A stretch of DNA of 37,271 nucleotides from Candidatus Woesearchaeota archaeon (GTDB taxonomy: Archaea > Nanobdellota > Nanobdellia > Woesearchaeales > UBA12501). Shown in pieces: positions 1 through 37,271 of this stretch (positions are counted from its first letter, which is position 1; the number at the start of each line of letters is the position of its first letter). The stretch covers positions 1 to 37,271 of the forward strand of contig WJJV01000048.1 of the NCBI GenBank assembly GCA_014729495.1, read 5' to 3'. The translations under genes were made by a program, and so were the position numbers. The notes below the pieces were generated by a model, which was not told the DNA's origin, ran no database searches, and saw only the letters and a program-made list of their open reading frames with translations.

Positions 1-2
1 AC

Positions 3-3000
3 TTCAGCACTGATTATAACTTCTTTGTCACAAGCAAGCAGGTAAGGGGCGTCACAACAGACAAGCTTGAGTTCAATGTAGCAGTAGAGGAGATTGAGAA
101 AATAGAGGCTCCAGAAGAACCTGCGCCGGCCGACCCTCCAACCATCGCAGGTCCAATGACAATAGTCATTGATCCAGGCCATGGAGCTCATGATTCAGGC
201 ACGCAAGGAGGGAGCCGTAATTATCCGTACCTCAAGCCTTATGAAGAGAACAAGCAGAAGATCATTGAATCATTTGTAGCAGAGGCCAACAAGAATATGT
301 ATATAGTTGAGGTTCTTGCTGAAAAGCTGAGATCTCAGGGCCATACTGTCCATCTCATAAGATACGGCCAGGAGTTCTATTGCGATTCCTGTGTTAGAGG
401 CAGGCAGGCAAGGACACTGTGGGCTGCCTCAAAGAAAGCAGACCTTTTCCTGAGTATACATAATAATGCAGCTGGTACTGGAAGAAGGATGAAGGCGCAG
501 AGAATGGTTCTTCTTCAGCTTGAGAGACATTGTGAAGGGGTAGAAGAATTCTGTGCTGAGTCAAAGAAACTAGCTGACTCTATCTCATCTACTTTGCAGA
601 AACATACAGGTGAAGATTACAGGGTTCTCAGGAGGCCTTTGTCAGGCACAAGCTCGTCACCAATAGGTTATTTCACTTCAAAGGCCGTGAAAGGGGCAAG
701 AGATGCTAACATGCCTTACTGCCTCATGGAGATTGCTGCAATAAACGACCCTGCATTGAATGATCCTGGCAAGATAGATGCCATAGCTTCTGCGATTGTA
801 CAGGGAATCCATGACTATGCAGGCCCTGCAAACAATCTTGTGGCTGCCACAACATCAGGTGCAGAGCTTGACTGCCACTACTGCAATGATGGAAAAGAGA
901 ATGTAAAGGATATATTCGGAGAAGAGGCATACCAGGAATGCATCAATAATGGGAAATCATGCTGCAATCTGAAATGCCCCCAGGACTCTGTTGTACTGGC
1001 TAACCTTCCTGAGTACAGGAACCAGCACAGAGATTATCAGGATCTTGGAACATGCGGAGAAAGCTCAAGAGGAGTGAGCGGATCAGGCTGCGGTCCTGTA
1101 TCAGCCCACATGGCTTTTGCAGAAGCAGGCAAGGATATATCTGTGAAATCACTGTTCTGCGCAGGAGAAGAGGATGAGATATACACTCCAGGAGACGGCA
1201 CTCTTGTGGAGGACATGGATAGGATTGCTAAAAAGCACCTGCCTGATTCAAGACTCTATCAGAAGTTTGATTTTGAGAAGATATCAATAGAGATAAAGGC
1301 AGGGAATCCTGTTATTCTTGACATTAAGCAGAAAGACAGCGGAGACAGGGAGCCAGAAGACTGGCAGAACTGGCGAGGCAGGAGCAACAGCCTCAATGAA
1401 AGATGCTACCAGACACAGGGGCACTGGGTCAATGTTGTCGGAGTTTCAGATGATCATATAATTGTGAATGATCCTGCAACAGGAGCAACATCATGCGACA
1501 GGGACAGGACAGTCGGAGAGAGGCAGGTATGGTCAAAGGAATTCGTCAATGACATATCATATTATGGTGTTGCTCTTGTTCCAGAGAGAAGTGATCAGCC
1601 TGCTGCTGGAGCAGGCACTGGCTCAAGAGAATACTACATCAATGATGGAGTGATAACAGAAGAGGATTTCATGAGCAAGCCAAGCAGAGAATCCCTGAAA
1701 TGGTGTTCTGCTTCAAGCTCTAACCAAATATTCAGATATGAAGATATCCAGAATAGATGCCCTCCATCAGAAAGGACTACAACATACAGTGGTGATGAAG
1801 GAGGTCTGATACCTGAGCAGGGAATCAATAAGAAGCTCATTGAACTGCTCAACCAGGCCCAGGAGAGATTCGGAGTCACAATAATAATAGAATCTGGAGT
1901 CAGGCCTTACAAGCATAACCTCTGGAGCTGGGCAAGGCTTGAAGCTGACAAAGCAGAAAAACTTGAACAGGACAATGATTTCAGGTTCTCATCTCCAGAC
2001 AGAGTAAGCCTCAACAACTGGCACATGTGCGGAGCAGCAGCAGACTTCAGGGTTAAGGAATGGCCCGCAAGCGCTGACATAGGCAAGTACAGGGAGATGG
2101 CCAGGTGGCTTGAGAGCACTTACTCTCCAGGATACTATCATGCGTATGAAACTGGAGAGGGAAGGGACCCTGACAATTACTATGAGAGCCCTTACATACA
2201 TGCTGATCCTTTTGGAAGATCAGACTGCACTGGAAAGAATGTAGAATATGTAAAGGTTGAGGTTCCTGTTGAGACAACGCTCACAACTGAACATAGTCCA
2301 GAGGAGGGGGTTGCTGAAGGGCAGATTGACATACTTGATGTTGACATCAGCAATGAGCCCCTTGTTCCTATACCTGAATACAAGGGAAAGAGCCTCTGCA
2401 AGCCAGGCATTGACTGCAGGCTCAAGAAGTCAGCAGCAGATGCAGTTATTAGGCTGGCAGAGGAGTTCGAGAACCAGGGATGCGAGCTATACATAAAGGA
2501 TGCTTACAGGTCAGAGAAAGCATACAGGTATCTTTACAACAAGTACAAGGCAAGAGGAGGGGTGTGCAGTCCAAGAGGAGGCAGCTTTGCCCACTGCCCT
2601 CATGCAATTGGAGCTGCTATAGACATTGAGTGGAGGAATTGCATGCCTTATGAGAAAAGGATAAAGGCTGCGTGCAAGGCAGGCTGGGCAAACTGGCAGT
2701 CAGAAGGATGGCATTTTGAGTTCGGATCAGATCACTGGAAAGAATCATTATCCTCAGGATACTGCCAGTGGCCTGAGGTATCAACAGGAGCAATCGGCGG
2801 AGGGGCATTCAAAGGCCACAAGGCTGTAACAACAGAGGATGCAGGGCTCAATCTTGGGCCTCAGAAACCCCCTGAAGAGTTCGGGACAAGCGAGGAGTGC
2901 AGGCAGTATGGACCAAATGAACCCATGCCTTTCAGGACATCTAGTCCATGCTTATCAGTTGGGCTGATGCAGGACATCCTTGAGGAAGCAGGGTCTCCTG

Positions 3001-6000
3001 TCGCAGAGCATGCCCAGGCATTCTATGATTATGGAATTGAGTATGGCATTGATCCTGCGATAGCTCTTGCATTCTTCAAGAAAGAATCGCAGTTTGGAAA
3101 AACAAAAAGATGCAATATCCCAGATATAGCAAAGAACCCTGGCAATATAAGGTATACTCCAGAAAGGTGTAGGGGTATAGAAAATACTTATTTCTATGAT
3201 AGCACTGACCTTGGCTGCCATCTAATAAATATTGAAGCAATGAGAAAGGGAGCAGAGCTTATCAAATCAAATCCAGAAAGGACTCCGCATGGAGATGGAA
3301 TATCCCGGCCTTACTGCAAGTATGACTCCTGGGAAGAAGGCATTGAAGCATGGTACAAAGCAATCAAAAACAAACCATACATTGCATCTGGAAGAACAAC
3401 TGTAGAGCAGATTACTGAGTTATATGCAGATGATCCCATTGCTTATCAGAAGTTTGTGAAGAAGTGGGTTAATGAGTGGAGGGCAGAACAGATAAGGAGA
3501 TTCGGAGGCACACCAACAGACAGAAGCCAGCTTCCTCCAGGAGAGGGAGTCATAGGCACAAATAAGATAATACTTGATCAGGCACTGCTAATGGAGAATA
3601 TTGCCTATAACTGGGCTGGAAGGTATGGGTATGCATTTGGTCCTACAGACTACAAGATGAACTGGGGCATTGACTGCATAGGGCTTCAGTATGTCACCCT
3701 GCGCCAGCTTGGAGCAATAGATGGCAGTGTAGAGTACAAGAAGATATTTGAGTGGGGAAAGACGGTTGTTGAGGAGATACCAGGCAAAAGAATCAGCGAC
3801 CAGGAGATCAGGGACAGCAATTTTGATGCTCTTATGCCCGGAGACCTTGTGTTTGTCAGGAATCAGGGGCATACTGGGATATATTTTGGAGAAAAGGACG
3901 GCAAGCATATGTTCCTGAATGCAAAAGGAAAAAAGAATCTAAAAAGCGGATGCAGTGACAACTGCTGCAAACCTGACGCAAAATTCAAGGTAACACTGAC
4001 TCCGATGGAGGATTATCTGAGCAAAGGAAAGATGGAGGCCTTGAGGGTTGATCCTTCACTTATTAAAGACAGGCCATACGCCTCTGAGATTCCTGCAGAT
4101 ACCCCTACAGATTATGTTTGCGAAGGTCCGCACTCAGTGCCGGATTACAGCAGGTATGGGGGCATAAGAAGAGAGTCAGAGTACTCTGACGGGCAGGAGA
4201 TCATAAAGGTGATCAGATCTATTGGAACTTACAGTGTTGAGCCTTCATTCACAATAGACACAGATTATGACTTTGGAGAGTATGAGATAATAGAGCAGCA
4301 GGTAAAAGGCCACGGAAGCGTAAAAGGAATGATTGACATGGTTGCTGAGTGCGAGGCAGGAGGTAAGGATGTAGAAGCATGTGTCTCTGATGCTGTCAAG
4401 GCAGTAAATGAGAGAGCAGAGATGAAAAACAGAGGTCTTGAGATGTACAATGGCCCGTGCAATCCAAAAGAGAATCTTTGGAGTGATCTTGTTGAAGGCA
4501 TGGGAGACTGCATAGATGCTGACCAGACCAACTGCTATTGCGAGATAAGGCTTGAGAAGGCAGAGCAGGCATCATTATTGTCAGCAAGCACCGCAAACAT
4601 AAAAGTAGAGACAGATGGAGACACAAAGATATCTTTGGAAGAATCCAATATCAAGAGATATTATACATTCAGCAAGAAAGTGAACTCAAAGGTTGCTCCT
4701 GCCTCAACAGATTCCGGTTCATCATCCAGATCAGCAGAAGATAACGGAATCAGCTATAAAAAAGAGAATCTCAATAGTGACCGGATCCATACAATAGATG
4801 TGGATCCAGCAGGATTTAATGTAGAGGTGGCTACTTCAAAGACAGGCAATACAAGAGAGGAGATTGACAAGATAATGGGATCTGATGATATTGCTGCCAT
4901 AAATGCAGGATTCTTTGACACCGGAGACGGCAAACCTGTCTCGATAATTGTTGAGGATGGAGCAAGGATATCAGAAAACCAGCCTCTCTCCAGCAGGATG
5001 CCTGATGATTCAGCTGATAAGGGATTCAATGGATGTTTTATTGTAAAGGAATCAGGAAGCACCAGGACATATGATATTGTGGATATAAGCGAGTTCAATC
5101 CAGATGAAGTCCAGTATGCTATCTGCTCTCCCTGGCTGGTGAAGGATCACAACTACAACTTTCCTTGCGAAACATTCAATGAAAAAAGAACCCTAGAAGG
5201 CCGCAGCCCATATTGTCCTGAGTCCAACAGAAGGTCTGTTCTTGCAATAAAGGATGATGGGACAGTCAGCCTCATTATAGCTAGGAATTATAATATCCCT
5301 GAGATAGGACAACACATAGCAAAGGATTACAAGGAGGCAATAGCTCTTGATGGAGGAGGCTCTGTCTCTATGGAATATCATCATGACGGAACAGATGTAT
5401 CTATAGGATGGGATTCAGGAAACACCCAGAGAAAGGTCTCCAGCGCAATTGTTGTGAAACCAAAACCTGATGCTGCGACAGGGAGTTCAGGAACAGGCTC
5501 AGCAGAACAATCAATAGATGGCGCAGATATATCAGGGAATATGAAACATGGAGATGTTTATTATCTGAGAAAAGCAGGGGCCAGCATCTATCTGCTTGGC
5601 AGCAAGCCAAGCACAAGAGAATGCAATACTGAGAAGCGCACATACAAGTTCTGCGTGGAATCTGATAAGAATATCCTGTACTATGATGAACAGCTGGCCA
5701 AGACAGTCAAGAGGAATGTGCAGTACAAGTTCGCTCTTGAATTTCCTGACAAGATGCCTCCTCCTCCAGTATCCGGCCTTAAGGCTTCTGACAAGCTCAA
5801 AGCAGAGTCATCTGTTGTGCTTGAATGGGATGCTCCAAAGCAGGGCCAGTCAGTGATAGATGATCTCAGCCATTATCTTGTTTACTGCACTGACACAGAG
5901 TTTGTCAAGCAGGGCGGAAGCGTGATAACTGCTGGCATAACCAGCCCGCAGAAAGTGGCTTCAGAGGCAGGCAAGGAACATCTTAATGTGCAGTCAGGAT

Positions 6001-7436
6001 ACTGCGCTGGCTCGCAGATATCTGACGGGCAGGAATACACTTTTGCTGTTGTTCCTGTTGACATCAGCGGAAATCAGGGGCCTGCAAAGGAGATAAAGGC
6101 AACATCAGTGGATGATCTTGCACCAGGGCCTGTCATCATTACCCTTGGTTCTGAGACATACACAATGGAAGGCCAGGCAACAGGCCTGCCAGCAGACTCA
6201 GTATCACTAAGCTGGCAGAAGCCTGCTAACAATGAGGATGGAGAATCAGAAGCTGATGACCTTGAATCCTATTGGGCATTCTTCTCAGAGAACACTCTCA
6301 GCCTGGAATCCTGCTCTGCGCCAGCTTGCGCTGAGGCAGCAGCAGGAACAGAATCAAATCAGTACACAGGTCTTGACCCTGCAAAGACATACAATTTTGC
6401 AGTCATCGCAGTTGACAGTGCAGGCAACCACATCACAACTGAGGAATTCACTGCACCAGAGCAGTGGAATGGTCTTGATATATCAGAATGCTACCTGGAC
6501 AGCCAGGGAACTGCAACCTGCAGGGGAGTCACAGCAGAAACCGCTGCGCAGGGTCCAAGCCCTTCAGGGCCTGACACTCTTGAGCAAGAGCTTTCTTCAG
6601 AGCTGGAAAACGCTGATCTGTCAGGTGCTCAGCAGCCTGCTGCAGGAGAAGATGGCATTGTTGATATGGCCATAGTGCTTGATGATGCAGGAGGTAGCTT
6701 CAGCAGCGACAAAAGAGGCATAGATATATTGAGATCAGCAGGAAGCCCTGCAATAACATTCGCAGTTTTCCCAAGAGCAGGTTCAACAGAGCAGACAGCT
6801 CAATATCTTGCATCAAACTATCCTCAGGACAGCTTTGACATGATAATACACCAGCCAATGGAGTACCTGGGAGAGGAGGTAGGCAGGGCAGGGCCTGCTG
6901 ACTGCTCAAAAACCTATACAGACAGGACAAGGATATGCGATGGCGATACTCCAGAGCAGGCCAAAACAATATTAAGAAGGCATATTGAGGATTTCCAGGG
7001 ATTCACCAATTTTGTAGGATACAACAACCATCAGGGAAGCAAGACAACAGGCAACAGGGAGCTGATGACAGGCCTGGCAGAACTAATCAAGAGCAGTTAT
7101 CCTGACCTTATTGTCATGGACAGCGCAACAGGAACCTCCCAGTATCCTCATATAGCATATGAGGTAATGCAGGACAAAGGAGTGAGATCATACATTAATG
7201 TGCAGTTCCTTGACAATACTGAGTCAGTGAGCTATACAAAAGCAAGGCTTCAGGATCTTGAAAGCAAGGCTTTAGAGAAAGGTTTTGCTGCGGGCATAGG
7301 GCATGTTGTAAGGTCCACAACTCCACAGGCAATAGCTGAATACCTAAGTGACTTCTCAAAACAAGGAGATCATTATGTAAAGCAGGTGGGTGACAGGAAA
7401 GTTAGGCTTGTTACATTGTCCGAGCTTCCGAAATAA
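3..7436 (+). CDS. Giant multidomain cell-wall (peptidoglycan) hydrolase, 5'-truncated: Amidase_3, C39-like, M15A-like, M15B/VanY-like, GH73-like, NlpC/P60, NAGPA, 2x FN3, divergent polysaccharide deacetylase
   Basis: The frame of ORF 156..7436 has no stop back to position 3 (FSTDYNFFVTSKQVRG...), so the start lies outside the window. Motifs: IDPGHG/SIHNNA/LMEI; Q..GCGP..GHW..NDP; SGVR..HMCGAAAD..YIHAD; AYRS..HAIGAAID..EGWH; ALAFFKKESQFG..NPGNI..YDSWEEGI; GIDCIG..PGDLVF..GHTGIY; AAINAGFFD..LDGGGS; AIVLDDAG..HQPME..NNHQGS..GIGH. Confidence 0.92.
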   Translation, partial: FSTDYNFFVTSKQVRGVTTDKLEFNVAVEEIEKIEAPEEPAPADPPTIAGPMTIVIDPGHGAHDSGTQGGSRNYPYLKPYEENKQKIIESFVAEANKNMYIVEVLAEKLRSQGHTVHLIRYGQEFYCDSCVRGRQARTLWAASKKADLFLSIHNNAAGTGRRMKAQRMVLLQLERHCEGVEEFCAESKKLADSISSTLQKHTGEDYRVLRRPLSGTSSSPIGYFTSKAVKGARDANMPYCLMEIAAINDPALNDPGKIDAIASAIVQGIHDYAGPANNLVAATTSGAELDCHYCNDGKENVKDIFGEEAYQECINNGKSCCNLKCPQDSVVLANLPEYRNQHRDYQDLGTCGESSRGVSGSGCGPVSAHMAFAEAGKDISVKSLFCAGEEDEIYTPGDGTLVEDMDRIAKKHLPDSRLYQKFDFEKISIEIKAGNPVILDIKQKDSGDREPEDWQNWRGRSNSLNERCYQTQGHWVNVVGVSDDHIIVNDPATGATSCDRDRTVGERQVWSKEFVNDISYYGVALVPERSDQPAAGAGTGSREYYINDGVITEEDFMSKPSRESLKWCSASSSNQIFRYEDIQNRCPPSERTTTYSGDEGGLIPEQGINKKLIELLNQAQERFGVTIIIESGVRPYKHNLWSWARLEADKAEKLEQDNDFRFSSPDRVSLNNWHMCGAAADFRVKEWPASADIGKYREMARWLESTYSPGYYHAYETGEGRDPDNYYESPYIHADPFGRSDCTGKNVEYVKVEVPVETTLTTEHSPEEGVAEGQIDILDVDISNEPLVPIPEYKGKSLCKPGIDCRLKKSAADAVIRLAEEFENQGCELYIKDAYRSEKAYRYLYNKYKARGGVCSPRGGSFAHCPHAIGAAIDIEWRNCMPYEKRIKAACKAGWANWQSEGWHFEFGSDHWKESLSSGYCQWPEVSTGAIGGGAFKGHKAVTTEDAGLNLGPQKPPEEFGTSEECRQYGPNEPMPFRTSSPCLSVGLMQDILEEAGSPVAEHAQAFYDYGIEYGIDPAIALAFFKKESQFGKTKRCNIPDIAKNPGNIRYTPERCRGIENTYFYDSTDLGCHLINIEAMRKGAELIKSNPERTPHGDGISRPYCKYDSWEEGIEAWYKAIKNKPYIASGRTTVEQITELYADDPIAYQKFVKKWVNEWRAEQIRRFGGTPTDRSQLPPGEGVIGTNKIILDQALLMENIAYNWAGRYGYAFGPTDYKMNWGIDCIGLQYVTLRQLGAIDGSVEYKKIFEWGKTVVEEIPGKRISDQEIRDSNFDALMPGDLVFVRNQGHTGIYFGEKDGKHMFLNAKGKKNLKSGCSDNCCKPDAKFKVTLTPMEDYLSKGKMEALRVDPSLIKDRPYASEIPADTPTDYVCEGPHSVPDYSRYGGIRRESEYSDGQEIIKVIRSIGTYSVEPSFTIDTDYDFGEYEIIEQQVKGHGSVKGMIDMVAECEAGGKDVEACVSDAVKAVNERAEMKNRGLEMYNGPCNPKENLWSDLVEGMGDCIDADQTNCYCEIRLEKAEQASLLSASTANIKVETDGDTKISLEESNIKRYYTFSKKVNSKVAPASTDSGSSSRSAEDNGISYKKENLNSDRIHTIDVDPAGFNVEVATSKTGNTREEIDKIMGSDDIAAINAGFFDTGDGKPVSIIVEDGARISENQPLSSRMPDDSADKGFNGCFIVKESGSTRTYDIVDISEFNPDEVQYAICSPWLVKDHNYNFPCETFNEKRTLEGRSPYCPESNRRSVLAIKDDGTVSLIIARNYNIPEIGQHIAKDYKEAIALDGGGSVSMEYHHDGTDVSIGWDSGNTQRKVSSAIVVKPKPDAATGSSGTGSAEQSIDGADISGNMKHGDVYYLRKAGASIYLLGSKPSTRECNTEKRTYKFCVESDKNILYYDEQLAKTVKRNVQYKFALEFPDKMPPPPVSGLKASDKLKAESSVVLEWDAPKQGQSVIDDLSHYLVYCTDTEFVKQGGSVITAGITSPQKVASEAGKEHLNVQSGYCAGSQISDGQEYTFAVVPVDISGNQGPAKEIKATSVDDLAPGPVIITLGSETYTMEGQATGLPADSVSLSWQKPANNEDGESEADDLESYWAFFSENTLSLESCSAPACAEAAAGTESNQYTGLDPAKTYNFAVIAVDSAGNHITTEEFTAPEQWNGLDISECYLDSQGTATCRGVTAETAAQGPSPSGPDTLEQELSSELENADLSGAQQPAAGEDGIVDMAIVLDDAGGSFSSDKRGIDILRSAGSPAITFAVFPRAGSTEQTAQYLASNYPQDSFDMIIHQPMEYLGEEVGRAGPADCSKTYTDRTRICDGDTPEQAKTILRRHIEDFQGFTNFVGYNNHQGSKTTGNRELMTGLAELIKSSYPDLIVMDSATGTSQYPHIAYEVMQDKGVRSYINVQFLDNTESVSYTKARLQDLESKALEKGFAAGIGHVVRSTTPQAIAEYLSDFSKQGDHYVKQVGDRKVRLVTLSELPK
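156..815 (+). other. Domain: N-acetylmuramoyl-L-alanine amidase (Amidase_3)
   Basis: IVIDPGHG (Zn His), EANKN (Zn Glu), LFLSIHNNA (Zn His), CLMEI (catalytic Glu). Boundaries approximate. Confidence 0.9.
1005..1580 (+). other. Domain: C39-like cysteine peptidase (Peptidase_C39_2 type)
   Basis: PEYRNQ (oxyanion Gln), SGCGPVSAHM (Cys), GHWVNVVG (His), IIVNDP (Asp). Boundaries approximate. Confidence 0.85.
1824..2210 (+). other. Domain: peptidase M15A-like Zn peptidase
   Basis: KLIELLNQAQERFG..IIIESGVRP..HN, HxxxxxxD (HMCGAAAD), YIHAD. Boundaries approximate. Confidence 0.8.
2418..2725 (+). other. Domain: peptidase M15B/C (VanY/VanX-like) Zn peptidase
   Basis: LYIKDAYRS, HAIGAAIDI (HxxxxxxD), SEGWHFEF (ExxH). 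Boundaries approximate. Confidence 0.87.
2960..3480 (+). other. Domain: glucosaminidase (GH73-like)/lysozyme-like fold
   Basis: YGIEYGIDPAIALAFFKKESQFG (catalytic Glu in ES), NPGNIR, KYDSWEEGIEAW, GRTTVEQITELYA. Boundaries approximate. Confidence 0.8.
3560..4050 (+). other. Domain: NlpC/P60 cysteine peptidase
   Basis: YNWAG, GIDCIGL (Cys), LMPGDLVF, GHTGIYFG (His), FLNA (third triad residue Asn). Boundaries approximate. Confidence 0.87.
4785..5460 (+). other. Domain: phosphodiester glycosidase (NAGPA/DUF2233)
   Basis: IAAINAGFFD, RRSVLAIKDDG, AIALDGGGSVSM, RKVSSAIVV. Boundaries approximate. Confidence 0.87.
5757..6430 (+). other. Domains: two fibronectin type III repeats
   Basis: PPPVSGL..SVVLEWDAP..YLVY..YTFAVVPVDISGN and PGPV..VSLSWQKP..TYNFAVIAVDSAGN. 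Confidence 0.8.
6666..7433 (+). other. Domain: divergent polysaccharide deacetylase (Polysacc_deac_2/YibQ-like)
   Basis: MAIVLDDAG, ITFAVFP, IIHQPME, GYNNHQGSKTT, VMDS, FLDN, AAGIGH. Confidence 0.88.
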
Positions 7437-7448
7437 CCATCATAAATG

Positions 7449-7465
7449 CAAAAACTATATAAATA
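7449..7465 (+). promoter_or_regulatory. BRE/TATA promoter of RPA gene
   Basis: A-rich BRE followed by TATATAAA (7456-7463). SD-like AGGGGTG at 7486-7492. Confidence 0.6.
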
Positions 7466-7499
7466 AAGGCTTAAAACAGATTCTTAGGGGTGTTTCAAG

Positions 7500-8663
7500 A
7501 TCGACATAAAAGTACCACATGATGTTGTAAGGGATAAGATAAAAGATCATTCTAACATAACAGATGAAGAGCTGGAAAGTAAGATCAAGGCAAAGATTGA
7601 CAAGCTTTCTGGACTCATATCAAAGGAAGGGGCTGCTCATATAATAGCCAATGAGCTGGGTATAAAGCTCTATGATCAGGCATCAGGCAGGCTCAAGATA
7701 AAGAACATCCTTGCAGGTATGAGGAATGTTGAGATTGCTGCAAAGGTCCAGCAGGTGTTTGAGGTAAGGGAATTCCAGACAGAGACCAGATCAGGAAAGG
7801 TAGGATCATTCATAGTAGGGGATGAGACCGGCACTATCAGGGTTGTCCTGTGGGGATCACAGGCAGATAAGCTCTCCCAGCTCAAAGAGAATGATATAAT
7901 CAAGGTGCAGTCAGCCTATGTGAAAGAGAATAGGGGAAGGAAAGAGGTGCATCTCGGAGACCAGGGTTCACTTGATATCAATCCAGAAGGAGAGAGCATA
8001 GGCGAGGTCAAGAAGATAAACTCAACAAGGAAGAGCATAAATGAGCTTGCTGAGAACATGCAGGATGTTGAAGTCCTGGGCACTGTTGTCCAGGTATATG
8101 ATATAAAGTTCTTTGATGTGTGCCCTGAATGCGGAAAGAAGACTCTTCCAAAAGAGGGCTCTGCAATATGCTCACAGCATGGATCTGTGACCTCTACATC
8201 ATCTTATGTCTTCAATGCTATCATAGATGATGGAACAGGAAACATCAGAGCAGCTTTCTTCAGGAAGCAGGTAGAGAATCTGCTGAAGAAGAGCCAGGAT
8301 GAGATTGTTGAGTTCAGGGATTCTGCAGAGAAATTCGAGCAAGTAAAGCACGACCTGTTAGGAAAGCAGATAAAGATTGTAGGAAGGGTCAACAAGAACA
8401 TGATGTTTGACAGGATAGAGCTTATAGCCCAGCTTGTGTTCCCTGACCCTGATCCAGAAGAGGAGATTAAGAGGCTGCAGTCAGAAAAGCCTGCTGAAAG
8501 CAGTAATCAGCAGGGTTCTGTCCAGGAGAGCACAGATACAGGCAGTGTTTCATCTCAGCCAGCTCCAGAAACTGAGCAGTCCCAGACAGATAATGTGCAG
8601 CAGAGTCCAGTATCAGAGAGTTCTGAAAAACCAATGTTTAATATAGATAAACCTGATTCTTGA
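7500..8663 (+). CDS. rpa: Replication protein A (N-terminal helical domain, OB folds, Zn finger); start probably non-canonical
   Basis: OB-fold motifs VGDETGTIRVVLWG and IIDDGTGNIRAAFF; Zn finger CPEC..CSQH. In-frame upstream extension 7500-7718 encodes the conserved-looking KLSGLISKEGAAHIIANELG. An in-frame TAG sits at 7485 and there is no ATG/GTG/TTG before 7719. Confidence 0.85.
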   Translation: MDIKVPHDVVRDKIKDHSNITDEELESKIKAKIDKLSGLISKEGAAHIIANELGIKLYDQASGRLKIKNILAGMRNVEIAAKVQQVFEVREFQTETRSGKVGSFIVGDETGTIRVVLWGSQADKLSQLKENDIIKVQSAYVKENRGRKEVHLGDQGSLDINPEGESIGEVKKINSTRKSINELAENMQDVEVLGTVVQVYDIKFFDVCPECGKKTLPKEGSAICSQHGSVTSTSSYVFNAIIDDGTGNIRAAFFRKQVENLLKKSQDEIVEFRDSAEKFEQVKHDLLGKQIKIVGRVNKNMMFDRIELIAQLVFPDPDPEEEIKRLQSEKPAESSNQQGSVQESTDTGSVSSQPAPETEQSQTDNVQQSPVSESSEKPMFNIDKPDS

Positions 8664-8670
8664 AATTAAG

Positions 8671-9135
8671 ATGATGTTCAGGACTCATATTGCAATAGGG
8701 TTTCTTGCAGGACTGCTTCTTATACAGGCATGGAATCCTCAGAACCAGATACTGTTCATGTTTCTGATACTCCTGGGATCAGCCCTGCCTGATATAGACC
8801 ATCCTGATTCCAAGATAGGAAGTAAAGTAAAGGCTGTATCATTCCTATTTGAGCATAGGGGATTCTTCCACAGTCTTTTTGCAGCATTGATGATATTTCT
8901 TTTGCTTGCTTATTATGTCAGTGGCCTGACCTATGGAATATACATAGCAGCTGTGGCTATTGGATACCTGCTTCACATGCTCGCTGATTCTTTGACAAGA
9001 GAGGGAATAATGCCCTTCCATCCAATATCAAGATTCAGGCTCAGGGGTCCTATGAGGACTGGCAGGATGGTGGAATATATAATATTCATCTGCTTCATAG
9101 CTCTGGGCATATGGAAAATGTTCACATTCCACTGA
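8671..9135 (+). CDS. YdjM-family membrane-bound metal-dependent hydrolase
   Basis: RTH, LPDIDH, HRGFFHS and HMLADSLT..G motifs; several TM helices. Confidence 0.85.
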   Translation: MMFRTHIAIGFLAGLLLIQAWNPQNQILFMFLILLGSALPDIDHPDSKIGSKVKAVSFLFEHRGFFHSLFAALMIFLLLAYYVSGLTYGIYIAAVAIGYLLHMLADSLTREGIMPFHPISRFRLRGPMRTGRMVEYIIFICFIALGIWKMFTFH

Positions 9136-9284
9136 TTCTTTATTCTTTAATCTGCTATAATCATCTGCTGTGATCTGATGCACTGGACAAAGCTAGTTTA
9201 TGTCCAAGGAGGCTTAGGTGCTTAATTTATGGCATCAGAAGCAATAATCATGCCTCACTGGACACTAGACATGCTGTGATGAGA

Positions 9285-9293
9285 TATTTAAAT
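9285..9293 (+). promoter_or_regulatory. TATA box for small SSB-like gene/radA transcript
   Basis: TATTTAAAT about 25-30 nt upstream of the structured leader that starts near 9315. Confidence 0.55.
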
Positions 9294-9314
9294 GATTCTG
9301 GGGATTAAACAATT

Positions 9315-9389
9315 ACTCCGTCCTGGAGCACCTGCATCTGCAGGGAGCTCAAAACAGGATTGAAAGAAAATGCGAAAGCAAGGAGGTGG
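9315..9389 (+). ncRNA. Candidate structured cis-regulatory 5' leader (three-way junction sequestering the SD)
   Basis: Pairings: CTCC 9316-19/GGAG 9382-85; TCCTG 9321-25/CAGGA 9355-59; GAGC/GCTC; CCTGC-ATCT-GCAGG; TGC-GAAA-GCA GNRA hairpin. Confidence 0.5.
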
Positions 9390-9394
9390 TTGTT

Positions 9395-9682
9395 ATGACA
9401 ACCCAAACAAACACAAGTGGAGCCAAGAACCTGCCTGAAGCAAAGTTCAGTGCAGGAGGCATATTTGCTACTGTGTGGAAAAACACAGCAAGCAACAAGG
9501 AAGGAAAGGAGATAGAATACAGTACTATCTCTATAGAAAGAAGGTACAAGGACAGGAATGATGAATGGAAGAGCACAAACTCGATGAGGCAGACTGACCT
9601 TCCGAAAGCTGTTGTTGTACTTCAGAAAGCGTACGAGCACCTTGTCCTCAAGGGGCAGTCCAACACAGGAGAGATCGCATGA
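9395..9682 (+). CDS. Small conserved protein, putative ssDNA-binding (PC4/SpoVG-like beta-sheet plus helix)
   Basis: SD GGAGGTGG at 9382-9389. Pattern PEAKFSAGGIFATVWKN..TISIERRYKD..WKSTNS..DLPKA..LQKAYE. Lies directly upstream of radA. Function is inference. Confidence 0.65.
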   Translation: MTTQTNTSGAKNLPEAKFSAGGIFATVWKNTASNKEGKEIEYSTISIERRYKDRNDEWKSTNSMRQTDLPKAVVVLQKAYEHLVLKGQSNTGEIA

Positions 9683-9715
9683 TCTCTCCACAACATTAAT
9701 AAAAAGGTGATGCTA

Positions 9716-10798
9716 ATGGCTAAACAGAAGATGAAAGAAAATGATGAAAGTAATGTAGAAGAGAACCTGCCTGAACAGGAATCTGAGGAAAATAACAAAG
9801 ATTCTAACAAGGATTCTCAGGAAGCAGAAGAGATAAAGATAGATGCATCTGAGGAAGTGATGAAAAAAGCAGGAGTGGAGGACCTTCCAGGAGTTGGTGC
9901 AGCTACAGCGCAGAAGCTTCAGGAAGGAGGATTCAGTGACCTCATGGCGATTGCTGTCGCTTCTCCAGGAGAAATAGTGGATACTACAGGAATATCAGAG
10001 CAGGTCGCAAGGAAGATGATCAATGCAGCCAGGAATAATCTTGACATGGGATTTGAGTCTGGCGAAGAACTTCTTAAGAGAAGAGAGAAAGTAATGAAGA
10101 TAAACACAGGAAGCGAATCATTCGACGAGCTTCTTGGAGGAGGCTTCGAGACTTCAGCCATTGTTGAATGCTTTGGAGAGTTCGGATCAGGAAAGACCCA
10201 GGTTGGACATCTGCTTGCAGTAAACTGCCAGAAGGCTGACCCTGAAGCAGTGGCTGTATACATTGATACTGAGAACACCTTCAGGCCTGAGAGGATAAAG
10301 CAGCTTGCAAAAGGAGCTGGCATTGATCCAAAAAAAGCTCTGGCAAACATCAAAGTGGCAAAGGCATACAACTCTGACCACCAGATGCTGCTTGCAGAGA
10401 AGGTAGAGGACCTTATAAAGAAGGATAACCATAAAGTCAGGGTAATCATAGTGGATTCCTTGACAGCGCACTTCAGGGCTGAATTTGTGGGCAGAGGAAC
10501 TCTTGCAGAGAGGCAGCAGAAACTCAACAAGCATATGCACATACTTCTCAAACTTGCAGATAATCACAATGTGTGTGTTTATGTCACCAACCAGGTTATG
10601 TCAAAGCCTGATGTGTTCTTTGGGGATCCTACCCAGGCAATAGGAGGCCATATTGTTGCTCATGCATCAACTTTCAGGGTCTATCTCAGGAAAGGCAAGA
10701 AAGGCAGCAGAGTGGCTAAGCTTATTGACAGCCCGAACCTGGCTGACGGAGAATGCGCATTCTTTGTTGAGGAAGGCGGACTTAAGGACATCAACTGA
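9716..10798 (+). CDS. radA: DNA repair and recombination protein RadA
   Basis: HhH DLPGVG, FxxG polymerisation motif, Walker A GEFGSGKT, Walker B IIVDS, LAERQQKL, GGHIVAH. SD AGGTGA before ATG 9716. Confidence 0.97.
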   Translation: MAKQKMKENDESNVEENLPEQESEENNKDSNKDSQEAEEIKIDASEEVMKKAGVEDLPGVGAATAQKLQEGGFSDLMAIAVASPGEIVDTTGISEQVARKMINAARNNLDMGFESGEELLKRREKVMKINTGSESFDELLGGGFETSAIVECFGEFGSGKTQVGHLLAVNCQKADPEAVAVYIDTENTFRPERIKQLAKGAGIDPKKALANIKVAKAYNSDHQMLLAEKVEDLIKKDNHKVRVIIVDSLTAHFRAEFVGRGTLAERQQKLNKHMHILLKLADNHNVCVYVTNQVMSKPDVFFGDPTQAIGGHIVAHASTFRVYLRKGKKGSRVAKLIDSPNLADGECAFFVEEGGLKDIN

Positions 10799-10834
10799 TT
10801 TCTTTTATTTTTCTTTCTGTTTTTTGATTTTTTG
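10799..10834 (+). terminator. Archaeal oligo-T terminator after radA
   Basis: Multiple T-tracts immediately after the stop codon. Confidence 0.6.
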
Positions 10835-10917
10835 CATTACATTTATAAATCAGGGATTCATCCCTAAGCTTATGCGCTTAGCGCAGATTTAAATAAGTTG
10901 GAAAGGTGAAATAGGAA

Positions 10918-11328
10918 ATGCATTACAGAGAAGGCGGCCAGGGAGGTGCGCCAGGAGACGTTCCGGTGAATGAAGGAGATGAGCTGGAAGTAAATATAGA
11001 GGCTGTCGGCGAGAAAGGCGACGGCATTGCAAAGAAAGACGGCTTTGTCTTGTTTGTGCCCAACACAAAGGAAGGCGAAGCAGTGAAAGTTAGAGTAACA
11101 AAGGTTCTGAGAAAAGTTGGATTCGCTGAAGTCATAGGCAGATCTGAGTCTCCAGGACAGCCAGAAAAATCTGCGCCTCAGGCTCCTCAACAGGAAGAGC
11201 ATATTGAGGATACTGAAGATTTCGGCGAGGAACCAGAAGAATCCCAGTCTTCAGAGTCTGAAATGCCAGAGCCTCCTGAGGAAGAGAAGGATTTCGTTGA
11301 CGAAGAGACAGAAGAAGTAAAGCAATGA
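10918..11328 (+). CDS. Single-TRAM-domain RNA-binding protein with acidic tail
   Basis: PVNEGDELEVNIEAVGEKGDGIAKKDGFVLFVPNTKEGEAVKVRVTKV is the archaeal stand-alone TRAM pattern. Confidence 0.92.
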   Translation: MHYREGGQGGAPGDVPVNEGDELEVNIEAVGEKGDGIAKKDGFVLFVPNTKEGEAVKVRVTKVLRKVGFAEVIGRSESPGQPEKSAPQAPQQEEHIEDTEDFGEEPEESQSSESEMPEPPEEEKDFVDEETEEVKQ

Positions 11329-11375
11329 GCTTCTGCTCAGCAATATTTAAATAGTTCTTTTTTTATTTTATTATT

Positions 11376-11903
11376 ATGAGATTGTTCATAGGATTTGATG
11401 CCAGCCAGGAGGCTGAGCATGAGCTTCTCAATGCCCAGAAGAAAATAGAGAATGCTAAGATTAACCTTGTGAAGGATTTCCATCTGACACTGAAGTTTCT
11501 TGGAGAGGTTGATGATGACAAGTCTGGAGAGATAGAGGAAAGGCTTAGAAAGATCAGTTTTGGTTCTTTTAAAGCAGAGCTTGGAGGCATTGGTGTTTTT
11601 CCTTCTGAGAATCATGTCAAGGTCATCTGGATAGGGTTGGAGCCAAAGGATAAGATAATTGGATTGCAGAGAAAGATTGAGGAGGCATTGCAGGGCATGT
11701 TTCCTAAGGACATGAGATTCCATCCCCATATCACCCTGGCCAGGGTGAAGACTGTTGAGGACAAGGAGGCATTCAAGGAGAACCTGAAGAATATCAGGAT
11801 AGAGAGAATCAGGTTCAAGGTGGATAAGTTCAAGCTGATTAAGAGCGCACTGACACCTGATGGGCCGGTCTATGAGGTTCTGGAGGAGTATAATAGCAAT
11901 TAA
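11376..11903 (+). CDS. thpR: RNA 2',3'-cyclic phosphodiesterase (2'-5' RNA ligase, 2H family)
   Basis: MRLFIG, HLTLKFLGE and HPHITLARVK (two HxT motifs), LTPDGPVYE. Confidence 0.95.
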   Translation: MRLFIGFDASQEAEHELLNAQKKIENAKINLVKDFHLTLKFLGEVDDDKSGEIEERLRKISFGSFKAELGGIGVFPSENHVKVIWIGLEPKDKIIGLQRKIEEALQGMFPKDMRFHPHITLARVKTVEDKEAFKENLKNIRIERIRFKVDKFKLIKSALTPDGPVYEVLEEYNSN

Positions 11904-11940
11904 AAACATTTTTAAATGAGCTCTTAATTCTAAGTCTTAT

Positions 11941-12070
11941 AGCCAAATTACAAGGAATGGCCCTTGCAGTGCATGAGGGACCTTGTATATGCTGATGAGG
12001 CAAGAGAAACTCAGCAATATAGCTTAATTCTATATTGCATATTGATCATCATGGATACGGCTTAGGAGGG
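11941..12070 (+). ncRNA. Candidate structured rps2 leader (r-leader)
   Basis: TATA TTTTTAAAT near 11909-11917. Stems TACAAGG/CCTTGTA, CCCT/AGGG, TGCTGA/TCAGCA, GCAATATAG/CTATATTGC; AGCC/GGCT closes next to SD AGGAGGG. Confidence 0.45.
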
Positions 12071-12076
12071 ATTATA

Positions 12077-12667
12077 ATGGCAGAACAGGAGAAACTACTG
12101 GTGCCCATAGATGAATATCTTAAGGCAGGAATACATATAGGAACAAAGTTCAAGACAAAGTACATGGAGAGCTTCATCTATAAGGCAAGGGCTGACGGTC
12201 TTTTTGTGCTGAATCTTCAAAAGATAGATGAAAGGCTGGATATTGCAGCAAGCATGCTGGCAAGATACGCTCCAGAAGAGATCATAATCTCCAGCAGGAG
12301 AGAGAACAGCTGGAAGGCGGTCAAAGCTTTCGGAGCTGCCACTGGGATACGGGTCTTTGCAGGAAGGTATCCTCCAGGCATTCTCACAAATCCCCAGCTT
12401 GAGGACTTCATAGAGATAAAACTTATGATGGTGACTGACACATGGCCTGACAGGAATGCTGTAAAGGATGCCGTGATAATGGGAATACCGATAATAGCTC
12501 TTTGTGATACAAACAATCAGGCTAACAACATTGATTTTGTGCTTCCATGCAATAACAAGGGAAAGAAGGCTCTTGGACTCCTGTTCTGGATTCTTGCAAA
12601 GGAGTACATAAGAAGGAAAGGTCTTCCTGAGAAAGAGCTCAAGCTTGAGGATTTTGTTGAAGAGTAA
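12077..12667 (+). CDS. rps2: 30S ribosomal protein S2 (uS2)
   Basis: YLKAGIHIGTK, GRYPPGILTNP, IPIIALCDT, PCNNKGKKALGL. SD AGGAGGG at 12064-12070 favours ATG 12077 over TTG 12035. Confidence 0.96.
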   Translation: MAEQEKLLVPIDEYLKAGIHIGTKFKTKYMESFIYKARADGLFVLNLQKIDERLDIAASMLARYAPEEIIISSRRENSWKAVKAFGAATGIRVFAGRYPPGILTNPQLEDFIEIKLMMVTDTWPDRNAVKDAVIMGIPIIALCDTNNQANNIDFVLPCNNKGKKALGLLFWILAKEYIRRKGLPEKELKLEDFVEE

Positions 12668-12727
12668 GGGGCATATCATATCATGCTGCTATGGAGCAAA
12701 GGAAGGTCCTATGAGGATATCCTCAGG

Positions 12728-13417
12728 TCATTCAGCTCCATAGACCCCATCTTCTCTTATCTCAAGCAGTACTGACTTTGATTCAGGAAGCGACCTGTGC
12801 TTCTTGAGCATCACAAGCCGCTTGTTCTTGTGTGATTTCTGCAGCTCAATGAGGCATTTGCTGCCATATTTGACTATGTCTCCTCCGACAAGATTCACTT
12901 TCTCTCTCTCATCAAAAGAGCTGTACACCTGTGTGGTTATCATCACAGGAATCTCTTTTTTCCTGGCTATCTCTGTAAGATAAGAGAACTGAAGCCCTAG
13001 CTCCCTATTAGTGAGGGAAACAGCATTCTCACTTCCTTTATCCCTCTCTATCCTGTAGAGCATAGATATGGTGTCCACTATGATCAGGCCTACCTGCTCG
13101 TTTGTAATCTGCCTTAGCCTGTCAAAAACCTTCTTCTGCTCATCAAAGTTCATAGGCTTGAGCAGGAGTATCCTCTCAAATATGCTCTTGTAATCATTTG
13201 ACAGCTGTTTCAGCCTGGCGACAGAGAAGCTTCCTTCTGTATCAATGAATATGACCTTCTTTCCGCTCTTGATGACATTTATCATAGCAAGAAGGCAGAG
13301 GTTTGTCTTGCCAGAGCCTGCAGGACCATATATTGTGGATATGGTGTCAGTCTCATAACCCCCTTCCAGCATACTGTCCAGAGCAGTTATTCCTGTAGAT
13401 ATCCTTTTTAACCCCAT
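12728..13417 (-). CDS. radB: DNA repair protein RadB
   Basis: No N-terminal HhH; Walker A GPAGSGKT, FIDTEG, IIVDT; C-terminal KHRS motif diagnostic of RadB. Confidence 0.93.
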   Translation of the reverse strand: MGLKRISTGITALDSMLEGGYETDTISTIYGPAGSGKTNLCLLAMINVIKSGKKVIFIDTEGSFSVARLKQLSNDYKSIFERILLLKPMNFDEQKKVFDRLRQITNEQVGLIIVDTISMLYRIERDKGSENAVSLTNRELGLQFSYLTEIARKKEIPVMITTQVYSSFDEREKVNLVGGDIVKYGSKCLIELQKSHKNKRLVMLKKHRSLPESKSVLLEIREDGVYGAE

Positions 13418-13516
13418 TATCTAAACAACCCCTATTATATACATAATTATTCTTAATGAAAGTAATTTATATATCTTTCTAAAAATATATATATTAAGCA
13501 GGACAGGATTATCTGA

Positions 13517-15004
13517 ATGAGGCATGGCAGGTACATAATCACAGCTATATTCATTCTTACCCTAGCTGCAAGGCTGATAATATCATTTCAGACACCATTC
13601 TTCACAGGAGATGAATCATATTTCTCAATAAGGCAGGCAGAGCACATAAGCCAGAATGCCCTTCCGATCTATGATGATGAACTAAGTTACAGTGGAAGAG
13701 AGAATATATTCATGCCCCTTTTCTACTATCTGCTGGCTTTCTTCAATCTTTTCATGCCAATAGGCCTTGTGGGCAAGATAATCCCAAACATCCTTGTGTC
13801 TCTGAATGTGATTCTTGTATATGTTATTGCCATGCATATCAGCAATGATGAAGGGGCTTCGTTATTCTCTGCATTTGTGGCTGGATTCATCCCTGTATTC
13901 TTCAGGGAGACAGTCAACACAATATCACCCTATACCATTTTCTTTCCTTTGATGCTGTTCATGATATATTGTTTCCTCAGGCTAGAACAGCATCCATTTG
14001 CCCATCTTTTCCTTGCCAGCCTTTTTCTCATGACACTGACATCTCCTGCAGTGATAATAGTCCTGCTCGCTTTGATATTTTATATGGGTCTGGTGCAGCT
14101 TGAGAATCTGAAGCAGAACAAGAGAGAGGTTGAGATGACCCTTTTCTCAATCTTATTTGTGGTCTGGATTCTGTTCATAGTTTACAAGAAAGCCTTTCTT
14201 ATGCATGGTCCAGATGTGATATGGCAGAATATACCTGCAGGAATACTTGACAGGTACTTCATAGACATCACTATACTGGGAGCAATATACCAGATAGGAT
14301 CTCTTCCCCTGTCCTATGGGATATATTCAATATATGACCATCTTTTCAGGAAAAAAGAGAGGAAGTATTATCTGATAATAGGGCTTGTCTTCTCTTCAGC
14401 GCTGCTTCTTTGGCTGAAGCTTATAGAGATCCAGCTCGGCTTGATGTGCCTAGGCATAGCAGTCACGCTTCTTTTCCCAAAATTCTATAAATACACCTTT
14501 CAATACATAAAGAAGACCCGCTTTGCCAAGCTGAGATTCGCTTATTTTGCTGTGCTCCTGGCAGCTTTCCTGGCCACATCTGTAGTGCCTTCAGTGATTT
14601 ATGGTCTTAGAGCGACAGATGATGCAATAACCCCTGATGAATACGGGGCAATGATATGGCTCAGGAAGAATACTGATCAGGATGCGGTAGTGATGTCACC
14701 CATGCGGGAAGGCATGATCATCACAACAATAGCTGAGAGGAGAAACATTGCTGACAGCAATTTCATGCTCTTAGATGATGCAGAGAAAAGATTCAATGAC
14801 ATAAAAGATGCTTATACAACAGGGTTTGAGATAAAGGCTCTTGAGGTGTTTGATAAGTATGATGTTGATTATATATATTTCTCTGATTACAGCAAAGATT
14901 ATTTTGAGACTTCCAACCTGGAGTACACTTCCCATGAGGAATGTTTTGAAGAGGCATACAATCAGGGAGCTATGATTTATAAGGTGATGTGTGAACTAAG
15001 ATGA
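13517..15004 (+). CDS. GT-C-fold polytopic membrane glycosyltransferase (AglB/STT3- or PMT-like)
   Basis: First loop GDESYFSIRQ, about 11-13 TM helices, soluble C-domain WLRKNT..VVMS..KYDVDYIY. Confidence 0.7.
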   Translation: MRHGRYIITAIFILTLAARLIISFQTPFFTGDESYFSIRQAEHISQNALPIYDDELSYSGRENIFMPLFYYLLAFFNLFMPIGLVGKIIPNILVSLNVILVYVIAMHISNDEGASLFSAFVAGFIPVFFRETVNTISPYTIFFPLMLFMIYCFLRLEQHPFAHLFLASLFLMTLTSPAVIIVLLALIFYMGLVQLENLKQNKREVEMTLFSILFVVWILFIVYKKAFLMHGPDVIWQNIPAGILDRYFIDITILGAIYQIGSLPLSYGIYSIYDHLFRKKERKYYLIIGLVFSSALLLWLKLIEIQLGLMCLGIAVTLLFPKFYKYTFQYIKKTRFAKLRFAYFAVLLAAFLATSVVPSVIYGLRATDDAITPDEYGAMIWLRKNTDQDAVVMSPMREGMIITTIAERRNIADSNFMLLDDAEKRFNDIKDAYTTGFEIKALEVFDKYDVDYIYFSDYSKDYFETSNLEYTSHEECFEEAYNQGAMIYKVMCELR

Positions 15005-16434
15005 AGAATGAAAAAAGAATACTTAACATAATATCTATAATCATGGTAGTTACAGTATTCATAATCCTGCCTCAGCTGATGAGGCTCAATGACGGCAATG
15101 CCACAATCATGGGTGAAGAACCTTACTATCATGCCCTTGCTGCAGAGAGCATTGGAGGCAAAAGCAGCATACAGAGAGAACCCCCATTAAGCTCAGATGA
15201 ATATATTCATATAACGCCTTACCACCTGCTTATAGCAGGCACATCCAATATTACAGGAATGGATTTCGCTTTGAGAATGATTCCATTGATATGCGGAATT
15301 TTCTCTGGAGTTCTATTCTTTCTCATATTGAAGCGACTAGGACTGAATGACTTTATAAGCAAAGCATCTGTTGTATTACTGGCTTCAGCTCCGGTTTTTG
15401 TGTTCTCATTCATAGCTACCCAGGATTCTTTTGCAATAGTTCTCAGTCTTGCCGGAGCCTACTTTTTCCTCAAAAATAAGAGATTTGGTGTTATCCTGTC
15501 AGCCTTGTTTTTTGGGCTTGCTTCTATGTTCAGCCTGTTCAACATGCTCCTGATAATAGTATCCCTTCTGGCATTCTCTTTCAGCCAGAAGAAGATGCAG
15601 AGAAGATCCATGTTTCTTATGATGATATCTCTGATAGCTTACTCAATTAATCCCGGCCCAATATTCTATAATCTTTTTATGCTGTCTCCCAATGCATTGA
15701 AACAGGCAATATCTGATATCGGAGGCATACTGGGCATTGGGATCTTCTATGCTATTCTTGCATTGATAGGTTTTGCCCTTACCTGGAAAGATATAGGAAA
15801 GTACAAGGCAGTCTATGCTGTTCTTGCATTCTTTGCAGCAGGATTCTATTTTGCAGGAAGCCATATCCTTATGTATGCAAATTTCATTATTGCTTTCCTG
15901 GCTGCAGTGGCACTTGAGAGATTAAATCAAAGAAAGTGGGATATGCAGATGATAAAGAACTTCACATTCTTCATAATAGCCTGCGGTATACTCTTCTCTT
16001 TCATATCTTATTCTGCAAGGATATCCCTTATGCCTCCGAACCAAGAGATTGAGGAAGGGCTTATATGGCTGGGTGATAATTCAAGAGAGGACAGTATTGT
16101 GGCATCGCATTACAGCAATGGATACTACATAGAATATTATTCAAGACTGGAGGCTCTGATAGACAGCAGCATGCTGCATCATGAAAGGCCTGAATCAGTA
16201 TTCCTTGACGCATATGATCTCTTCCACGCCACTGAGATGGGCAGAGCTAGGGCAATAATTGAGAGATATGACATAAAATATATAATGATAACCGATGACA
16301 TGGTCAGGGGAGATGTCTGGCAGGAGGATGGTGAAGGATTGCTGAGGCTTCTTGATAATAAAGAGGTATTCAGCATGGCATATGATTCAGATGAGATTGA
16401 AGTCTGGAGATACATTGAACCATTAAGCCAGTAA
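15001..16434 (+). CDS. GT-C-fold polytopic membrane glycosyltransferase (AglB/STT3-like), paralog of the upstream gene
   Basis: GEEPYYH loop, many TMs, WLGDNS..IVASHYSNGYYI..RYDIKYI. ATGA overlap with the previous gene. Confidence 0.7.
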   Translation: MKNEKRILNIISIIMVVTVFIILPQLMRLNDGNATIMGEEPYYHALAAESIGGKSSIQREPPLSSDEYIHITPYHLLIAGTSNITGMDFALRMIPLICGIFSGVLFFLILKRLGLNDFISKASVVLLASAPVFVFSFIATQDSFAIVLSLAGAYFFLKNKRFGVILSALFFGLASMFSLFNMLLIIVSLLAFSFSQKKMQRRSMFLMMISLIAYSINPGPIFYNLFMLSPNALKQAISDIGGILGIGIFYAILALIGFALTWKDIGKYKAVYAVLAFFAAGFYFAGSHILMYANFIIAFLAAVALERLNQRKWDMQMIKNFTFFIIACGILFSFISYSARISLMPPNQEIEEGLIWLGDNSREDSIVASHYSNGYYIEYYSRLEALIDSSMLHHERPESVFLDAYDLFHATEMGRARAIIERYDIKYIMITDDMVRGDVWQEDGEGLLRLLDNKEVFSMAYDSDEIEVWRYIEPLSQ

Positions 16435-16461
16435 CAGCTTAGCTCATAATATCAATAATAA

Positions 16462-16689
16462 TAAAAATTGCCTGTTTCATTTATAAGCAATCCCTATCCC
16501 CAACCTAAAGGTTGGGGTATTACAGGATTGCATTTTACACAGGCAATTTTTAGTCTTGAAAATGGCACCTCTCGCACTAAAGTGCGGGGTATTACTTGCG
16601 AACTTGTTCGCAAGTCTGATAATCCCAGACGAGCCTGAGAGTCGGGATTATCTTTAAACCCAATGAAAATAGCTTGGTGCCATTTTCAA
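16462..16689. repeat. Two adjacent nested inverted-repeat units, each with an IS200/IS605-end-like hairpin (REP/PATE-like)
   Basis: Perfect 14-bp IRs at 16462-16475/16539-16552 and 16556-16569/16676-16689. Shared inner motif CCCCAACC-TAAA-GGTTGGGG-TATTAC and CTCGCAC-TAAA-GTGCGGGG-TATTAC. Confidence 0.75.
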
Positions 16690-16712
16690 TAGATATCAGC
16701 TATGGATTAAGA

Positions 16713-17774
16713 ATGGCAAGGATAATGTATGGAGTGTGCAGTGAAGGCATGGGGCATGCCACAAGATCAGAGCCTATTCTGCAGCAGCTCACTAAAAAGC
16801 ACGAAGTCAGGATATTCTCTGGAAGCAGGTCATACCATTATCTTGATAGATTATTCAAGGATGTTAACAGGATCCATGGCCTGCATATAAGATACAAAAA
16901 GAACAGGGTGAGTAAGACAAGGACAGTTTTGGAGAATCTCATCAGGGCCCCTGCATTATACAAAGATTTCAAGAGGATTCTGAAGGAGCATGACAGTTTC
17001 AAGCCTGACATAATCATATCTGATTATGAGATCATTACATCATACTGCGCGCTCTTAAGAAACACGCCTCTAATAAGTCTGGATAACCAGCATATCATAA
17101 GGCACAAGGTGGAATTGCCAAGAGGAAGCCTGCAGGAGTACATAGAGACAAAGATAGTGAACAGGATAAACATGCCGACAGCCACAAGATACATAGTTGC
17201 CTCATTCTTCAGGCCTGAGAGGATGAGATCCAGGACAAAGGTGATCCCTCCAATAATAAGAGAGAAGATACTGGAAGAGAAGCCTGCAAATACAGCAGAT
17301 AACAGGCGCACCCTTGTATACCAGACATCAGATACCAATCTAAAGCTTCTTAAGGACCTGAAGAAGATAGACCAGAGATTCATAATATTCGGCTTCAACA
17401 AAAACAAGAGAGTAAAAAACCTTGAGTTCAGAAGATTTGATGAGAAGGAATTCATAAGAGCTCTCTGCGAATGCAAGGCAGTGATAACAAACGGAGGATT
17501 CACTTTGATAACCGAAGCGATACAGCTAAGAAAGCCCGTCCTTTCCATACCTGTCAAGAATCAGTTTGAGCAGATGCTTAATGCGCATTACATACAGAAA
17601 CTTGGATATGGCATGGATGTCAGGGAGTCATCCAGAGATAAGATTGCTGAATTCATGAAAAGGATTCCTGAATATGAGAAGAACCTCAGGAAACGTGTCC
17701 AGGCAGGCAATGAAGAAGCTGTAAGGGAAATAGAAGAGTTCATAAACTCAACATCTTCCTCAATATCTTCATAA
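16713..17774 (+). CDS. MJ1255/VC2487-family GT-B glycosyltransferase
   Basis: RIMYGVCSEGMGHATRS, PDIIISDYE, ISLDNQH, VITNGGFTLITEA, PVKNQFEQMLNA. ATG 16713 preferred over TTG 16674, which lies inside the repeat. Confidence 0.88.
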   Translation: MARIMYGVCSEGMGHATRSEPILQQLTKKHEVRIFSGSRSYHYLDRLFKDVNRIHGLHIRYKKNRVSKTRTVLENLIRAPALYKDFKRILKEHDSFKPDIIISDYEIITSYCALLRNTPLISLDNQHIIRHKVELPRGSLQEYIETKIVNRINMPTATRYIVASFFRPERMRSRTKVIPPIIREKILEEKPANTADNRRTLVYQTSDTNLKLLKDLKKIDQRFIIFGFNKNKRVKNLEFRRFDEKEFIRALCECKAVITNGGFTLITEAIQLRKPVLSIPVKNQFEQMLNAHYIQKLGYGMDVRESSRDKIAEFMKRIPEYEKNLRKRVQAGNEEAVREIEEFINSTSSSISS

Positions 17775-18452
17775 TCATGCCTCGGAAGTGTTGTTAAACA
17801 TAATATACTTCTTGTACAGCATAAAACCTCCTACAAATAATATCCCCCCTATAAGATTGTTGACAAGATCCATTGATGTGTTCTCCCATGGCCCTTCAGA
17901 AGGGGATGTATCTCCATCTCCGAACTCCAGGAATCCTTCTCCTATACCTAGATAGCTGTATCCCAGATACTCGTTTATCTCATTCATGGCACCGAACCCA
18001 AGCATGCAGAGGAGCAGGACAATGAATATTATGTAATAGCTCCTGAATGACTTCCTAAGGTATGGGAACATAAGGGAGCTGAATGCAAGCGAGAAGAATC
18101 CGAATCCAAAGGAATGGACAATCCAATCATAATGGTATCCAAGCTGAGGAGCTCCGTAAAGAGTTCCAACATAGCCTTCATAAGGGATTATATGATAAAG
18201 CCCGATTATATTGAAGAAAAGGCCAATGCCCAATCCAATAGGCACAAGAGGGCTTACTCCGGCAATAAGATGTATTATAAATCCCAATGAGATCAATGCA
18301 AGAGCAGCTATGAAGTCAAGATGGGGAGGGAAATGTCCATAAATGAATGATCCTGCAAACTGCAAAGCATAGAAAGCAAAGACTATCACAAACAATAATG
18401 AAGTGGAGTCTTTTGCTCTTGAATGTATTCTCTGGATCTGGGAGTTTGCCAT
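17775..18452 (-). CDS. Integral membrane protein, DUF2238/VanZ-like
   Basis: YDWIVHSFG, GAMNEINEY, WENTSMDLVNNLIG pattern; about 6 TMs. Confidence 0.6.
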   Translation of the reverse strand: MANSQIQRIHSRAKDSTSLLFVIVFAFYALQFAGSFIYGHFPPHLDFIAALALISLGFIIHLIAGVSPLVPIGLGIGLFFNIIGLYHIIPYEGYVGTLYGAPQLGYHYDWIVHSFGFGFFSLAFSSLMFPYLRKSFRSYYIIFIVLLLCMLGFGAMNEINEYLGYSYLGIGEGFLEFGDGDTSPSEGPWENTSMDLVNNLIGGILFVGGFMLYKKYIMFNNTSEA

Positions 18453-18513
18453 TGGACTATGATTGTGCTATCCTCTAGAGCTAGTTTGCACAATGTTATA
18501 CAGAATCACCCCT

Positions 18514-19854
18514 TTACTTTGCAGTATGCCCAGCAGTGTCCTTATCAAGAAGATACCACTCCATGGGCTTTCCTAGCACAGACTTGAATATGCCTTTATT
18601 TACATAAAATGTTGTTATGATGCCTACGCTGAATGATGAGAGCAGCATCTTTGCAAGATATCTTGCTTTCTTTGCCCGGTATAATGAGACTATACTGGCG
18701 ATTATGAGGCCTGAAGTGAGGAGTATGTTGATGGTCATTTCAGAGAAGAATCTCGGAAGATCTATCGGTCCTGGCCTGTGGGTCAGAAAGCTTAGAGTTC
18801 CGAAAGTGAATAAAGCGAGTATCATCACAGGAAGCACGTAACCGAATCCTGCAAAGAAGCTCAGCGCCTTTCTCTTGATTGATATTGACCTGTTGATTAT
18901 CAGTGACCCTGCATGCTCTATGTAGGATGATATGACTCCATACGCCCATCTCATCTGCTGTTTGTAGAGGTCTTTTGCCTTATGGGGAACATCGCTATAG
19001 CATTCAAGTTCAGGAAGGTACATAATGCCTTTGTTGTTCTTGTGAAGCCTCAGGGAGTATTCTATATCTTCTGTCAGGCTTCCTGATTTCCATCTTCCAA
19101 GCTTTATCAGATCGCTTTTCTTGACAGCCTCTGCTGATCCGCACAGGGTGCCTGTATTGTGCTTCTTAAGGAATGTCAGCACAATATGATGGAAGACATA
19201 CACTATTGTGGAAGCCAGCACTGTGACATAGTTCTGGTTGAAGTTATTGAAGTTCCATCTTGCCTGCACTGCAGACAGGTTCTTGTTATGCTGGAAAGGC
19301 GCGATTATCCTCTTGAGGAAATCCCTGCCAGGCGTGAAATCAGAATCAAATACTACTATATAGTCCCCTTTTGAATGCTTCAGCATATTATTGAGGTTTC
19401 CTGGCTTGAAACCTATATTCTTCTGCCTCTTGATGACCTTCACTCTTTCATGCAATCCTGCAAACTCAGCAAGCTGACCTGATATGGCCGGATCATCACT
19501 GTCATCTCCTATCAGTACCTCATACCTGTCCTTTGGATAGTCAAAACCAAGGCAGTTTTCTGCGCATCTCAGTGCTATAGACTCATTTCTGGTGGGAATC
19601 TGGATAGTGATGAATGGGGCATTGCTTGAGTCAAAACTTTTCTCTTTATGCCTCTTCCTGGAGAGAACAGCAGACACAGAAAGCACAAGGTACACTGTTG
19701 TTATGAAAACAGTCATACAAAGGAAAACATAGAATATATTGTCAAATATCACATGCATAACATCAAGTATCTCTCTTCCATGAGCTATATTCCACTTGAG
19801 AAAAGAGGAATTAATCTGAATCATCCAGTCAATAACGTCCATGAGCAGTCCCAT
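18514..19854 (-). CDS. Processive GT2 glycosyltransferase (cellulose-synthase-like)
   Basis: IQIPTRNE, DDSDD, GFKPGNLN, FDSD, TEDI, QQMRW; flanking TMs. Confidence 0.9.
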   Translation of the reverse strand: MGLLMDVIDWMIQINSSFLKWNIAHGREILDVMHVIFDNIFYVFLCMTVFITTVYLVLSVSAVLSRKRHKEKSFDSSNAPFITIQIPTRNESIALRCAENCLGFDYPKDRYEVLIGDDSDDPAISGQLAEFAGLHERVKVIKRQKNIGFKPGNLNNMLKHSKGDYIVVFDSDFTPGRDFLKRIIAPFQHNKNLSAVQARWNFNNFNQNYVTVLASTIVYVFHHIVLTFLKKHNTGTLCGSAEAVKKSDLIKLGRWKSGSLTEDIEYSLRLHKNNKGIMYLPELECYSDVPHKAKDLYKQQMRWAYGVISSYIEHAGSLIINRSISIKRKALSFFAGFGYVLPVMILALFTFGTLSFLTHRPGPIDLPRFFSEMTINILLTSGLIIASIVSLYRAKKARYLAKMLLSSFSVGIITTFYVNKGIFKSVLGKPMEWYLLDKDTAGHTAK

Positions 19855-19882
19855 AAAAACCTCTTTTTGTGCCTCTCTTGTG

Positions 19883-21142
19883 TCAGTTTATAAAGTACTT
19901 CCTCTTTAAAAATATTAGCTTTATAAGGCCTATAACTGTGATACTATTTAAAATTATCGTGTAAGGGAAATAGAAGAATATTCCAAATGCATTCTTAAAG
20001 CTGTACCTGTCTCTGAACATATGGATTGCCCTGATTATCAGTGCAGCGCTGATGATTCCTGAAAGCACTCCGAATATGCTGTATATTGATATACCCCACT
20101 CAGGAAGCTTGTATACAACATAGACCGGACCCAGAAGGGAGAACCATCTGAAAAGATACATGAAAAGCATTGTGAAGGTCTCTGTGTTGTATGGCATCCA
20201 GTAGAACACCTGGTATGCTATTATTGGAAAGGATATCACAGCATAGAACGACCACCAGTACTGGTTTATGAACAGGAAGAGTATAGAAGGGCTGGATTTA
20301 GATGAAAAAAGCCTCTTGTTCTTCCATAATGACTGCAGCACACCCATCCACCATCTTGTCCTCTGCTTGAGAAGCTCTGAGAATGTCGCAGGGACTCTCA
20401 CATAGCCGAATGCGTCATGCACATTTATTGTCTTGTACCCTTCTGAATAGAGCTCCAGGCTCATGTCAGCATCCTCTGTGAGAGCATCCTTCTTGAAATA
20501 CCCCACTTTCTCAAGTATCTCCCTCCTGTAGCAGGCAAATGCCCCGAAGAACCAGATGCCTTCATTGAAGAGTGTCGAGAAGCTCTTTCTTATCAGATTG
20601 TTATAGTGATACTCAACATTCTGGAAAAGTGCCCATATCGTGGTAGTGTTGTTTGCGATGCAAGACCCATTTGTTGCCGCTACTTTGCAAGAGGCAAAAG
20701 GAGCTGTCAACTTTTTCAGAGCATTCCTTTCGAGCACTGTATCTGCGTCAACAGTGAATACTATCTCGTTTCTGGAATTCCTTATGCCAAGATTAAGGGC
20801 TTCTGACTTTCCTTTGTGGTCTGCCTTCAGTATCTTCAGATCCTTGAATAGATTTCTGAGGGACTCGGCATTCCTTAATGTGCTGTCTGTGCTTCCATCA
20901 TCTACTATTATGACCTCCATCTTTTCAGAAGGATAAGAAAGCGCATACACTCCTTTTACGCATTCTGATATGTTCTTCTCCTCATTATAGCAAGGGATTA
21001 CAACACTGACAGTGGGTTCGTATGAAAGATCCTCCTGCTTCCTGAGAAACGAGAATATCACAGTCAACAGGACTAGAGAAAGGAATGCGAACAGCCCTGC
21101 AAATATGAAACTTCCAAAGATCATAACCAGATTTTCTGCCAT
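19883..21142 (-). CDS. Processive GT2 glycosyltransferase (PgaC/IcaA/CESA-like)
   Basis: VVIPCYNEE, VDDGSTD, GKSEALN, VDAD, TEDAD, QRTRW; C-terminal TMs. Confidence 0.9.
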   Translation of the reverse strand: MAENLVMIFGSFIFAGLFAFLSLVLLTVIFSFLRKQEDLSYEPTVSVVIPCYNEEKNISECVKGVYALSYPSEKMEVIIVDDGSTDSTLRNAESLRNLFKDLKILKADHKGKSEALNLGIRNSRNEIVFTVDADTVLERNALKKLTAPFASCKVAATNGSCIANNTTTIWALFQNVEYHYNNLIRKSFSTLFNEGIWFFGAFACYRREILEKVGYFKKDALTEDADMSLELYSEGYKTINVHDAFGYVRVPATFSELLKQRTRWWMGVLQSLWKNKRLFSSKSSPSILFLFINQYWWSFYAVISFPIIAYQVFYWMPYNTETFTMLFMYLFRWFSLLGPVYVVYKLPEWGISIYSIFGVLSGIISAALIIRAIHMFRDRYSFKNAFGIFFYFPYTIILNSITVIGLIKLIFLKRKYFIN

Positions 21143-21179
21143 TCTACCTTATCCTGTCTAAATTATTGATTATCATGGA

Positions 21180-21473
21180 TCATTCAATAACAATCCTGCC
21201 AGTGGATGTAAGTATCAATACCCCAAGAGCGATTATGAATGAGATAGCAGCAATAAATACAGATACAGAAGCTAAAACAATCCCGCCATACCTCTCTGGC
21301 TGCTTTATTGAACGATGGATCGCTTTTGACCCGAAGTAGATTGATGCTGGCATGAAAACAAATACATTGAACAGAGGCACCCAGAACAGCATTGCAAATC
21401 CGAGAGATGCCCATGCTAACCTTTTATCTTTCTTTATTTGCTTTTTTCTGTTTGTTCTCTTCGTGCTCACCAT
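21180..21473 (-). CDS. Small membrane protein (DUF4190-like)
   Basis: Basic N-terminus, TM hairpin, RYGG..LA motif, third TM. Confidence 0.6.
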   Translation of the reverse strand: MVSTKRTNRKKQIKKDKRLAWASLGFAMLFWVPLFNVFVFMPASIYFGSKAIHRSIKQPERYGGIVLASVSVFIAAISFIIALGVLILTSTGRIVIE

Positions 21474-21543
21474 ATTAACCTATCCTACCTCATCTGCAGG
21501 CTAAAGCTTGATCCTGCCATCAATTATTATCAGTTATTATCAG

Positions 21544-22005
21544 TTATTTTGTACCTTTCTGCTTGACCCTAATAGCATCCCCTATAGTGAATTCTGCAGT
21601 CTTTCTCTTGGTGGAAAGAGCCCCTCCTTTCTCATCATATTTCTCAATCAGCCTTATTTTAAAAAAGTTTTCAAGTTTCTTCGCCAGATTGATACTGGGC
21701 TCCATCTGGCCTGACTCTACCTTCTGGATGACTGACTGCTTCTCTGCGATCTTTTTTGCGAGGTCATCCTGGCTTATCCCGGCTTCTTCCCTCTTCTTCC
21801 TTATGATCCTGCTATACTCCGGGACAATGATGTCCAGGGATTCTGGCTTCTGCTCTCTTACTTCCTTTTGCTTTTTGACAAATCTCACAGGACTGGGGAT
21901 TGCCTTTCCGAATTTTGCGCAGCCGCTGCATACATTCAGCTCTGTGCCTTCAACAAGGGCGCGGACAAGCTTGCCCTCTGCACCGCACATATCGCAACTC
22001 GGCAT
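21544..22005 (-). CDS. mbf1: Archaeal multiprotein bridging factor 1 (TIGR00270; Zn ribbon + HTH)
   Basis: CDMCG..VEGTELNVCSGCAKFG, REEAGISQDDLAKKI, terminal TIGD. Alternative GTG start at 22014. Confidence 0.93.
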   Translation of the reverse strand: MPSCDMCGAEGKLVRALVEGTELNVCSGCAKFGKAIPSPVRFVKKQKEVREQKPESLDIIVPEYSRIIRKKREEAGISQDDLAKKIAEKQSVIQKVESGQMEPSINLAKKLENFFKIRLIEKYDEKGGALSTKRKTAEFTIGDAIRVKQKGTK

Positions 22006-22010
22006 GTTAT

Positions 22011-22436
22011 TCACTTCCTCTCTCTGTATCCAGTATCTTCCAGCATTGTGAGTATGATATTCCTGTTTTTTGGACCATCAAAATCACATAAAAATATGTC
22101 CTGCCATGTTCCAAGCATAAGCTCGCTGCCTTCTATAGGTATTGATTCACTAGGACCTATGATAGAGGCTTTTATGTGCGCTGCCGCATTATTGTCGACC
22201 TTATCATGCAGCCATCGCCCTTCAGGCACAAGCTTTTCAAGAGCATTGAGGATATCCTTTTTTACATTAGGATCTGCGTTCTCATTGATGGTTATGGCAG
22301 CAGTTGCATGAGGAACATATATGCTGCAGATTCCTCTCTTGATTCCTGAATGTGCAACTACCTCTTTGACCTTGCCTGTTATGTCAACTAGCTCATACTT
22401 TGCTGATGTTGAAATGCTTATTCGCTTCTGCATCAT
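22011..22436 (-). CDS. yjbQ: YjbQ/UPF0047 family protein
   Basis: VPHATAAITINENADP, HD..NNAAAHIKAS, LGTWQDIFLCDFDGP. The ORF-track extension to 22508 runs through tRNA-Cys and is spurious. Confidence 0.92.
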   Translation of the reverse strand: MMQKRISISTSAKYELVDITGKVKEVVAHSGIKRGICSIYVPHATAAITINENADPNVKKDILNALEKLVPEGRWLHDKVDNNAAAHIKASIIGPSESIPIEGSELMLGTWQDIFLCDFDGPKNRNIILTMLEDTGYRERK

Positions 22437-22438
22437 GA

Positions 22439-22557
22439 AGGCGGAGCCGGGATTTGAACCCGGAATCTTCGGGATCCGCAGATCATCGATGATTCCTTTC
22501 ATGATCATCTCATCATCCCGTTGCAGCCGAATGCCTTAGCCGTTTGGCCACTCCGCC
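22439..22557 (-). tRNA. tRNA-Cys(GCA) with 47-nt intron at 37/38 (22474-22520)
   Basis: Acceptor stem GGCGGAG/CTCCGCC with U73; anticodon stem TTCGG/CCGAA; T-arm CCGGG-TTCAAAT-CCCGG; BHB helix CTGC/GCGG; mature length 72 nt. Confidence 0.95.
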
Positions 22558-22610
22558 AACGCACAAATAATCAAGACCAATAAAGCAGTCATGTATTATT
22601 AGTCGTATTA

Positions 22611-22677
22611 TTAGTTGTCTAAAAAGACAACTAAAAAAGACAAAACTGCCGGCATTAAGCTTGTCCGGCGTTTTTGC
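22611..22677. terminator. Hairpins/T-tracts between the two tRNA genes
   Basis: Perfect 10-bp IR TTAGTTGTCT-AAAA-AGACAACTAA (22611-22634), and a GCCGG..CCGGC hairpin followed by T-runs on the minus strand. Confidence 0.45.
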
Positions 22678-22687
22678 CTTTATTAAA

Positions 22688-22875
22688 CGGACCCAGAGGG
22701 ACTTCCGAACCTTTTATGACCCTGATGATCATAAGGATATTCGAACCCTCGATCCTCAGCTTGCTTTAGGCTGTTTCAAAACCTTGAAAACAGCCATTAG
22801 AAGGCTGATGCCTTATTTGCCCAGCAATGCGCTTCCTAAGAAGAGCTCATGGCTGCCAGACTAGGCTATGGGTCC
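22688..22875 (-). tRNA. tRNA-Arg(TCT) with three introns (19/20, 37/38, 59/60)
   Basis: Exons 22875-22856, 22816-22798, 22761-22740 and 22701-22688 join to a 75-nt cloverleaf GGACCCA TA GCCT AGTCTGGATA AGGC A TCAGC CTTCTAA GCTGA GGATC GAGGG TTCGAAT CCCTC TGGGTCC G. Each junction folds as a BHB. Confidence 0.93.
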
Positions 22876-22900
22876 GTAAATCAAGAATTGAGAGCTTTTG

Positions 22901-22915
22901 TTTATAAATATTATG
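22901..22915 (-). promoter_or_regulatory. TATA promoter of tRNA-Arg
   Basis: Minus-strand TATTTATAAA ending about 25 nt upstream of the mature 5' end. Confidence 0.6.
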
Positions 22916-22925
22916 GCATCGCAGC

Positions 22926-24005
22926 TCATGTAAGCCATGTCTTCTGGTTCTTGAGCTTTTCAGGAAGATACTTGTCTATCACATAGTTCAGATTGTATTT
23001 GGCAAATGCCTGCTGCTCTGCTCTCTTGCCTTGCTTGAGCATGAGCCTGAGAGCCTTCTCCCAGTCCTTGTTCTCATGGACAAAAGGATCATTCTTTATT
23101 CCATCCTTTATCCTCTTTATATCTACCTCTTTAAGAGGGTGTGTAGGAAGCTTATAGTCAAGTATGTCCTGAGGAGTCACTCCTATGAACTTTGCATTGG
23201 GAACGCAGAAGAACTGGTTTATATGGGCAGCATTTCCTGATCCCACCTTTAGTGTCCTGTATATATTGAGGAATCCATAAGGGTCTCCGTCTGTGAATAC
23301 ATAGACCGGAAGCTTCTTCTGGTCACTAAGACGTCTTATGAACCTTCTGCATGCCCTTGTGGGAACACCGCCCATGCTGATAAGTATGCAGTTGGCCTTT
23401 TTCCAGTATCCATGCTTGACAAGCCTCTGGAACATACCTGCTGTCTCTATCGCGAGTATAAATTTTGCATTGGTCTCAAACTTAAGTTCCTCAACTGATG
23501 TGGGCACAGAATATGCTCCTGAACCGAATTTAGTGCAGTCAACCTTTATTGTCTTGCCTGTCTCATCCTTGTCAACAACAACAAGCCTGCCTGCCACAGC
23601 ACCCCCTTTCTCTTCGGGTATGAATCCTAGCTGTTCCCGGTTAACAGATATCATGGCTTCTATATCATCCATGACAGTATCTGATTCTGGCTGTTCCTTG
23701 AACATGGCATCTCCCCAGTTCTTGCTCACATAATACATCTCTCTCTTTGTGGCTATATCATCATTCTCAATTATCTTCTTTGACTCATTCATCATGAGAA
23801 GGGTCTGGGCAAAGGTCTTGATTGTAGACGCCGCCAGCGCTCTCTTCATAGTCTTTCCCTTGAGCTCAAAGTAGCCGTCTTTAGGATTATAGGTTACATT
23901 CTGGAGGGATCTTATGGGCATCTCAAGTAAAGGGGCTTTTTTCTTCACTATGGAATTATGCACATCCTTAGCTATGCTCCTGAGGCTTTTTATGACATCA
24001 CTCAT
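22926..24005 (-). CDS. top6A: DNA topoisomerase VI subunit A
   Basis: TKREMYY (catalytic Tyr), [36 protein letters not shown] 24005 overlaps the top6B stop. Confidence 0.96.
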
Positions 24006-25704
24006 TTTCTTCAGCTTCCTCCTCGGTCTTTCCGCTCTCCTCTTTCTCATTTCCTATCCTGGCGAATTCCTCATCATAATCAGCATTCTCCATCTCAACC
24101 TTCTGCAGCTTGCCTCTCTTCTTTTCCAATATCTCCTTCAGGTTGTTCTCTATCTGATCTTCATCACTCTTTTTGAGGTCAAGAATCTGCTGCAATGCCT
24201 GCCCTACATAAGGCATGTACTTCTCTATATAGCTTCTCTTCTTAAGCTCGTCTGAGTATCTCTTCTTCTTTTTTGTGTACTGCGCCAGCTTCCTTCCTGC
24301 TTCCTGCAAAGCGAGCTTTATCTCCTTGATTATCTCAGGATAGTGGGCTATGGCCTCTTTTGCTTCTGAAGTGAATGGGGCCCATACTGAAGCCACATGA
24401 ACAACGATTATTGCAGGCCCCACAGGTATTGAATTCTGGCTCTGGCTAAGCCCGTAGTTCCTCCATAATGTTGATGAGATGGATTCTGTTATAGCGCAGG
24501 CTCCCTGCTGGTAGAGCAGAGGCACCCTGTTTGCGAATCTCATTATCCTGACATGCTTGTCTCCTGGAAGCTCTCCGCCGTATGCGATTGCAGCTTCTAC
24601 CTGGAATGGATTTCCTCTGTATACAGAAGGGGATCTTGTCACAGAGCAATAGAATTCTGCGTTGATCTCTTTCTTTAGTCCTTTCAGAAGCAGCTCCTCG
24701 CCTATGGGGCTGACGCAGTCAGTAGGGGGGGCGATTATCTTAGTGTCTCTTATTGCTGCTATGAGCCTTTCTGCCTGATCCCTGTTAGCGGACTTGGGCT
24801 TTGTGCTTGGAAGCACACCTGCTTTTGAGCATATCTCTTTGGATACTGCAGAACTTACTCTTGAGAATTCATTCATGAAAAAGCTCTGAAGTGTTTTTGC
24901 CTCAGACCATTTCATCATCTTTATGAGCATTCCTATCTCAATACCGTAAGGATGAGGCTTTATCTCTTTTGTATGCTTAGGAAGCTGGTCTGTTGCTCTT
25001 GCGAATATAAGCTGTTCTGCTTTTGGATTTGTGTAGATGATGGTCGCATGAGGATTTACAATAGCTGTCTGCTTGAGATAGTTGTCAACAGACTGCCCTC
25101 CCTGCTGGTATGAAGCCTCAAGGTCAAGCTCAATCCTGGTGCCATGGTCTTTTTTCCATTCCTTTGAGTCCTCTTTGAATATCTCGGGCTTGTTCTTCTG
25201 GGTGTTTATGTGCAGGTCATATGCATGAGCAGGGTCATCAGGAGATATCTTTGATACTATCTTTATTGGTTTGCCTGTTGTCAGCTGTCCGTATAGGGCA
25301 GCTGCGCTTATCCCTATGCCCTGCTGGCCTCTGCTCTGCTTCAGTGTGTGGAACTTTGATCCGTAAAGAAGCTTTGCGAAGATATTTGGCATGTTCTTCT
25401 TTATTATTCCTGGGCCGTTGTCCTCTATTATAATCCTGAACCTGTCATTCTTCATATCAATGAGTTCCACAGAAAGCTCTGGAGCTATATTTGCATCCTC
25501 GCACGCATCAAGACTGTTGTCTACTGCCTCTTTAACTGTGGTAAGCAAGGCTTTCTTCTTGTTGTCAAAACCCAGAAGGTGCCTGTTCTTCTCAAAGAAT
25601 TCTGCTACTGATATCTCTCTGTGCTTTTCTGCCAGCTCATAGGCTATTGGCTTTTTGCTTTCCTCTTTTTTTTCTGACAGCTTTGTCTGCGACTCTTTAG
25701 CCAT
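23998..25704 (-). CDS. top6B: DNA topoisomerase VI subunit B
   Basis: [56 protein letters not shown] 25704 overlaps the upstream stop. Confidence 0.97.
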
Positions 25705-26281
25705 TTTGGTCATTGGTTTCCTTGAATACATCCTGGTCTAAAGCACTTATTTTTAATTCTTTGCTTTTTTTCTCCAGACGCCTGTAGACAGCTGAATGCT
25801 TCGCTCCTGAGATAAGGCTTTCAACTGCCTTTCTTGCAAGATCAGCGTTGAGATGCTTCCCTATAATCGAGACAGTCTTTCCATACACTGATATGCTTGT
25901 TTCAGTTAGGTCCTCTATTGTCTTTCTTGACTTGCCATCTTCCCCGATTATTCTTCCTCTGATTCTCATCAGCTTCTTTTTTGACTTTCCTGCTGTATCA
26001 GAGATGTTGATTATCTCAAGGCAGTAGTCCTGCTTGAGAAGAAGCATGGCAAACTCAGGATTGAATCCCCTGCCTATTGCCTTGATTATCTCTCTTGCTG
26101 AAAGAAGGCCTACAGGCTCCCGTCCGATCACCCTTACATCGCCTTCTTTTGAGTCAATCACAATCCTGGCGTGGGTCTCTTTCTCAATCTGCTTCTTGAT
26201 CTCGCCATCCTTTCCTATGAGCACAGCTACTCTTTCCTTGGGAATCTTCAGATCATAAAAGTAATCCATATCTGGTTGCAT
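25697..26281 (-). CDS. KH-domain RNA-processing protein (Dim2/Pno1/Krr1-like)
   Basis: [56 protein letters not shown] at 26305-26312 suggests a leaderless ATG at 26281. Confidence 0.93.
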
Positions 26282-26389
26282 ATACAAAAATCAGAAATCC
26301 TCTATTTTTAAAGCTTTGTAAACAGAAGCTGATGACTTATTATATTTTTTATAAAAACATTTAAAAATAGCAGGATAATAGATATTTGC

Positions 26390-27466
26390 ATGAAAAGAAA
26401 AGCAATTATGATTATCTGCTGCATCATAACATTCCTTGCTATTATCAATGCAGTTAGCGCTGTCATAACCTATTCTGATCTGTTCATCACTATAAAGAGC
26501 ATCGAGAGCAATGATATAATAACATCTCAGCCAGTTGAACTTTATTTTATGAACGTGAATACAGGGACCTCAATAAACCTTAGTGAATACCTCAATGATG
26601 CAGGTCAGTTTGATTACAGGATAAATGTAGGAAAATGGAAGCTTATAGTCAAGCTTGACAAGCCATCGACTCCAGAGATAGACTATTCAGCTGAGAGGAC
26701 ATTTCTTGTAGAGGAGAATAATCCAACAATGTTTGATACCATTTATGTGCACCCTGCGGGTTCCATAGAGGGCAGTGTGGTTTCTCCTGCTGGCAAGCTT
26801 ATAAGTGATGCAGATGTTACTATAAAATGCAAATCATACAGCCAATCCCTCAATACAGACCAGTTCGGCTCTTTCAAACAGGAACTGGTTCCTGTAGGGC
26901 AGTGCAAGGTGCATGCTGCATTTGATGATTTTGTAGGCTCAACTGATGTGAATGTCACAAAAGGGCTCCAGACAAGCATAACTGTCCATCTAAACAAGAA
27001 CCTTTTCTCATCAACAAGAAGATACATATATGTCCTGATAGGGGTGGCTGTTCTTGCAGCAATAGTATTCTTTCTTTTCAGGCTGACCAAGAGGAATATG
27101 TCCATAAAGAAGGTGCCTGAAAAGAAGAAAAATAAGAAAAAGAAGTCTGCTGCAAAGAGATTAACCAAGAATGATCAGGAACCTGTTAAGTCAGAAGATG
27201 CCAAAGAGGAAAAAGAAGAGCTAAATCCCAGGGCAAGAGATATAATAAAGACCCTAAATGAAAGAGAGAAAAAGGTTGTGGATTACCTAATTTCACAGAA
27301 GGATCATAAGAGCACTCAGGCCACTATAAGAAATAACACAGGAATACCCAAGACTTCATTGGCAAGGATATTCCAGTCTCTGGAAAACAAGAAAGTGATA
27401 GAGATTGAAAGCATAGGAAGGCTCAAGAGGATAATATTGACAGATTGGTTTCTTGGTAAGGAATAA
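26390..27466 (+). CDS. Membrane-tethered winged-helix regulator with extracellular beta-sandwich (carboxypeptidase-regulatory-like) domains
   Basis: Signal peptide, GSIEGSVV..ADVTIKC..TDQFGSF, TM YIYVLIGVAVLAAIVFFLF, Lys-rich linker, wHTH LNEREKKVV..TQATIRNNTGIPKTSLARIFQSLE. Confidence 0.8.
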   Translation: MKRKAIMIICCIITFLAIINAVSAVITYSDLFITIKSIESNDIITSQPVELYFMNVNTGTSINLSEYLNDAGQFDYRINVGKWKLIVKLDKPSTPEIDYSAERTFLVEENNPTMFDTIYVHPAGSIEGSVVSPAGKLISDADVTIKCKSYSQSLNTDQFGSFKQELVPVGQCKVHAAFDDFVGSTDVNVTKGLQTSITVHLNKNLFSSTRRYIYVLIGVAVLAAIVFFLFRLTKRNMSIKKVPEKKKNKKKKSAAKRLTKNDQEPVKSEDAKEEKEELNPRARDIIKTLNEREKKVVDYLISQKDHKSTQATIRNNTGIPKTSLARIFQSLENKKVIEIESIGRLKRIILTDWFLGKE

Positions 27467-27560
27467 GGCATTTTTTAATATTCTATTAGTGTGAGGACCT
27501 CTAAATGTCCTTATTTTAGCATATGGGCCGTCAATTACCCTTTTATACATTTAAGGTCCA

Positions 27561-27577
27561 CAAAAGATTTATAAATA
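27561..27577 (+). promoter_or_regulatory. Strong BRE/TATA element with no adjacent gene start
   Basis: CAAAAGA-TTTATAAA at 27561-27575; followed by a hairpin (27616-27638) and T-tracts (27645-27666). Confidence 0.5.
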
Positions 27578-27758
27578 AGGCATTAAATCTAAGTAACTAA
27601 TAGGCTATCTTTAAAGTGCGTGAACCAAAGTTCCGCACGATCTGTTTTTTTGTTTTTTTGTTTTTTCTTGATATATAATATCATGCATTATAGAGAATAC
27701 GCCCTCTTTTACGCAATATACGCAATAATTATATAATATAGGGTCATCAGCATTCTAT

Positions 27759-28394
27759 ATGGAGCTTAGGCTGAAGATCAAAAAGGCTTTTCTTGCAGTT
27801 ATGTGCATTATATTAGTTGCTATTTCAGTACATGGCCTTAGCAACACCATATGGCTTGAAGAAGGTTCTAAAGTATACACAGAGATATATGGGGAGCTGC
27901 ATGAGGTTTATCTGCTTGATGTTTCAAAAGATGGTGAATTATGCGGTTTTGAGGTTGATGGAAATCCTGTATGGATAGAGCTCAAGCAGACAAGAACAAT
28001 CAATGATGTTCTGATAAGCGTGAGAGAGATAGTTGTAGTGCATGAGCAGCTCAAGGATAATGATGTCTGCAAGGTTATCATAGGAGGCGGCATAACAGAG
28101 ATAGTATCAGATAAGGATCTTGTTCTTGAGTCCATTCTTGAGGTAACACCAGATTCAGGAAATAATGCTTCAATAGCAAGTGCAGATAACATCACAGATG
28201 ATACTATTACCAAGAATGATACCTCTCCTGATAACAGATCAGGTGAAGCCAAGAACGCGCATACAGACGTGAATGCAAGTGATAAGTATGACTTTCCTGA
28301 AGGTCAGCAAGCAGGATTACAGCATGGTTTGGATAAGGAAAAGAAAGGATTTCTCAATACAATATTAAGCTGGCTTAAAGCGATTATCCAATGA
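27759..28394 (+). CDS. Secreted hypothetical protein with C-terminal amphipathic helix
   Basis: Signal peptide, beta-rich domain with two Cys, N-x-S/T-rich linker, terminal KKGFLNTILSWLKAIIQ. Confidence 0.75.
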   Translation: MELRLKIKKAFLAVMCIILVAISVHGLSNTIWLEEGSKVYTEIYGELHEVYLLDVSKDGELCGFEVDGNPVWIELKQTRTINDVLISVREIVVVHEQLKDNDVCKVIIGGGITEIVSDKDLVLESILEVTPDSGNNASIASADNITDDTITKNDTSPDNRSGEAKNAHTDVNASDKYDFPEGQQAGLQHGLDKEKKGFLNTILSWLKAIIQ

Positions 28395-29076
28395 TTCTGT
28401 TCATCACTTCTTCCTTTTCTGTATCTATTCCCAGCTTGCTGAAGAACCTGCTTATGTTCCTTGCATCGCGCTCAAGAAGCTCCTTGCTGTTCGCACTTCT
28501 TAGAGGAGATGCCTGCGAGAAGTCAATGATCACAGGAGTTCCATTGTCATTCAGAATATTGAACTCAGAGACATCTCCATGGACAAAACCTGCAGAATAC
28601 AGGCTGGCCAGATTATCCAATAGTCCATTATAGAATTTTTCAGGATTCTTTGGGTGTTTGTCCTTGAGCTGAGGCGCAGGACTGTCTTTCCCTATCATCT
28701 CCATGACAAGTATGTTATCCTTGAACGCTATTGGAGTTGGAACATTCAGGCCAGCTTCCCTTGCCTTAAGCAGATTCCTGAACTCTCTCTGGCACCAGGA
28801 GAATATTATAAGTCTTTTCTTCTTCATGAGACCGAGATATCTGGTGTCATATCTTATGTACTCATACATCTTCCTGAAGTCGCTTGTCTCAAGCCTGTAT
28901 ATCTTGACTATCACCTTGCCTTCGCCTTTCCTGGCTGTGAATATGTTGGCCTCCTTGCCTATTAAAACCGGACTCTCAAGACCTTCAAAATGCCCTTCAG
29001 ACATAAGCTTGAACAGTATCTTCTCTGCATGATCATCAAACACATTCTTCATTGTCTTGAACTTGTCTTTTCTCAT
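28384..29076 (-). CDS. rio1: RIO1-family atypical Ser/Thr kinase
   Basis: IGKEANIF, VKIYR, WCQREFRNL, VHGDVSEFNIL, IIDFSQA. Confidence 0.95.
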   Translation of the reverse strand: MRKDKFKTMKNVFDDHAEKILFKLMSEGHFEGLESPVLIGKEANIFTARKGEGKVIVKIYRLETSDFRKMYEYIRYDTRYLGLMKKKRLIIFSWCQREFRNLLKAREAGLNVPTPIAFKDNILVMEMIGKDSPAPQLKDKHPKNPEKFYNGLLDNLASLYSAGFVHGDVSEFNILNDNGTPVIIDFSQASPLRSANSKELLERDARNISRFFSKLGIDTEKEEVMNRIIG

Positions 29077-29079
29077 ATT

Positions 29080-30009
29080 CTATGCCTGCGCTTTTGCTTC
29101 AGATGGTTTAAGAAGAGATAGTATTGTGCACGTTCCGCACTTGTCTGACCTTGAGGGCTCTCCGCATTCTATGCAGTATTCCTGAACCCCATCTGAGTAT
29201 CTTTTTCTCAGGGCCGCAAGCTCTTTTGAGAATGATATGATTATATTTTGTTTGACTCGAGGCATGTCTTTCTCTATTCTATCAAGCATCTTCCTGATCT
29301 TGTTCCTGTAGGCATCATGCCTGCAGGGACATGGCATGTAGTTGACAGGAAACTCTCTGATCTTAGAATAATTTTCCACATCTTTCTCAGAACACATAGA
29401 CAATGGCTTGACTCTCTGGACAAAATGAGGTCTTCTTGTGCTTGTTCCTGTCTTTGGCCCCACCCTCGCTCCTGTGATAAGATTATTCCTGAGAAGGTTC
29501 ATCATCACTGCCTGGGCCTCATCATCAAGATTGTGTCCTGTTGCGACATAATCAGCTCTGAGTCTCTTTGCTGCCTTGTTGAGGAGGTATCTTCTAAGCA
29601 CTCCGCAGATAGTGCATGATCTCAGCTTAGCTCCTCTGGACTGGAGAATCTGCCTGATGTGGCACAGGGAGCTTCCGAACTCCTTCCTGAATGATATTTC
29701 ATGGAGCTTTACATTGTTCTCCTCGCAGAATCTCTTTAGGTTCTCAAGGTTCTTCTGTGTGTAATTCCCTATCTTTGCATCAACAGTTATGGCCTGCACA
29801 TTGTATCCTCTTTTCTTCAATATGTAAAGAAGAGCTGTTGAATCCTTTCCTCCAGAGCAGGCAACAAGGACCCTGTCCTTTTTTGTGAAAAGCCTGTTTT
29901 TTAATATAGTATCAACTACTTTCTTCTCAAATATCTCAGTGAACTCTTCCTCTGATGCTGATGCCATTCTTTTTGTCTTTGCTGTTCTCTTTGTCTTTGT
30001 TTTTTTCAT
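29080..30009 (-). CDS. tRNA 2-thiolation protein NcsA/TtuA/Ctu1 family (TIGR00269)
   Basis: PP-loop SGGKDS, CTICGVLRRYLLN, TGHNLDDEAQ, RVKPL, CP, C-terminal CxxC..CxxC. Alternative start at ATG 29967. Confidence 0.9.
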   Translation of the reverse strand: MKKTKTKRTAKTKRMASASEEEFTEIFEKKVVDTILKNRLFTKKDRVLVACSGGKDSTALLYILKKRGYNVQAITVDAKIGNYTQKNLENLKRFCEENNVKLHEISFRKEFGSSLCHIRQILQSRGAKLRSCTICGVLRRYLLNKAAKRLRADYVATGHNLDDEAQAVMMNLLRNNLITGARVGPKTGTSTRRPHFVQRVKPLSMCSEKDVENYSKIREFPVNYMPCPCRHDAYRNKIRKMLDRIEKDMPRVKQNIIISFSKELAALRKRYSDGVQEYCIECGEPSRSDKCGTCTILSLLKPSEAKAQA

Positions 30010-30842
30010 TGTCTTATCAGCAGCATCTCCTCTGCTTTCTCTGGGCTTATTCCAACAAGAGGCCTCAGAACAGGCAGGGATGTTCCAATATCTGAGACAT
30101 CTTCAAACTGCTGTCCTGTGATGATAGCTCTGCATCCCTTCTGCTCTGATATCTCATCTGCCTCTGTTATATCTTTTACATGAATGTGCTCTTGCTGGCA
30201 GCCGAATTCTTCCAGCAGACTCTCATCACCATGAGGTGTGCTTTTCAGCATCAGCAGAACAAGGCTGCAACCTCTTTTCATAGCAAGAAGTCCTGCAAGC
30301 ACAGACTCCCTGTTCTCCACCAGAAGACCTGCCTTTCCCTCAATACCTGCTGGAATGCCACCCACACAGGATATCCTTTCTGAGAATACATATGCCCTGT
30401 CTGATATCTCAACTGATATCTCAAGATCAGGCTCCTTGAGCTTTACTTTCTTCCCTGTCTTCTCCACAATCAATGCCCCTATCTCCTTCTCAAGCTCAGG
30501 GCTTGGCTTCAGCTTCTTCTGTGACCTGTGCAGAGATATCCTGAAAGTAGAGAAACCTTTTTCTGACAGTGTCCCTTCTGCTATATCAAGGCATTTATCT
30601 TTTATACTGTCAATATCAGCTTCCACAGAGTATGCTGGACTTATTGACACAAGACCAAAAACTTTCCTTAATCTTCTTAGGGAATCAGCCATATCATCAG
30701 GATATATGAAGACTCTTCCGCGCTGTTTCTTTACTTTTCCTTTTACTGATCTCTTTATATTGTCCTTTAGCTGATTCTCAAAGTCTATCCTGTTCCTGCC
30801 TTTCAGGGCTATCTCTCCGTATCTTGCGAGAATGACTTCCAT
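30006..30842 (-). CDS. ThiI-like THUMP-domain protein with degenerate PP-loop domain
   Basis: ARYGEIALKGRNRIDFE, GGIPAGIEGK, MKRGC, PVLRPLVG. The SGGxDS motif is replaced by VENRES; 278 aa. Confidence 0.85.
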   Translation of the reverse strand: MEVILARYGEIALKGRNRIDFENQLKDNIKRSVKGKVKKQRGRVFIYPDDMADSLRRLRKVFGLVSISPAYSVEADIDSIKDKCLDIAEGTLSEKGFSTFRISLHRSQKKLKPSPELEKEIGALIVEKTGKKVKLKEPDLEISVEISDRAYVFSERISCVGGIPAGIEGKAGLLVENRESVLAGLLAMKRGCSLVLLMLKSTPHGDESLLEEFGCQQEHIHVKDITEADEISEQKGCRAIITGQQFEDVSDIGTSLPVLRPLVGISPEKAEEMLLIRQ

Positions 30843-30857
30843 GAGAAAGATGAAGGC

Positions 30858-31259
30858 TTATGCCTTTTTATGCTTTTCCCTGTAATCCTTTATTGCCTCG
30901 TGCAGTCCCTCTGCTCCGAGTATAGAGCAGTGCATCTTCACAGGAGGCAGCCATCCCAGATGGCCTAGGATGTCCTTGTTTGTTATCTTCTCTGCTTCAT
31001 CAAGGGGCTTTCCTTCTGCAATCACACATAATGCCTCAGAAGAGCTTATTGCTGCGACACAACCAAAGGTCTTGAATCTTATCTCAGATATCTTATTGTC
31101 TTCTACCTTGATGTAGATGTGCATGACATCACCGCAAACAGGATTGCCGACCTTGCCTGTTCCGTCTGGATTCTCTATCTCGCCTACGTGCTTTGGATTC
31201 TGGAAGTAATCCATTGCTCTCTTGCTGTATCCTCCTTGATTATTCTGTATGTTTGCCAT
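30858..31259 (-). CDS. iscU: Fe-S cluster scaffold IscU/NifU
   Basis: GNPVCGD, FKTFGCVAA, LPPVKMHCS: three conserved Cys. Confidence 0.95.
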   Translation of the reverse strand: MANIQNNQGGYSKRAMDYFQNPKHVGEIENPDGTGKVGNPVCGDVMHIYIKVEDNKISEIRFKTFGCVAAISSSEALCVIAEGKPLDEAEKITNKDILGHLGWLPPVKMHCSILGAEGLHEAIKDYREKHKKA

Positions 31260-31295
31260 TTTTACGCATTCCTTATCTATACTTATTGTCTGGAT

Positions 31296-32462
31296 TCACC
31301 ATCCTGAATCTGTCTTTGCCAGAGGACTCATCTTCCTAAGCTTATCTATTATTCCAGGCAGTGTATTGAGGAAGACATCAATCTCCTCCTTTGTCGTGAA
31401 CCTGCTGAGAGTTATCCTCAGGCTTCCGTGAGCATCCTCTGGCTTAATTCCAACTGCCAGCAGCACGTGGCTGGGCTCAAGCGTGTGGGAAGAGCATGCT
31501 GATCCTGTTGAAGTGCATATGCCCTTCTTTGCGTCCAGATACGCCCCTATTGACTCTCCTTCAACATATCTGAATGTCATGTTTATGTTATTGCAGAGTC
31601 TGCTCTCTCCTTCAGCTCCATTGAGCATTGTGTCTGGTATCTTCAAGAGCTCCTGGATAGCATGATCCCTCAGCTTCTTCATCTGCTTTACATGGCTTGA
31701 TTTTGCGAGCTTGACTGCTTTTGCAAAACCTACAGCCCCTGCCACATTCTCTGTGCCTGATCTCCTGTTCCTCTCATGCCCTCCGCCATGAAGCAGAGGA
31801 GTCATGTTGATTCCTTTTCTTATGAACAGTGCTCCGACACCTTTTGGGCCATGTATCTTGTGGCTGTTTATCGTCACAAGGTCAAGATTCTGCTTCTTCA
31901 CATTGAGTTCTGTCTTTGTGTAGCTCTGGCATGCATCTGTGTGGAAGAGCACATTGCGCTTCCTGCAAACATCACCAAGTGCCTTTATATCCTGTATTGT
32001 TCCGATCTCATTGTTTCCATGTATCACTGACACAAGGATCGTCTTTTTTGTGATTGATTTCTCAAGCTGTTTTGGATCAACAAATCCCTCTGAATCAACA
32101 TCAAGGTATGTAACCCTGAATCCCTGTGTTTCAAGCCATTTGCAGGCATTAAGCACGCAGTCATGCTCTATCTTTGTGGTTATGATATGGTCGCCTTTCT
32201 CCTTATTGGCGAATGCTAAGCCTTTTATCGCAAGGTTGTTTGATTCTGTCCCTCCTGATGTGAATATTATCTCATCATGCCTTGCGCCTATTGATTTTGC
32301 TATTGCCTCTCTTGATTCCTCAAGAGCCATCTTTGCCTCCTGCCCCTTGTGGTGGGTTGAAGATGCATTGCCATATCTCTCAGTGAAGTAAGGCCTCATT
32401 GCCTCAACCACCTTTGGATCAACCATTGTTGTCGCTCCATTGTCCAGATATATTGTTTTCAT
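31296..32462 (-). CDS. iscS: Cysteine desulfurase IscS/NifS
   Basis: YLDNGATT, FTSGGTESNN, SHKIHGPKG (PLP Lys), STGSACSS (catalytic Cys). Confidence 0.96.
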   Translation of the reverse strand: MKTIYLDNGATTMVDPKVVEAMRPYFTERYGNASSTHHKGQEAKMALEESREAIAKSIGARHDEIIFTSGGTESNNLAIKGLAFANKEKGDHIITTKIEHDCVLNACKWLETQGFRVTYLDVDSEGFVDPKQLEKSITKKTILVSVIHGNNEIGTIQDIKALGDVCRKRNVLFHTDACQSYTKTELNVKKQNLDLVTINSHKIHGPKGVGALFIRKGINMTPLLHGGGHERNRRSGTENVAGAVGFAKAVKLAKSSHVKQMKKLRDHAIQELLKIPDTMLNGAEGESRLCNNINMTFRYVEGESIGAYLDAKKGICTSTGSACSSHTLEPSHVLLAVGIKPEDAHGSLRITLSRFTTKEEIDVFLNTLPGIIDKLRKMSPLAKTDSGW

Positions 32463-33232
32463 GTCAATACCTCCTTGAAGAATTTTACGAACATCATATT
32501 AATTTTTTCCTTTTCTCCGGGCCTGTCAAAATGATGATTTGCTCCTTCAATAATTTCAAGTTTTACATTTTTTATGCCCTTTGCAAGCCTTTCTGACTGC
32601 TGCAATGGAACACTTAAGTCATTGTCTCCATGCACTATCAGGGTGGTGCAGGATATTTTCCTCGCCTCTTCAAATGCATTTATCTTTTCTCCATCCTCTG
32701 CAAAAGAGTAATTTAGTTTTACAACTATTCCGCTATGGTTATTGAACTCAGCAACCCCCATCTGTTTCCACTCATCATATCCTTCTTCTCCAAGATGCTT
32801 TCTTCTGTTATCTATCATATCAGAAGCAGGAGCTTTCAAACCAAGAGCTGTTATTGTGTTGAATCTTGATGCAGCAAGCGTAGCGCATAATCCTCCAAAG
32901 CTTGTGCCGAACAAAGCGATATTGCCTGCATATTCAAGTGTTTTCACAAAATCAATTGCAGATATAACCTCCTCTGTTCCTTCTGTTATTGTTATATCCT
33001 CAAATCTCCCTTCGCTTTCTCCATGCCCGTAAAAATCAAATCTTAGTGATAGTATGCCTGAATCATATAGCTTTTCAGCCATAAGAGGATATGTTGCACT
33101 GTCCTTGCTGCTCGTAAAACCATGGCAAAGCACAACTAAGGGGTGTTTTTTTGAGGCATCCTCAAGCACAGTTAGCACTCCGCAGAGCCTCTCTCCATGA
33201 TTATTCTTGAAATATACTTTTTCTTCTTTCAT
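32459..33232 (-). CDS. Alpha/beta-fold hydrolase
   Basis: CHGF, RFDFYGHGESEG, GTSFG nucleophile, HGDND, GANH. ATG 33232 preferred over the overlapping 33310. Confidence 0.9.
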   Translation of the reverse strand: MKEEKVYFKNNHGERLCGVLTVLEDASKKHPLVVLCHGFTSSKDSATYPLMAEKLYDSGILSLRFDFYGHGESEGRFEDITITEGTEEVISAIDFVKTLEYAGNIALFGTSFGGLCATLAASRFNTITALGLKAPASDMIDNRRKHLGEEGYDEWKQMGVAEFNNHSGIVVKLNYSFAEDGEKINAFEEARKISCTTLIVHGDNDLSVPLQQSERLAKGIKNVKLEIIEGANHHFDRPGEKEKINMMFVKFFKEVLT

Positions 33233-33263
33233 TTTTATTGCTTTGTTCTCCGGATTATATCTT

Positions 33264-33632
33264 TCACTCTGCCTCAAGGCATGCCTCGCACTTCTGGGGC
33301 ATCCTTCCAAACCTGTAATGCACCTTGCAGAGGGTCTTGCTCTTCTTCACAACCTTGAGCAGCCTCTGCATCTCGCATATGAGCATATCACTGTTATTTA
33401 TTATCCTGTCTGCTGAATTCCGGATCTCTGCCATGGTCTCTGGCTTGAAATCAACTTCCTTTGCCCTCTTCTGCTTGAGGTACTGGCTTACAGCAGCGCC
33501 TGTTATGCCAAGCAGTTCAGCAACCCTTTTCTGTTTTAGGCCCCTGACTGCCATTGCCTTTGCCAGCTCCCTCCTTATTGAGGGGATGATATACCAAACC
33601 TCTATCTCCTGGGGCATATACTGCTTTTTCAT
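33264..33632 (-). CDS. HTH transcriptional regulator (COG2522-like) with C-terminal CxxH..CxxC
   Basis: PQEIEVWYIIPSIRRELAK, LKQKRVAELLGITGAAVSQYLKQKR, LCKVH..CEAC. Confidence 0.88.
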   Translation of the reverse strand: MKKQYMPQEIEVWYIIPSIRRELAKAMAVRGLKQKRVAELLGITGAAVSQYLKQKRAKEVDFKPETMAEIRNSADRIINNSDMLICEMQRLLKVVKKSKTLCKVHYRFGRMPQKCEACLEAE

Positions 33633-33660
33633 TGTTTTGGCCTCTGTTAGTCAGAAAACA

Positions 33661-33695
33661 ATAATATTAACAATAGTTAAGTTATTATATATAAA
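33661..33695 (-). promoter_or_regulatory. TATA box plus overlapping palindromic operator for the Fe-S/thiolation operon
   Basis: Minus-strand TTTATATA (33695-33688). TTAAC-N4-GTTAA at 33667-33680, extended by ATAATA/TATTAT. Confidence 0.55.
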
Positions 33696-33783
33696 TATTT
33701 GGTTTTTGAAAGAATATCAGAATAAAACGAAACATTTAAATATGAATATTCTATTGCGTAGTAATAAATAGGGGTTATTCATA

Positions 33784-36700
33784 ATGAGTAGTAAAATCAA
33801 ACTTGTTTATATTGTATTATTCTTGATTCTTCTTGTCATAAGTATGAAGTCAGCTTTTGCTCTGCAGGAGGATTTCAATGCTTATGCTTCTCAGAAGACC
33901 CTTTATGCATGTTCCTGTTCTGATCTTGAGAATTCAATAACTATAGAGAACACTGGTGATGTGACCAGTGTATATGAGATAAGCCAGTCAGGCTCAGCAC
34001 TGCCCTACTCAGCTTTCAGTCCTTCCAGGCTGACTCTAAAGCCAGGAGAAAGCAGGAGAATACCTAATTTCATCAGCGCTGAATGCGGAACAGAAGGGAA
34101 TTTTGCCCTCATAACAAGCATAACCACAGAATTCGGCCTTTCAAAGCAGATGGAACAGGCAGTTGATGTGAGGAAGTGCATCAATACTGATGTCATCCAG
34201 ACAGAACAGCCAAGCGATGTCTGCCCTTGCAAACCTGTAAGATACACATTCGTTGTAAAGAATACAGGCGATTTTGTAGAGACATATAATCTGAATGTTA
34301 CACCTTATGCTGAATACATAAGCATAAGCGAAGAAGTGCTTGTTCTAGGTCCAGGAAAAAGTGAAGAGATATATGTTTTTGTAGCAACACCCTGCGGGAT
34401 ATATGGCGAGCTTGATTTTGTTCTCAGGGTTGAAGCACAGACCAATGAGATGATCGCGGAGCTTCCTTTCAGTCTCAATATAAATCCCTGCTATGATTAC
34501 TCAATAAGTTCAGCAGACAGCTACTCTGTCTGCAAGGACATAAGGAATTCCGTCCCTGTCACAATAACCAACAATGCTGATGTGGCCAATAGTTATTTCC
34601 TTAACACCAACAGCCAATGGGCATTCTTTGATTCAGGTGTGGTCAGCCTGGCAAAGAAGCAGGCAACAAATGTGAATGTAACAGTCTACCCTTCAGCTGT
34701 GCCAGAGGGATTATATAATATAACCTTCAATGCTGTTTCAGAGAGAGGCCAGCTTCCTGTAGACAAGTCAGTCTCAGTAAGTGTTGAGAACTGCTATTCA
34801 ATACATCTAACTACAGACCCTGCGCCTCAGCTTGTGAGCTGCGAACAGTATATAGCTAACGGCCATGCCAGTAATGACGGCACAAGAGCAAGCAGATACT
34901 CATTCTCTCTTTTCGGAGAAGAGTGGGCAAGCCTCGGAAAGCAGGAAGCTGTTGTCAATCCAGGAACCACAGAGGATGTGCCTGTAATGCTTAATGTTCC
35001 GTGCAATGTAACAGGAGAGCACGAGTTTGTGCTGAGAGCAAATGTTACCAATTTCCCTGAGAAAGTGGTGCAGGATTCATTCCTTGTGGGAGTCACTTCA
35101 ATAGAGGATGCCTACAAGATAGAGGTAAACAGCATAGAAGACGATCTTGAAGTGGATTATGCAGGCGGAACTCACGAGATAACCTTGACAAATCTTGGCA
35201 TAAGGAACAGCACATATGACATACTGTTTCAGGGAAACCATTCCTGGATAGGGCTTGACAGGACAAGGATAATGATACCTGCAGGAGGAACAGAATCAGT
35301 CAACATGATCTCTACTCCAACAAACGAGACTCCTGAAGGAACATATGACATTTCACTCACAGCAATACCCTTGGGCAAGGAAATAGGATATGAGAGAGAA
35401 TTCAGCCTGAAGCTCAGGGAGAAGACATTATGGGAGAAATTTGTAGACAGCTGGCCTTACCTGCTTGCAGGAGTGCTGCTTCTGGTGCTGCTGACACTTG
35501 CACTTCTTCTCTTGAACAAGAGAAGAAGCAAAGAGGATGAAAAGTTCTGGCAGGAGGTTGAAGGAGAACCATCAAGGATCATCCCAGAGGAGAAAGAAGA
35601 CAAGCTTCTTGAAGTTGACAATAAGGAAAGGAAATGGCTGAAATGGCTTATCATAATAGGATTGCTGCTGCTCATACTTGGAGCATTAGGGGCAGGAGTA
35701 TACTTCCTCACATCATATCTGGCATCAGATAGCACCAACATGACAGATCAGGCATCAAACCAGACAGGCATGCCTTATCAGGATTCAGAATGGAACCAGA
35801 CACAGGAGATGAATCAGACACAAGAGCCAGGACTGCTATCCTCAGTCTGGAACTGGATTTTCGGAGATGAAGAGACAGAGCAGGAGGATTCTGCAGAAGA
35901 CTCTGCTGAGAGTAAGGATGATTCACAGGGACTGCTGGAAAGCGCAACAATATATGTGAACAGGACAGGACTTGAAGGAGAAGGAGATATCATAGAGATA
36001 AAGGATACAGAGAATATCACAATCCCCCTTACAATACAGAACAACTATGAGCCCAACACATTCAGGATAAGAGTGAATGAGGATGTTGACTGGATAAGCG
36101 TTGATCAGGAGAATATTGAGATAGCTCCTGATGATAAAGGGACCGTGAACATAATAGTTACACCTGATGAGAATGTTGAGCAGGGAAACTACAGGATAAA
36201 CATCAAGATTGATGTTGAAGGAAAGCAGAAACCAATATCAGAGGAGATTGTTCTGAAGGTAAGCAAGGATGAACCATTCTATATAAAATACCTGTGGTAC
36301 CTTATCGCTGCTCTGATTGTTCTTGCAGTGCTGGCGGGCATAGCAGGAGCAGGAGAATGGAAGCAAAGGAGGGATGCCGCAGCTCTTGAGCCTGTTGCTG
36401 AAGAGAAAAAGAAGCCAAAGGAAAAGAAGAGAGCCATGAAAGAAGAGGAGGAAACAGAAGGCAGGCCATGGCTCAAGTATGCCATTCTTGGAATAATCAT
36501 AATTCTTGTGCTGGCAGGCATTGTGTATGCAGGATTGTATGCGTTCAGCTCAGTAGGGTCATTGTATGGGGAAAAAGGATCAGGCAATGAGACAGCAAAC
36601 CAGACAGGCGTGCAGACAGATGATGCAGAAAGCAATGTTTCAGATGAGACAGGAGATATAGAAGAACAGATGGCAGAGGAAATTGAAGATTTCCAGGAGC

Positions 36701-37203
36701 CTGAGATTGAGGCAGAAGAGCCTGAGATAAAATATGAGGATGTATTTGTGCAGAAAGGTGTTGAGACCGTAATCCCGCTTAAGATAAGAAATGCTAATGA
36801 GACAGCAACATTCAAGATAAAGGTCAATGAAGATATAGAATGGATAACTGTGGACAGCAACGAGGTTCAGATATCCCCAAATGAGAATGCGACAGTCAAC
36901 CTTCTTGCATCTCCAGACAGTGATGTGGAGGATGGGGACTATATGGTATCTGTGAATGTAGAAGTGAGCGGAGAGGAAAAGCAGTTCACACAGGGATTCA
37001 TACTCAATGTGGGAAAGAGCAGGTTCTCAGCATTCTGGTCCTATCTGCTTTATGCTCTTGCAGGAATTATCCTGCTGGCCATAGCAATTGGTGTCCTGAA
37101 CAGGATGGAAAAGGGAAAAGAACCTGAAGAAGAAAAAGAGAAGGAAACTAAGGATAAGAAGCAGGCAAAGGGAAAGAAGAAGACAGGCATAAAGCTCAAG
37201 TGA
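33784..37203 (+). CDS. Large cell-surface glycoprotein with Ig-like (CARDB/NPCBM-associated-type) repeats and five TM helices
   Basis: Signal peptide, repeated I(E/T)NTG..Y..L.PG beta-sandwich units, many N-x-S/T sequons. TMs near 35458, 35644, 36289, 36478, 37039; Lys-rich tail. Confidence 0.85.
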   Translation: MSSKIKLVYIVLFLILLVISMKSAFALQEDFNAYASQKTLYACSCSDLENSITIENTGDVTSVYEISQSGSALPYSAFSPSRLTLKPGESRRIPNFISAECGTEGNFALITSITTEFGLSKQMEQAVDVRKCINTDVIQTEQPSDVCPCKPVRYTFVVKNTGDFVETYNLNVTPYAEYISISEEVLVLGPGKSEEIYVFVATPCGIYGELDFVLRVEAQTNEMIAELPFSLNINPCYDYSISSADSYSVCKDIRNSVPVTITNNADVANSYFLNTNSQWAFFDSGVVSLAKKQATNVNVTVYPSAVPEGLYNITFNAVSERGQLPVDKSVSVSVENCYSIHLTTDPAPQLVSCEQYIANGHASNDGTRASRYSFSLFGEEWASLGKQEAVVNPGTTEDVPVMLNVPCNVTGEHEFVLRANVTNFPEKVVQDSFLVGVTSIEDAYKIEVNSIEDDLEVDYAGGTHEITLTNLGIRNSTYDILFQGNHSWIGLDRTRIMIPAGGTESVNMISTPTNETPEGTYDISLTAIPLGKEIGYEREFSLKLREKTLWEKFVDSWPYLLAGVLLLVLLTLALLLLNKRRSKEDEKFWQEVEGEPSRIIPEEKEDKLLEVDNKERKWLKWLIIIGLLLLILGALGAGVYFLTSYLASDSTNMTDQASNQTGMPYQDSEWNQTQEMNQTQEPGLLSSVWNWIFGDEETEQEDSAEDSAESKDDSQGLLESATIYVNRTGLEGEGDIIEIKDTENITIPLTIQNNYEPNTFRIRVNEDVDWISVDQENIEIAPDDKGTVNIIVTPDENVEQGNYRINIKIDVEGKQKPISEEIVLKVSKDEPFYIKYLWYLIAALIVLAVLAGIAGAGEWKQRRDAAALEPVAEEKKKPKEKKRAMKEEEETEGRPWLKYAILGIIIILVLAGIVYAGLYAFSSVGSLYGEKGSGNETANQTGVQTDDAESNVSDETGDIEEQMAEEIEDFQEPEIEAEEPEIKYEDVFVQKGVETVIPLKIRNANETATFKIKVNEDIEWITVDSNEVQISPNENATVNLLASPDSDVEDGDYMVSVNVEVSGEEKQFTQGFILNVGKSRFSAFWSYLLYALAGIILLAIAIGVLNRMEKGKEPEEEKEKETKDKKQAKGKKKTGIKLK

Positions 37204-37271
37204 GCCATTGGTTATTCATCAGATTCTAGCTTAATATGATTCAGTGATAGAAATCATGTCAAAAGGAAGAA

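What the first reader, a model, noticed from the sequence alone, without database searches (positions are those of the whole stretch)
3..7436. Archaeal giant protein with eight bacterial cell-wall-degrading domains: a one-gene peptidoglycan demolition kit
Seen in sequence: one frame of at least 2477 codons with intact catalytic motifs for Amidase_3, C39-like, M15A-like, M15B/VanY-like, GH73/lysozyme-like, NlpC/P60, NAGPA and YibQ-type deacetylase, sitting directly beside archaeal rpa and radA. Established: these families collectively cut the MurNAc-L-Ala amide, stem-peptide and cross-link bonds and the glycan backbone of peptidoglycan; archaea do not make peptidoglycan; stand-alone PG hydrolases have been reported in archaea, including DPANN. 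Inference: a concatenated hydrolase covering essentially every bond class suggests a surface weapon for breaching or scavenging bacterial walls, implying a bacterial host or prey rather than an archaeal one. I know of no described archaeal protein with this full architecture, but I could not search.
Basis: partly seen in the sequence, partly recalled or inferred. Interest (0 to 1): 0.96.

Follow-up and report, generated by a model that had tools for sequence, protein, structure and literature searches.

The report
Archaeal giant multi-enzyme bacterial-wall hydrolase
A tiny-genome (DPANN) archaeon encodes a roughly 2,600-residue, membrane-tethered surface protein that strings together eight enzyme modules for cutting bacterial cell wall, an extreme form of a kind of archaeal anti-bacterial tool that has already been described.

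Summary
Window 3-7436 is one open frame of 2477 codons. Pfam finds Amidase_3, Peptidase_C39_2, VanY, NAGPA, YibQ-type deacetylase and fn3 above their cut-offs. M15A, GH73 and NlpC/P60 fall below them but have other support, and the catalytic motifs as I recall them are present.

The contig is archaeal (RPA, RadA, RadB, Topo VI), of the Woesearchaeota type. The missing N-terminus lies on contig C109, which overlaps the window by 124 nt. It adds 143 residues that begin with a basic stretch and a long hydrophobic helix, giving about 2620 aa. An independent metagenome contig keeps the whole gene order, so neither the join nor the junction near 7440 is chimeric.

New here:
- The enzymes sit as swappable cassettes on a lineage-specific scaffold protein, found in 220 of 301 sampled genomes of the phylum.
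- That scaffold gene closes a conserved operon of N-terminally anchored proteins.
- Only two or three relatives with comparable multi-enzyme architectures turned up in billions of proteins.

The idea of large extracellular peptidoglycan-degrading proteins in Woese- and Pacearchaeota, implying bacterial partners, is already published. Activity, target and export remain untested. Verdict: a real, striking new variant of a known kind.

The parts
3..7436 (+). Giant ORF, 5'-open in the window: 2477 codons plus stop. The full gene starts on contig C109 (ATG at C109:5125), 143 codons upstream, for about 2620 aa.
   Evidence: frame arithmetic (C109:5554 = window 3)
1..124 (+). Stretch 100% identical to the last 124 nt of contig C109. 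It is the only such end overlap between contigs in the bin and links the window to the gene's 5' end.
   Evidence: the join is corroborated by collinear P0002, P0003 and L030
162..812 (+). Amidase_3 domain (N-acetylmuramoyl-L-alanine amidase), aa 54-270. The His/Glu/His/Glu motif strings are present.
   Evidence: phrog_435 endolysin, 1.2e-14; aligned to 4rn7
867..1076 (+). Cys-rich linker ahead of the C39-like domain, aa 289-358. Its cysteines are invariant in all 4 aligned relatives.
   Evidence: invariant columns C291, C294, C313, C320, C321, C325, C351
1077..1478 (+). Peptidase_C39_2 (papain-like cysteine peptidase), aa 359-492. Cys363, His474 and Asn489/Asp490 are invariant in 4 of 4 relatives.
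1818..2204 (+). M15A-like zinc peptidase (Peptidase_M15_3 / phage endolysin phrog_894), aa 606-734. The H-x6-D and H-x-D strings are conserved in 3 of 3 aligned sequences.
   Evidence: (weak); no PDB sequence hit
2418..2732 (+). VanY (M15B D-Ala-D-Ala carboxypeptidase family), aa 806-910
   Evidence: (weak alignment to 4mph)
3015..3461 (+). GH73-like N-acetylglucosaminidase (lysozyme-like), aa 1005-1153. The Glu at aa 1028 is invariant in 16 of 16 aligned sequences.
   Evidence: (below cut-off)
3630..3935 (+). NlpC/P60-CHAP superfamily cysteine peptidase, aa 1210-1311. Cys at aa 1225 and His at aa 1290.
   Evidence: (below cut-off); no PDB sequence hit
4152..4604 (+). Conserved Cys-rich 'middle' scaffold domain, aa 1384-1534. 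Fold unknown.
   Evidence: pLDDT 72.9; 0 Foldseek hits at E<=0.001
4890..5456 (+). NAGPA (phosphodiester glycosidase) domain, aa 1630-1818
5550..6437 (+). Conserved beta-rich region plus two fibronectin type III domains, aa 1850-2145 (scaffold part)
6672..7367 (+). Polysacc_deac_2 (YibQ-type divergent polysaccharide deacetylase), aa 2224-2455. This module is seen only in this protein among its close relatives.
   Evidence: (2nly, 7.5e-10)
7719..8663 (+). Context: RPA-like OB-fold ssDNA-binding protein. Its ortholog follows the giant gene in L030 too.
9707..10798 (+). Context: RadA recombinase. The best named relatives are Nanoarchaeota, Nanoarchaeia and Woesearchaeota MAGs.

Best explanation
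The gene encodes a cell-surface protein of about 2620 aa in a Woesearchaeota-type DPANN archaeon.

Proposed arrangement:
- An N-terminal hydrophobic helix tethers the protein to the membrane. Less likely, the helix is a pilin-type (class III) signal that places it in a filament.
- The rest of the chain projects outwards as beads on a string.
- Those beads are enzymes that together can dismantle bacterial murein: the MurNAc-L-Ala amide bond (Amidase_3), stem-peptide and cross-link bonds (C39-like, M15A, VanY, NlpC/P60) and the glycan backbone (GH73).
- Two accessory envelope-glycan enzymes are also present (NAGPA, perhaps for phosphodiester-linked wall polymers, and a YibQ-type deacetylase).

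The enzymes are cassettes inserted into a lineage-specific scaffold protein. That scaffold consists of an N-terminal module, a Cys-rich middle domain and a beta/fn3 region, and its gene closes a conserved operon of N-terminally anchored proteins.

The most likely use is local digestion of the wall of a bacterial cell that the archaeon touches (host or prey), giving access to the cell or to its wall-derived nutrients.

Shown: the domain content, the archaeal context, the N-terminus, the synteny and the scaffold-and-cassette pattern. Inferred: export, activity, the bonds cut and the ecological use.
For: Domains and motifs.

Archaeal chromosome, not a chimera:
- Neighbours are RPA, RadA, RadB and Topo VI.
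- The named RadA relatives are mostly Nanoarchaeota/Nanoarchaeia/Woesearchaeota MAGs.
- GC3 of the giant gene is 0.438, against 0.46 +/- 0.06 for 500 long ORFs of the genome.
- 19 ORF pairs match between C109+C18 and the independent contig L030, in one conserved order.
- The same upstream cluster is present in the congeneric genome G376.

No murein of its own: 0 Mur_ligase_M matches.

N-terminus: a basic stretch plus a long hydrophobic stretch, conserved in P0003, P0005 and 17 further homologues. The model shows a helix at residues 4-30.

Further wall hydrolases in the same genome:
- a 350-aa Amidase_3-like protein in the same operon, whose L030 ortholog scores 37.5 bits
- a 1458-aa ORF on contig C2 with Amidase_3 and Peptidase_M23

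Scaffold and cassettes:
- The alignment of P0001, P0002, P0003 and P0005 shows conserved scaffold blocks with catalytic modules present or absent between them.
- Smaller scaffold genes in relatives carry one module each (GH73, VanY or C39_2) in the same ORF as the N-terminal module (G005, G115, G062, G012).
- The N-terminal module is found in 217 of 401 genomes of the order and in 220 of 301 high-quality genomes of the phylum sample.

Published precedent for the function.
Against: - No enzyme activity, expression or localisation data exist.
- Three of the eight catalytic assignments are below Pfam's cut-offs. Shallow profiles for two of them found nothing in PDB sequences.
- No recognised wall-binding domain (LysM, SH3b, PG_binding) appears at E<=1.
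- The substrates of the NAGPA and YibQ families are not established.
- The YibQ module has no counterpart in the close relatives, so that part of the architecture rests on this contig alone.
- The contig break lies inside the gene's 5' region, and within-gene assembly errors cannot be excluded without reads.
- The scaffold family is so widespread, mostly without detectable hydrolase modules, that its basic role may have nothing to do with bacteria.
Confidence: 0.7

Rival explanations
1. The enzymology is the same but the use differs. The protein is a feeding tool that digests free wall debris (necromass) for sugars and amino acids, and does not act on living bacteria.
For: - The breadth of bond classes, including a deacetylase and a phosphodiester glycosidase, suits complete breakdown of a polymer.
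- A Glucosamine_iso (NagB-type) gene is present.
- Passages in PMC11537232 propose peptidoglycan of dead bacteria as an amino-acid source for Pacearchaeota.
Against: - The protein appears tethered by its N-terminus rather than released, which favours action at contact.
- NagA is not found above its cut-off and no LD-carboxypeptidase is found, so a catabolic route for the products is not evident. The genome is 91% complete.
Confidence: 0.2
2. The protein is mainly an adhesin. The hydrolase-like modules bind wall components but are catalytically silent, and serve only to hold on to a partner.
For: - In the relative P0003/L030 the NlpC/P60 nucleophile position is Gly instead of Cys, so modules can decay.
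- Two fn3 domains and a conserved scaffold suggest a structural role.
Against: In the window's protein every motif string that I checked is present. The C39_2 Cys/His/Asn-Asp positions are invariant in 4 of 4 relatives, and the GH73 Glu is invariant in 16 of 16 sequences.
Confidence: 0.05
3. The target is not bacterial murein. It is an archaeal wall polymer (pseudomurein of a methanogen host) or the organism's own envelope.
For: - DPANN with known hosts live on other archaea, as the abstracts seen state.
- There is a very weak pseudomurein-binding-repeat hit (E 0.057) in one operon protein of G376.
Against: - By established knowledge of these families, Amidase_3, VanY, NlpC/P60 and GH73 act on MurNAc-linked peptides containing D-amino acids and on the GlcNAc-MurNAc glycan. 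Pseudomurein has none of these (recalled).
- No Mur-type ligase is found in the genome. By the tool's own control, this family is detected in 2 of its 4 archaeal control genomes.
Confidence: 0.03
4. The finding is an artefact: a bacterial or phage gene joined to an archaeal contig by mis-assembly or mis-binning.
For: - The contig starts inside the gene.
- The catalytic families are typical of bacteria and phages.
Against: - An independent metagenome contig keeps the same gene order on both sides, and the congeneric genome G376 keeps the upstream cluster.
- GC3 lies within the genome's range.
- The scaffold parts of the protein are specific to Nanobdellota/Woesearchaeota.
Confidence: 0.02

Closest known systems
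[quoted passage not shown] 2021, PMC8204110; earlier noted by Rinke 2013 and Castelle 2015, as cited there)
   Same: - Same lineage, same size class (up to 3,000 aa) and predicted extracellular location.
- Same proposed role: binding and degrading bacterial wall, hinting at bacterial hosts (passages).
- The congeneric ortholog P0005 carries an SLT domain on the same scaffold.
   Different: - The window's protein has no SLT domain (the best hit is SLT_2 at E 0.12), and no SLT was found in the genome.
- Its glycan-cleaving module is GH73-like, and it adds seven further enzyme modules.
- Whether it falls in fam00969 could not be checked, because the supplementary tables are closed.
Modular archaeal peptidoglycan hydrolases surveyed and tested by Strock et al. 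2025 (PMC12352652)
   Same: - Archaeal proteins with bacterial-type wall-hydrolase domains, prominent and diverse in Nanoarchaeota.
- Patchy distribution and domain shuffling.
- Antibacterial use shown for two haloarchaeal M23 enzymes.
   Different: - Their screen required a recognised wall-binding domain. None is detected here, so this protein would probably not have been counted.
- The two enzymes they tested each have a single M23 catalytic domain with two tandem PG-binding domains.
- Here eight catalytic-type modules sit on a lineage-specific scaffold.
Multi-catalytic bacterial autolysins and phage endolysins (for example the amidase plus glucosaminidase 'bifunctional autolysin', PDB 6fxo, hit)
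   Same: The same catalytic families and the same beads-on-a-string logic. PHROG endolysin families match two modules.
   Different: - Those proteins usually combine one to three catalytic domains with wall-binding repeats (recalled).
- They act on the producer's or the phage host's own wall.
- Here the producer has no murein, and the number of modules is far higher.
Giant 'Archaeovorin' proteins of predatory Omnitrophota (West-Roberts et al. 2023 preprint, 10.1101/2023.11.21.568195)
   Same: Very long multi-enzyme surface proteins of ultrasmall cells, implicated in degrading the wall of a partner from the other domain of life (passages).
   Different: - The direction is mirrored: there bacteria attack archaea.
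- The domain set differs (glycosyl transferases, methyltransferases and others).
- The sizes differ: the preprint's size classes start above 10,000 aa.

Membership tests
Amidase_3 (PF01520, N-acetylmuramoyl-L-alanine amidase) | Profile score above the curated cut-off | tested here: met
   66.1 bits against 27; 71.4 bits in the genome scan
Amidase_3 (PF01520, N-acetylmuramoyl-L-alanine amidase) | Zn ligands His/Glu/His and the catalytic Glu (residue roles recalled) | tested here: met
   The strings at aa 56-61, 92-98, 151-156 and 241-246 align with the corresponding stretches of solved amidase 4rn7
Peptidase_C39_2 (PF13529) | Profile score above the cut-off, with the Cys/His dyad present | tested here: met
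   35.8 bits against 24. Cys363, His474 and Asn489/Asp490 are invariant in 4 of 4 relatives
Peptidase_M15_3 / M15A | Profile score above the cut-off | tested here: not met
   14.7 bits against 23.2. The ortholog P0002 scores 23.1. PHROG endolysin phrog_894 matches at E 2.1e-9. There is no PDB sequence hit. I treat it as M15A-like, not as a proven member
Peptidase_M15_3 / M15A | LAS-type metal motifs H-x6-D and H-x-D (recalled) | tested here: met
   The strings at aa 673-682 and 731-736 are conserved in 3 of 3 aligned sequences
VanY (PF02557, M15B) | Profile score above the cut-off, and the metal motif | tested here: met
   27.7 bits against 25. The H-x6-D string at aa 867-874 aligns to the corresponding stretch of 4mph, and a Trp-His string (GWHFE) follows at aa 900-907
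GH73 / Glucosaminidase (PF01832) | Profile score above the cut-off | tested here: not met
   21.1 bits against 30.2. However, a 16-sequence profile hits solved GH73 enzymes at 1.2e-6 to 4e-4
GH73 / Glucosaminidase (PF01832) | Catalytic Glu and the C-terminal Tyr-containing motif (recalled) | tested here: met
   Glu at aa 1028 is invariant in 16 of 16 sequences, and Tyr at aa 1141 (column Y192) is also invariant; Tyr at aa 1148 is nearly invariant. The motif string lies at aa 1140-1148
NlpC/P60 (PF00877) | Profile score above the cut-off | tested here: inconclusive
   20.6 bits against 23 here and 24.1 in the ortholog P0002. The ESM Atlas neighbours are NlpC/P60, CHAP and Amidase_5 clusters. 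There is no PDB sequence hit
NlpC/P60 (PF00877) | Cys nucleophile and His (recalled) | tested here: met
   Cys at aa 1225 and His at aa 1290 are present. The relative P0003/L030 has Gly at the Cys position
NAGPA (PF09992) | Profile score above the cut-off | tested here: met
   63.4 bits against 25. Catalytic residues were not examined
Polysacc_deac_2 (PF04748, YibQ type) | Profile score above the cut-off, and a solved relative | tested here: met
   88.4 bits against 27.5. 2nly matches at E 7.5e-10 over aa 2223-2453. Metal ligands were not examined
Modular archaeal PGH in the sense of Strock et al. 2025 | At least one catalytic domain plus at least one recognised cell-wall-binding domain | tested here: not met
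   Catalytic domains are present. No LysM, SH3b, PG_binding or similar domain appears at E<=1
DPANN large lytic-transglycosylase proteins (fam00969, Castelle 2021) | SLT-type murein lytic transglycosylase domain | tested here: not met
   SLT_2 scores only E 0.12. There is no SLT in the genome. The congeneric ortholog P0005 has SLT at 69.1 bits
DPANN large lytic-transglycosylase proteins (fam00969, Castelle 2021) | Membership of the published protein cluster | not testable with these tools
Archaeal type IV pilin-like (class III signal) proteins | Basic residue plus Gly/Ala/Ser directly before a long hydrophobic stretch at the N-terminus (recalled FlaFind-type rule) | tested here: inconclusive
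   The pattern is present in the giant protein and its homologues. My crude version of the pattern also fits 84 of 1037 ORFs of 150 aa or more, so it is not specific
Archaeal type IV pilin-like (class III signal) proteins | Pilin family or pilin fold | tested here: not met
   No Pfam family for the N-terminal 200 aa. The model has pLDDT 77.5 and gives 0 Foldseek PDB hits at E<=0.001
Archaeal type IV pilin-like (class III signal) proteins | Prepilin peptidase and assembly ATPase available; ATPase next to the locus | tested here: inconclusive
   One Peptidase_A24 and 4 T2SSE genes are in the genome. In 5 of 5 relatives checked, no T2SSE gene lies next to the scaffold locus

The most novel reading that the evidence does not exclude
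The conserved operon that ends in this scaffold gene encodes a dedicated surface apparatus of Nanoarchaeia. It may be a pilus-like fibre built from proteins with pilin-type N-termini. Its terminal subunit would be a platform into which wall-cutting enzyme cassettes are swapped according to the bacterial partner.

The eight-module protein would then be the most heavily armed version of an organelle for breaching bacterial envelopes. The operon's spread (N-terminal module in 220 of 301 sampled genomes) would mean that contact with bacteria, not only with archaea, is an ancestral and common lifestyle in this large archaeal class.
Probability: 0.15. Interest if true: 0.9.

Novelty: new variant of a known kind. 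Interest (0 to 1): 0.6.

Why it matters
The hosts or prey of most Woese- and Pacearchaeota are unknown, and whether any DPANN archaea live on bacteria is an open question.

A single, membrane-tethered protein carrying intact-looking modules against every main bond class of murein, in an organism with no sign of making murein, is about as direct a genomic hint of physical interaction with bacteria as sequence can give.

- The modules are individually expressible, so their specificities can be measured and used to narrow down the partner (for example DAP-type against Lys-type stem peptides, or the need for deacetylation).
- The scaffold-and-cassette pattern gives a handle for finding further, unrecognised effector modules in related genomes.
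- These enzymes are also a possible source of new antibacterial lysins.

Tried and rejected
- Read support: the look-up of sequencing runs listed no run for window 1-9000 ('none was listed', and no RNA holder listed). Read laying was therefore not used, and neither coverage across the joins nor expression could be examined.
- Pilus linkage: no T2SSE ATPase lies next to the scaffold locus in 5 of 5 relatives. My crude class-III-like pattern is common in the genome (84 of 1037 ORFs). I therefore demoted the pilin reading to the 'novel case'.
- PDB sequence searches: 3-sequence profiles of the NlpC/P60 region (one irrelevant hit, E 1.5) and of the M15A region (0 hits) added nothing. The whole protein against PDB sequences found only the YibQ relative.
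- NCBIfam gave only sub-threshold amidase and dipeptidase hits.
- Recent foreign origin of single modules: GC3 per module ranges from 0.37 to 0.51, against a genome mean of 0.46 +/- 0.06. This gives no clear signal, and I did not pursue it.
- Donor lineages of the modules were not traced, because the large protein library carries no names and the listing of cluster members was off.
- Catabolism of wall products: NagB-type present, NagA below its cut-off, LdcA not found. This is too thin to decide between feeding and attack.
- Paralogues of the giant's modules in the genome: tblastn found none at E<=1e-3 apart from the C109 overlap.
- Supplementary tables of Castelle 2021 and Strock 2025 could bear on membership and novelty, but supplements are closed and I did not ask for them.


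Full report
**1. The observation**

Window 3-7436 (+) is a single frame open from the first bases of the contig, 2477 codons long.

Pfam places ten domains along it:
- Amidase_3, aa 54-270
- Peptidase_C39_2, aa 359-492
- a weak Peptidase_M15_3 match at aa 606-639
- VanY, aa 806-910
- Glucosaminidase/GH73, aa 1005-1153
- NLPC_P60, aa 1210-1311
- NAGPA, aa 1630-1818
- two fn3 domains, aa about 1931-2145
- Polysacc_deac_2, aa 2224-2455

Five catalytic families and fn3 pass Pfam's curated cut-offs. M15_3, GH73 and NlpC/P60 do not.

The three weak families have other support:
- GH73: a profile of the GH73-like region and 15 small homologues hits solved GH73 enzymes, at 1.2e-6 for 8yxk and about 4e-4 for 6fxo and 7pj3.
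- M15-like: the region matches PHROG endolysin family 894 at 2.1e-9.
- In the 69%-identical relative P0002, NLPC_P60 passes its cut-off and M15_3 misses by 0.1 bit.
- NlpC: the ESM Atlas places this region among NlpC/P60, CHAP and Amidase_5 clusters.
- Shallow profiles of the NlpC and M15A regions found nothing useful among PDB sequences.

The motif strings that I recall as catalytic for each family are all present (coordinates). Several are invariant across relatives.

NAGPA and YibQ-type deacetylases are envelope-glycan families with unproven substrates, so six of the eight modules are classical murein hydrolases.

**2. Organism and integrity of the locus**

- The rest of the contig encodes RPA-like, RadA, RadB-like, ribosomal S2 and topoisomerase VI A and B proteins.
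- The named RadA relatives are mostly Nanoarchaeota, Nanoarchaeia and Woesearchaeota MAGs.
- The bin is 1.35 Mb in 134 contigs and 91% complete.
- No Mur-type ligase is detectable.
- The window is a whole contig. Its first 124 nt are identical to the end of contig C109, the only such end overlap in the bin.
- The frame continues 200 codons into C109, with an ATG 143 codons upstream of the window's first codon. This gives about 2620 aa.
- P0002 and P0003 run uninterrupted across this point.
- An independent metagenome contig (L030) carries an 1855-aa relative flanked by the same genes on both sides. Upstream are six or seven small ORFs. Downstream are RPA, YdjM, RadA, TRAM, S2, RadB and three further genes. 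In all, 19 ORF pairs match in one conserved order.
- The congeneric genome G376 has the same upstream cluster.
- GC3 of the giant gene (0.438) lies within the genome's range.

A chimeric join near 7440 or at the contig start is therefore very unlikely. Reads could not be examined, because no run was listed.

**3. The N-terminus**

The added N-terminus is a short basic stretch followed by a hydrophobic stretch of about 23 residues, then a globular module of about 130 residues. The AlphaFold model has mean pLDDT 77.5. It shows a helix at residues 4-30, a second long helix and a small sheet.

The hydrophobic stretch is too long for an ordinary cleaved signal peptide (my judgement). It fits a signal-anchor or a pilin-type (class III) signal.

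For the pilin reading:
- All genes of the upstream cluster have the same kind of N-terminus.
- G376 has two additional ORFs of 93-94 aa that look pilin-like.
- The genome has an A24 prepilin peptidase and four T2SSE ATPases.

Against the pilin reading:
- No pilin family or fold is recognised.
- The pattern is common in this genome (84 of 1037 ORFs).
- No ATPase lies beside the locus in 5 of 5 relatives.

I take 'tethered at the surface' as the working conclusion and keep 'pilus subunit' as the bold reading.

**4. Relatives and architecture**

Close relatives are rare:
- A word-indexed search of 5.8 billion clusters found only P0002 (69% identity, a partial protein from a Nanoarchaeota MAG) and P0003 (52%), besides the query itself.
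- HMMER with the first 1200 aa against 1.84 billion representatives gave 691 hits at E<=0.001, but only 5 at E<=1e-30: P0002, P0003, P0005, P0006 and P0007.

Architectures of these relatives:
- P0002 has the same order from Amidase_3 through NlpC/P60, followed by a second M15A-like module.
- The fragment P0007 carries M15A, NAGPA and fn3.
- P0003 has Amidase_3, C39_2, NAGPA, GH73 and NlpC. Its NlpC has Gly at the nucleophile position. It has no M15A, VanY or deacetylase.
- P0005, which is the gene of the congeneric genome G376, has C39_2, NAGPA and SLT.

The alignment shows constant blocks with catalytic modules present or absent between them. The constant blocks are the N-terminal module, the Cys-rich linker with C39_2, a Cys-rich middle domain and a beta/fn3 region.

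The N-terminal module is widespread:
- Alone, it is found in 217 of 401 genomes of the order.
- As a 19-sequence profile, it is found in 220 of 301 high-quality genomes sampled across the phylum, including other orders of the class.
- It usually occurs once per genome, in ORFs of 97 to 1860 aa.

In the whole-protein search of 201 genomes of the order, 66 matched, but only piecewise. Most matched the middle or fn3 scaffold parts. A minority matched single catalytic modules, and some of those lie in the same ORF as the N-terminal module: G005 with GH73, G115 and G062 with VanY, and G012 with C39_2.

The operon is conserved too:
- A homologue of the 172-aa gene lies just upstream of the scaffold gene in 15 of 18 loci examined.
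- Homologues of the 350-aa Amidase_3-like gene were found in 45 of 301 genomes. In nearly all listed cases they lie 1.2-3 kb upstream on the same strand.

Other long multi-enzyme proteins exist with ordinary signal peptides and different mixes of modules: Metallophos, NAGPA, GH73, GH3, CE4 and a VanY-like region. Their organisms are unknown.

**5. Mechanism proposed**

The protein is anchored by its N-terminus, and the chain would extend from the cell. Where the archaeon touches a bacterium, the modules would act as follows:
- Amidase_3 strips stem peptides from the glycan.
- The four peptidase families cut stems and cross-links.
- GH73 cuts the glycan.
- The NAGPA and deacetylase modules may remove phosphodiester-linked wall polymers or change acetylation so that the other enzymes can act (inference).

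The genome holds further wall hydrolases: the operon's own Amidase_3-like protein, and a 1458-aa ORF with Amidase_3 and M23 on contig C2. This fits an organism invested in this activity. Whether the purpose is entry, feeding on a living partner, killing competitors or scavenging debris cannot be decided from sequence. The hints on catabolism of the products are thin.

**6. Comparison with what is known**

- Passages in Castelle et al. [quoted passage not shown] They propose attachment to bacterial walls and bacterial hosts.
- Vigneron et al. 2022 and a 2024 mBio paper (PMC10936187) repeat this for further MAGs.
- Strock et al. 2025 surveyed modular hydrolases in archaea and demonstrated killing by two haloarchaeal enzymes.
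- West-Roberts et al. 2023 describe the mirror case of giant bacterial proteins aimed at archaeal walls.
- None of the passages I read mentions an eight-module concatenation, the scaffold-and-cassette organisation, or the conserved operon. Supplementary tables that might list this family were closed.

**7. Verdict**

Its function as an extracellular murein-degrading multi-enzyme is well supported by homology but untested.

It is a new and extreme variant of a known kind, not a new kind. The scaffold, cassette and operon context is the part most worth following up.

Interest is moderate to high (0.6). The bold reading, a conserved envelope-breaching apparatus across Nanoarchaeia, has a probability of about 0.15.

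Noticed in passing
G000 contig C109 (L016:2-5084), upstream of the window: Six co-directional ORFs (427+, 165, 356, 350, 172 and 181 aa). The five whose N-termini are on the contig each begin with a basic stretch plus a hydrophobic helix; the first ORF is 5'-open. The 350-aa protein hits Amidase_3 (E 1.6e-7), and one protein is Cys-rich with weak thrombospondin-type-3 hits. The order is conserved in L030, in G376 and, in part, in many genomes of the order.
   Followed up: partly
G000 contig C2 (L025:328-4701, minus strand): A second large wall-hydrolase candidate: a 1458-aa ORF, cut by the contig end inside its Amidase_3 domain. It also carries Peptidase_M23 (63.2 bits), followed by about 1100 aa with no Pfam family.
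   Followed up: partly
G000 genome as a whole: This 1.35-Mb genome holds 6 open frames longer than 2000 aa and 42 of 900 aa or more. Three giants scanned carry beta-helix/laminin-G domains, PKD/MopE domains, or bacterial Ig domains, respectively. None carries a hydrolase domain.
   Followed up: partly
window 33784-37203 (+): A 1139-aa protein with several Ig-like folds (FixG_C, Cep192-like, WxL-interacting-protein host-binding-domain hits) and a hydrophobic region near aa 555-645. It is another probable surface protein.
   Followed up: no
window 15001-21142: A glycosylation cluster: a PMT_2-like protein (15001-16434), Glyco_trans_1_3 with a GT28 C-terminal domain (16674-17774), and two GT2/chitin-synthase-like genes on the minus strand (18514-19854, 19883-21142).
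   Followed up: no
L030:9840-10352 (relative P0003): The NlpC/P60 module of this relative has Gly where the window's protein and P0002 have the presumed nucleophile Cys. This suggests decay of one cassette.
   Followed up: partly
G376:C14 (L051:391-669 and 1769-2050): Two small ORFs (93 and 94 aa) with pilin-like N-termini lie at the head of the conserved cluster in the congeneric genome. Neither matched a pilin family in Pfam at E<=0.5 (one had none, the other three weak unrelated hits).
   Followed up: partly
relatives G021, G077, G135, G477: Matches to the 350-aa Amidase_3-like operon protein contain one in-frame stop each (TGA or TAA) in these genomes. These could be pseudogenes, sequencing errors or split genes.
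   Followed up: no
protein P0173: A RadA 78% identical to the window's is labelled 'candidate division KSB1 bacterium' by its source. It is probably a mis-binned archaeal contig.
   Followed up: no

Follow-up and report, generated by a model that had tools for sequence, protein, structure and literature searches.

Several described systems lie close to the locus analysed here. In modular type IV pilins such as S. sanguinis PilB and PilC, a small pilin module with a class-III leader displays a functional module; the survey sections drawn on here report very diverse architectures, propose a tip position and cover bacteria with IPR012902 (Raynaud et al., 2021, PMC8179133). DPANN archaea encode giant murein hydrolases, described in the sections used here as proteins of up to ~3,000 aa with domains that degrade the bacterial wall, and proposed there to help the archaea attach to bacteria or attack them (2021, PMC8204110; PMC9723730). 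Modular archaeal peptidoglycan hydrolases, which join catalytic to other domains, are directed at bacterial walls and are prominent and diverse in Nanoarchaeota, have mostly one catalytic and one binding domain and a Sec or Tat signal, according to the part of the source used here (PLoS Biol 2025, PMC12352652).

The window (the whole stretch of DNA that was analysed, 37,271 nt, which is an entire contig of an archaeal genome) begins with a gene that we think probably encodes a surface protein in which a small conserved pilin-like scaffold carries wall hydrolases, nested at two fixed points and facing bacterial peptidoglycan. The architecture is real and is related to the known DPANN giant murein hydrolases; the named relatives of the protein belong to Nanoarchaeia/Woesearchaeota, and the source is a tiny archaeon of the symbiotic DPANN type (Woesearchaeota/Nanoarchaeota).

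The reading frame (3..7436, + strand) is open for 2477 aa, is cut at its 5' end by the contig start and exits past that end of the window. The missing part lies on contig C109: its last 124 bases overlap exactly with the first 124 of the window, a 40-aa 100% match also joins the two, and that contig encodes the opening ~143 residues, with the leader and the hydrophobic helix (L001:5125-5673), giving a full protein of ~2,620 aa. The N-terminal-domain HMM matches L001 at E 2.4e-42, and a relative from another record, P0004, is collinear across the join and 73% identical to the N-terminal piece. At the other end the gene runs on past position 5756, where the earlier note had stopped, through two fn3 domains and a Polysacc_deac_2 domain to a stop codon at 7434-7436; the fn3 region after the module is conserved in P0002, which ends ahead of the deacetylase domain. 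The gene is single-copy per genome.

Table 1. Features of the window protein (nucleotide positions in the window)
Feature	Position	Strand	Basis or description
Segment 1	3..104 (earlier note: nt 3-110, aa 1-36)	+	last beta-strands of pilin-like N-terminal domain
Acidic, Pro-rich linker opening junction 1	105..152	+	read from translation
Amidase_3 (N-acetylmuramoyl-L-alanine amidase)	162..812	+	Pfam PF01520, E 5.1e-18, 66.1 bits, cut-off 27
Peptidase_C39_2-like cysteine peptidase	1077..1478	+	Pfam PF13529, E 1.5e-8, 35.8 bits, cut-off 24
M15_3-like (LAS-type) peptidase, weak match	1680..2162	+	Pfam PF08291, E 0.033, 14.7 bits, cut-off 23.2
VanY (D-Ala-D-Ala carboxypeptidase, M15)	2418..2732	+	Pfam PF02557, E 2.5e-6, 27.7 bits, cut-off 25
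Glucosaminidase-like, below cut-off	3015..3461	+	Pfam PF01832, E 5.1e-4, 21.1 bits, cut-off 30.2
NlpC/P60-like endopeptidase, below cut-off	3630..3935	+	Pfam PF00877, E 4.4e-4, 20.6 bits, cut-off 23
Segment 2 (aa ~1403-1563)	4209..4691	+	first part of Cys-rich module; alignment A1
Junction-2 insert	4692..5558	+	S/T-rich linker, NAGPA phosphodiester glycosidase, G/S-rich linker
Segment 3 (aa ~1853-1916)	5559..5750	+	last beta-strands of Cys-rich module; alignment A1
Two fibronectin-type-III-like domains	5793-6098, 6180-6437	+	Pfam fn3 E 3.2e-7; fn3_4 E 0.056
Polysacc_deac_2 (divergent polysaccharide deacetylase), C-terminal	6672..7367	+	Pfam PF04748, E 4.5e-25, 88.4 bits

The earlier note had described three segments free of catalytic motifs, interrupted by a block of six enzymes and then by a NAGPA domain. 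The segments lie where it placed them, the cysteine patterns that it quoted are present in segments 2 and 3, and all three low-complexity linkers said to bracket the inserts can be read in the translation. The NAGPA domain indeed lies between segments 2 and 3 (nt 4890-5456; PF09992, E 4e-17, 63.4 bits against a cut-off of 25). The enzyme block stood in part: Amidase_3, Peptidase_C39_2 (in a stretch 56% identical to P0003 over aa 284-537) and VanY pass their Pfam cut-offs, whereas M15_3, Glucosaminidase and NlpC/P60 fall below theirs. The orthologous stretches of P0004 score higher (Peptidase_M15_3 23.1, Glucosaminidase 27.6 and NlpC/P60 24.1 bits); the M15_3-like and Glucosaminidase-like domains had no PDB sequence match. 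Segment 1 forms the last part of a pilin-like domain of ~180 aa, and segments 2 and 3 together form one ~234-aa Cys-rich module that opens with a near-invariant G-x-Y-S-x-x-P-S-F strand closing junction 1. None of the three matched a Pfam or NCBIfam family at E<=0.1.

The recovered N-terminus carries a class-III-like leader: basic residues, a small residue and a hydrophobic helix. In the alignment of the N-terminal domain, column 1 holds K44/R11, column 2 K56/R1 and column 3 A22/G21/S14, followed by ~23 hydrophobic columns. The motif [KR][KR][GAS] precedes the hydrophobic stretch in 54 of 58 proteins that have the domain, compared with 5/69 family members that do not and 48/387 ORFs of the same genome with an N-terminal hydrophobic window. 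Upstream, where the earlier note had suggested looking for a pilin-like cluster, there are genes for small proteins with class-III-like leaders; they form a conserved operon that ends with this gene and is collinear in three related genomes (G229, G197 and G164), and two of those in G229, of 93-94 aa, resemble fibre subunits. The source genome also has one Peptidase_A24 match and four each to T2SSE and T2SSF.

The N-terminal domain itself may have a pilin-like fold. Its structural matches (Z 3.2-5.3) are below the informative level, headed by GspK (3ci0 chain K; Z 5.3, rmsd 3.1, 87 aligned) and including S. sanguinis PilB (Z 4.7); those of the module, at Z 6.0 or less, are also below it. A Foldseek search returned nothing at E<=0.001, and Pfam pilin families gave no match at E<=1, chance-level rows aside, to the domain or to the small operon proteins. 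We apply the label “pilin-like” tentatively, from the leader motif and these weak fold matches.

The same protein and scaffold could also operate with no filament, the leader and helix serving only to anchor it in the membrane of the archaeon or in a bindosome-like surface assembly and the enzymes acting at the zone of cell contact. We consider this unlikely, although it is by some way the strongest of the alternatives. The protein is very large for a pilin, its own leader has Ser rather than Gly/Ala at the -1 position, ahead of the hydrophobic stretch, and the fold evidence is as just described; furthermore, members without the N-terminal domain lack the basic/small motif yet keep the module and the enzymes, which means that the module can play its role without a pilin-type leader. 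Precedent exists in the sugar-binding proteins of Sulfolobus, which have class-III leaders and are not known to form pili. Set against this are the position of the gene at the end of an operon of many small leader-bearing proteins, the small residue that follows two basic ones in 57/57 aligned sequences, and the presence in the genome of an A24 peptidase together with ATPase/platform pairs.

Conservation of the scaffold is far above chance: a profile of segments 2+3, run against 1.84 billion representatives, found 216 proteins at E<=0.001, of which 46 reach E<=1e-10. Within the family of 151 proteins, the segment 2 HMM matches 146 and the segment 3 HMM 147. Both are present in 143, with a gap of at most 134 aa in 138 and at least 218 aa in 5, while seven (among them the clear fragments P0004 and P0028) have only one, and P0140 has neither. 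In P0002 and P0003 the two segments adjoin, and in alignment A1 only the window protein has the ~280-aa insert. The N-terminal domain occurs in 60 of the 151, and its distance from segment 2 is bimodal: 26 have 11-58 aa and 34 have 164-1365 aa, with nothing in between. Homologs with contiguous segments, which the earlier note had called for, are thus found both for segments 2 and 3 and, in 26/60, for all three.

The three segments are predicted to pack as one unit. In the model of a minimal member, P0044 (pLDDT 86.6, pTM 0.82), the first strand of segment 2 is ordered alongside the N-terminal domain, whereas in the module modelled alone (pLDDT 87.3) the first 20 residues are disordered. Predicted as a complex, the protein's own N-terminal domain (aa 32-183) and the piece of it that spans segment 2, NAGPA and segment 3 have a score of 0.83 (runs 0.85, 0.81, 0.83), against 0.01 for the best of 3 controls; the runs share 92% or more of their contacts, with partner pLDDT no lower than 74. 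In calibration the mark was reached by 116/157 solved complexes and 2/215 mismatched pairs, counts that are only rough because our own alignments were fed to the prediction. The predicted interface (residues 43-81, 94-118 and 144-172 of chain 1; 2-33, 92-99, 152 and 478-513 of chain 2) draws on all three segments and takes no residue from NAGPA: segment 2 touches the N-terminal domain through piece residues 2-23, segment 3 through 478-513, and on the segment 1 side the residues that correspond to P0001 aa 1-29 form part of the interface with segment 2. The earlier note had set its scaffold against independent folding of the segments; the N-terminal domain and module are instead predicted to dock. 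Its interpretation is supported overall, as each check that it had put forward turned out favourably.

These data bear on a simpler reading, which we judge quite improbable, that the protein is a string of hydrolases whose segments are independent spacer or binding domains, joined by ordinary linkers, with no scaffold that accepts inserts. It can draw on G164 and G197, which show that the scaffold can be split: one gene there encodes the N-terminal domain together with amidase and peptidase domains, and a separate gene in its neighbourhood encodes the module. Taken with the ~90/151 proteins that have no N-terminal domain, this means that the scaffold is not obligatorily a single chain. Low-complexity linkers of the inter-domain-spacer type flank all junctions, and comparison of profiles found no similarity between the N-terminal domain and the module. 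Nevertheless, segments 2 and 3 nearly always occur together, single-domain PDB chains span elements of both (PilX aligns with rmsd 2.9 over 76 residues, model range 22..231), and the ordering of the first strand, the docking with contacts from all three segments and the bimodal first gap all count against it.

Relatives keep the scaffold, while the enzymes are exchanged, added, lost or moved. At junction 1, 33 of the 34 long inserts match one or more of 12 peptidoglycan-hydrolase Pfam families (E<=1e-4). Among proteins that lack the N-terminal domain, 46 show a conserved I-T-G strand, and 19 of these have the payload between that strand and segment 2. At junction 2, P0004 has an extra M15_3-like domain after the same linker position as the NAGPA loop, and P0028 has the order M15_3-like, NAGPA, segment 3. 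The two are fragments of different records, linked by an 81%-identical 36-aa overlap rather than by one chain, so we only infer that segment 3 follows the M15_3-like insert; a search for an unbroken chain joining a P0004-type insert to segment 3 found none. The other four second-junction inserts had no Pfam match. In a 9-row tree, the NAGPA domains of P0001 and P0028 (junction 2) and of P0002 and P0003 (junction 1) form one clade (100/99 support). Variable payloads at fixed loops, as first proposed from this sequence, are what the family displays. The spread of the locus over four contigs and the start of the window inside the gene might suggest that the long frame is a chimera, misassembled from several hydrolase genes of a mixed population, but this is extremely improbable. 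P0004, which comes from an independent NCBI record, matches the window protein collinearly over 1572 residues (68% identity), across the join and with all six block domains in the same order; P0028 does so over NAGPA, segment 3 and fn3 (62%); and an identical P0002 protein of 1855 aa is found on several contigs, which come from several sources.

In the reading that we prefer, that of a nested surface protein, the class-III (prepilin-like) leader and hydrophobic helix would be followed by a small alpha/beta domain in a pilin-like arrangement. After the last strands of this domain the chain would exit the scaffold via the Pro/Glu linker, pass through six cell-wall hydrolase domains (~1,350 aa) and come back by the G-x-Y-S-x-x-P-S-F strand, packing onto the N-terminal domain. 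It would then go on into the Cys-rich module, where a second excursion, a loop between beta-strands, would bear the NAGPA domain, with the fn3 domains and deacetylase beyond. This path out of and back to the pilin-like domain would make for a small conserved scaffold with the enzymes as nested inserts. Export and pilin-type processing would probably fall to the single A24 peptidase, and the protein may be held at the cell surface or on a pilus-like fibre of the neighbouring pilin-like gene products, its predicted array of amidase, peptidase, glycosidase, phosphodiesterase and deacetylase aimed at the peptidoglycan of a bacterial host or prey. An archaeon without a peptidoglycan wall would need no immunity.

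The analogy with polymorphic toxins drawn in the earlier note is a loose one. Conserved delivery or anchor parts with fast-exchanged catalytic parts, and payloads that differ between close relatives, are common to both; here, however, the payload is internal and multiple rather than one C-terminal toxin, there is one gene per genome, the targets are wall polymers absent from the producer, and the next genes, RPA-like and YdjM-like housekeeping genes conserved in relatives, include no immunity-like gene. GspK, the minor pseudopilin of type II secretion, is the top fold match, below the informative level and with no sequence similarity, and its insert is one alpha-domain of unclear function, whereas the inserts here are enzymes. 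The hydrolases of PMC12352652, as characterized in the part used here, differ from the eight catalytic-type domains, scaffold and class-III-like leader of the window protein. The DPANN giants of PMC8204110 and PMC9723730 resemble it in size, wall-degrading domains and proposed role; their description, in the sections compared, reports no conserved scaffold, no fixed insertion points and neither a leader nor an operon of pilin-like type (PMC8204110 contains neither “pilin” nor “pili”, and PMC9723730 neither “pili” nor “pilus”), and unlike them, as there described, the window protein has no SLT match at E<=0.1, although its relatives do. From the modular type IV pilins it differs in that the modelled chain, ~1,350 aa further on, comes back to the pilin-like domain and in that the payload is a series of wall hydrolases (“hydrolase” and “peptidoglycan” are absent as words from PMC8179133), and from the bacteria of the IPR012902 survey, in the sections used, in that this family is archaeal and matches no Pfam pilin family. 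What it shares with PilB and PilC, as those sections present them, is the plan itself: a leader and a small pilin-type module that bear a payload for display on the outside.

The giant gene of the window, which comprises an entire contig (C18), is an open frame that extends past the 5' end; its product (P0001), the neighboring features and three relatives are summarized in the table. Translation of the frame confirmed the positions that the earlier note had assigned to three non-catalytic segments and three low-complexity linkers. None of the segments matched a family at E<=0.1, and a PDB sequence search gave no match at E<=1 for either the weak M15_3-like region or the Glucosaminidase/NlpC-like region.

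The start of the gene lies on a second contig of the source genome, C109, whose last 124 bases are the first 124 bases of the window (40 aa, 100%). The joined gene begins there with a short basic leader, Ser-Gln, a hydrophobic stretch of about 23 residues and a domain of about 150 aa, the last strands of which are segment 1; the whole protein comes to about 2,620 aa. We trust this join because P0004, a relative from an independent NCBI record, is collinear on both sides (73% identity to the C109 piece and, over 1572 collinear residues, 68% to the window protein).

Features of the giant protein (aa, numbered in the window protein), of its locus and split counterparts, and of three relatives
Feature	Position	Score or identity	Remark
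Giant gene frame	window 3-7436 (+)		2477 residues, 5'-cut
Amidase_3	aa 54-270	Pfam 66.1 bits (cut-off 27)	
Peptidase_C39_2	aa 359-492	Pfam 35.8 bits (cut-off 24)	
Peptidase_M15_3	aa 606-639	Pfam 14.7 bits (cut-off 23.2)	weak
VanY	aa 806-910	Pfam 27.7 bits (cut-off 25)	
Glucosaminidase	aa 1005-1153	Pfam 21.1 bits (cut-off 30.2)	below cut-off
NlpC/P60	aa 1210-1311	Pfam 20.6 bits (cut-off 23)	below cut-off
NAGPA (PF09992)	aa 1630-1818	Pfam 63.4 bits (cut-off 25), E 4e-17	profile positions 4-168 of 169
Two fn3-like domains	aa 1931-2145	fn3 30.9 bits (cut-off 25); fn3_4 13.8 bits (cut-off 27.1)	
Polysacc_deac_2	aa 2224-2455	Pfam 88.4 bits (cut-off 27.5)	
RPA-like and YdjM-like genes	window 7719-9135 (+)		right after giant gene
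1139-aa protein	window 33784-37203 (+)		Ig-like-fold matches (FixG_C, Cep192_D3, WxLIP_HBD, others); central hydrophobic block
Upstream ORF on C109	L001:2942-3994 (+)	Amidase_3 E 1.6e-7	weak match; class-III-like leader
Operon part on contig C12	11028-17193		
Operon part on contig C90	3-2960		
Gene pair, genome G164	L020:8843-12525		
Gene pair, genome G197	L021:5532-13318		
P0004		68% to window protein	one additional domain in NAGPA loop
P0002		52-60%	M15_3/VanY pair absent; NAGPA at first junction; deacetylase absent
P0003 (same-genus genome G229)		40-56%	C39-like, NAGPA and SLT only

With aa 1380-1930 of the window protein as query we retrieved P0002 (1855 aa) and P0003 (1452 aa), in both of which segments 2 and 3 run uninterrupted as a Cys-rich module of 234-237 aa; aligned with them, the window protein has about 280 added residues between two short strands of the module, consisting of an S/T linker, NAGPA and a G/S linker. 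Searched against 1.84 billion representatives, a profile of the module matched 216 proteins at E<=0.001, of which 46 reach E<=1e-10 and 18 reach E<=1e-30. Of 401 genomes sampled from the phylum, 32 have the module, mostly as a single copy. Comparing its profile with that of the N-terminal domain (hhalign, probability 0.13) gave no indication that the module arose by duplicating that domain.

For a census we took 150 listed matches plus the window protein (n = 151) and built HMMs for the segments and the N-terminal domain. Segments 2 and 3 were both present in 143 proteins, segment 2 alone in three, segment 3 alone in four and neither in one (P0140); the seven one-segment proteins include the evident fragments P0004 and P0028. 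Segments 2 and 3 lie a median of 65 aa apart, the gap being at most 134 aa in 138 proteins and at least 218 aa in five (the window protein, P0084, P0086, P0103 and P0146). The N-terminal domain was found in 60 of the 151, and its distance to segment 2 is either 11-58 aa (26 proteins) or 164-1365 aa (34), with nothing intermediate. The 26 short distances therefore establish that homologs with all three segments contiguous exist, as had been predicted; P0044 (395 aa) and P0065 (368 aa) are two of them. Members lacking the N-terminal domain open with a hydrophobic helix followed by an I-T-G-x-A strand; in the MAFFT alignment this strand falls on a conserved one of the N-terminal domain (Gly kept in at least 90% of 47 sequences). 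The I-T-G motif is present in 46 of the 69 such members that have an N-terminal hydrophobic window, and lies at most 45 aa from segment 2 in 27 of these and 186-300 aa away (one 1188) in the other 19. Both forms thus share one first insertion point, between the I-T-G-type strand region and a near-invariant G-x-Y-S-x-x-P-S-F strand.

What fills this first junction varies widely. Where it is long (34 proteins), all but one match at least one peptidoglycan-hydrolase family there at E<=1e-4; the exception, P0082, has a weak M23 match only. The families are SLT (in 22 of the 34), M23, NlpC/P60, Glucosaminidase, Amidase_2, Amidase_3, VanY, M15_3, YkuD, Polysacc_deac_1, C39_2 and NAGPA. Several of the 19 proteins with a long stretch between the I-T-G motif and segment 2 carry SLT or 3D domains there. 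The second junction, the NAGPA loop between segments 2 and 3, varies as well: P0004 matches the window protein domain for domain through the end of segment 2; an S/T linker follows where the window protein has one and leads into another M15_3-like domain (38% identity with window-protein aa 551-628), after which the contig ends. P0028, a fragment cut at its N-terminus, overlaps P0004's end by 36 aa at 81% identity; beyond this overlap come NAGPA, segment 3 and fn3, with 62% identity to the window protein. Pieced together from these two fragments, the loop in this lineage most likely holds both an M15_3-like domain and NAGPA; a search for a full-length protein of the P0004 type retrieved P0001-P0004 only. 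The families found at the first junction and the M15_3-like domain of P0004 at the second bear out the claim that different inserts occupy fixed loops.

In P0002 and P0003, NAGPA sits elsewhere, after a C39-like domain. In a nine-row tree, midpoint-rooted and thus carrying no direction, one clade (100/99 support) unites the second-junction NAGPA domains (P0001, P0028) with the first-junction ones (P0002, P0003), apart from those of proteins without the N-terminal domain, a pattern that fits relocation within the family. The second-junction inserts of P0084, P0086, P0103 and P0146 (218-282 aa) matched no Pfam family at E<=0.1; they appear to be payloads without a family match in the same variable region, their exact insert column being uncertain, since the three-sequence hmmalign profile is biased by the window protein's own sequence and a two-sequence profile did not bridge large inserts. 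Between the two same-genus genomes (the source genome and G229), topoisomerase VI B is 81% identical and the operon proteins 27-45%. Four members without the N-terminal domain (P0013, P0014, P0016 and P0025) all carry a Metallophos phosphoesterase ahead of the module, and three of them (P0013, P0016 and P0025) have NAGPA after it. This combination hints at phosphodiester-linked wall polymers, e.g., teichoic acids, as targets.

In class-III-type leaders a short basic stretch ends in a small residue, and a hydrophobic helix of about 20 residues comes next. The N-terminus encoded on C109 has these elements: basic residues, Ser-Gln and the hydrophobic stretch. Gly or Ala is commoner than Ser at the small-residue position of such leaders. 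Across 61 aligned N-terminal domains, two basic columns (K44/R11 and K56/R1) and a small-residue column (A22/G21/S14, 57 of 57) precede about 23 hydrophobic columns and an invariant Gly (60 of 60). The motif [KR][KR][GAS] stands right before the hydrophobic window in 54 of 58 proteins with the N-terminal domain, versus five of 69 members without it and 48 of 387 control ORFs of the source genome (at least 100 aa, with a hydrophobic window). The same genome encodes a prepilin peptidase and an assembly ATPase and platform (one Peptidase_A24 match over the cut-off, four T2SSE and four T2SSF, the last two paired on contigs C27 and C98). Pfam at E<=1 returned no pilin family for the N-terminal domain or the small operon proteins, and for P0044 the only pilin-type row was Flp_Fap (E 0.01, 16 bits vs. 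a cut-off of 32.2). Support for the pilin assignment is moderate.

In a pilin fold a long N-terminal helix packs against an antiparallel beta-sheet. The minimal member P0044 was modeled (mean pLDDT 86.6, pTM 0.82; 47-row alignment) as two long N-terminal helices (residues 4-34 and 40-76), a further helix and a small sheet, followed by the module. Neither this model nor that of the module had a Foldseek match in the PDB at E<=0.001. VIA-align of the P0044 model over 48,161 chains gave weak rows only, for which a Z under 8 may mean no more than a common arrangement; 11 of the best 50 are pilins or pseudopilins, all at Z<=5.3 and covering P0044 residues of about 37-178 (GspK Z 5.3, PilV 4.8, S. 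sanguinis PilB 4.7, then PilA5, EpsI/J, ComP, TTHA1218, PilA4, XcpV/W, Shewanella PilA and Francisella PilE). These rows stop at residues 173-181, most of them including the first strands of segment 2 (168-177). Modeled alone (P0002 aa 1351-1584, 31 rows; pLDDT 87.3, pTM 0.78), the module has a disordered stretch over its first 20 residues (block means 46 and 62) that is ordered in P0044, and its best, likewise weak, structural rows (gp25-like 2ia7 Z 6.0, PilX 5.4, TssE 5.4, TTHA1218 5.2) are single-domain chains that span elements of both segments 2 and 3.

We then predicted a complex of the N-terminal domain without its membrane helix (aa 32-183, 21 rows) with a 514-aa piece comprising segment 2, NAGPA and segment 3 (31 aligned rows, 30 by the tool's count). 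The score was 0.83 (runs 0.85, 0.81 and 0.83), against 0.01 for the best of three controls, with at least 92% of contacts in agreement between runs and a partner pLDDT of at least 74; on a rough calibration, our own alignments having been supplied, this score is reached by 116 of 157 solved complexes and two of 215 mismatched pairs. The score expresses the confidence of the model and is no measurement. No like complex has been solved, and memory is therefore unlikely to explain it. The predicted interface involves residues 43-81, 94-118 and 144-172 of the N-terminal domain (the last group being segment 1) and, in the other chain, 2-33, 92-99 and 152 of segment 2 and 478-513 of segment 3, with zero residues from the NAGPA insert. 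On these models the three scaffold pieces would reassemble as one unit.

The surroundings of the gene are conserved as well. C109 carries six more plus-strand ORFs upstream. One of them is 5'-cut; the other five are complete at the N-terminus, where each has a basic stretch and a hydrophobic helix. The protein with the weak Amidase_3 match is kept in G229 (34% identity) and G197 (29%; Amidase_3 E 2.4e-10). The C109 genes are collinear with those of G229, G197 and G164, and a single G229 contig carries at least 13 genes of this kind, two of them of 93-94 aa. A search for pilin-like genes upstream, as the earlier note had proposed, thus turned up a conserved run of leader-type proteins in all four genomes. 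In the source genome this surface operon is spread over four contigs (C12, C90, a gap, C109 and C18, which is the window); in G229 it lies on a single contig. The break between C109 and C18 falls in the linker directly after the N-terminal domain; strain variants that differ in payload could be behind it. In G164 and G197, two genomes of the same family, adjoining genes encode the N-terminal domain and the module, the first with the N-terminal domain plus either Amidase_2 or Amidase_3 and M74, the second with a helix, an I-T-G strand, enzymes (SLT, or Metallophos and NAGPA) and the module; in these pairs the scaffold is split. Both genomes also have RPA-like and YdjM-like genes behind the module gene, ordered as in the window, and the 3' border of the operon is therefore conserved. 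No terminator was found downstream of the giant gene, and a tRNA scan of the whole window found none.

The neighbors in the window (RadA, topoisomerase VI A and B, RPA-like, RIO kinase) show that the source, a genome of 1.35 Mb that is 91% complete, is an archaeon. The named relatives of the giant protein belong to Nanoarchaeia/Woesearchaeota, and a protein atlas search returned archaeal clusters only. The 1139-aa protein near the window's 3' end may be another surface protein.

Contiguous homologs, swapped inserts and the complex model together support the scaffold interpretation of the earlier note. The window adds a conserved three-piece scaffold, two fixed insertion points, a nested NAGPA insert and model evidence of reassembly. 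A wider reading, which we offer tentatively and hold to be rather doubtful, is that this DPANN group builds a type-IV-pilus-like fiber whose tip or minor subunit is a wall-breaching pilin; socket loops in its beta-sheet and accessory module would take enzyme domains that are inserted, duplicated or moved, so that each lineage could re-arm the fiber against the wall chemistry of its bacterial host, and in some lineages the scaffold halves would be separate genes whose products come together extracellularly by strand complementation. Giant murein-hydrolase proteins have been the main genomic clue to the way in which DPANN archaea attach to other cells and open them. The locus gives that clue a defined architecture, in which a pilin-type leader heads a small conserved scaffold with two fixed insertion points, and pilin-like partners are encoded in a conserved operon; even within one genus, genomes differ in the payload. 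A profile of the scaffold could serve as a marker for such loci and for predicting host wall type from payload, and for protein evolution the family offers an example from nature of domains inserted serially, in nested fashion, into a pilin-like fold.

The analogy to polymorphic toxin systems drawn in the earlier note holds only loosely. Those systems have a variable C-terminal toxin, a cognate immunity gene and often spare cassettes, whereas here the payload is internal, the downstream RPA-like and YdjM-like genes are kept in relatives, the source genome has no paralog of the giant protein at E<=1e-3, and most genomes with a match have just one. Among open-access full texts, no paper was found that combines Woesearchaeota, pilins and peptidoglycan. 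Woesearchaeota and Pacearchaeota are known to encode large murein-like lytic-transglycosylase proteins (PMC8204110, PMC9723730); the window protein shares that origin and the very large size with the extracellular fam00969 proteins of PMC8204110, but these have an SLT domain and the window protein has no SLT match at E<=0.1. Modular peptidoglycan hydrolases of archaea, with Nanoarchaeota prominent, are likewise known (PMC12352652), and for bacteria PMC8179133 describes both modular pilins and the insertion in GspK into the pilin sheet.

Follow-up and report, generated by a model that had tools for sequence, protein, structure and literature searches.

A candidate tRNA-Arg(UCU) gene in four exons

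On the minus strand of the window, by which we mean the whole 37,271-nucleotide stretch of archaeal DNA analysed here, positions 22875-22688 very probably constitute a genuine tRNA-Arg(UCU) gene composed of four exons and three small introns of the protein-spliced type. Exon 1 (22875-22856, 20 nt), delimited by the ARAGORN fold and a splice search, carries the 5′ strands of the acceptor and D stems and the D loop up to G19. It is followed at site 19/20, in the D loop, by intron 1 (22855-22817, 39 nt), and then by exon 2 (22816-22798, 19 nt), which runs from A20 to A37 and supplies the D-stem 3′ strand, the anticodon-stem 5′ strand and the anticodon UCU. Intron 2 (22797-22762, 36 nt) occupies the canonical site 37/38 in the anticodon loop. 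Exon 3 (22761-22740, 22 nt) extends from A38 to A59 and comprises the anticodon-stem 3′ strand, the variable loop, the T-stem 5′ strand and the T loop as far as A59, where intron 3 (22739-22702, 38 nt) interrupts the T loop at site 59/60. Exon 4 (22701-22688, 14 nt) contributes U60, the 3′ strands of the T and acceptor stems and the discriminator G73; CCA is not encoded at the 3′ end of the gene. An original prediction, made by reading this DNA alone, had placed the three introns at these coordinates and sites and with these lengths, and it was correct to the base; orthologous genes of relatives confirm the sites.

The four exons lie in their normal order on the same strand, inside a stretch of 188 nt, which distinguishes the arrangement from split and permuted tRNA genes. 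Joined by their coordinates, they yield a 75-nt RNA that ARAGORN folds as tRNA-Arg(tct), in agreement with the identity assigned originally, with 21 of 21 stem pairs formed (7-bp acceptor, 4-bp D, 5-bp anticodon and 5-bp T stems), the T loop TTCGAAT and G as discriminator. Classical arginine identity nucleotides are A20, C35 and a purine at position 73. In the joined exons the anticodon is UCU, exon 2 opens with A20, and C35 and G73 are both present, so the restoration of these identity elements on splicing, as claimed before, is visible in the product, for which aminoacylation with arginine is predicted.

In archaea, the strict bulge-helix-bulge (BHB) splice motif consists of a 4-bp central helix flanked on either strand by a 3-nt bulge that is cut after its second base. 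For intron 1, GUCU at 22861-22858 (G15-U17a) pairs with GGGC at 22822-22819 at all four positions, between the bulges GG^C (22857-22855) and AA^A (22818-22816). For intron 3, UUCG at 22745-22742 (U54-G57) likewise forms four of four pairs with CGGA at 22707-22704, and the bulges are AA^U (22741-22739) and AG^U (22703-22701). Both of these motifs had been proposed in the original prediction and are present in the sequence. The central helix of intron 2, formed by CUUC at 22803-22800 (C32-C35) and AAAG at 22767-22764, has three of four pairs, with a single C·A mismatch adjacent to its 5′ bulge; the bulges are UA^A (22799-22797) and CA^A (22763-22761). The outer and inner helices of the three BHBs are mostly paired, and all three splice motifs deviate little from the strict hBHBh′ form.

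The boundaries of intron 1 are unique, and the spliced product is the same whether intron 2 is placed at 36/37, 37/38 or 38/39 and intron 3 at 59/60 or 60/61; the register of the BHB led us to choose 37/38 and 59/60. When all three BHBs and the four tRNA stems are forced to form, the fold has a free energy of −64.2 kcal/mol versus −73.9 kcal/mol for the minimum free energy (MFE) fold, in which a longer helix swallows the 5′ bulge of intron 3. Locally, the BHB folds of introns 1, 2 and 3 lie 3.9, 1.8 and 4.0 kcal/mol above the respective MFE. The BHB folds are near-optimal, and none is the MFE structure.

A TATA box (TTTATAAA, 22908-22901, minus strand) begins 33 nt ahead of tRNA position 1, within the 50 nt that separate the tRNA gene from the preceding gene for the A subunit of topoisomerase VI, and a run of three T nucleotides (22687-22685, minus strand) directly follows G73. 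Judged from sequence, the former would serve as the promoter and the latter as a possible transcription stop. In 27 of 34 orthologous loci, the start of a TTTAWA motif falls within −45 to −22, in most cases at −32 or −33, and the 3′ flank is T-rich in most orthologues too. Among eight flanking open reading frames (ORFs), Pfam recognizes topoisomerase VI A and B, a UPF0047 protein, an HTH protein and a glycosyltransferase, and no homing endonuclease. Inspection by eye reveals no C/D-box guide RNA in any of the three introns or in the downstream spacer of 130 nt, and Rfam finds no credible match there (best E values of 1.2 to 2.1, far below gathering scores).

The downstream neighbour is a tRNA-Cys(GCA) gene (22557-22439, minus strand) with a 47-nt intron at the canonical site 37/38, and this Arg-Cys tRNA pair recurs in relatives. 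The cysteine intron starts with CGGGATGATGAG and holds a second GATGAT, both of which resemble box C (RUGAUGA). The cysteine introns of the same-genus locus L008 and of genome G017 (L114) also start with CGG(G/T)ATGATGAG. This intron could be a guide-like RNA; a clear box D is not seen in it.

Standard tRNA finders overlook the arginine gene, as had been anticipated. ARAGORN reports no genes in the whole window, Rfam at gathering scores returns only the neighbouring tRNA at 22439-22557, and even with E relaxed to 10 Rfam gives no RF00005 match over 22688-22875 when 22300-23000 is scanned. A home-made search similar to SPLITS enumerates BHB-like candidates in a region, removes up to three of them and scores the remainder as a cloverleaf by means of 21 pairs and 13 conserved-base checks, with a maximum score of 27.5. 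The top solution at this locus consists of exactly the three introns described above and scores 26.0 of 27.5. Phenylalanine and pyrrolysine (Pyl) solutions, obtained here when candidates are ranked by BHB score alone, are spurious, and cloverleaf scoring was used instead.

Intron sites in orthologous genes of the order

BLAST of the locus against 41 genomes (its own and 40 relatives) matched 12 of them. A pattern derived from exon 2 (ATARKGCNNCRGCCTTCTA) has one match each in 82 of 201 genomes of the order, or in 80 of 199 when the two unpublished genomes included in that count (G147 and G137) are left aside; the same pattern written backwards, as a control, gives a single match in total. Introns inside exon 2 are invisible to this sampling because the pattern demands a contiguous exon 2. 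The resulting set of Arg(UCU) orthologues covers 37 other genomes, with eight loci from BLAST and 29 of 30 loci from the exon-2 pattern. Rows dropped from it are L105 (the same locus as L007), L009 and L011 (Arg(CCU)), L010 (spurious) and L013 and L014 (other tRNAs). Spliced alignment misplaced the introns in four of the 37 (L104, L114, L115 and L124), which have divergent acceptor stems, and so these were re-solved.

The number of introns per orthologous gene varies from none (15 genomes) through one (7) and two (8) to three (7). All 44 introns, which are 11 to 111 nt long, reside at the same three sites, with 17 genomes having an intron at 19/20, 17 at 37/38 and 10 at 59/60. These sites are occupied in 22 of the 37 other genomes, and the insert sequences are unrelated. 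Thus, 19/20, 37/38 and 59/60 are order-wide insertion hot spots, of which zero to three are occupied among 38 genomes. A relative of the same genus (G004) has a 101-nt intron at 19/20, a 20-nt intron at 37/38 and none at 59/60, and the Arg(UCU) gene of a genome of the same family (G005) is intron-less; intron turnover is therefore fast.

The 101-nt D-loop intron of G004 (locus L008) contains a long hairpin (GTGGGCATAAAAACTTCGTTTTTAGCCCAC) as well as GATGA and CTGA motifs. Its hairpin resembles one that lies upstream of a tRNA-Lys gene in G013 (L014), and the intron might represent a small inserted element or serve as a guide RNA.

Conservation of the splice motifs was assessed for 45 of 47 introns, those of the window included and two mis-registered ones omitted, against a control in which the 3′ site was slid by 1-3 nt. 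Central-helix positions are paired in 67 of 72 cells at site 19/20 (0.93, versus 0.34 in the slid control), in 58 of 68 cells at 37/38 (0.85 versus 0.49) and in all 40 cells across the 10 introns at 59/60 (1.00 versus 0.43). At the last of these sites, one genome carries a double change from G57-C to A57-U. The intron-internal helix at 19/20 is paired in 37 of 42 cells, and its first position uses AU, UA, GC, CG and GU, five pair types that amount to covariation. Orthologues that lack introns match the Rfam tRNA model with 68.6 to 71.9 bits. One of these, from the same family (69.8 bits), is identical to the spliced product described above at 69 of 75 positions.

Arginine decoding and the tRNA set of the genome

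Counted over stop-to-stop frames of at least 300 codons, AGA occurs 17.6 times and AGG 24.7 times per 1,000 codons, and the four CGN codons together occur 3.0 times. The statement in the original prediction that AGA codons are abundant is borne out by these counts: of 12,086 arginine codons, 4,706 are AGA and 6,586 are AGG, together 11,292 (93%). A home-made census of tRNA genes contains Arg(UCG), Arg(GCG) and Arg(UCU), to which a regex search adds a tRNA-Arg(CCU) gene (G000:C124:3409-3509, plus strand) with one 26-nt intron at 29/30, in the anticodon stem. ARAGORN misreads this gene as tRNA-Leu(cag). Both Arg(UCU) and Arg(CCU) bear introns, and therefore both decoders of the dominant AGR codons are interrupted; the main arginine decoders are all in this state.

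A second tRNA-Arg(UCU) gene, the intact copy that would speak against the original prediction, was not found by the exon-2 pattern, the regex search or the census in this assembly; because the assembly is 91% complete and consists of 134 contigs, another copy could be missing. The ARAGORN call 'tRNA-Arg(tct)' at G000:C4:13876-14021 is not such a copy, as BHB-aware splicing converts it into a tRNA-Ser(UGA) with a long variable arm and G73.

For the genome as a whole, Rfam reports 18 tRNAs, and ARAGORN with introns allowed reports 28, several of them misread. The census recovers 30 tRNA genes, of which 7 have no intron, 13 have one, 7 have two and 3 have three. With 23 of the 30 bearing introns, disruption is the norm in this genome. 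In the census, 4 genes have D-loop introns and 7 have introns at 59/60; further introns lie at 37/38, in the anticodon stem and, in 5 solutions, in the variable arm. The variable-arm solutions comprise three serine genes and doubtful parses on C85 and C131. Parses of class II tRNAs (Ser and Leu) are approximate. Besides Arg(UCU), three-intron solutions were obtained for an Asn(GUU) gene (C126:9333-9468) and a Leu-like gene (C85:988-1172), both with less certain parses.

Several features of the other tRNA genes deserve mention in their own right. The variable-arm inserts of tRNA-Ser with the anticodons UGA, GCU and GGA (G000:C4:13877-14021, C51:5815-5954 and C126:3766-3893) all start with TTCGGGATACCTT; they may represent one intron family copied between isoacceptors, or else an unusual variable arm. 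Seven tRNA genes (Ser, Lys, Glu, Asn, Ile, Arg(GCG) and one more) lie within 11 kb at G000:C126:3766-15025, and five of the seven have one to three introns. In the same region (G000:C126:4465-4577, plus strand), a duplicate of the first 16 nt of tRNA-Glu(CUC) lies directly upstream of that gene, and after it comes a roughly 95-nt element in which GCAACCGGAG occurs twice. A duplicated 5′ tRNA piece with the element CTCCTAGTTGCT...GCAACCGGAG also precedes tRNA-Arg(CCU) at locus L009 of a same-genus genome (G001). Such an arrangement might be the scar of an integration event or might represent a small RNA.

Splicing enzymes and the proposed maturation of the tRNA

The genome encodes the ligase RtcB (C66:175-1461, 555 bits) and one gene for the tRNA-splicing endonuclease EndA, located on contig G000:C89 (L015:1474-2106, minus strand) head-to-head with an RNase Z gene (L015:2240-3163, plus strand). 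The EndA protein has 210 amino acids, with one N-terminal and one catalytic domain; PF01974 and PF02778 score 98.4 and 65 bits in the genome search and 96.8 and 62.8 bits on the protein. Its closest solved relatives are the catalytic alpha subunit of Nanoarchaeum equitans (3iey_A, E = 5e-38), the Methanopyrus kandleri fusion protein (5x89) and the alpha4 enzyme of Methanocaldococcus jannaschii (1a79, E = 5.8e-33). Alignment with the M. jannaschii protein is end-to-end with a single one-residue gap. Compared with the Aeropyrum pernix alpha subunit, the protein has a 10-residue gap at the site of the crenarchaeal loop, and compared with N. equitans alpha it has a 6-residue gap in the loop just before the catalytic His. 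Nine residues separate the catalytic Tyr and His as read from the sequences, which is the M. jannaschii spacing, and the segment that begins with the catalytic Tyr and ends just before the catalytic His is 10 residues long in all 80 Woesearchaeal EndAs (this one and those of 79 relatives). The typing of EndA suggested alongside the original prediction thus gives one alpha-type gene of M. jannaschii-like length, and we infer that the enzyme is of the alpha4 type. The features of an (alpha-beta)2 system, two genes and a specificity loop insert, are not seen, although a very divergent beta subunit is possible; nor does a 210-residue protein correspond to the three-unit epsilon2 enzyme of ARMAN-2, with its roughly 390 residues.

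Further features of the protein are a C-terminal Trp (IRWTRP) and, at the N terminus, a Lys-rich tail of roughly 40 residues. Tails of at least 25 amino acids occur in 61 of the 80 EndAs, this one included, and 30 of these tails have at least 30% K+R, with start codons that are guessed.

Three other explanations of the locus have to be considered. Given three free deletions, many sequences can be pushed towards a cloverleaf, and 16 alternatives acceptable to ARAGORN exist in this region, which is what would be expected if the cloverleaf were a chance product of convenient deletions in non-coding DNA. However, cloverleaf scoring leaves one solution, at 26.0, and a shift of either gene end by one base lowers the score to at most 16.0. 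A genome-wide splice search anchored on the T arm and a 7-bp acceptor stem yields scores of at least 21 for 30 of 206 candidate regions, with the Arg(UCU) gene joint top; in the reversed, not complemented, genome none of 362 regions scores as high, and the maximum is 20.0. Together with the intron-less orthologues that the Rfam model recognizes outright, these results refute the chance explanation, whose probability we regard as negligible, and a chance origin of the cloverleaf is excluded. It is also highly improbable that the locus is a decaying tRNA pseudogene from which the inserts are never removed, with AGA read by another, unassembled tRNA. The incomplete assembly (91%, 134 contigs) and the departure of the BHB folds from the MFE are compatible with decay, but every one of the 21 stem pairs is retained in the exons along with the conserved nucleotides, a TATA box still precedes the gene and no other UCU gene emerges from pattern, regex or census. 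Moreover, the inserts retain BHB geometry at sites that 22 of the 37 other genomes fill with unrelated sequences, and introns are carried by 23 of the 30 recovered tRNA genes.

The remaining explanation accepts the gene as real and holds that the homotetramer reading of EndA is wrong, such that processing needs an unseen second subunit in an (alpha-beta)2 enzyme like those of Nanoarchaeum and Crenarchaeota. The closest solved relative is indeed the alpha subunit of the N. equitans (alpha-beta)2 enzyme, and a C-terminal Trp, such as the one in this protein, is said in PMC3488258 to occur only in the alpha subunits of (alpha-beta)2 enzymes. A tiny or divergent beta subunit, like the 96-residue one of Pyrobaculum (listed in PMC6379350), would escape our searches. 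Against this, a phmmer search with the alpha protein among 5,247 six-frame ORFs of at least 70 amino acids found nothing else below E = 0.8, whereas the beta chain of N. equitans matches this alpha protein at 3.4e-14. PF01974 has exactly one match in 38 of 41 genomes of the order, among them a one-contig genome rated 100% complete, and two matches in none; the three genomes without a match are 79%, 95% and 89% complete. Furthermore, alpha4-type EndAs are reported in several DPANN lineages in PMC5829648. A second subunit is therefore unlikely, if less so than decay or chance. One further point tells against processing of this gene by the EndA identified: in length it resembles narrow-specificity alpha4 enzymes, it has none of the loop inserts associated with broad specificity, and if the published loop rule were strict, the slightly relaxed motif of intron 2 would be a problem.

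The most plausible reading by a wide measure is that this is a functional, and apparently the only, tRNA-Arg(UCU) gene of an archaeon of the Woesearchaeales (DPANN). The structure of the gene, its splice motifs and the conservation of these motifs among relatives are shown, as is the occurrence of EndA and RtcB in the genome; transcription, cleavage and ligation, and the order of these steps, we infer as follows. Transcription from the TATA box at −33 would produce a precursor of about 188 nt with introns in the D, anticodon and T loops. At each junction, loop nucleotides would pair with the last nucleotides of the intron to form a 4-bp helix between two 3-nt bulges, and the single alpha-type EndA would cleave in every bulge, making six cuts in total. 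RtcB would then ligate the four exons (20+19+22+14 nt) into the 75-nt tRNA, to which CCA would be added, and the mature tRNA would read AGA. A look-up of sequencing runs that contain this DNA listed none of RNA, and two DNA or unspecified runs with 5-7% of its words, an outcome that carries no information on expression. The original prediction held that such a gene needs a broad-specificity endonuclease. This requirement is not established, because the three motifs are near the strict form and because the EndA is alpha-type without loop inserts, with no second subunit found.

Multi-intron and otherwise disrupted tRNA genes are already known in archaea, including DPANN, as the passages of Kaneta et al. 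2018 (PMC5829648) make clear. Those passages include tRNA predictions for a Woesearchaeote, take incomplete tRNA sets as pointers to hidden disrupted genes and link DPANN EndAs to an 'L3' loop. The DPANN archaea described there resemble the present case in that an alpha4-type EndA and many disrupted tRNA genes coincide in the same organism group; they differ with respect to the 'L3' loop, since our EndA and those of 79 relatives have M. jannaschii spacing and not the longer N. equitans loop. The passages of that paper considered here hold no gene-level account of this Arg(UCU) architecture or of its three sites, which figure 7 or the supplements may list, and a full-text literature search found no published description of multi-intron tRNA-Arg genes in Woesearchaeota.

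The original prediction referred triple-intron tRNAs mainly to the Thermoproteales and multi-intron ones to ARMAN-type DPANN. The host is placed in the Woesearchaeales and in neither of these groups, and disrupted tRNA genes in such DPANN have been published (PMC5829648). In the Thermoproteales, tRNA-Pro(UGG) of Pyrobaculum islandicum has introns at 25/26, 37/38 and 56/57 (Sugahara 2007/2008, cited in the review PMC4090602); the passages of this review name 59/60 among known non-canonical sites and do not name 19/20. Like the gene described here, the multi-intron tRNA genes of the Thermoproteales have three BHB introns per gene, one of them canonical, are missed by standard finders and show fast intron change between relatives. 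In contrast, the Thermoproteales are Crenarchaeota with an (alpha-beta)2 EndA, whereas the present host belongs to DPANN, its one EndA gene encodes an alpha-type enzyme without the crenarchaeal loop, and its non-canonical sites are 19/20 and 59/60. ARMAN-2 (Candidatus Micrarchaeum), which PMC3239211 and PMC3488258 describe as having disrupted tRNAs and a three-unit epsilon2 EndA, is likewise a DPANN archaeon with non-canonical and multiple tRNA introns. Its EndA is a 390-residue protein of three units (PMC6379350), unlike the 210-residue protein here with one N-terminal and one catalytic domain. A eukaryotic nuclear tRNA gene with the same layout, one intron in each of three arms, relies on other splicing machinery and has an independent origin.

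What the present case contributes, to a kind of feature already known in this lineage, is the existence of three order-wide hot spots with zero to three occupied and the interruption of the main arginine decoders. For annotation, neither ARAGORN nor the Rfam tRNA model picks up the only AGA decoder detected, in a genome in which AGA and AGG make up 93% of arginine codons. About two thirds of the recovered intron-bearing tRNA genes have introns where ARAGORN and Rfam cope poorly, and so tRNA counts are badly underestimated in such genomes. With zero to three of the shared sites occupied, the gene lends itself to the study of how BHB introns are gained and lost.

A single EndA without loop inserts fits the published loop rule awkwardly, and the gene, together with this single-gene enzyme, constitutes a direct test case for what sets the substrate range of EndA. 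We suggest only tentatively, and with considerable doubt, that the Woesearchaeales process dozens of tRNA introns at non-canonical positions with a single alpha-type EndA that lacks the crenarchaeal, ARMAN-2 and Nanoarchaeum loop inserts, to which the literature attributes broad specificity. If this is true, strict BHB recognition that ignores position may suffice for massive tRNA gene disruption. Alternatively, extra RNA contacts may come from another element of the enzyme, such as its Lys-rich N-terminal tail or its C-terminal Trp. Either option would revise the rule that a specific loop equals disrupted tRNA genes.
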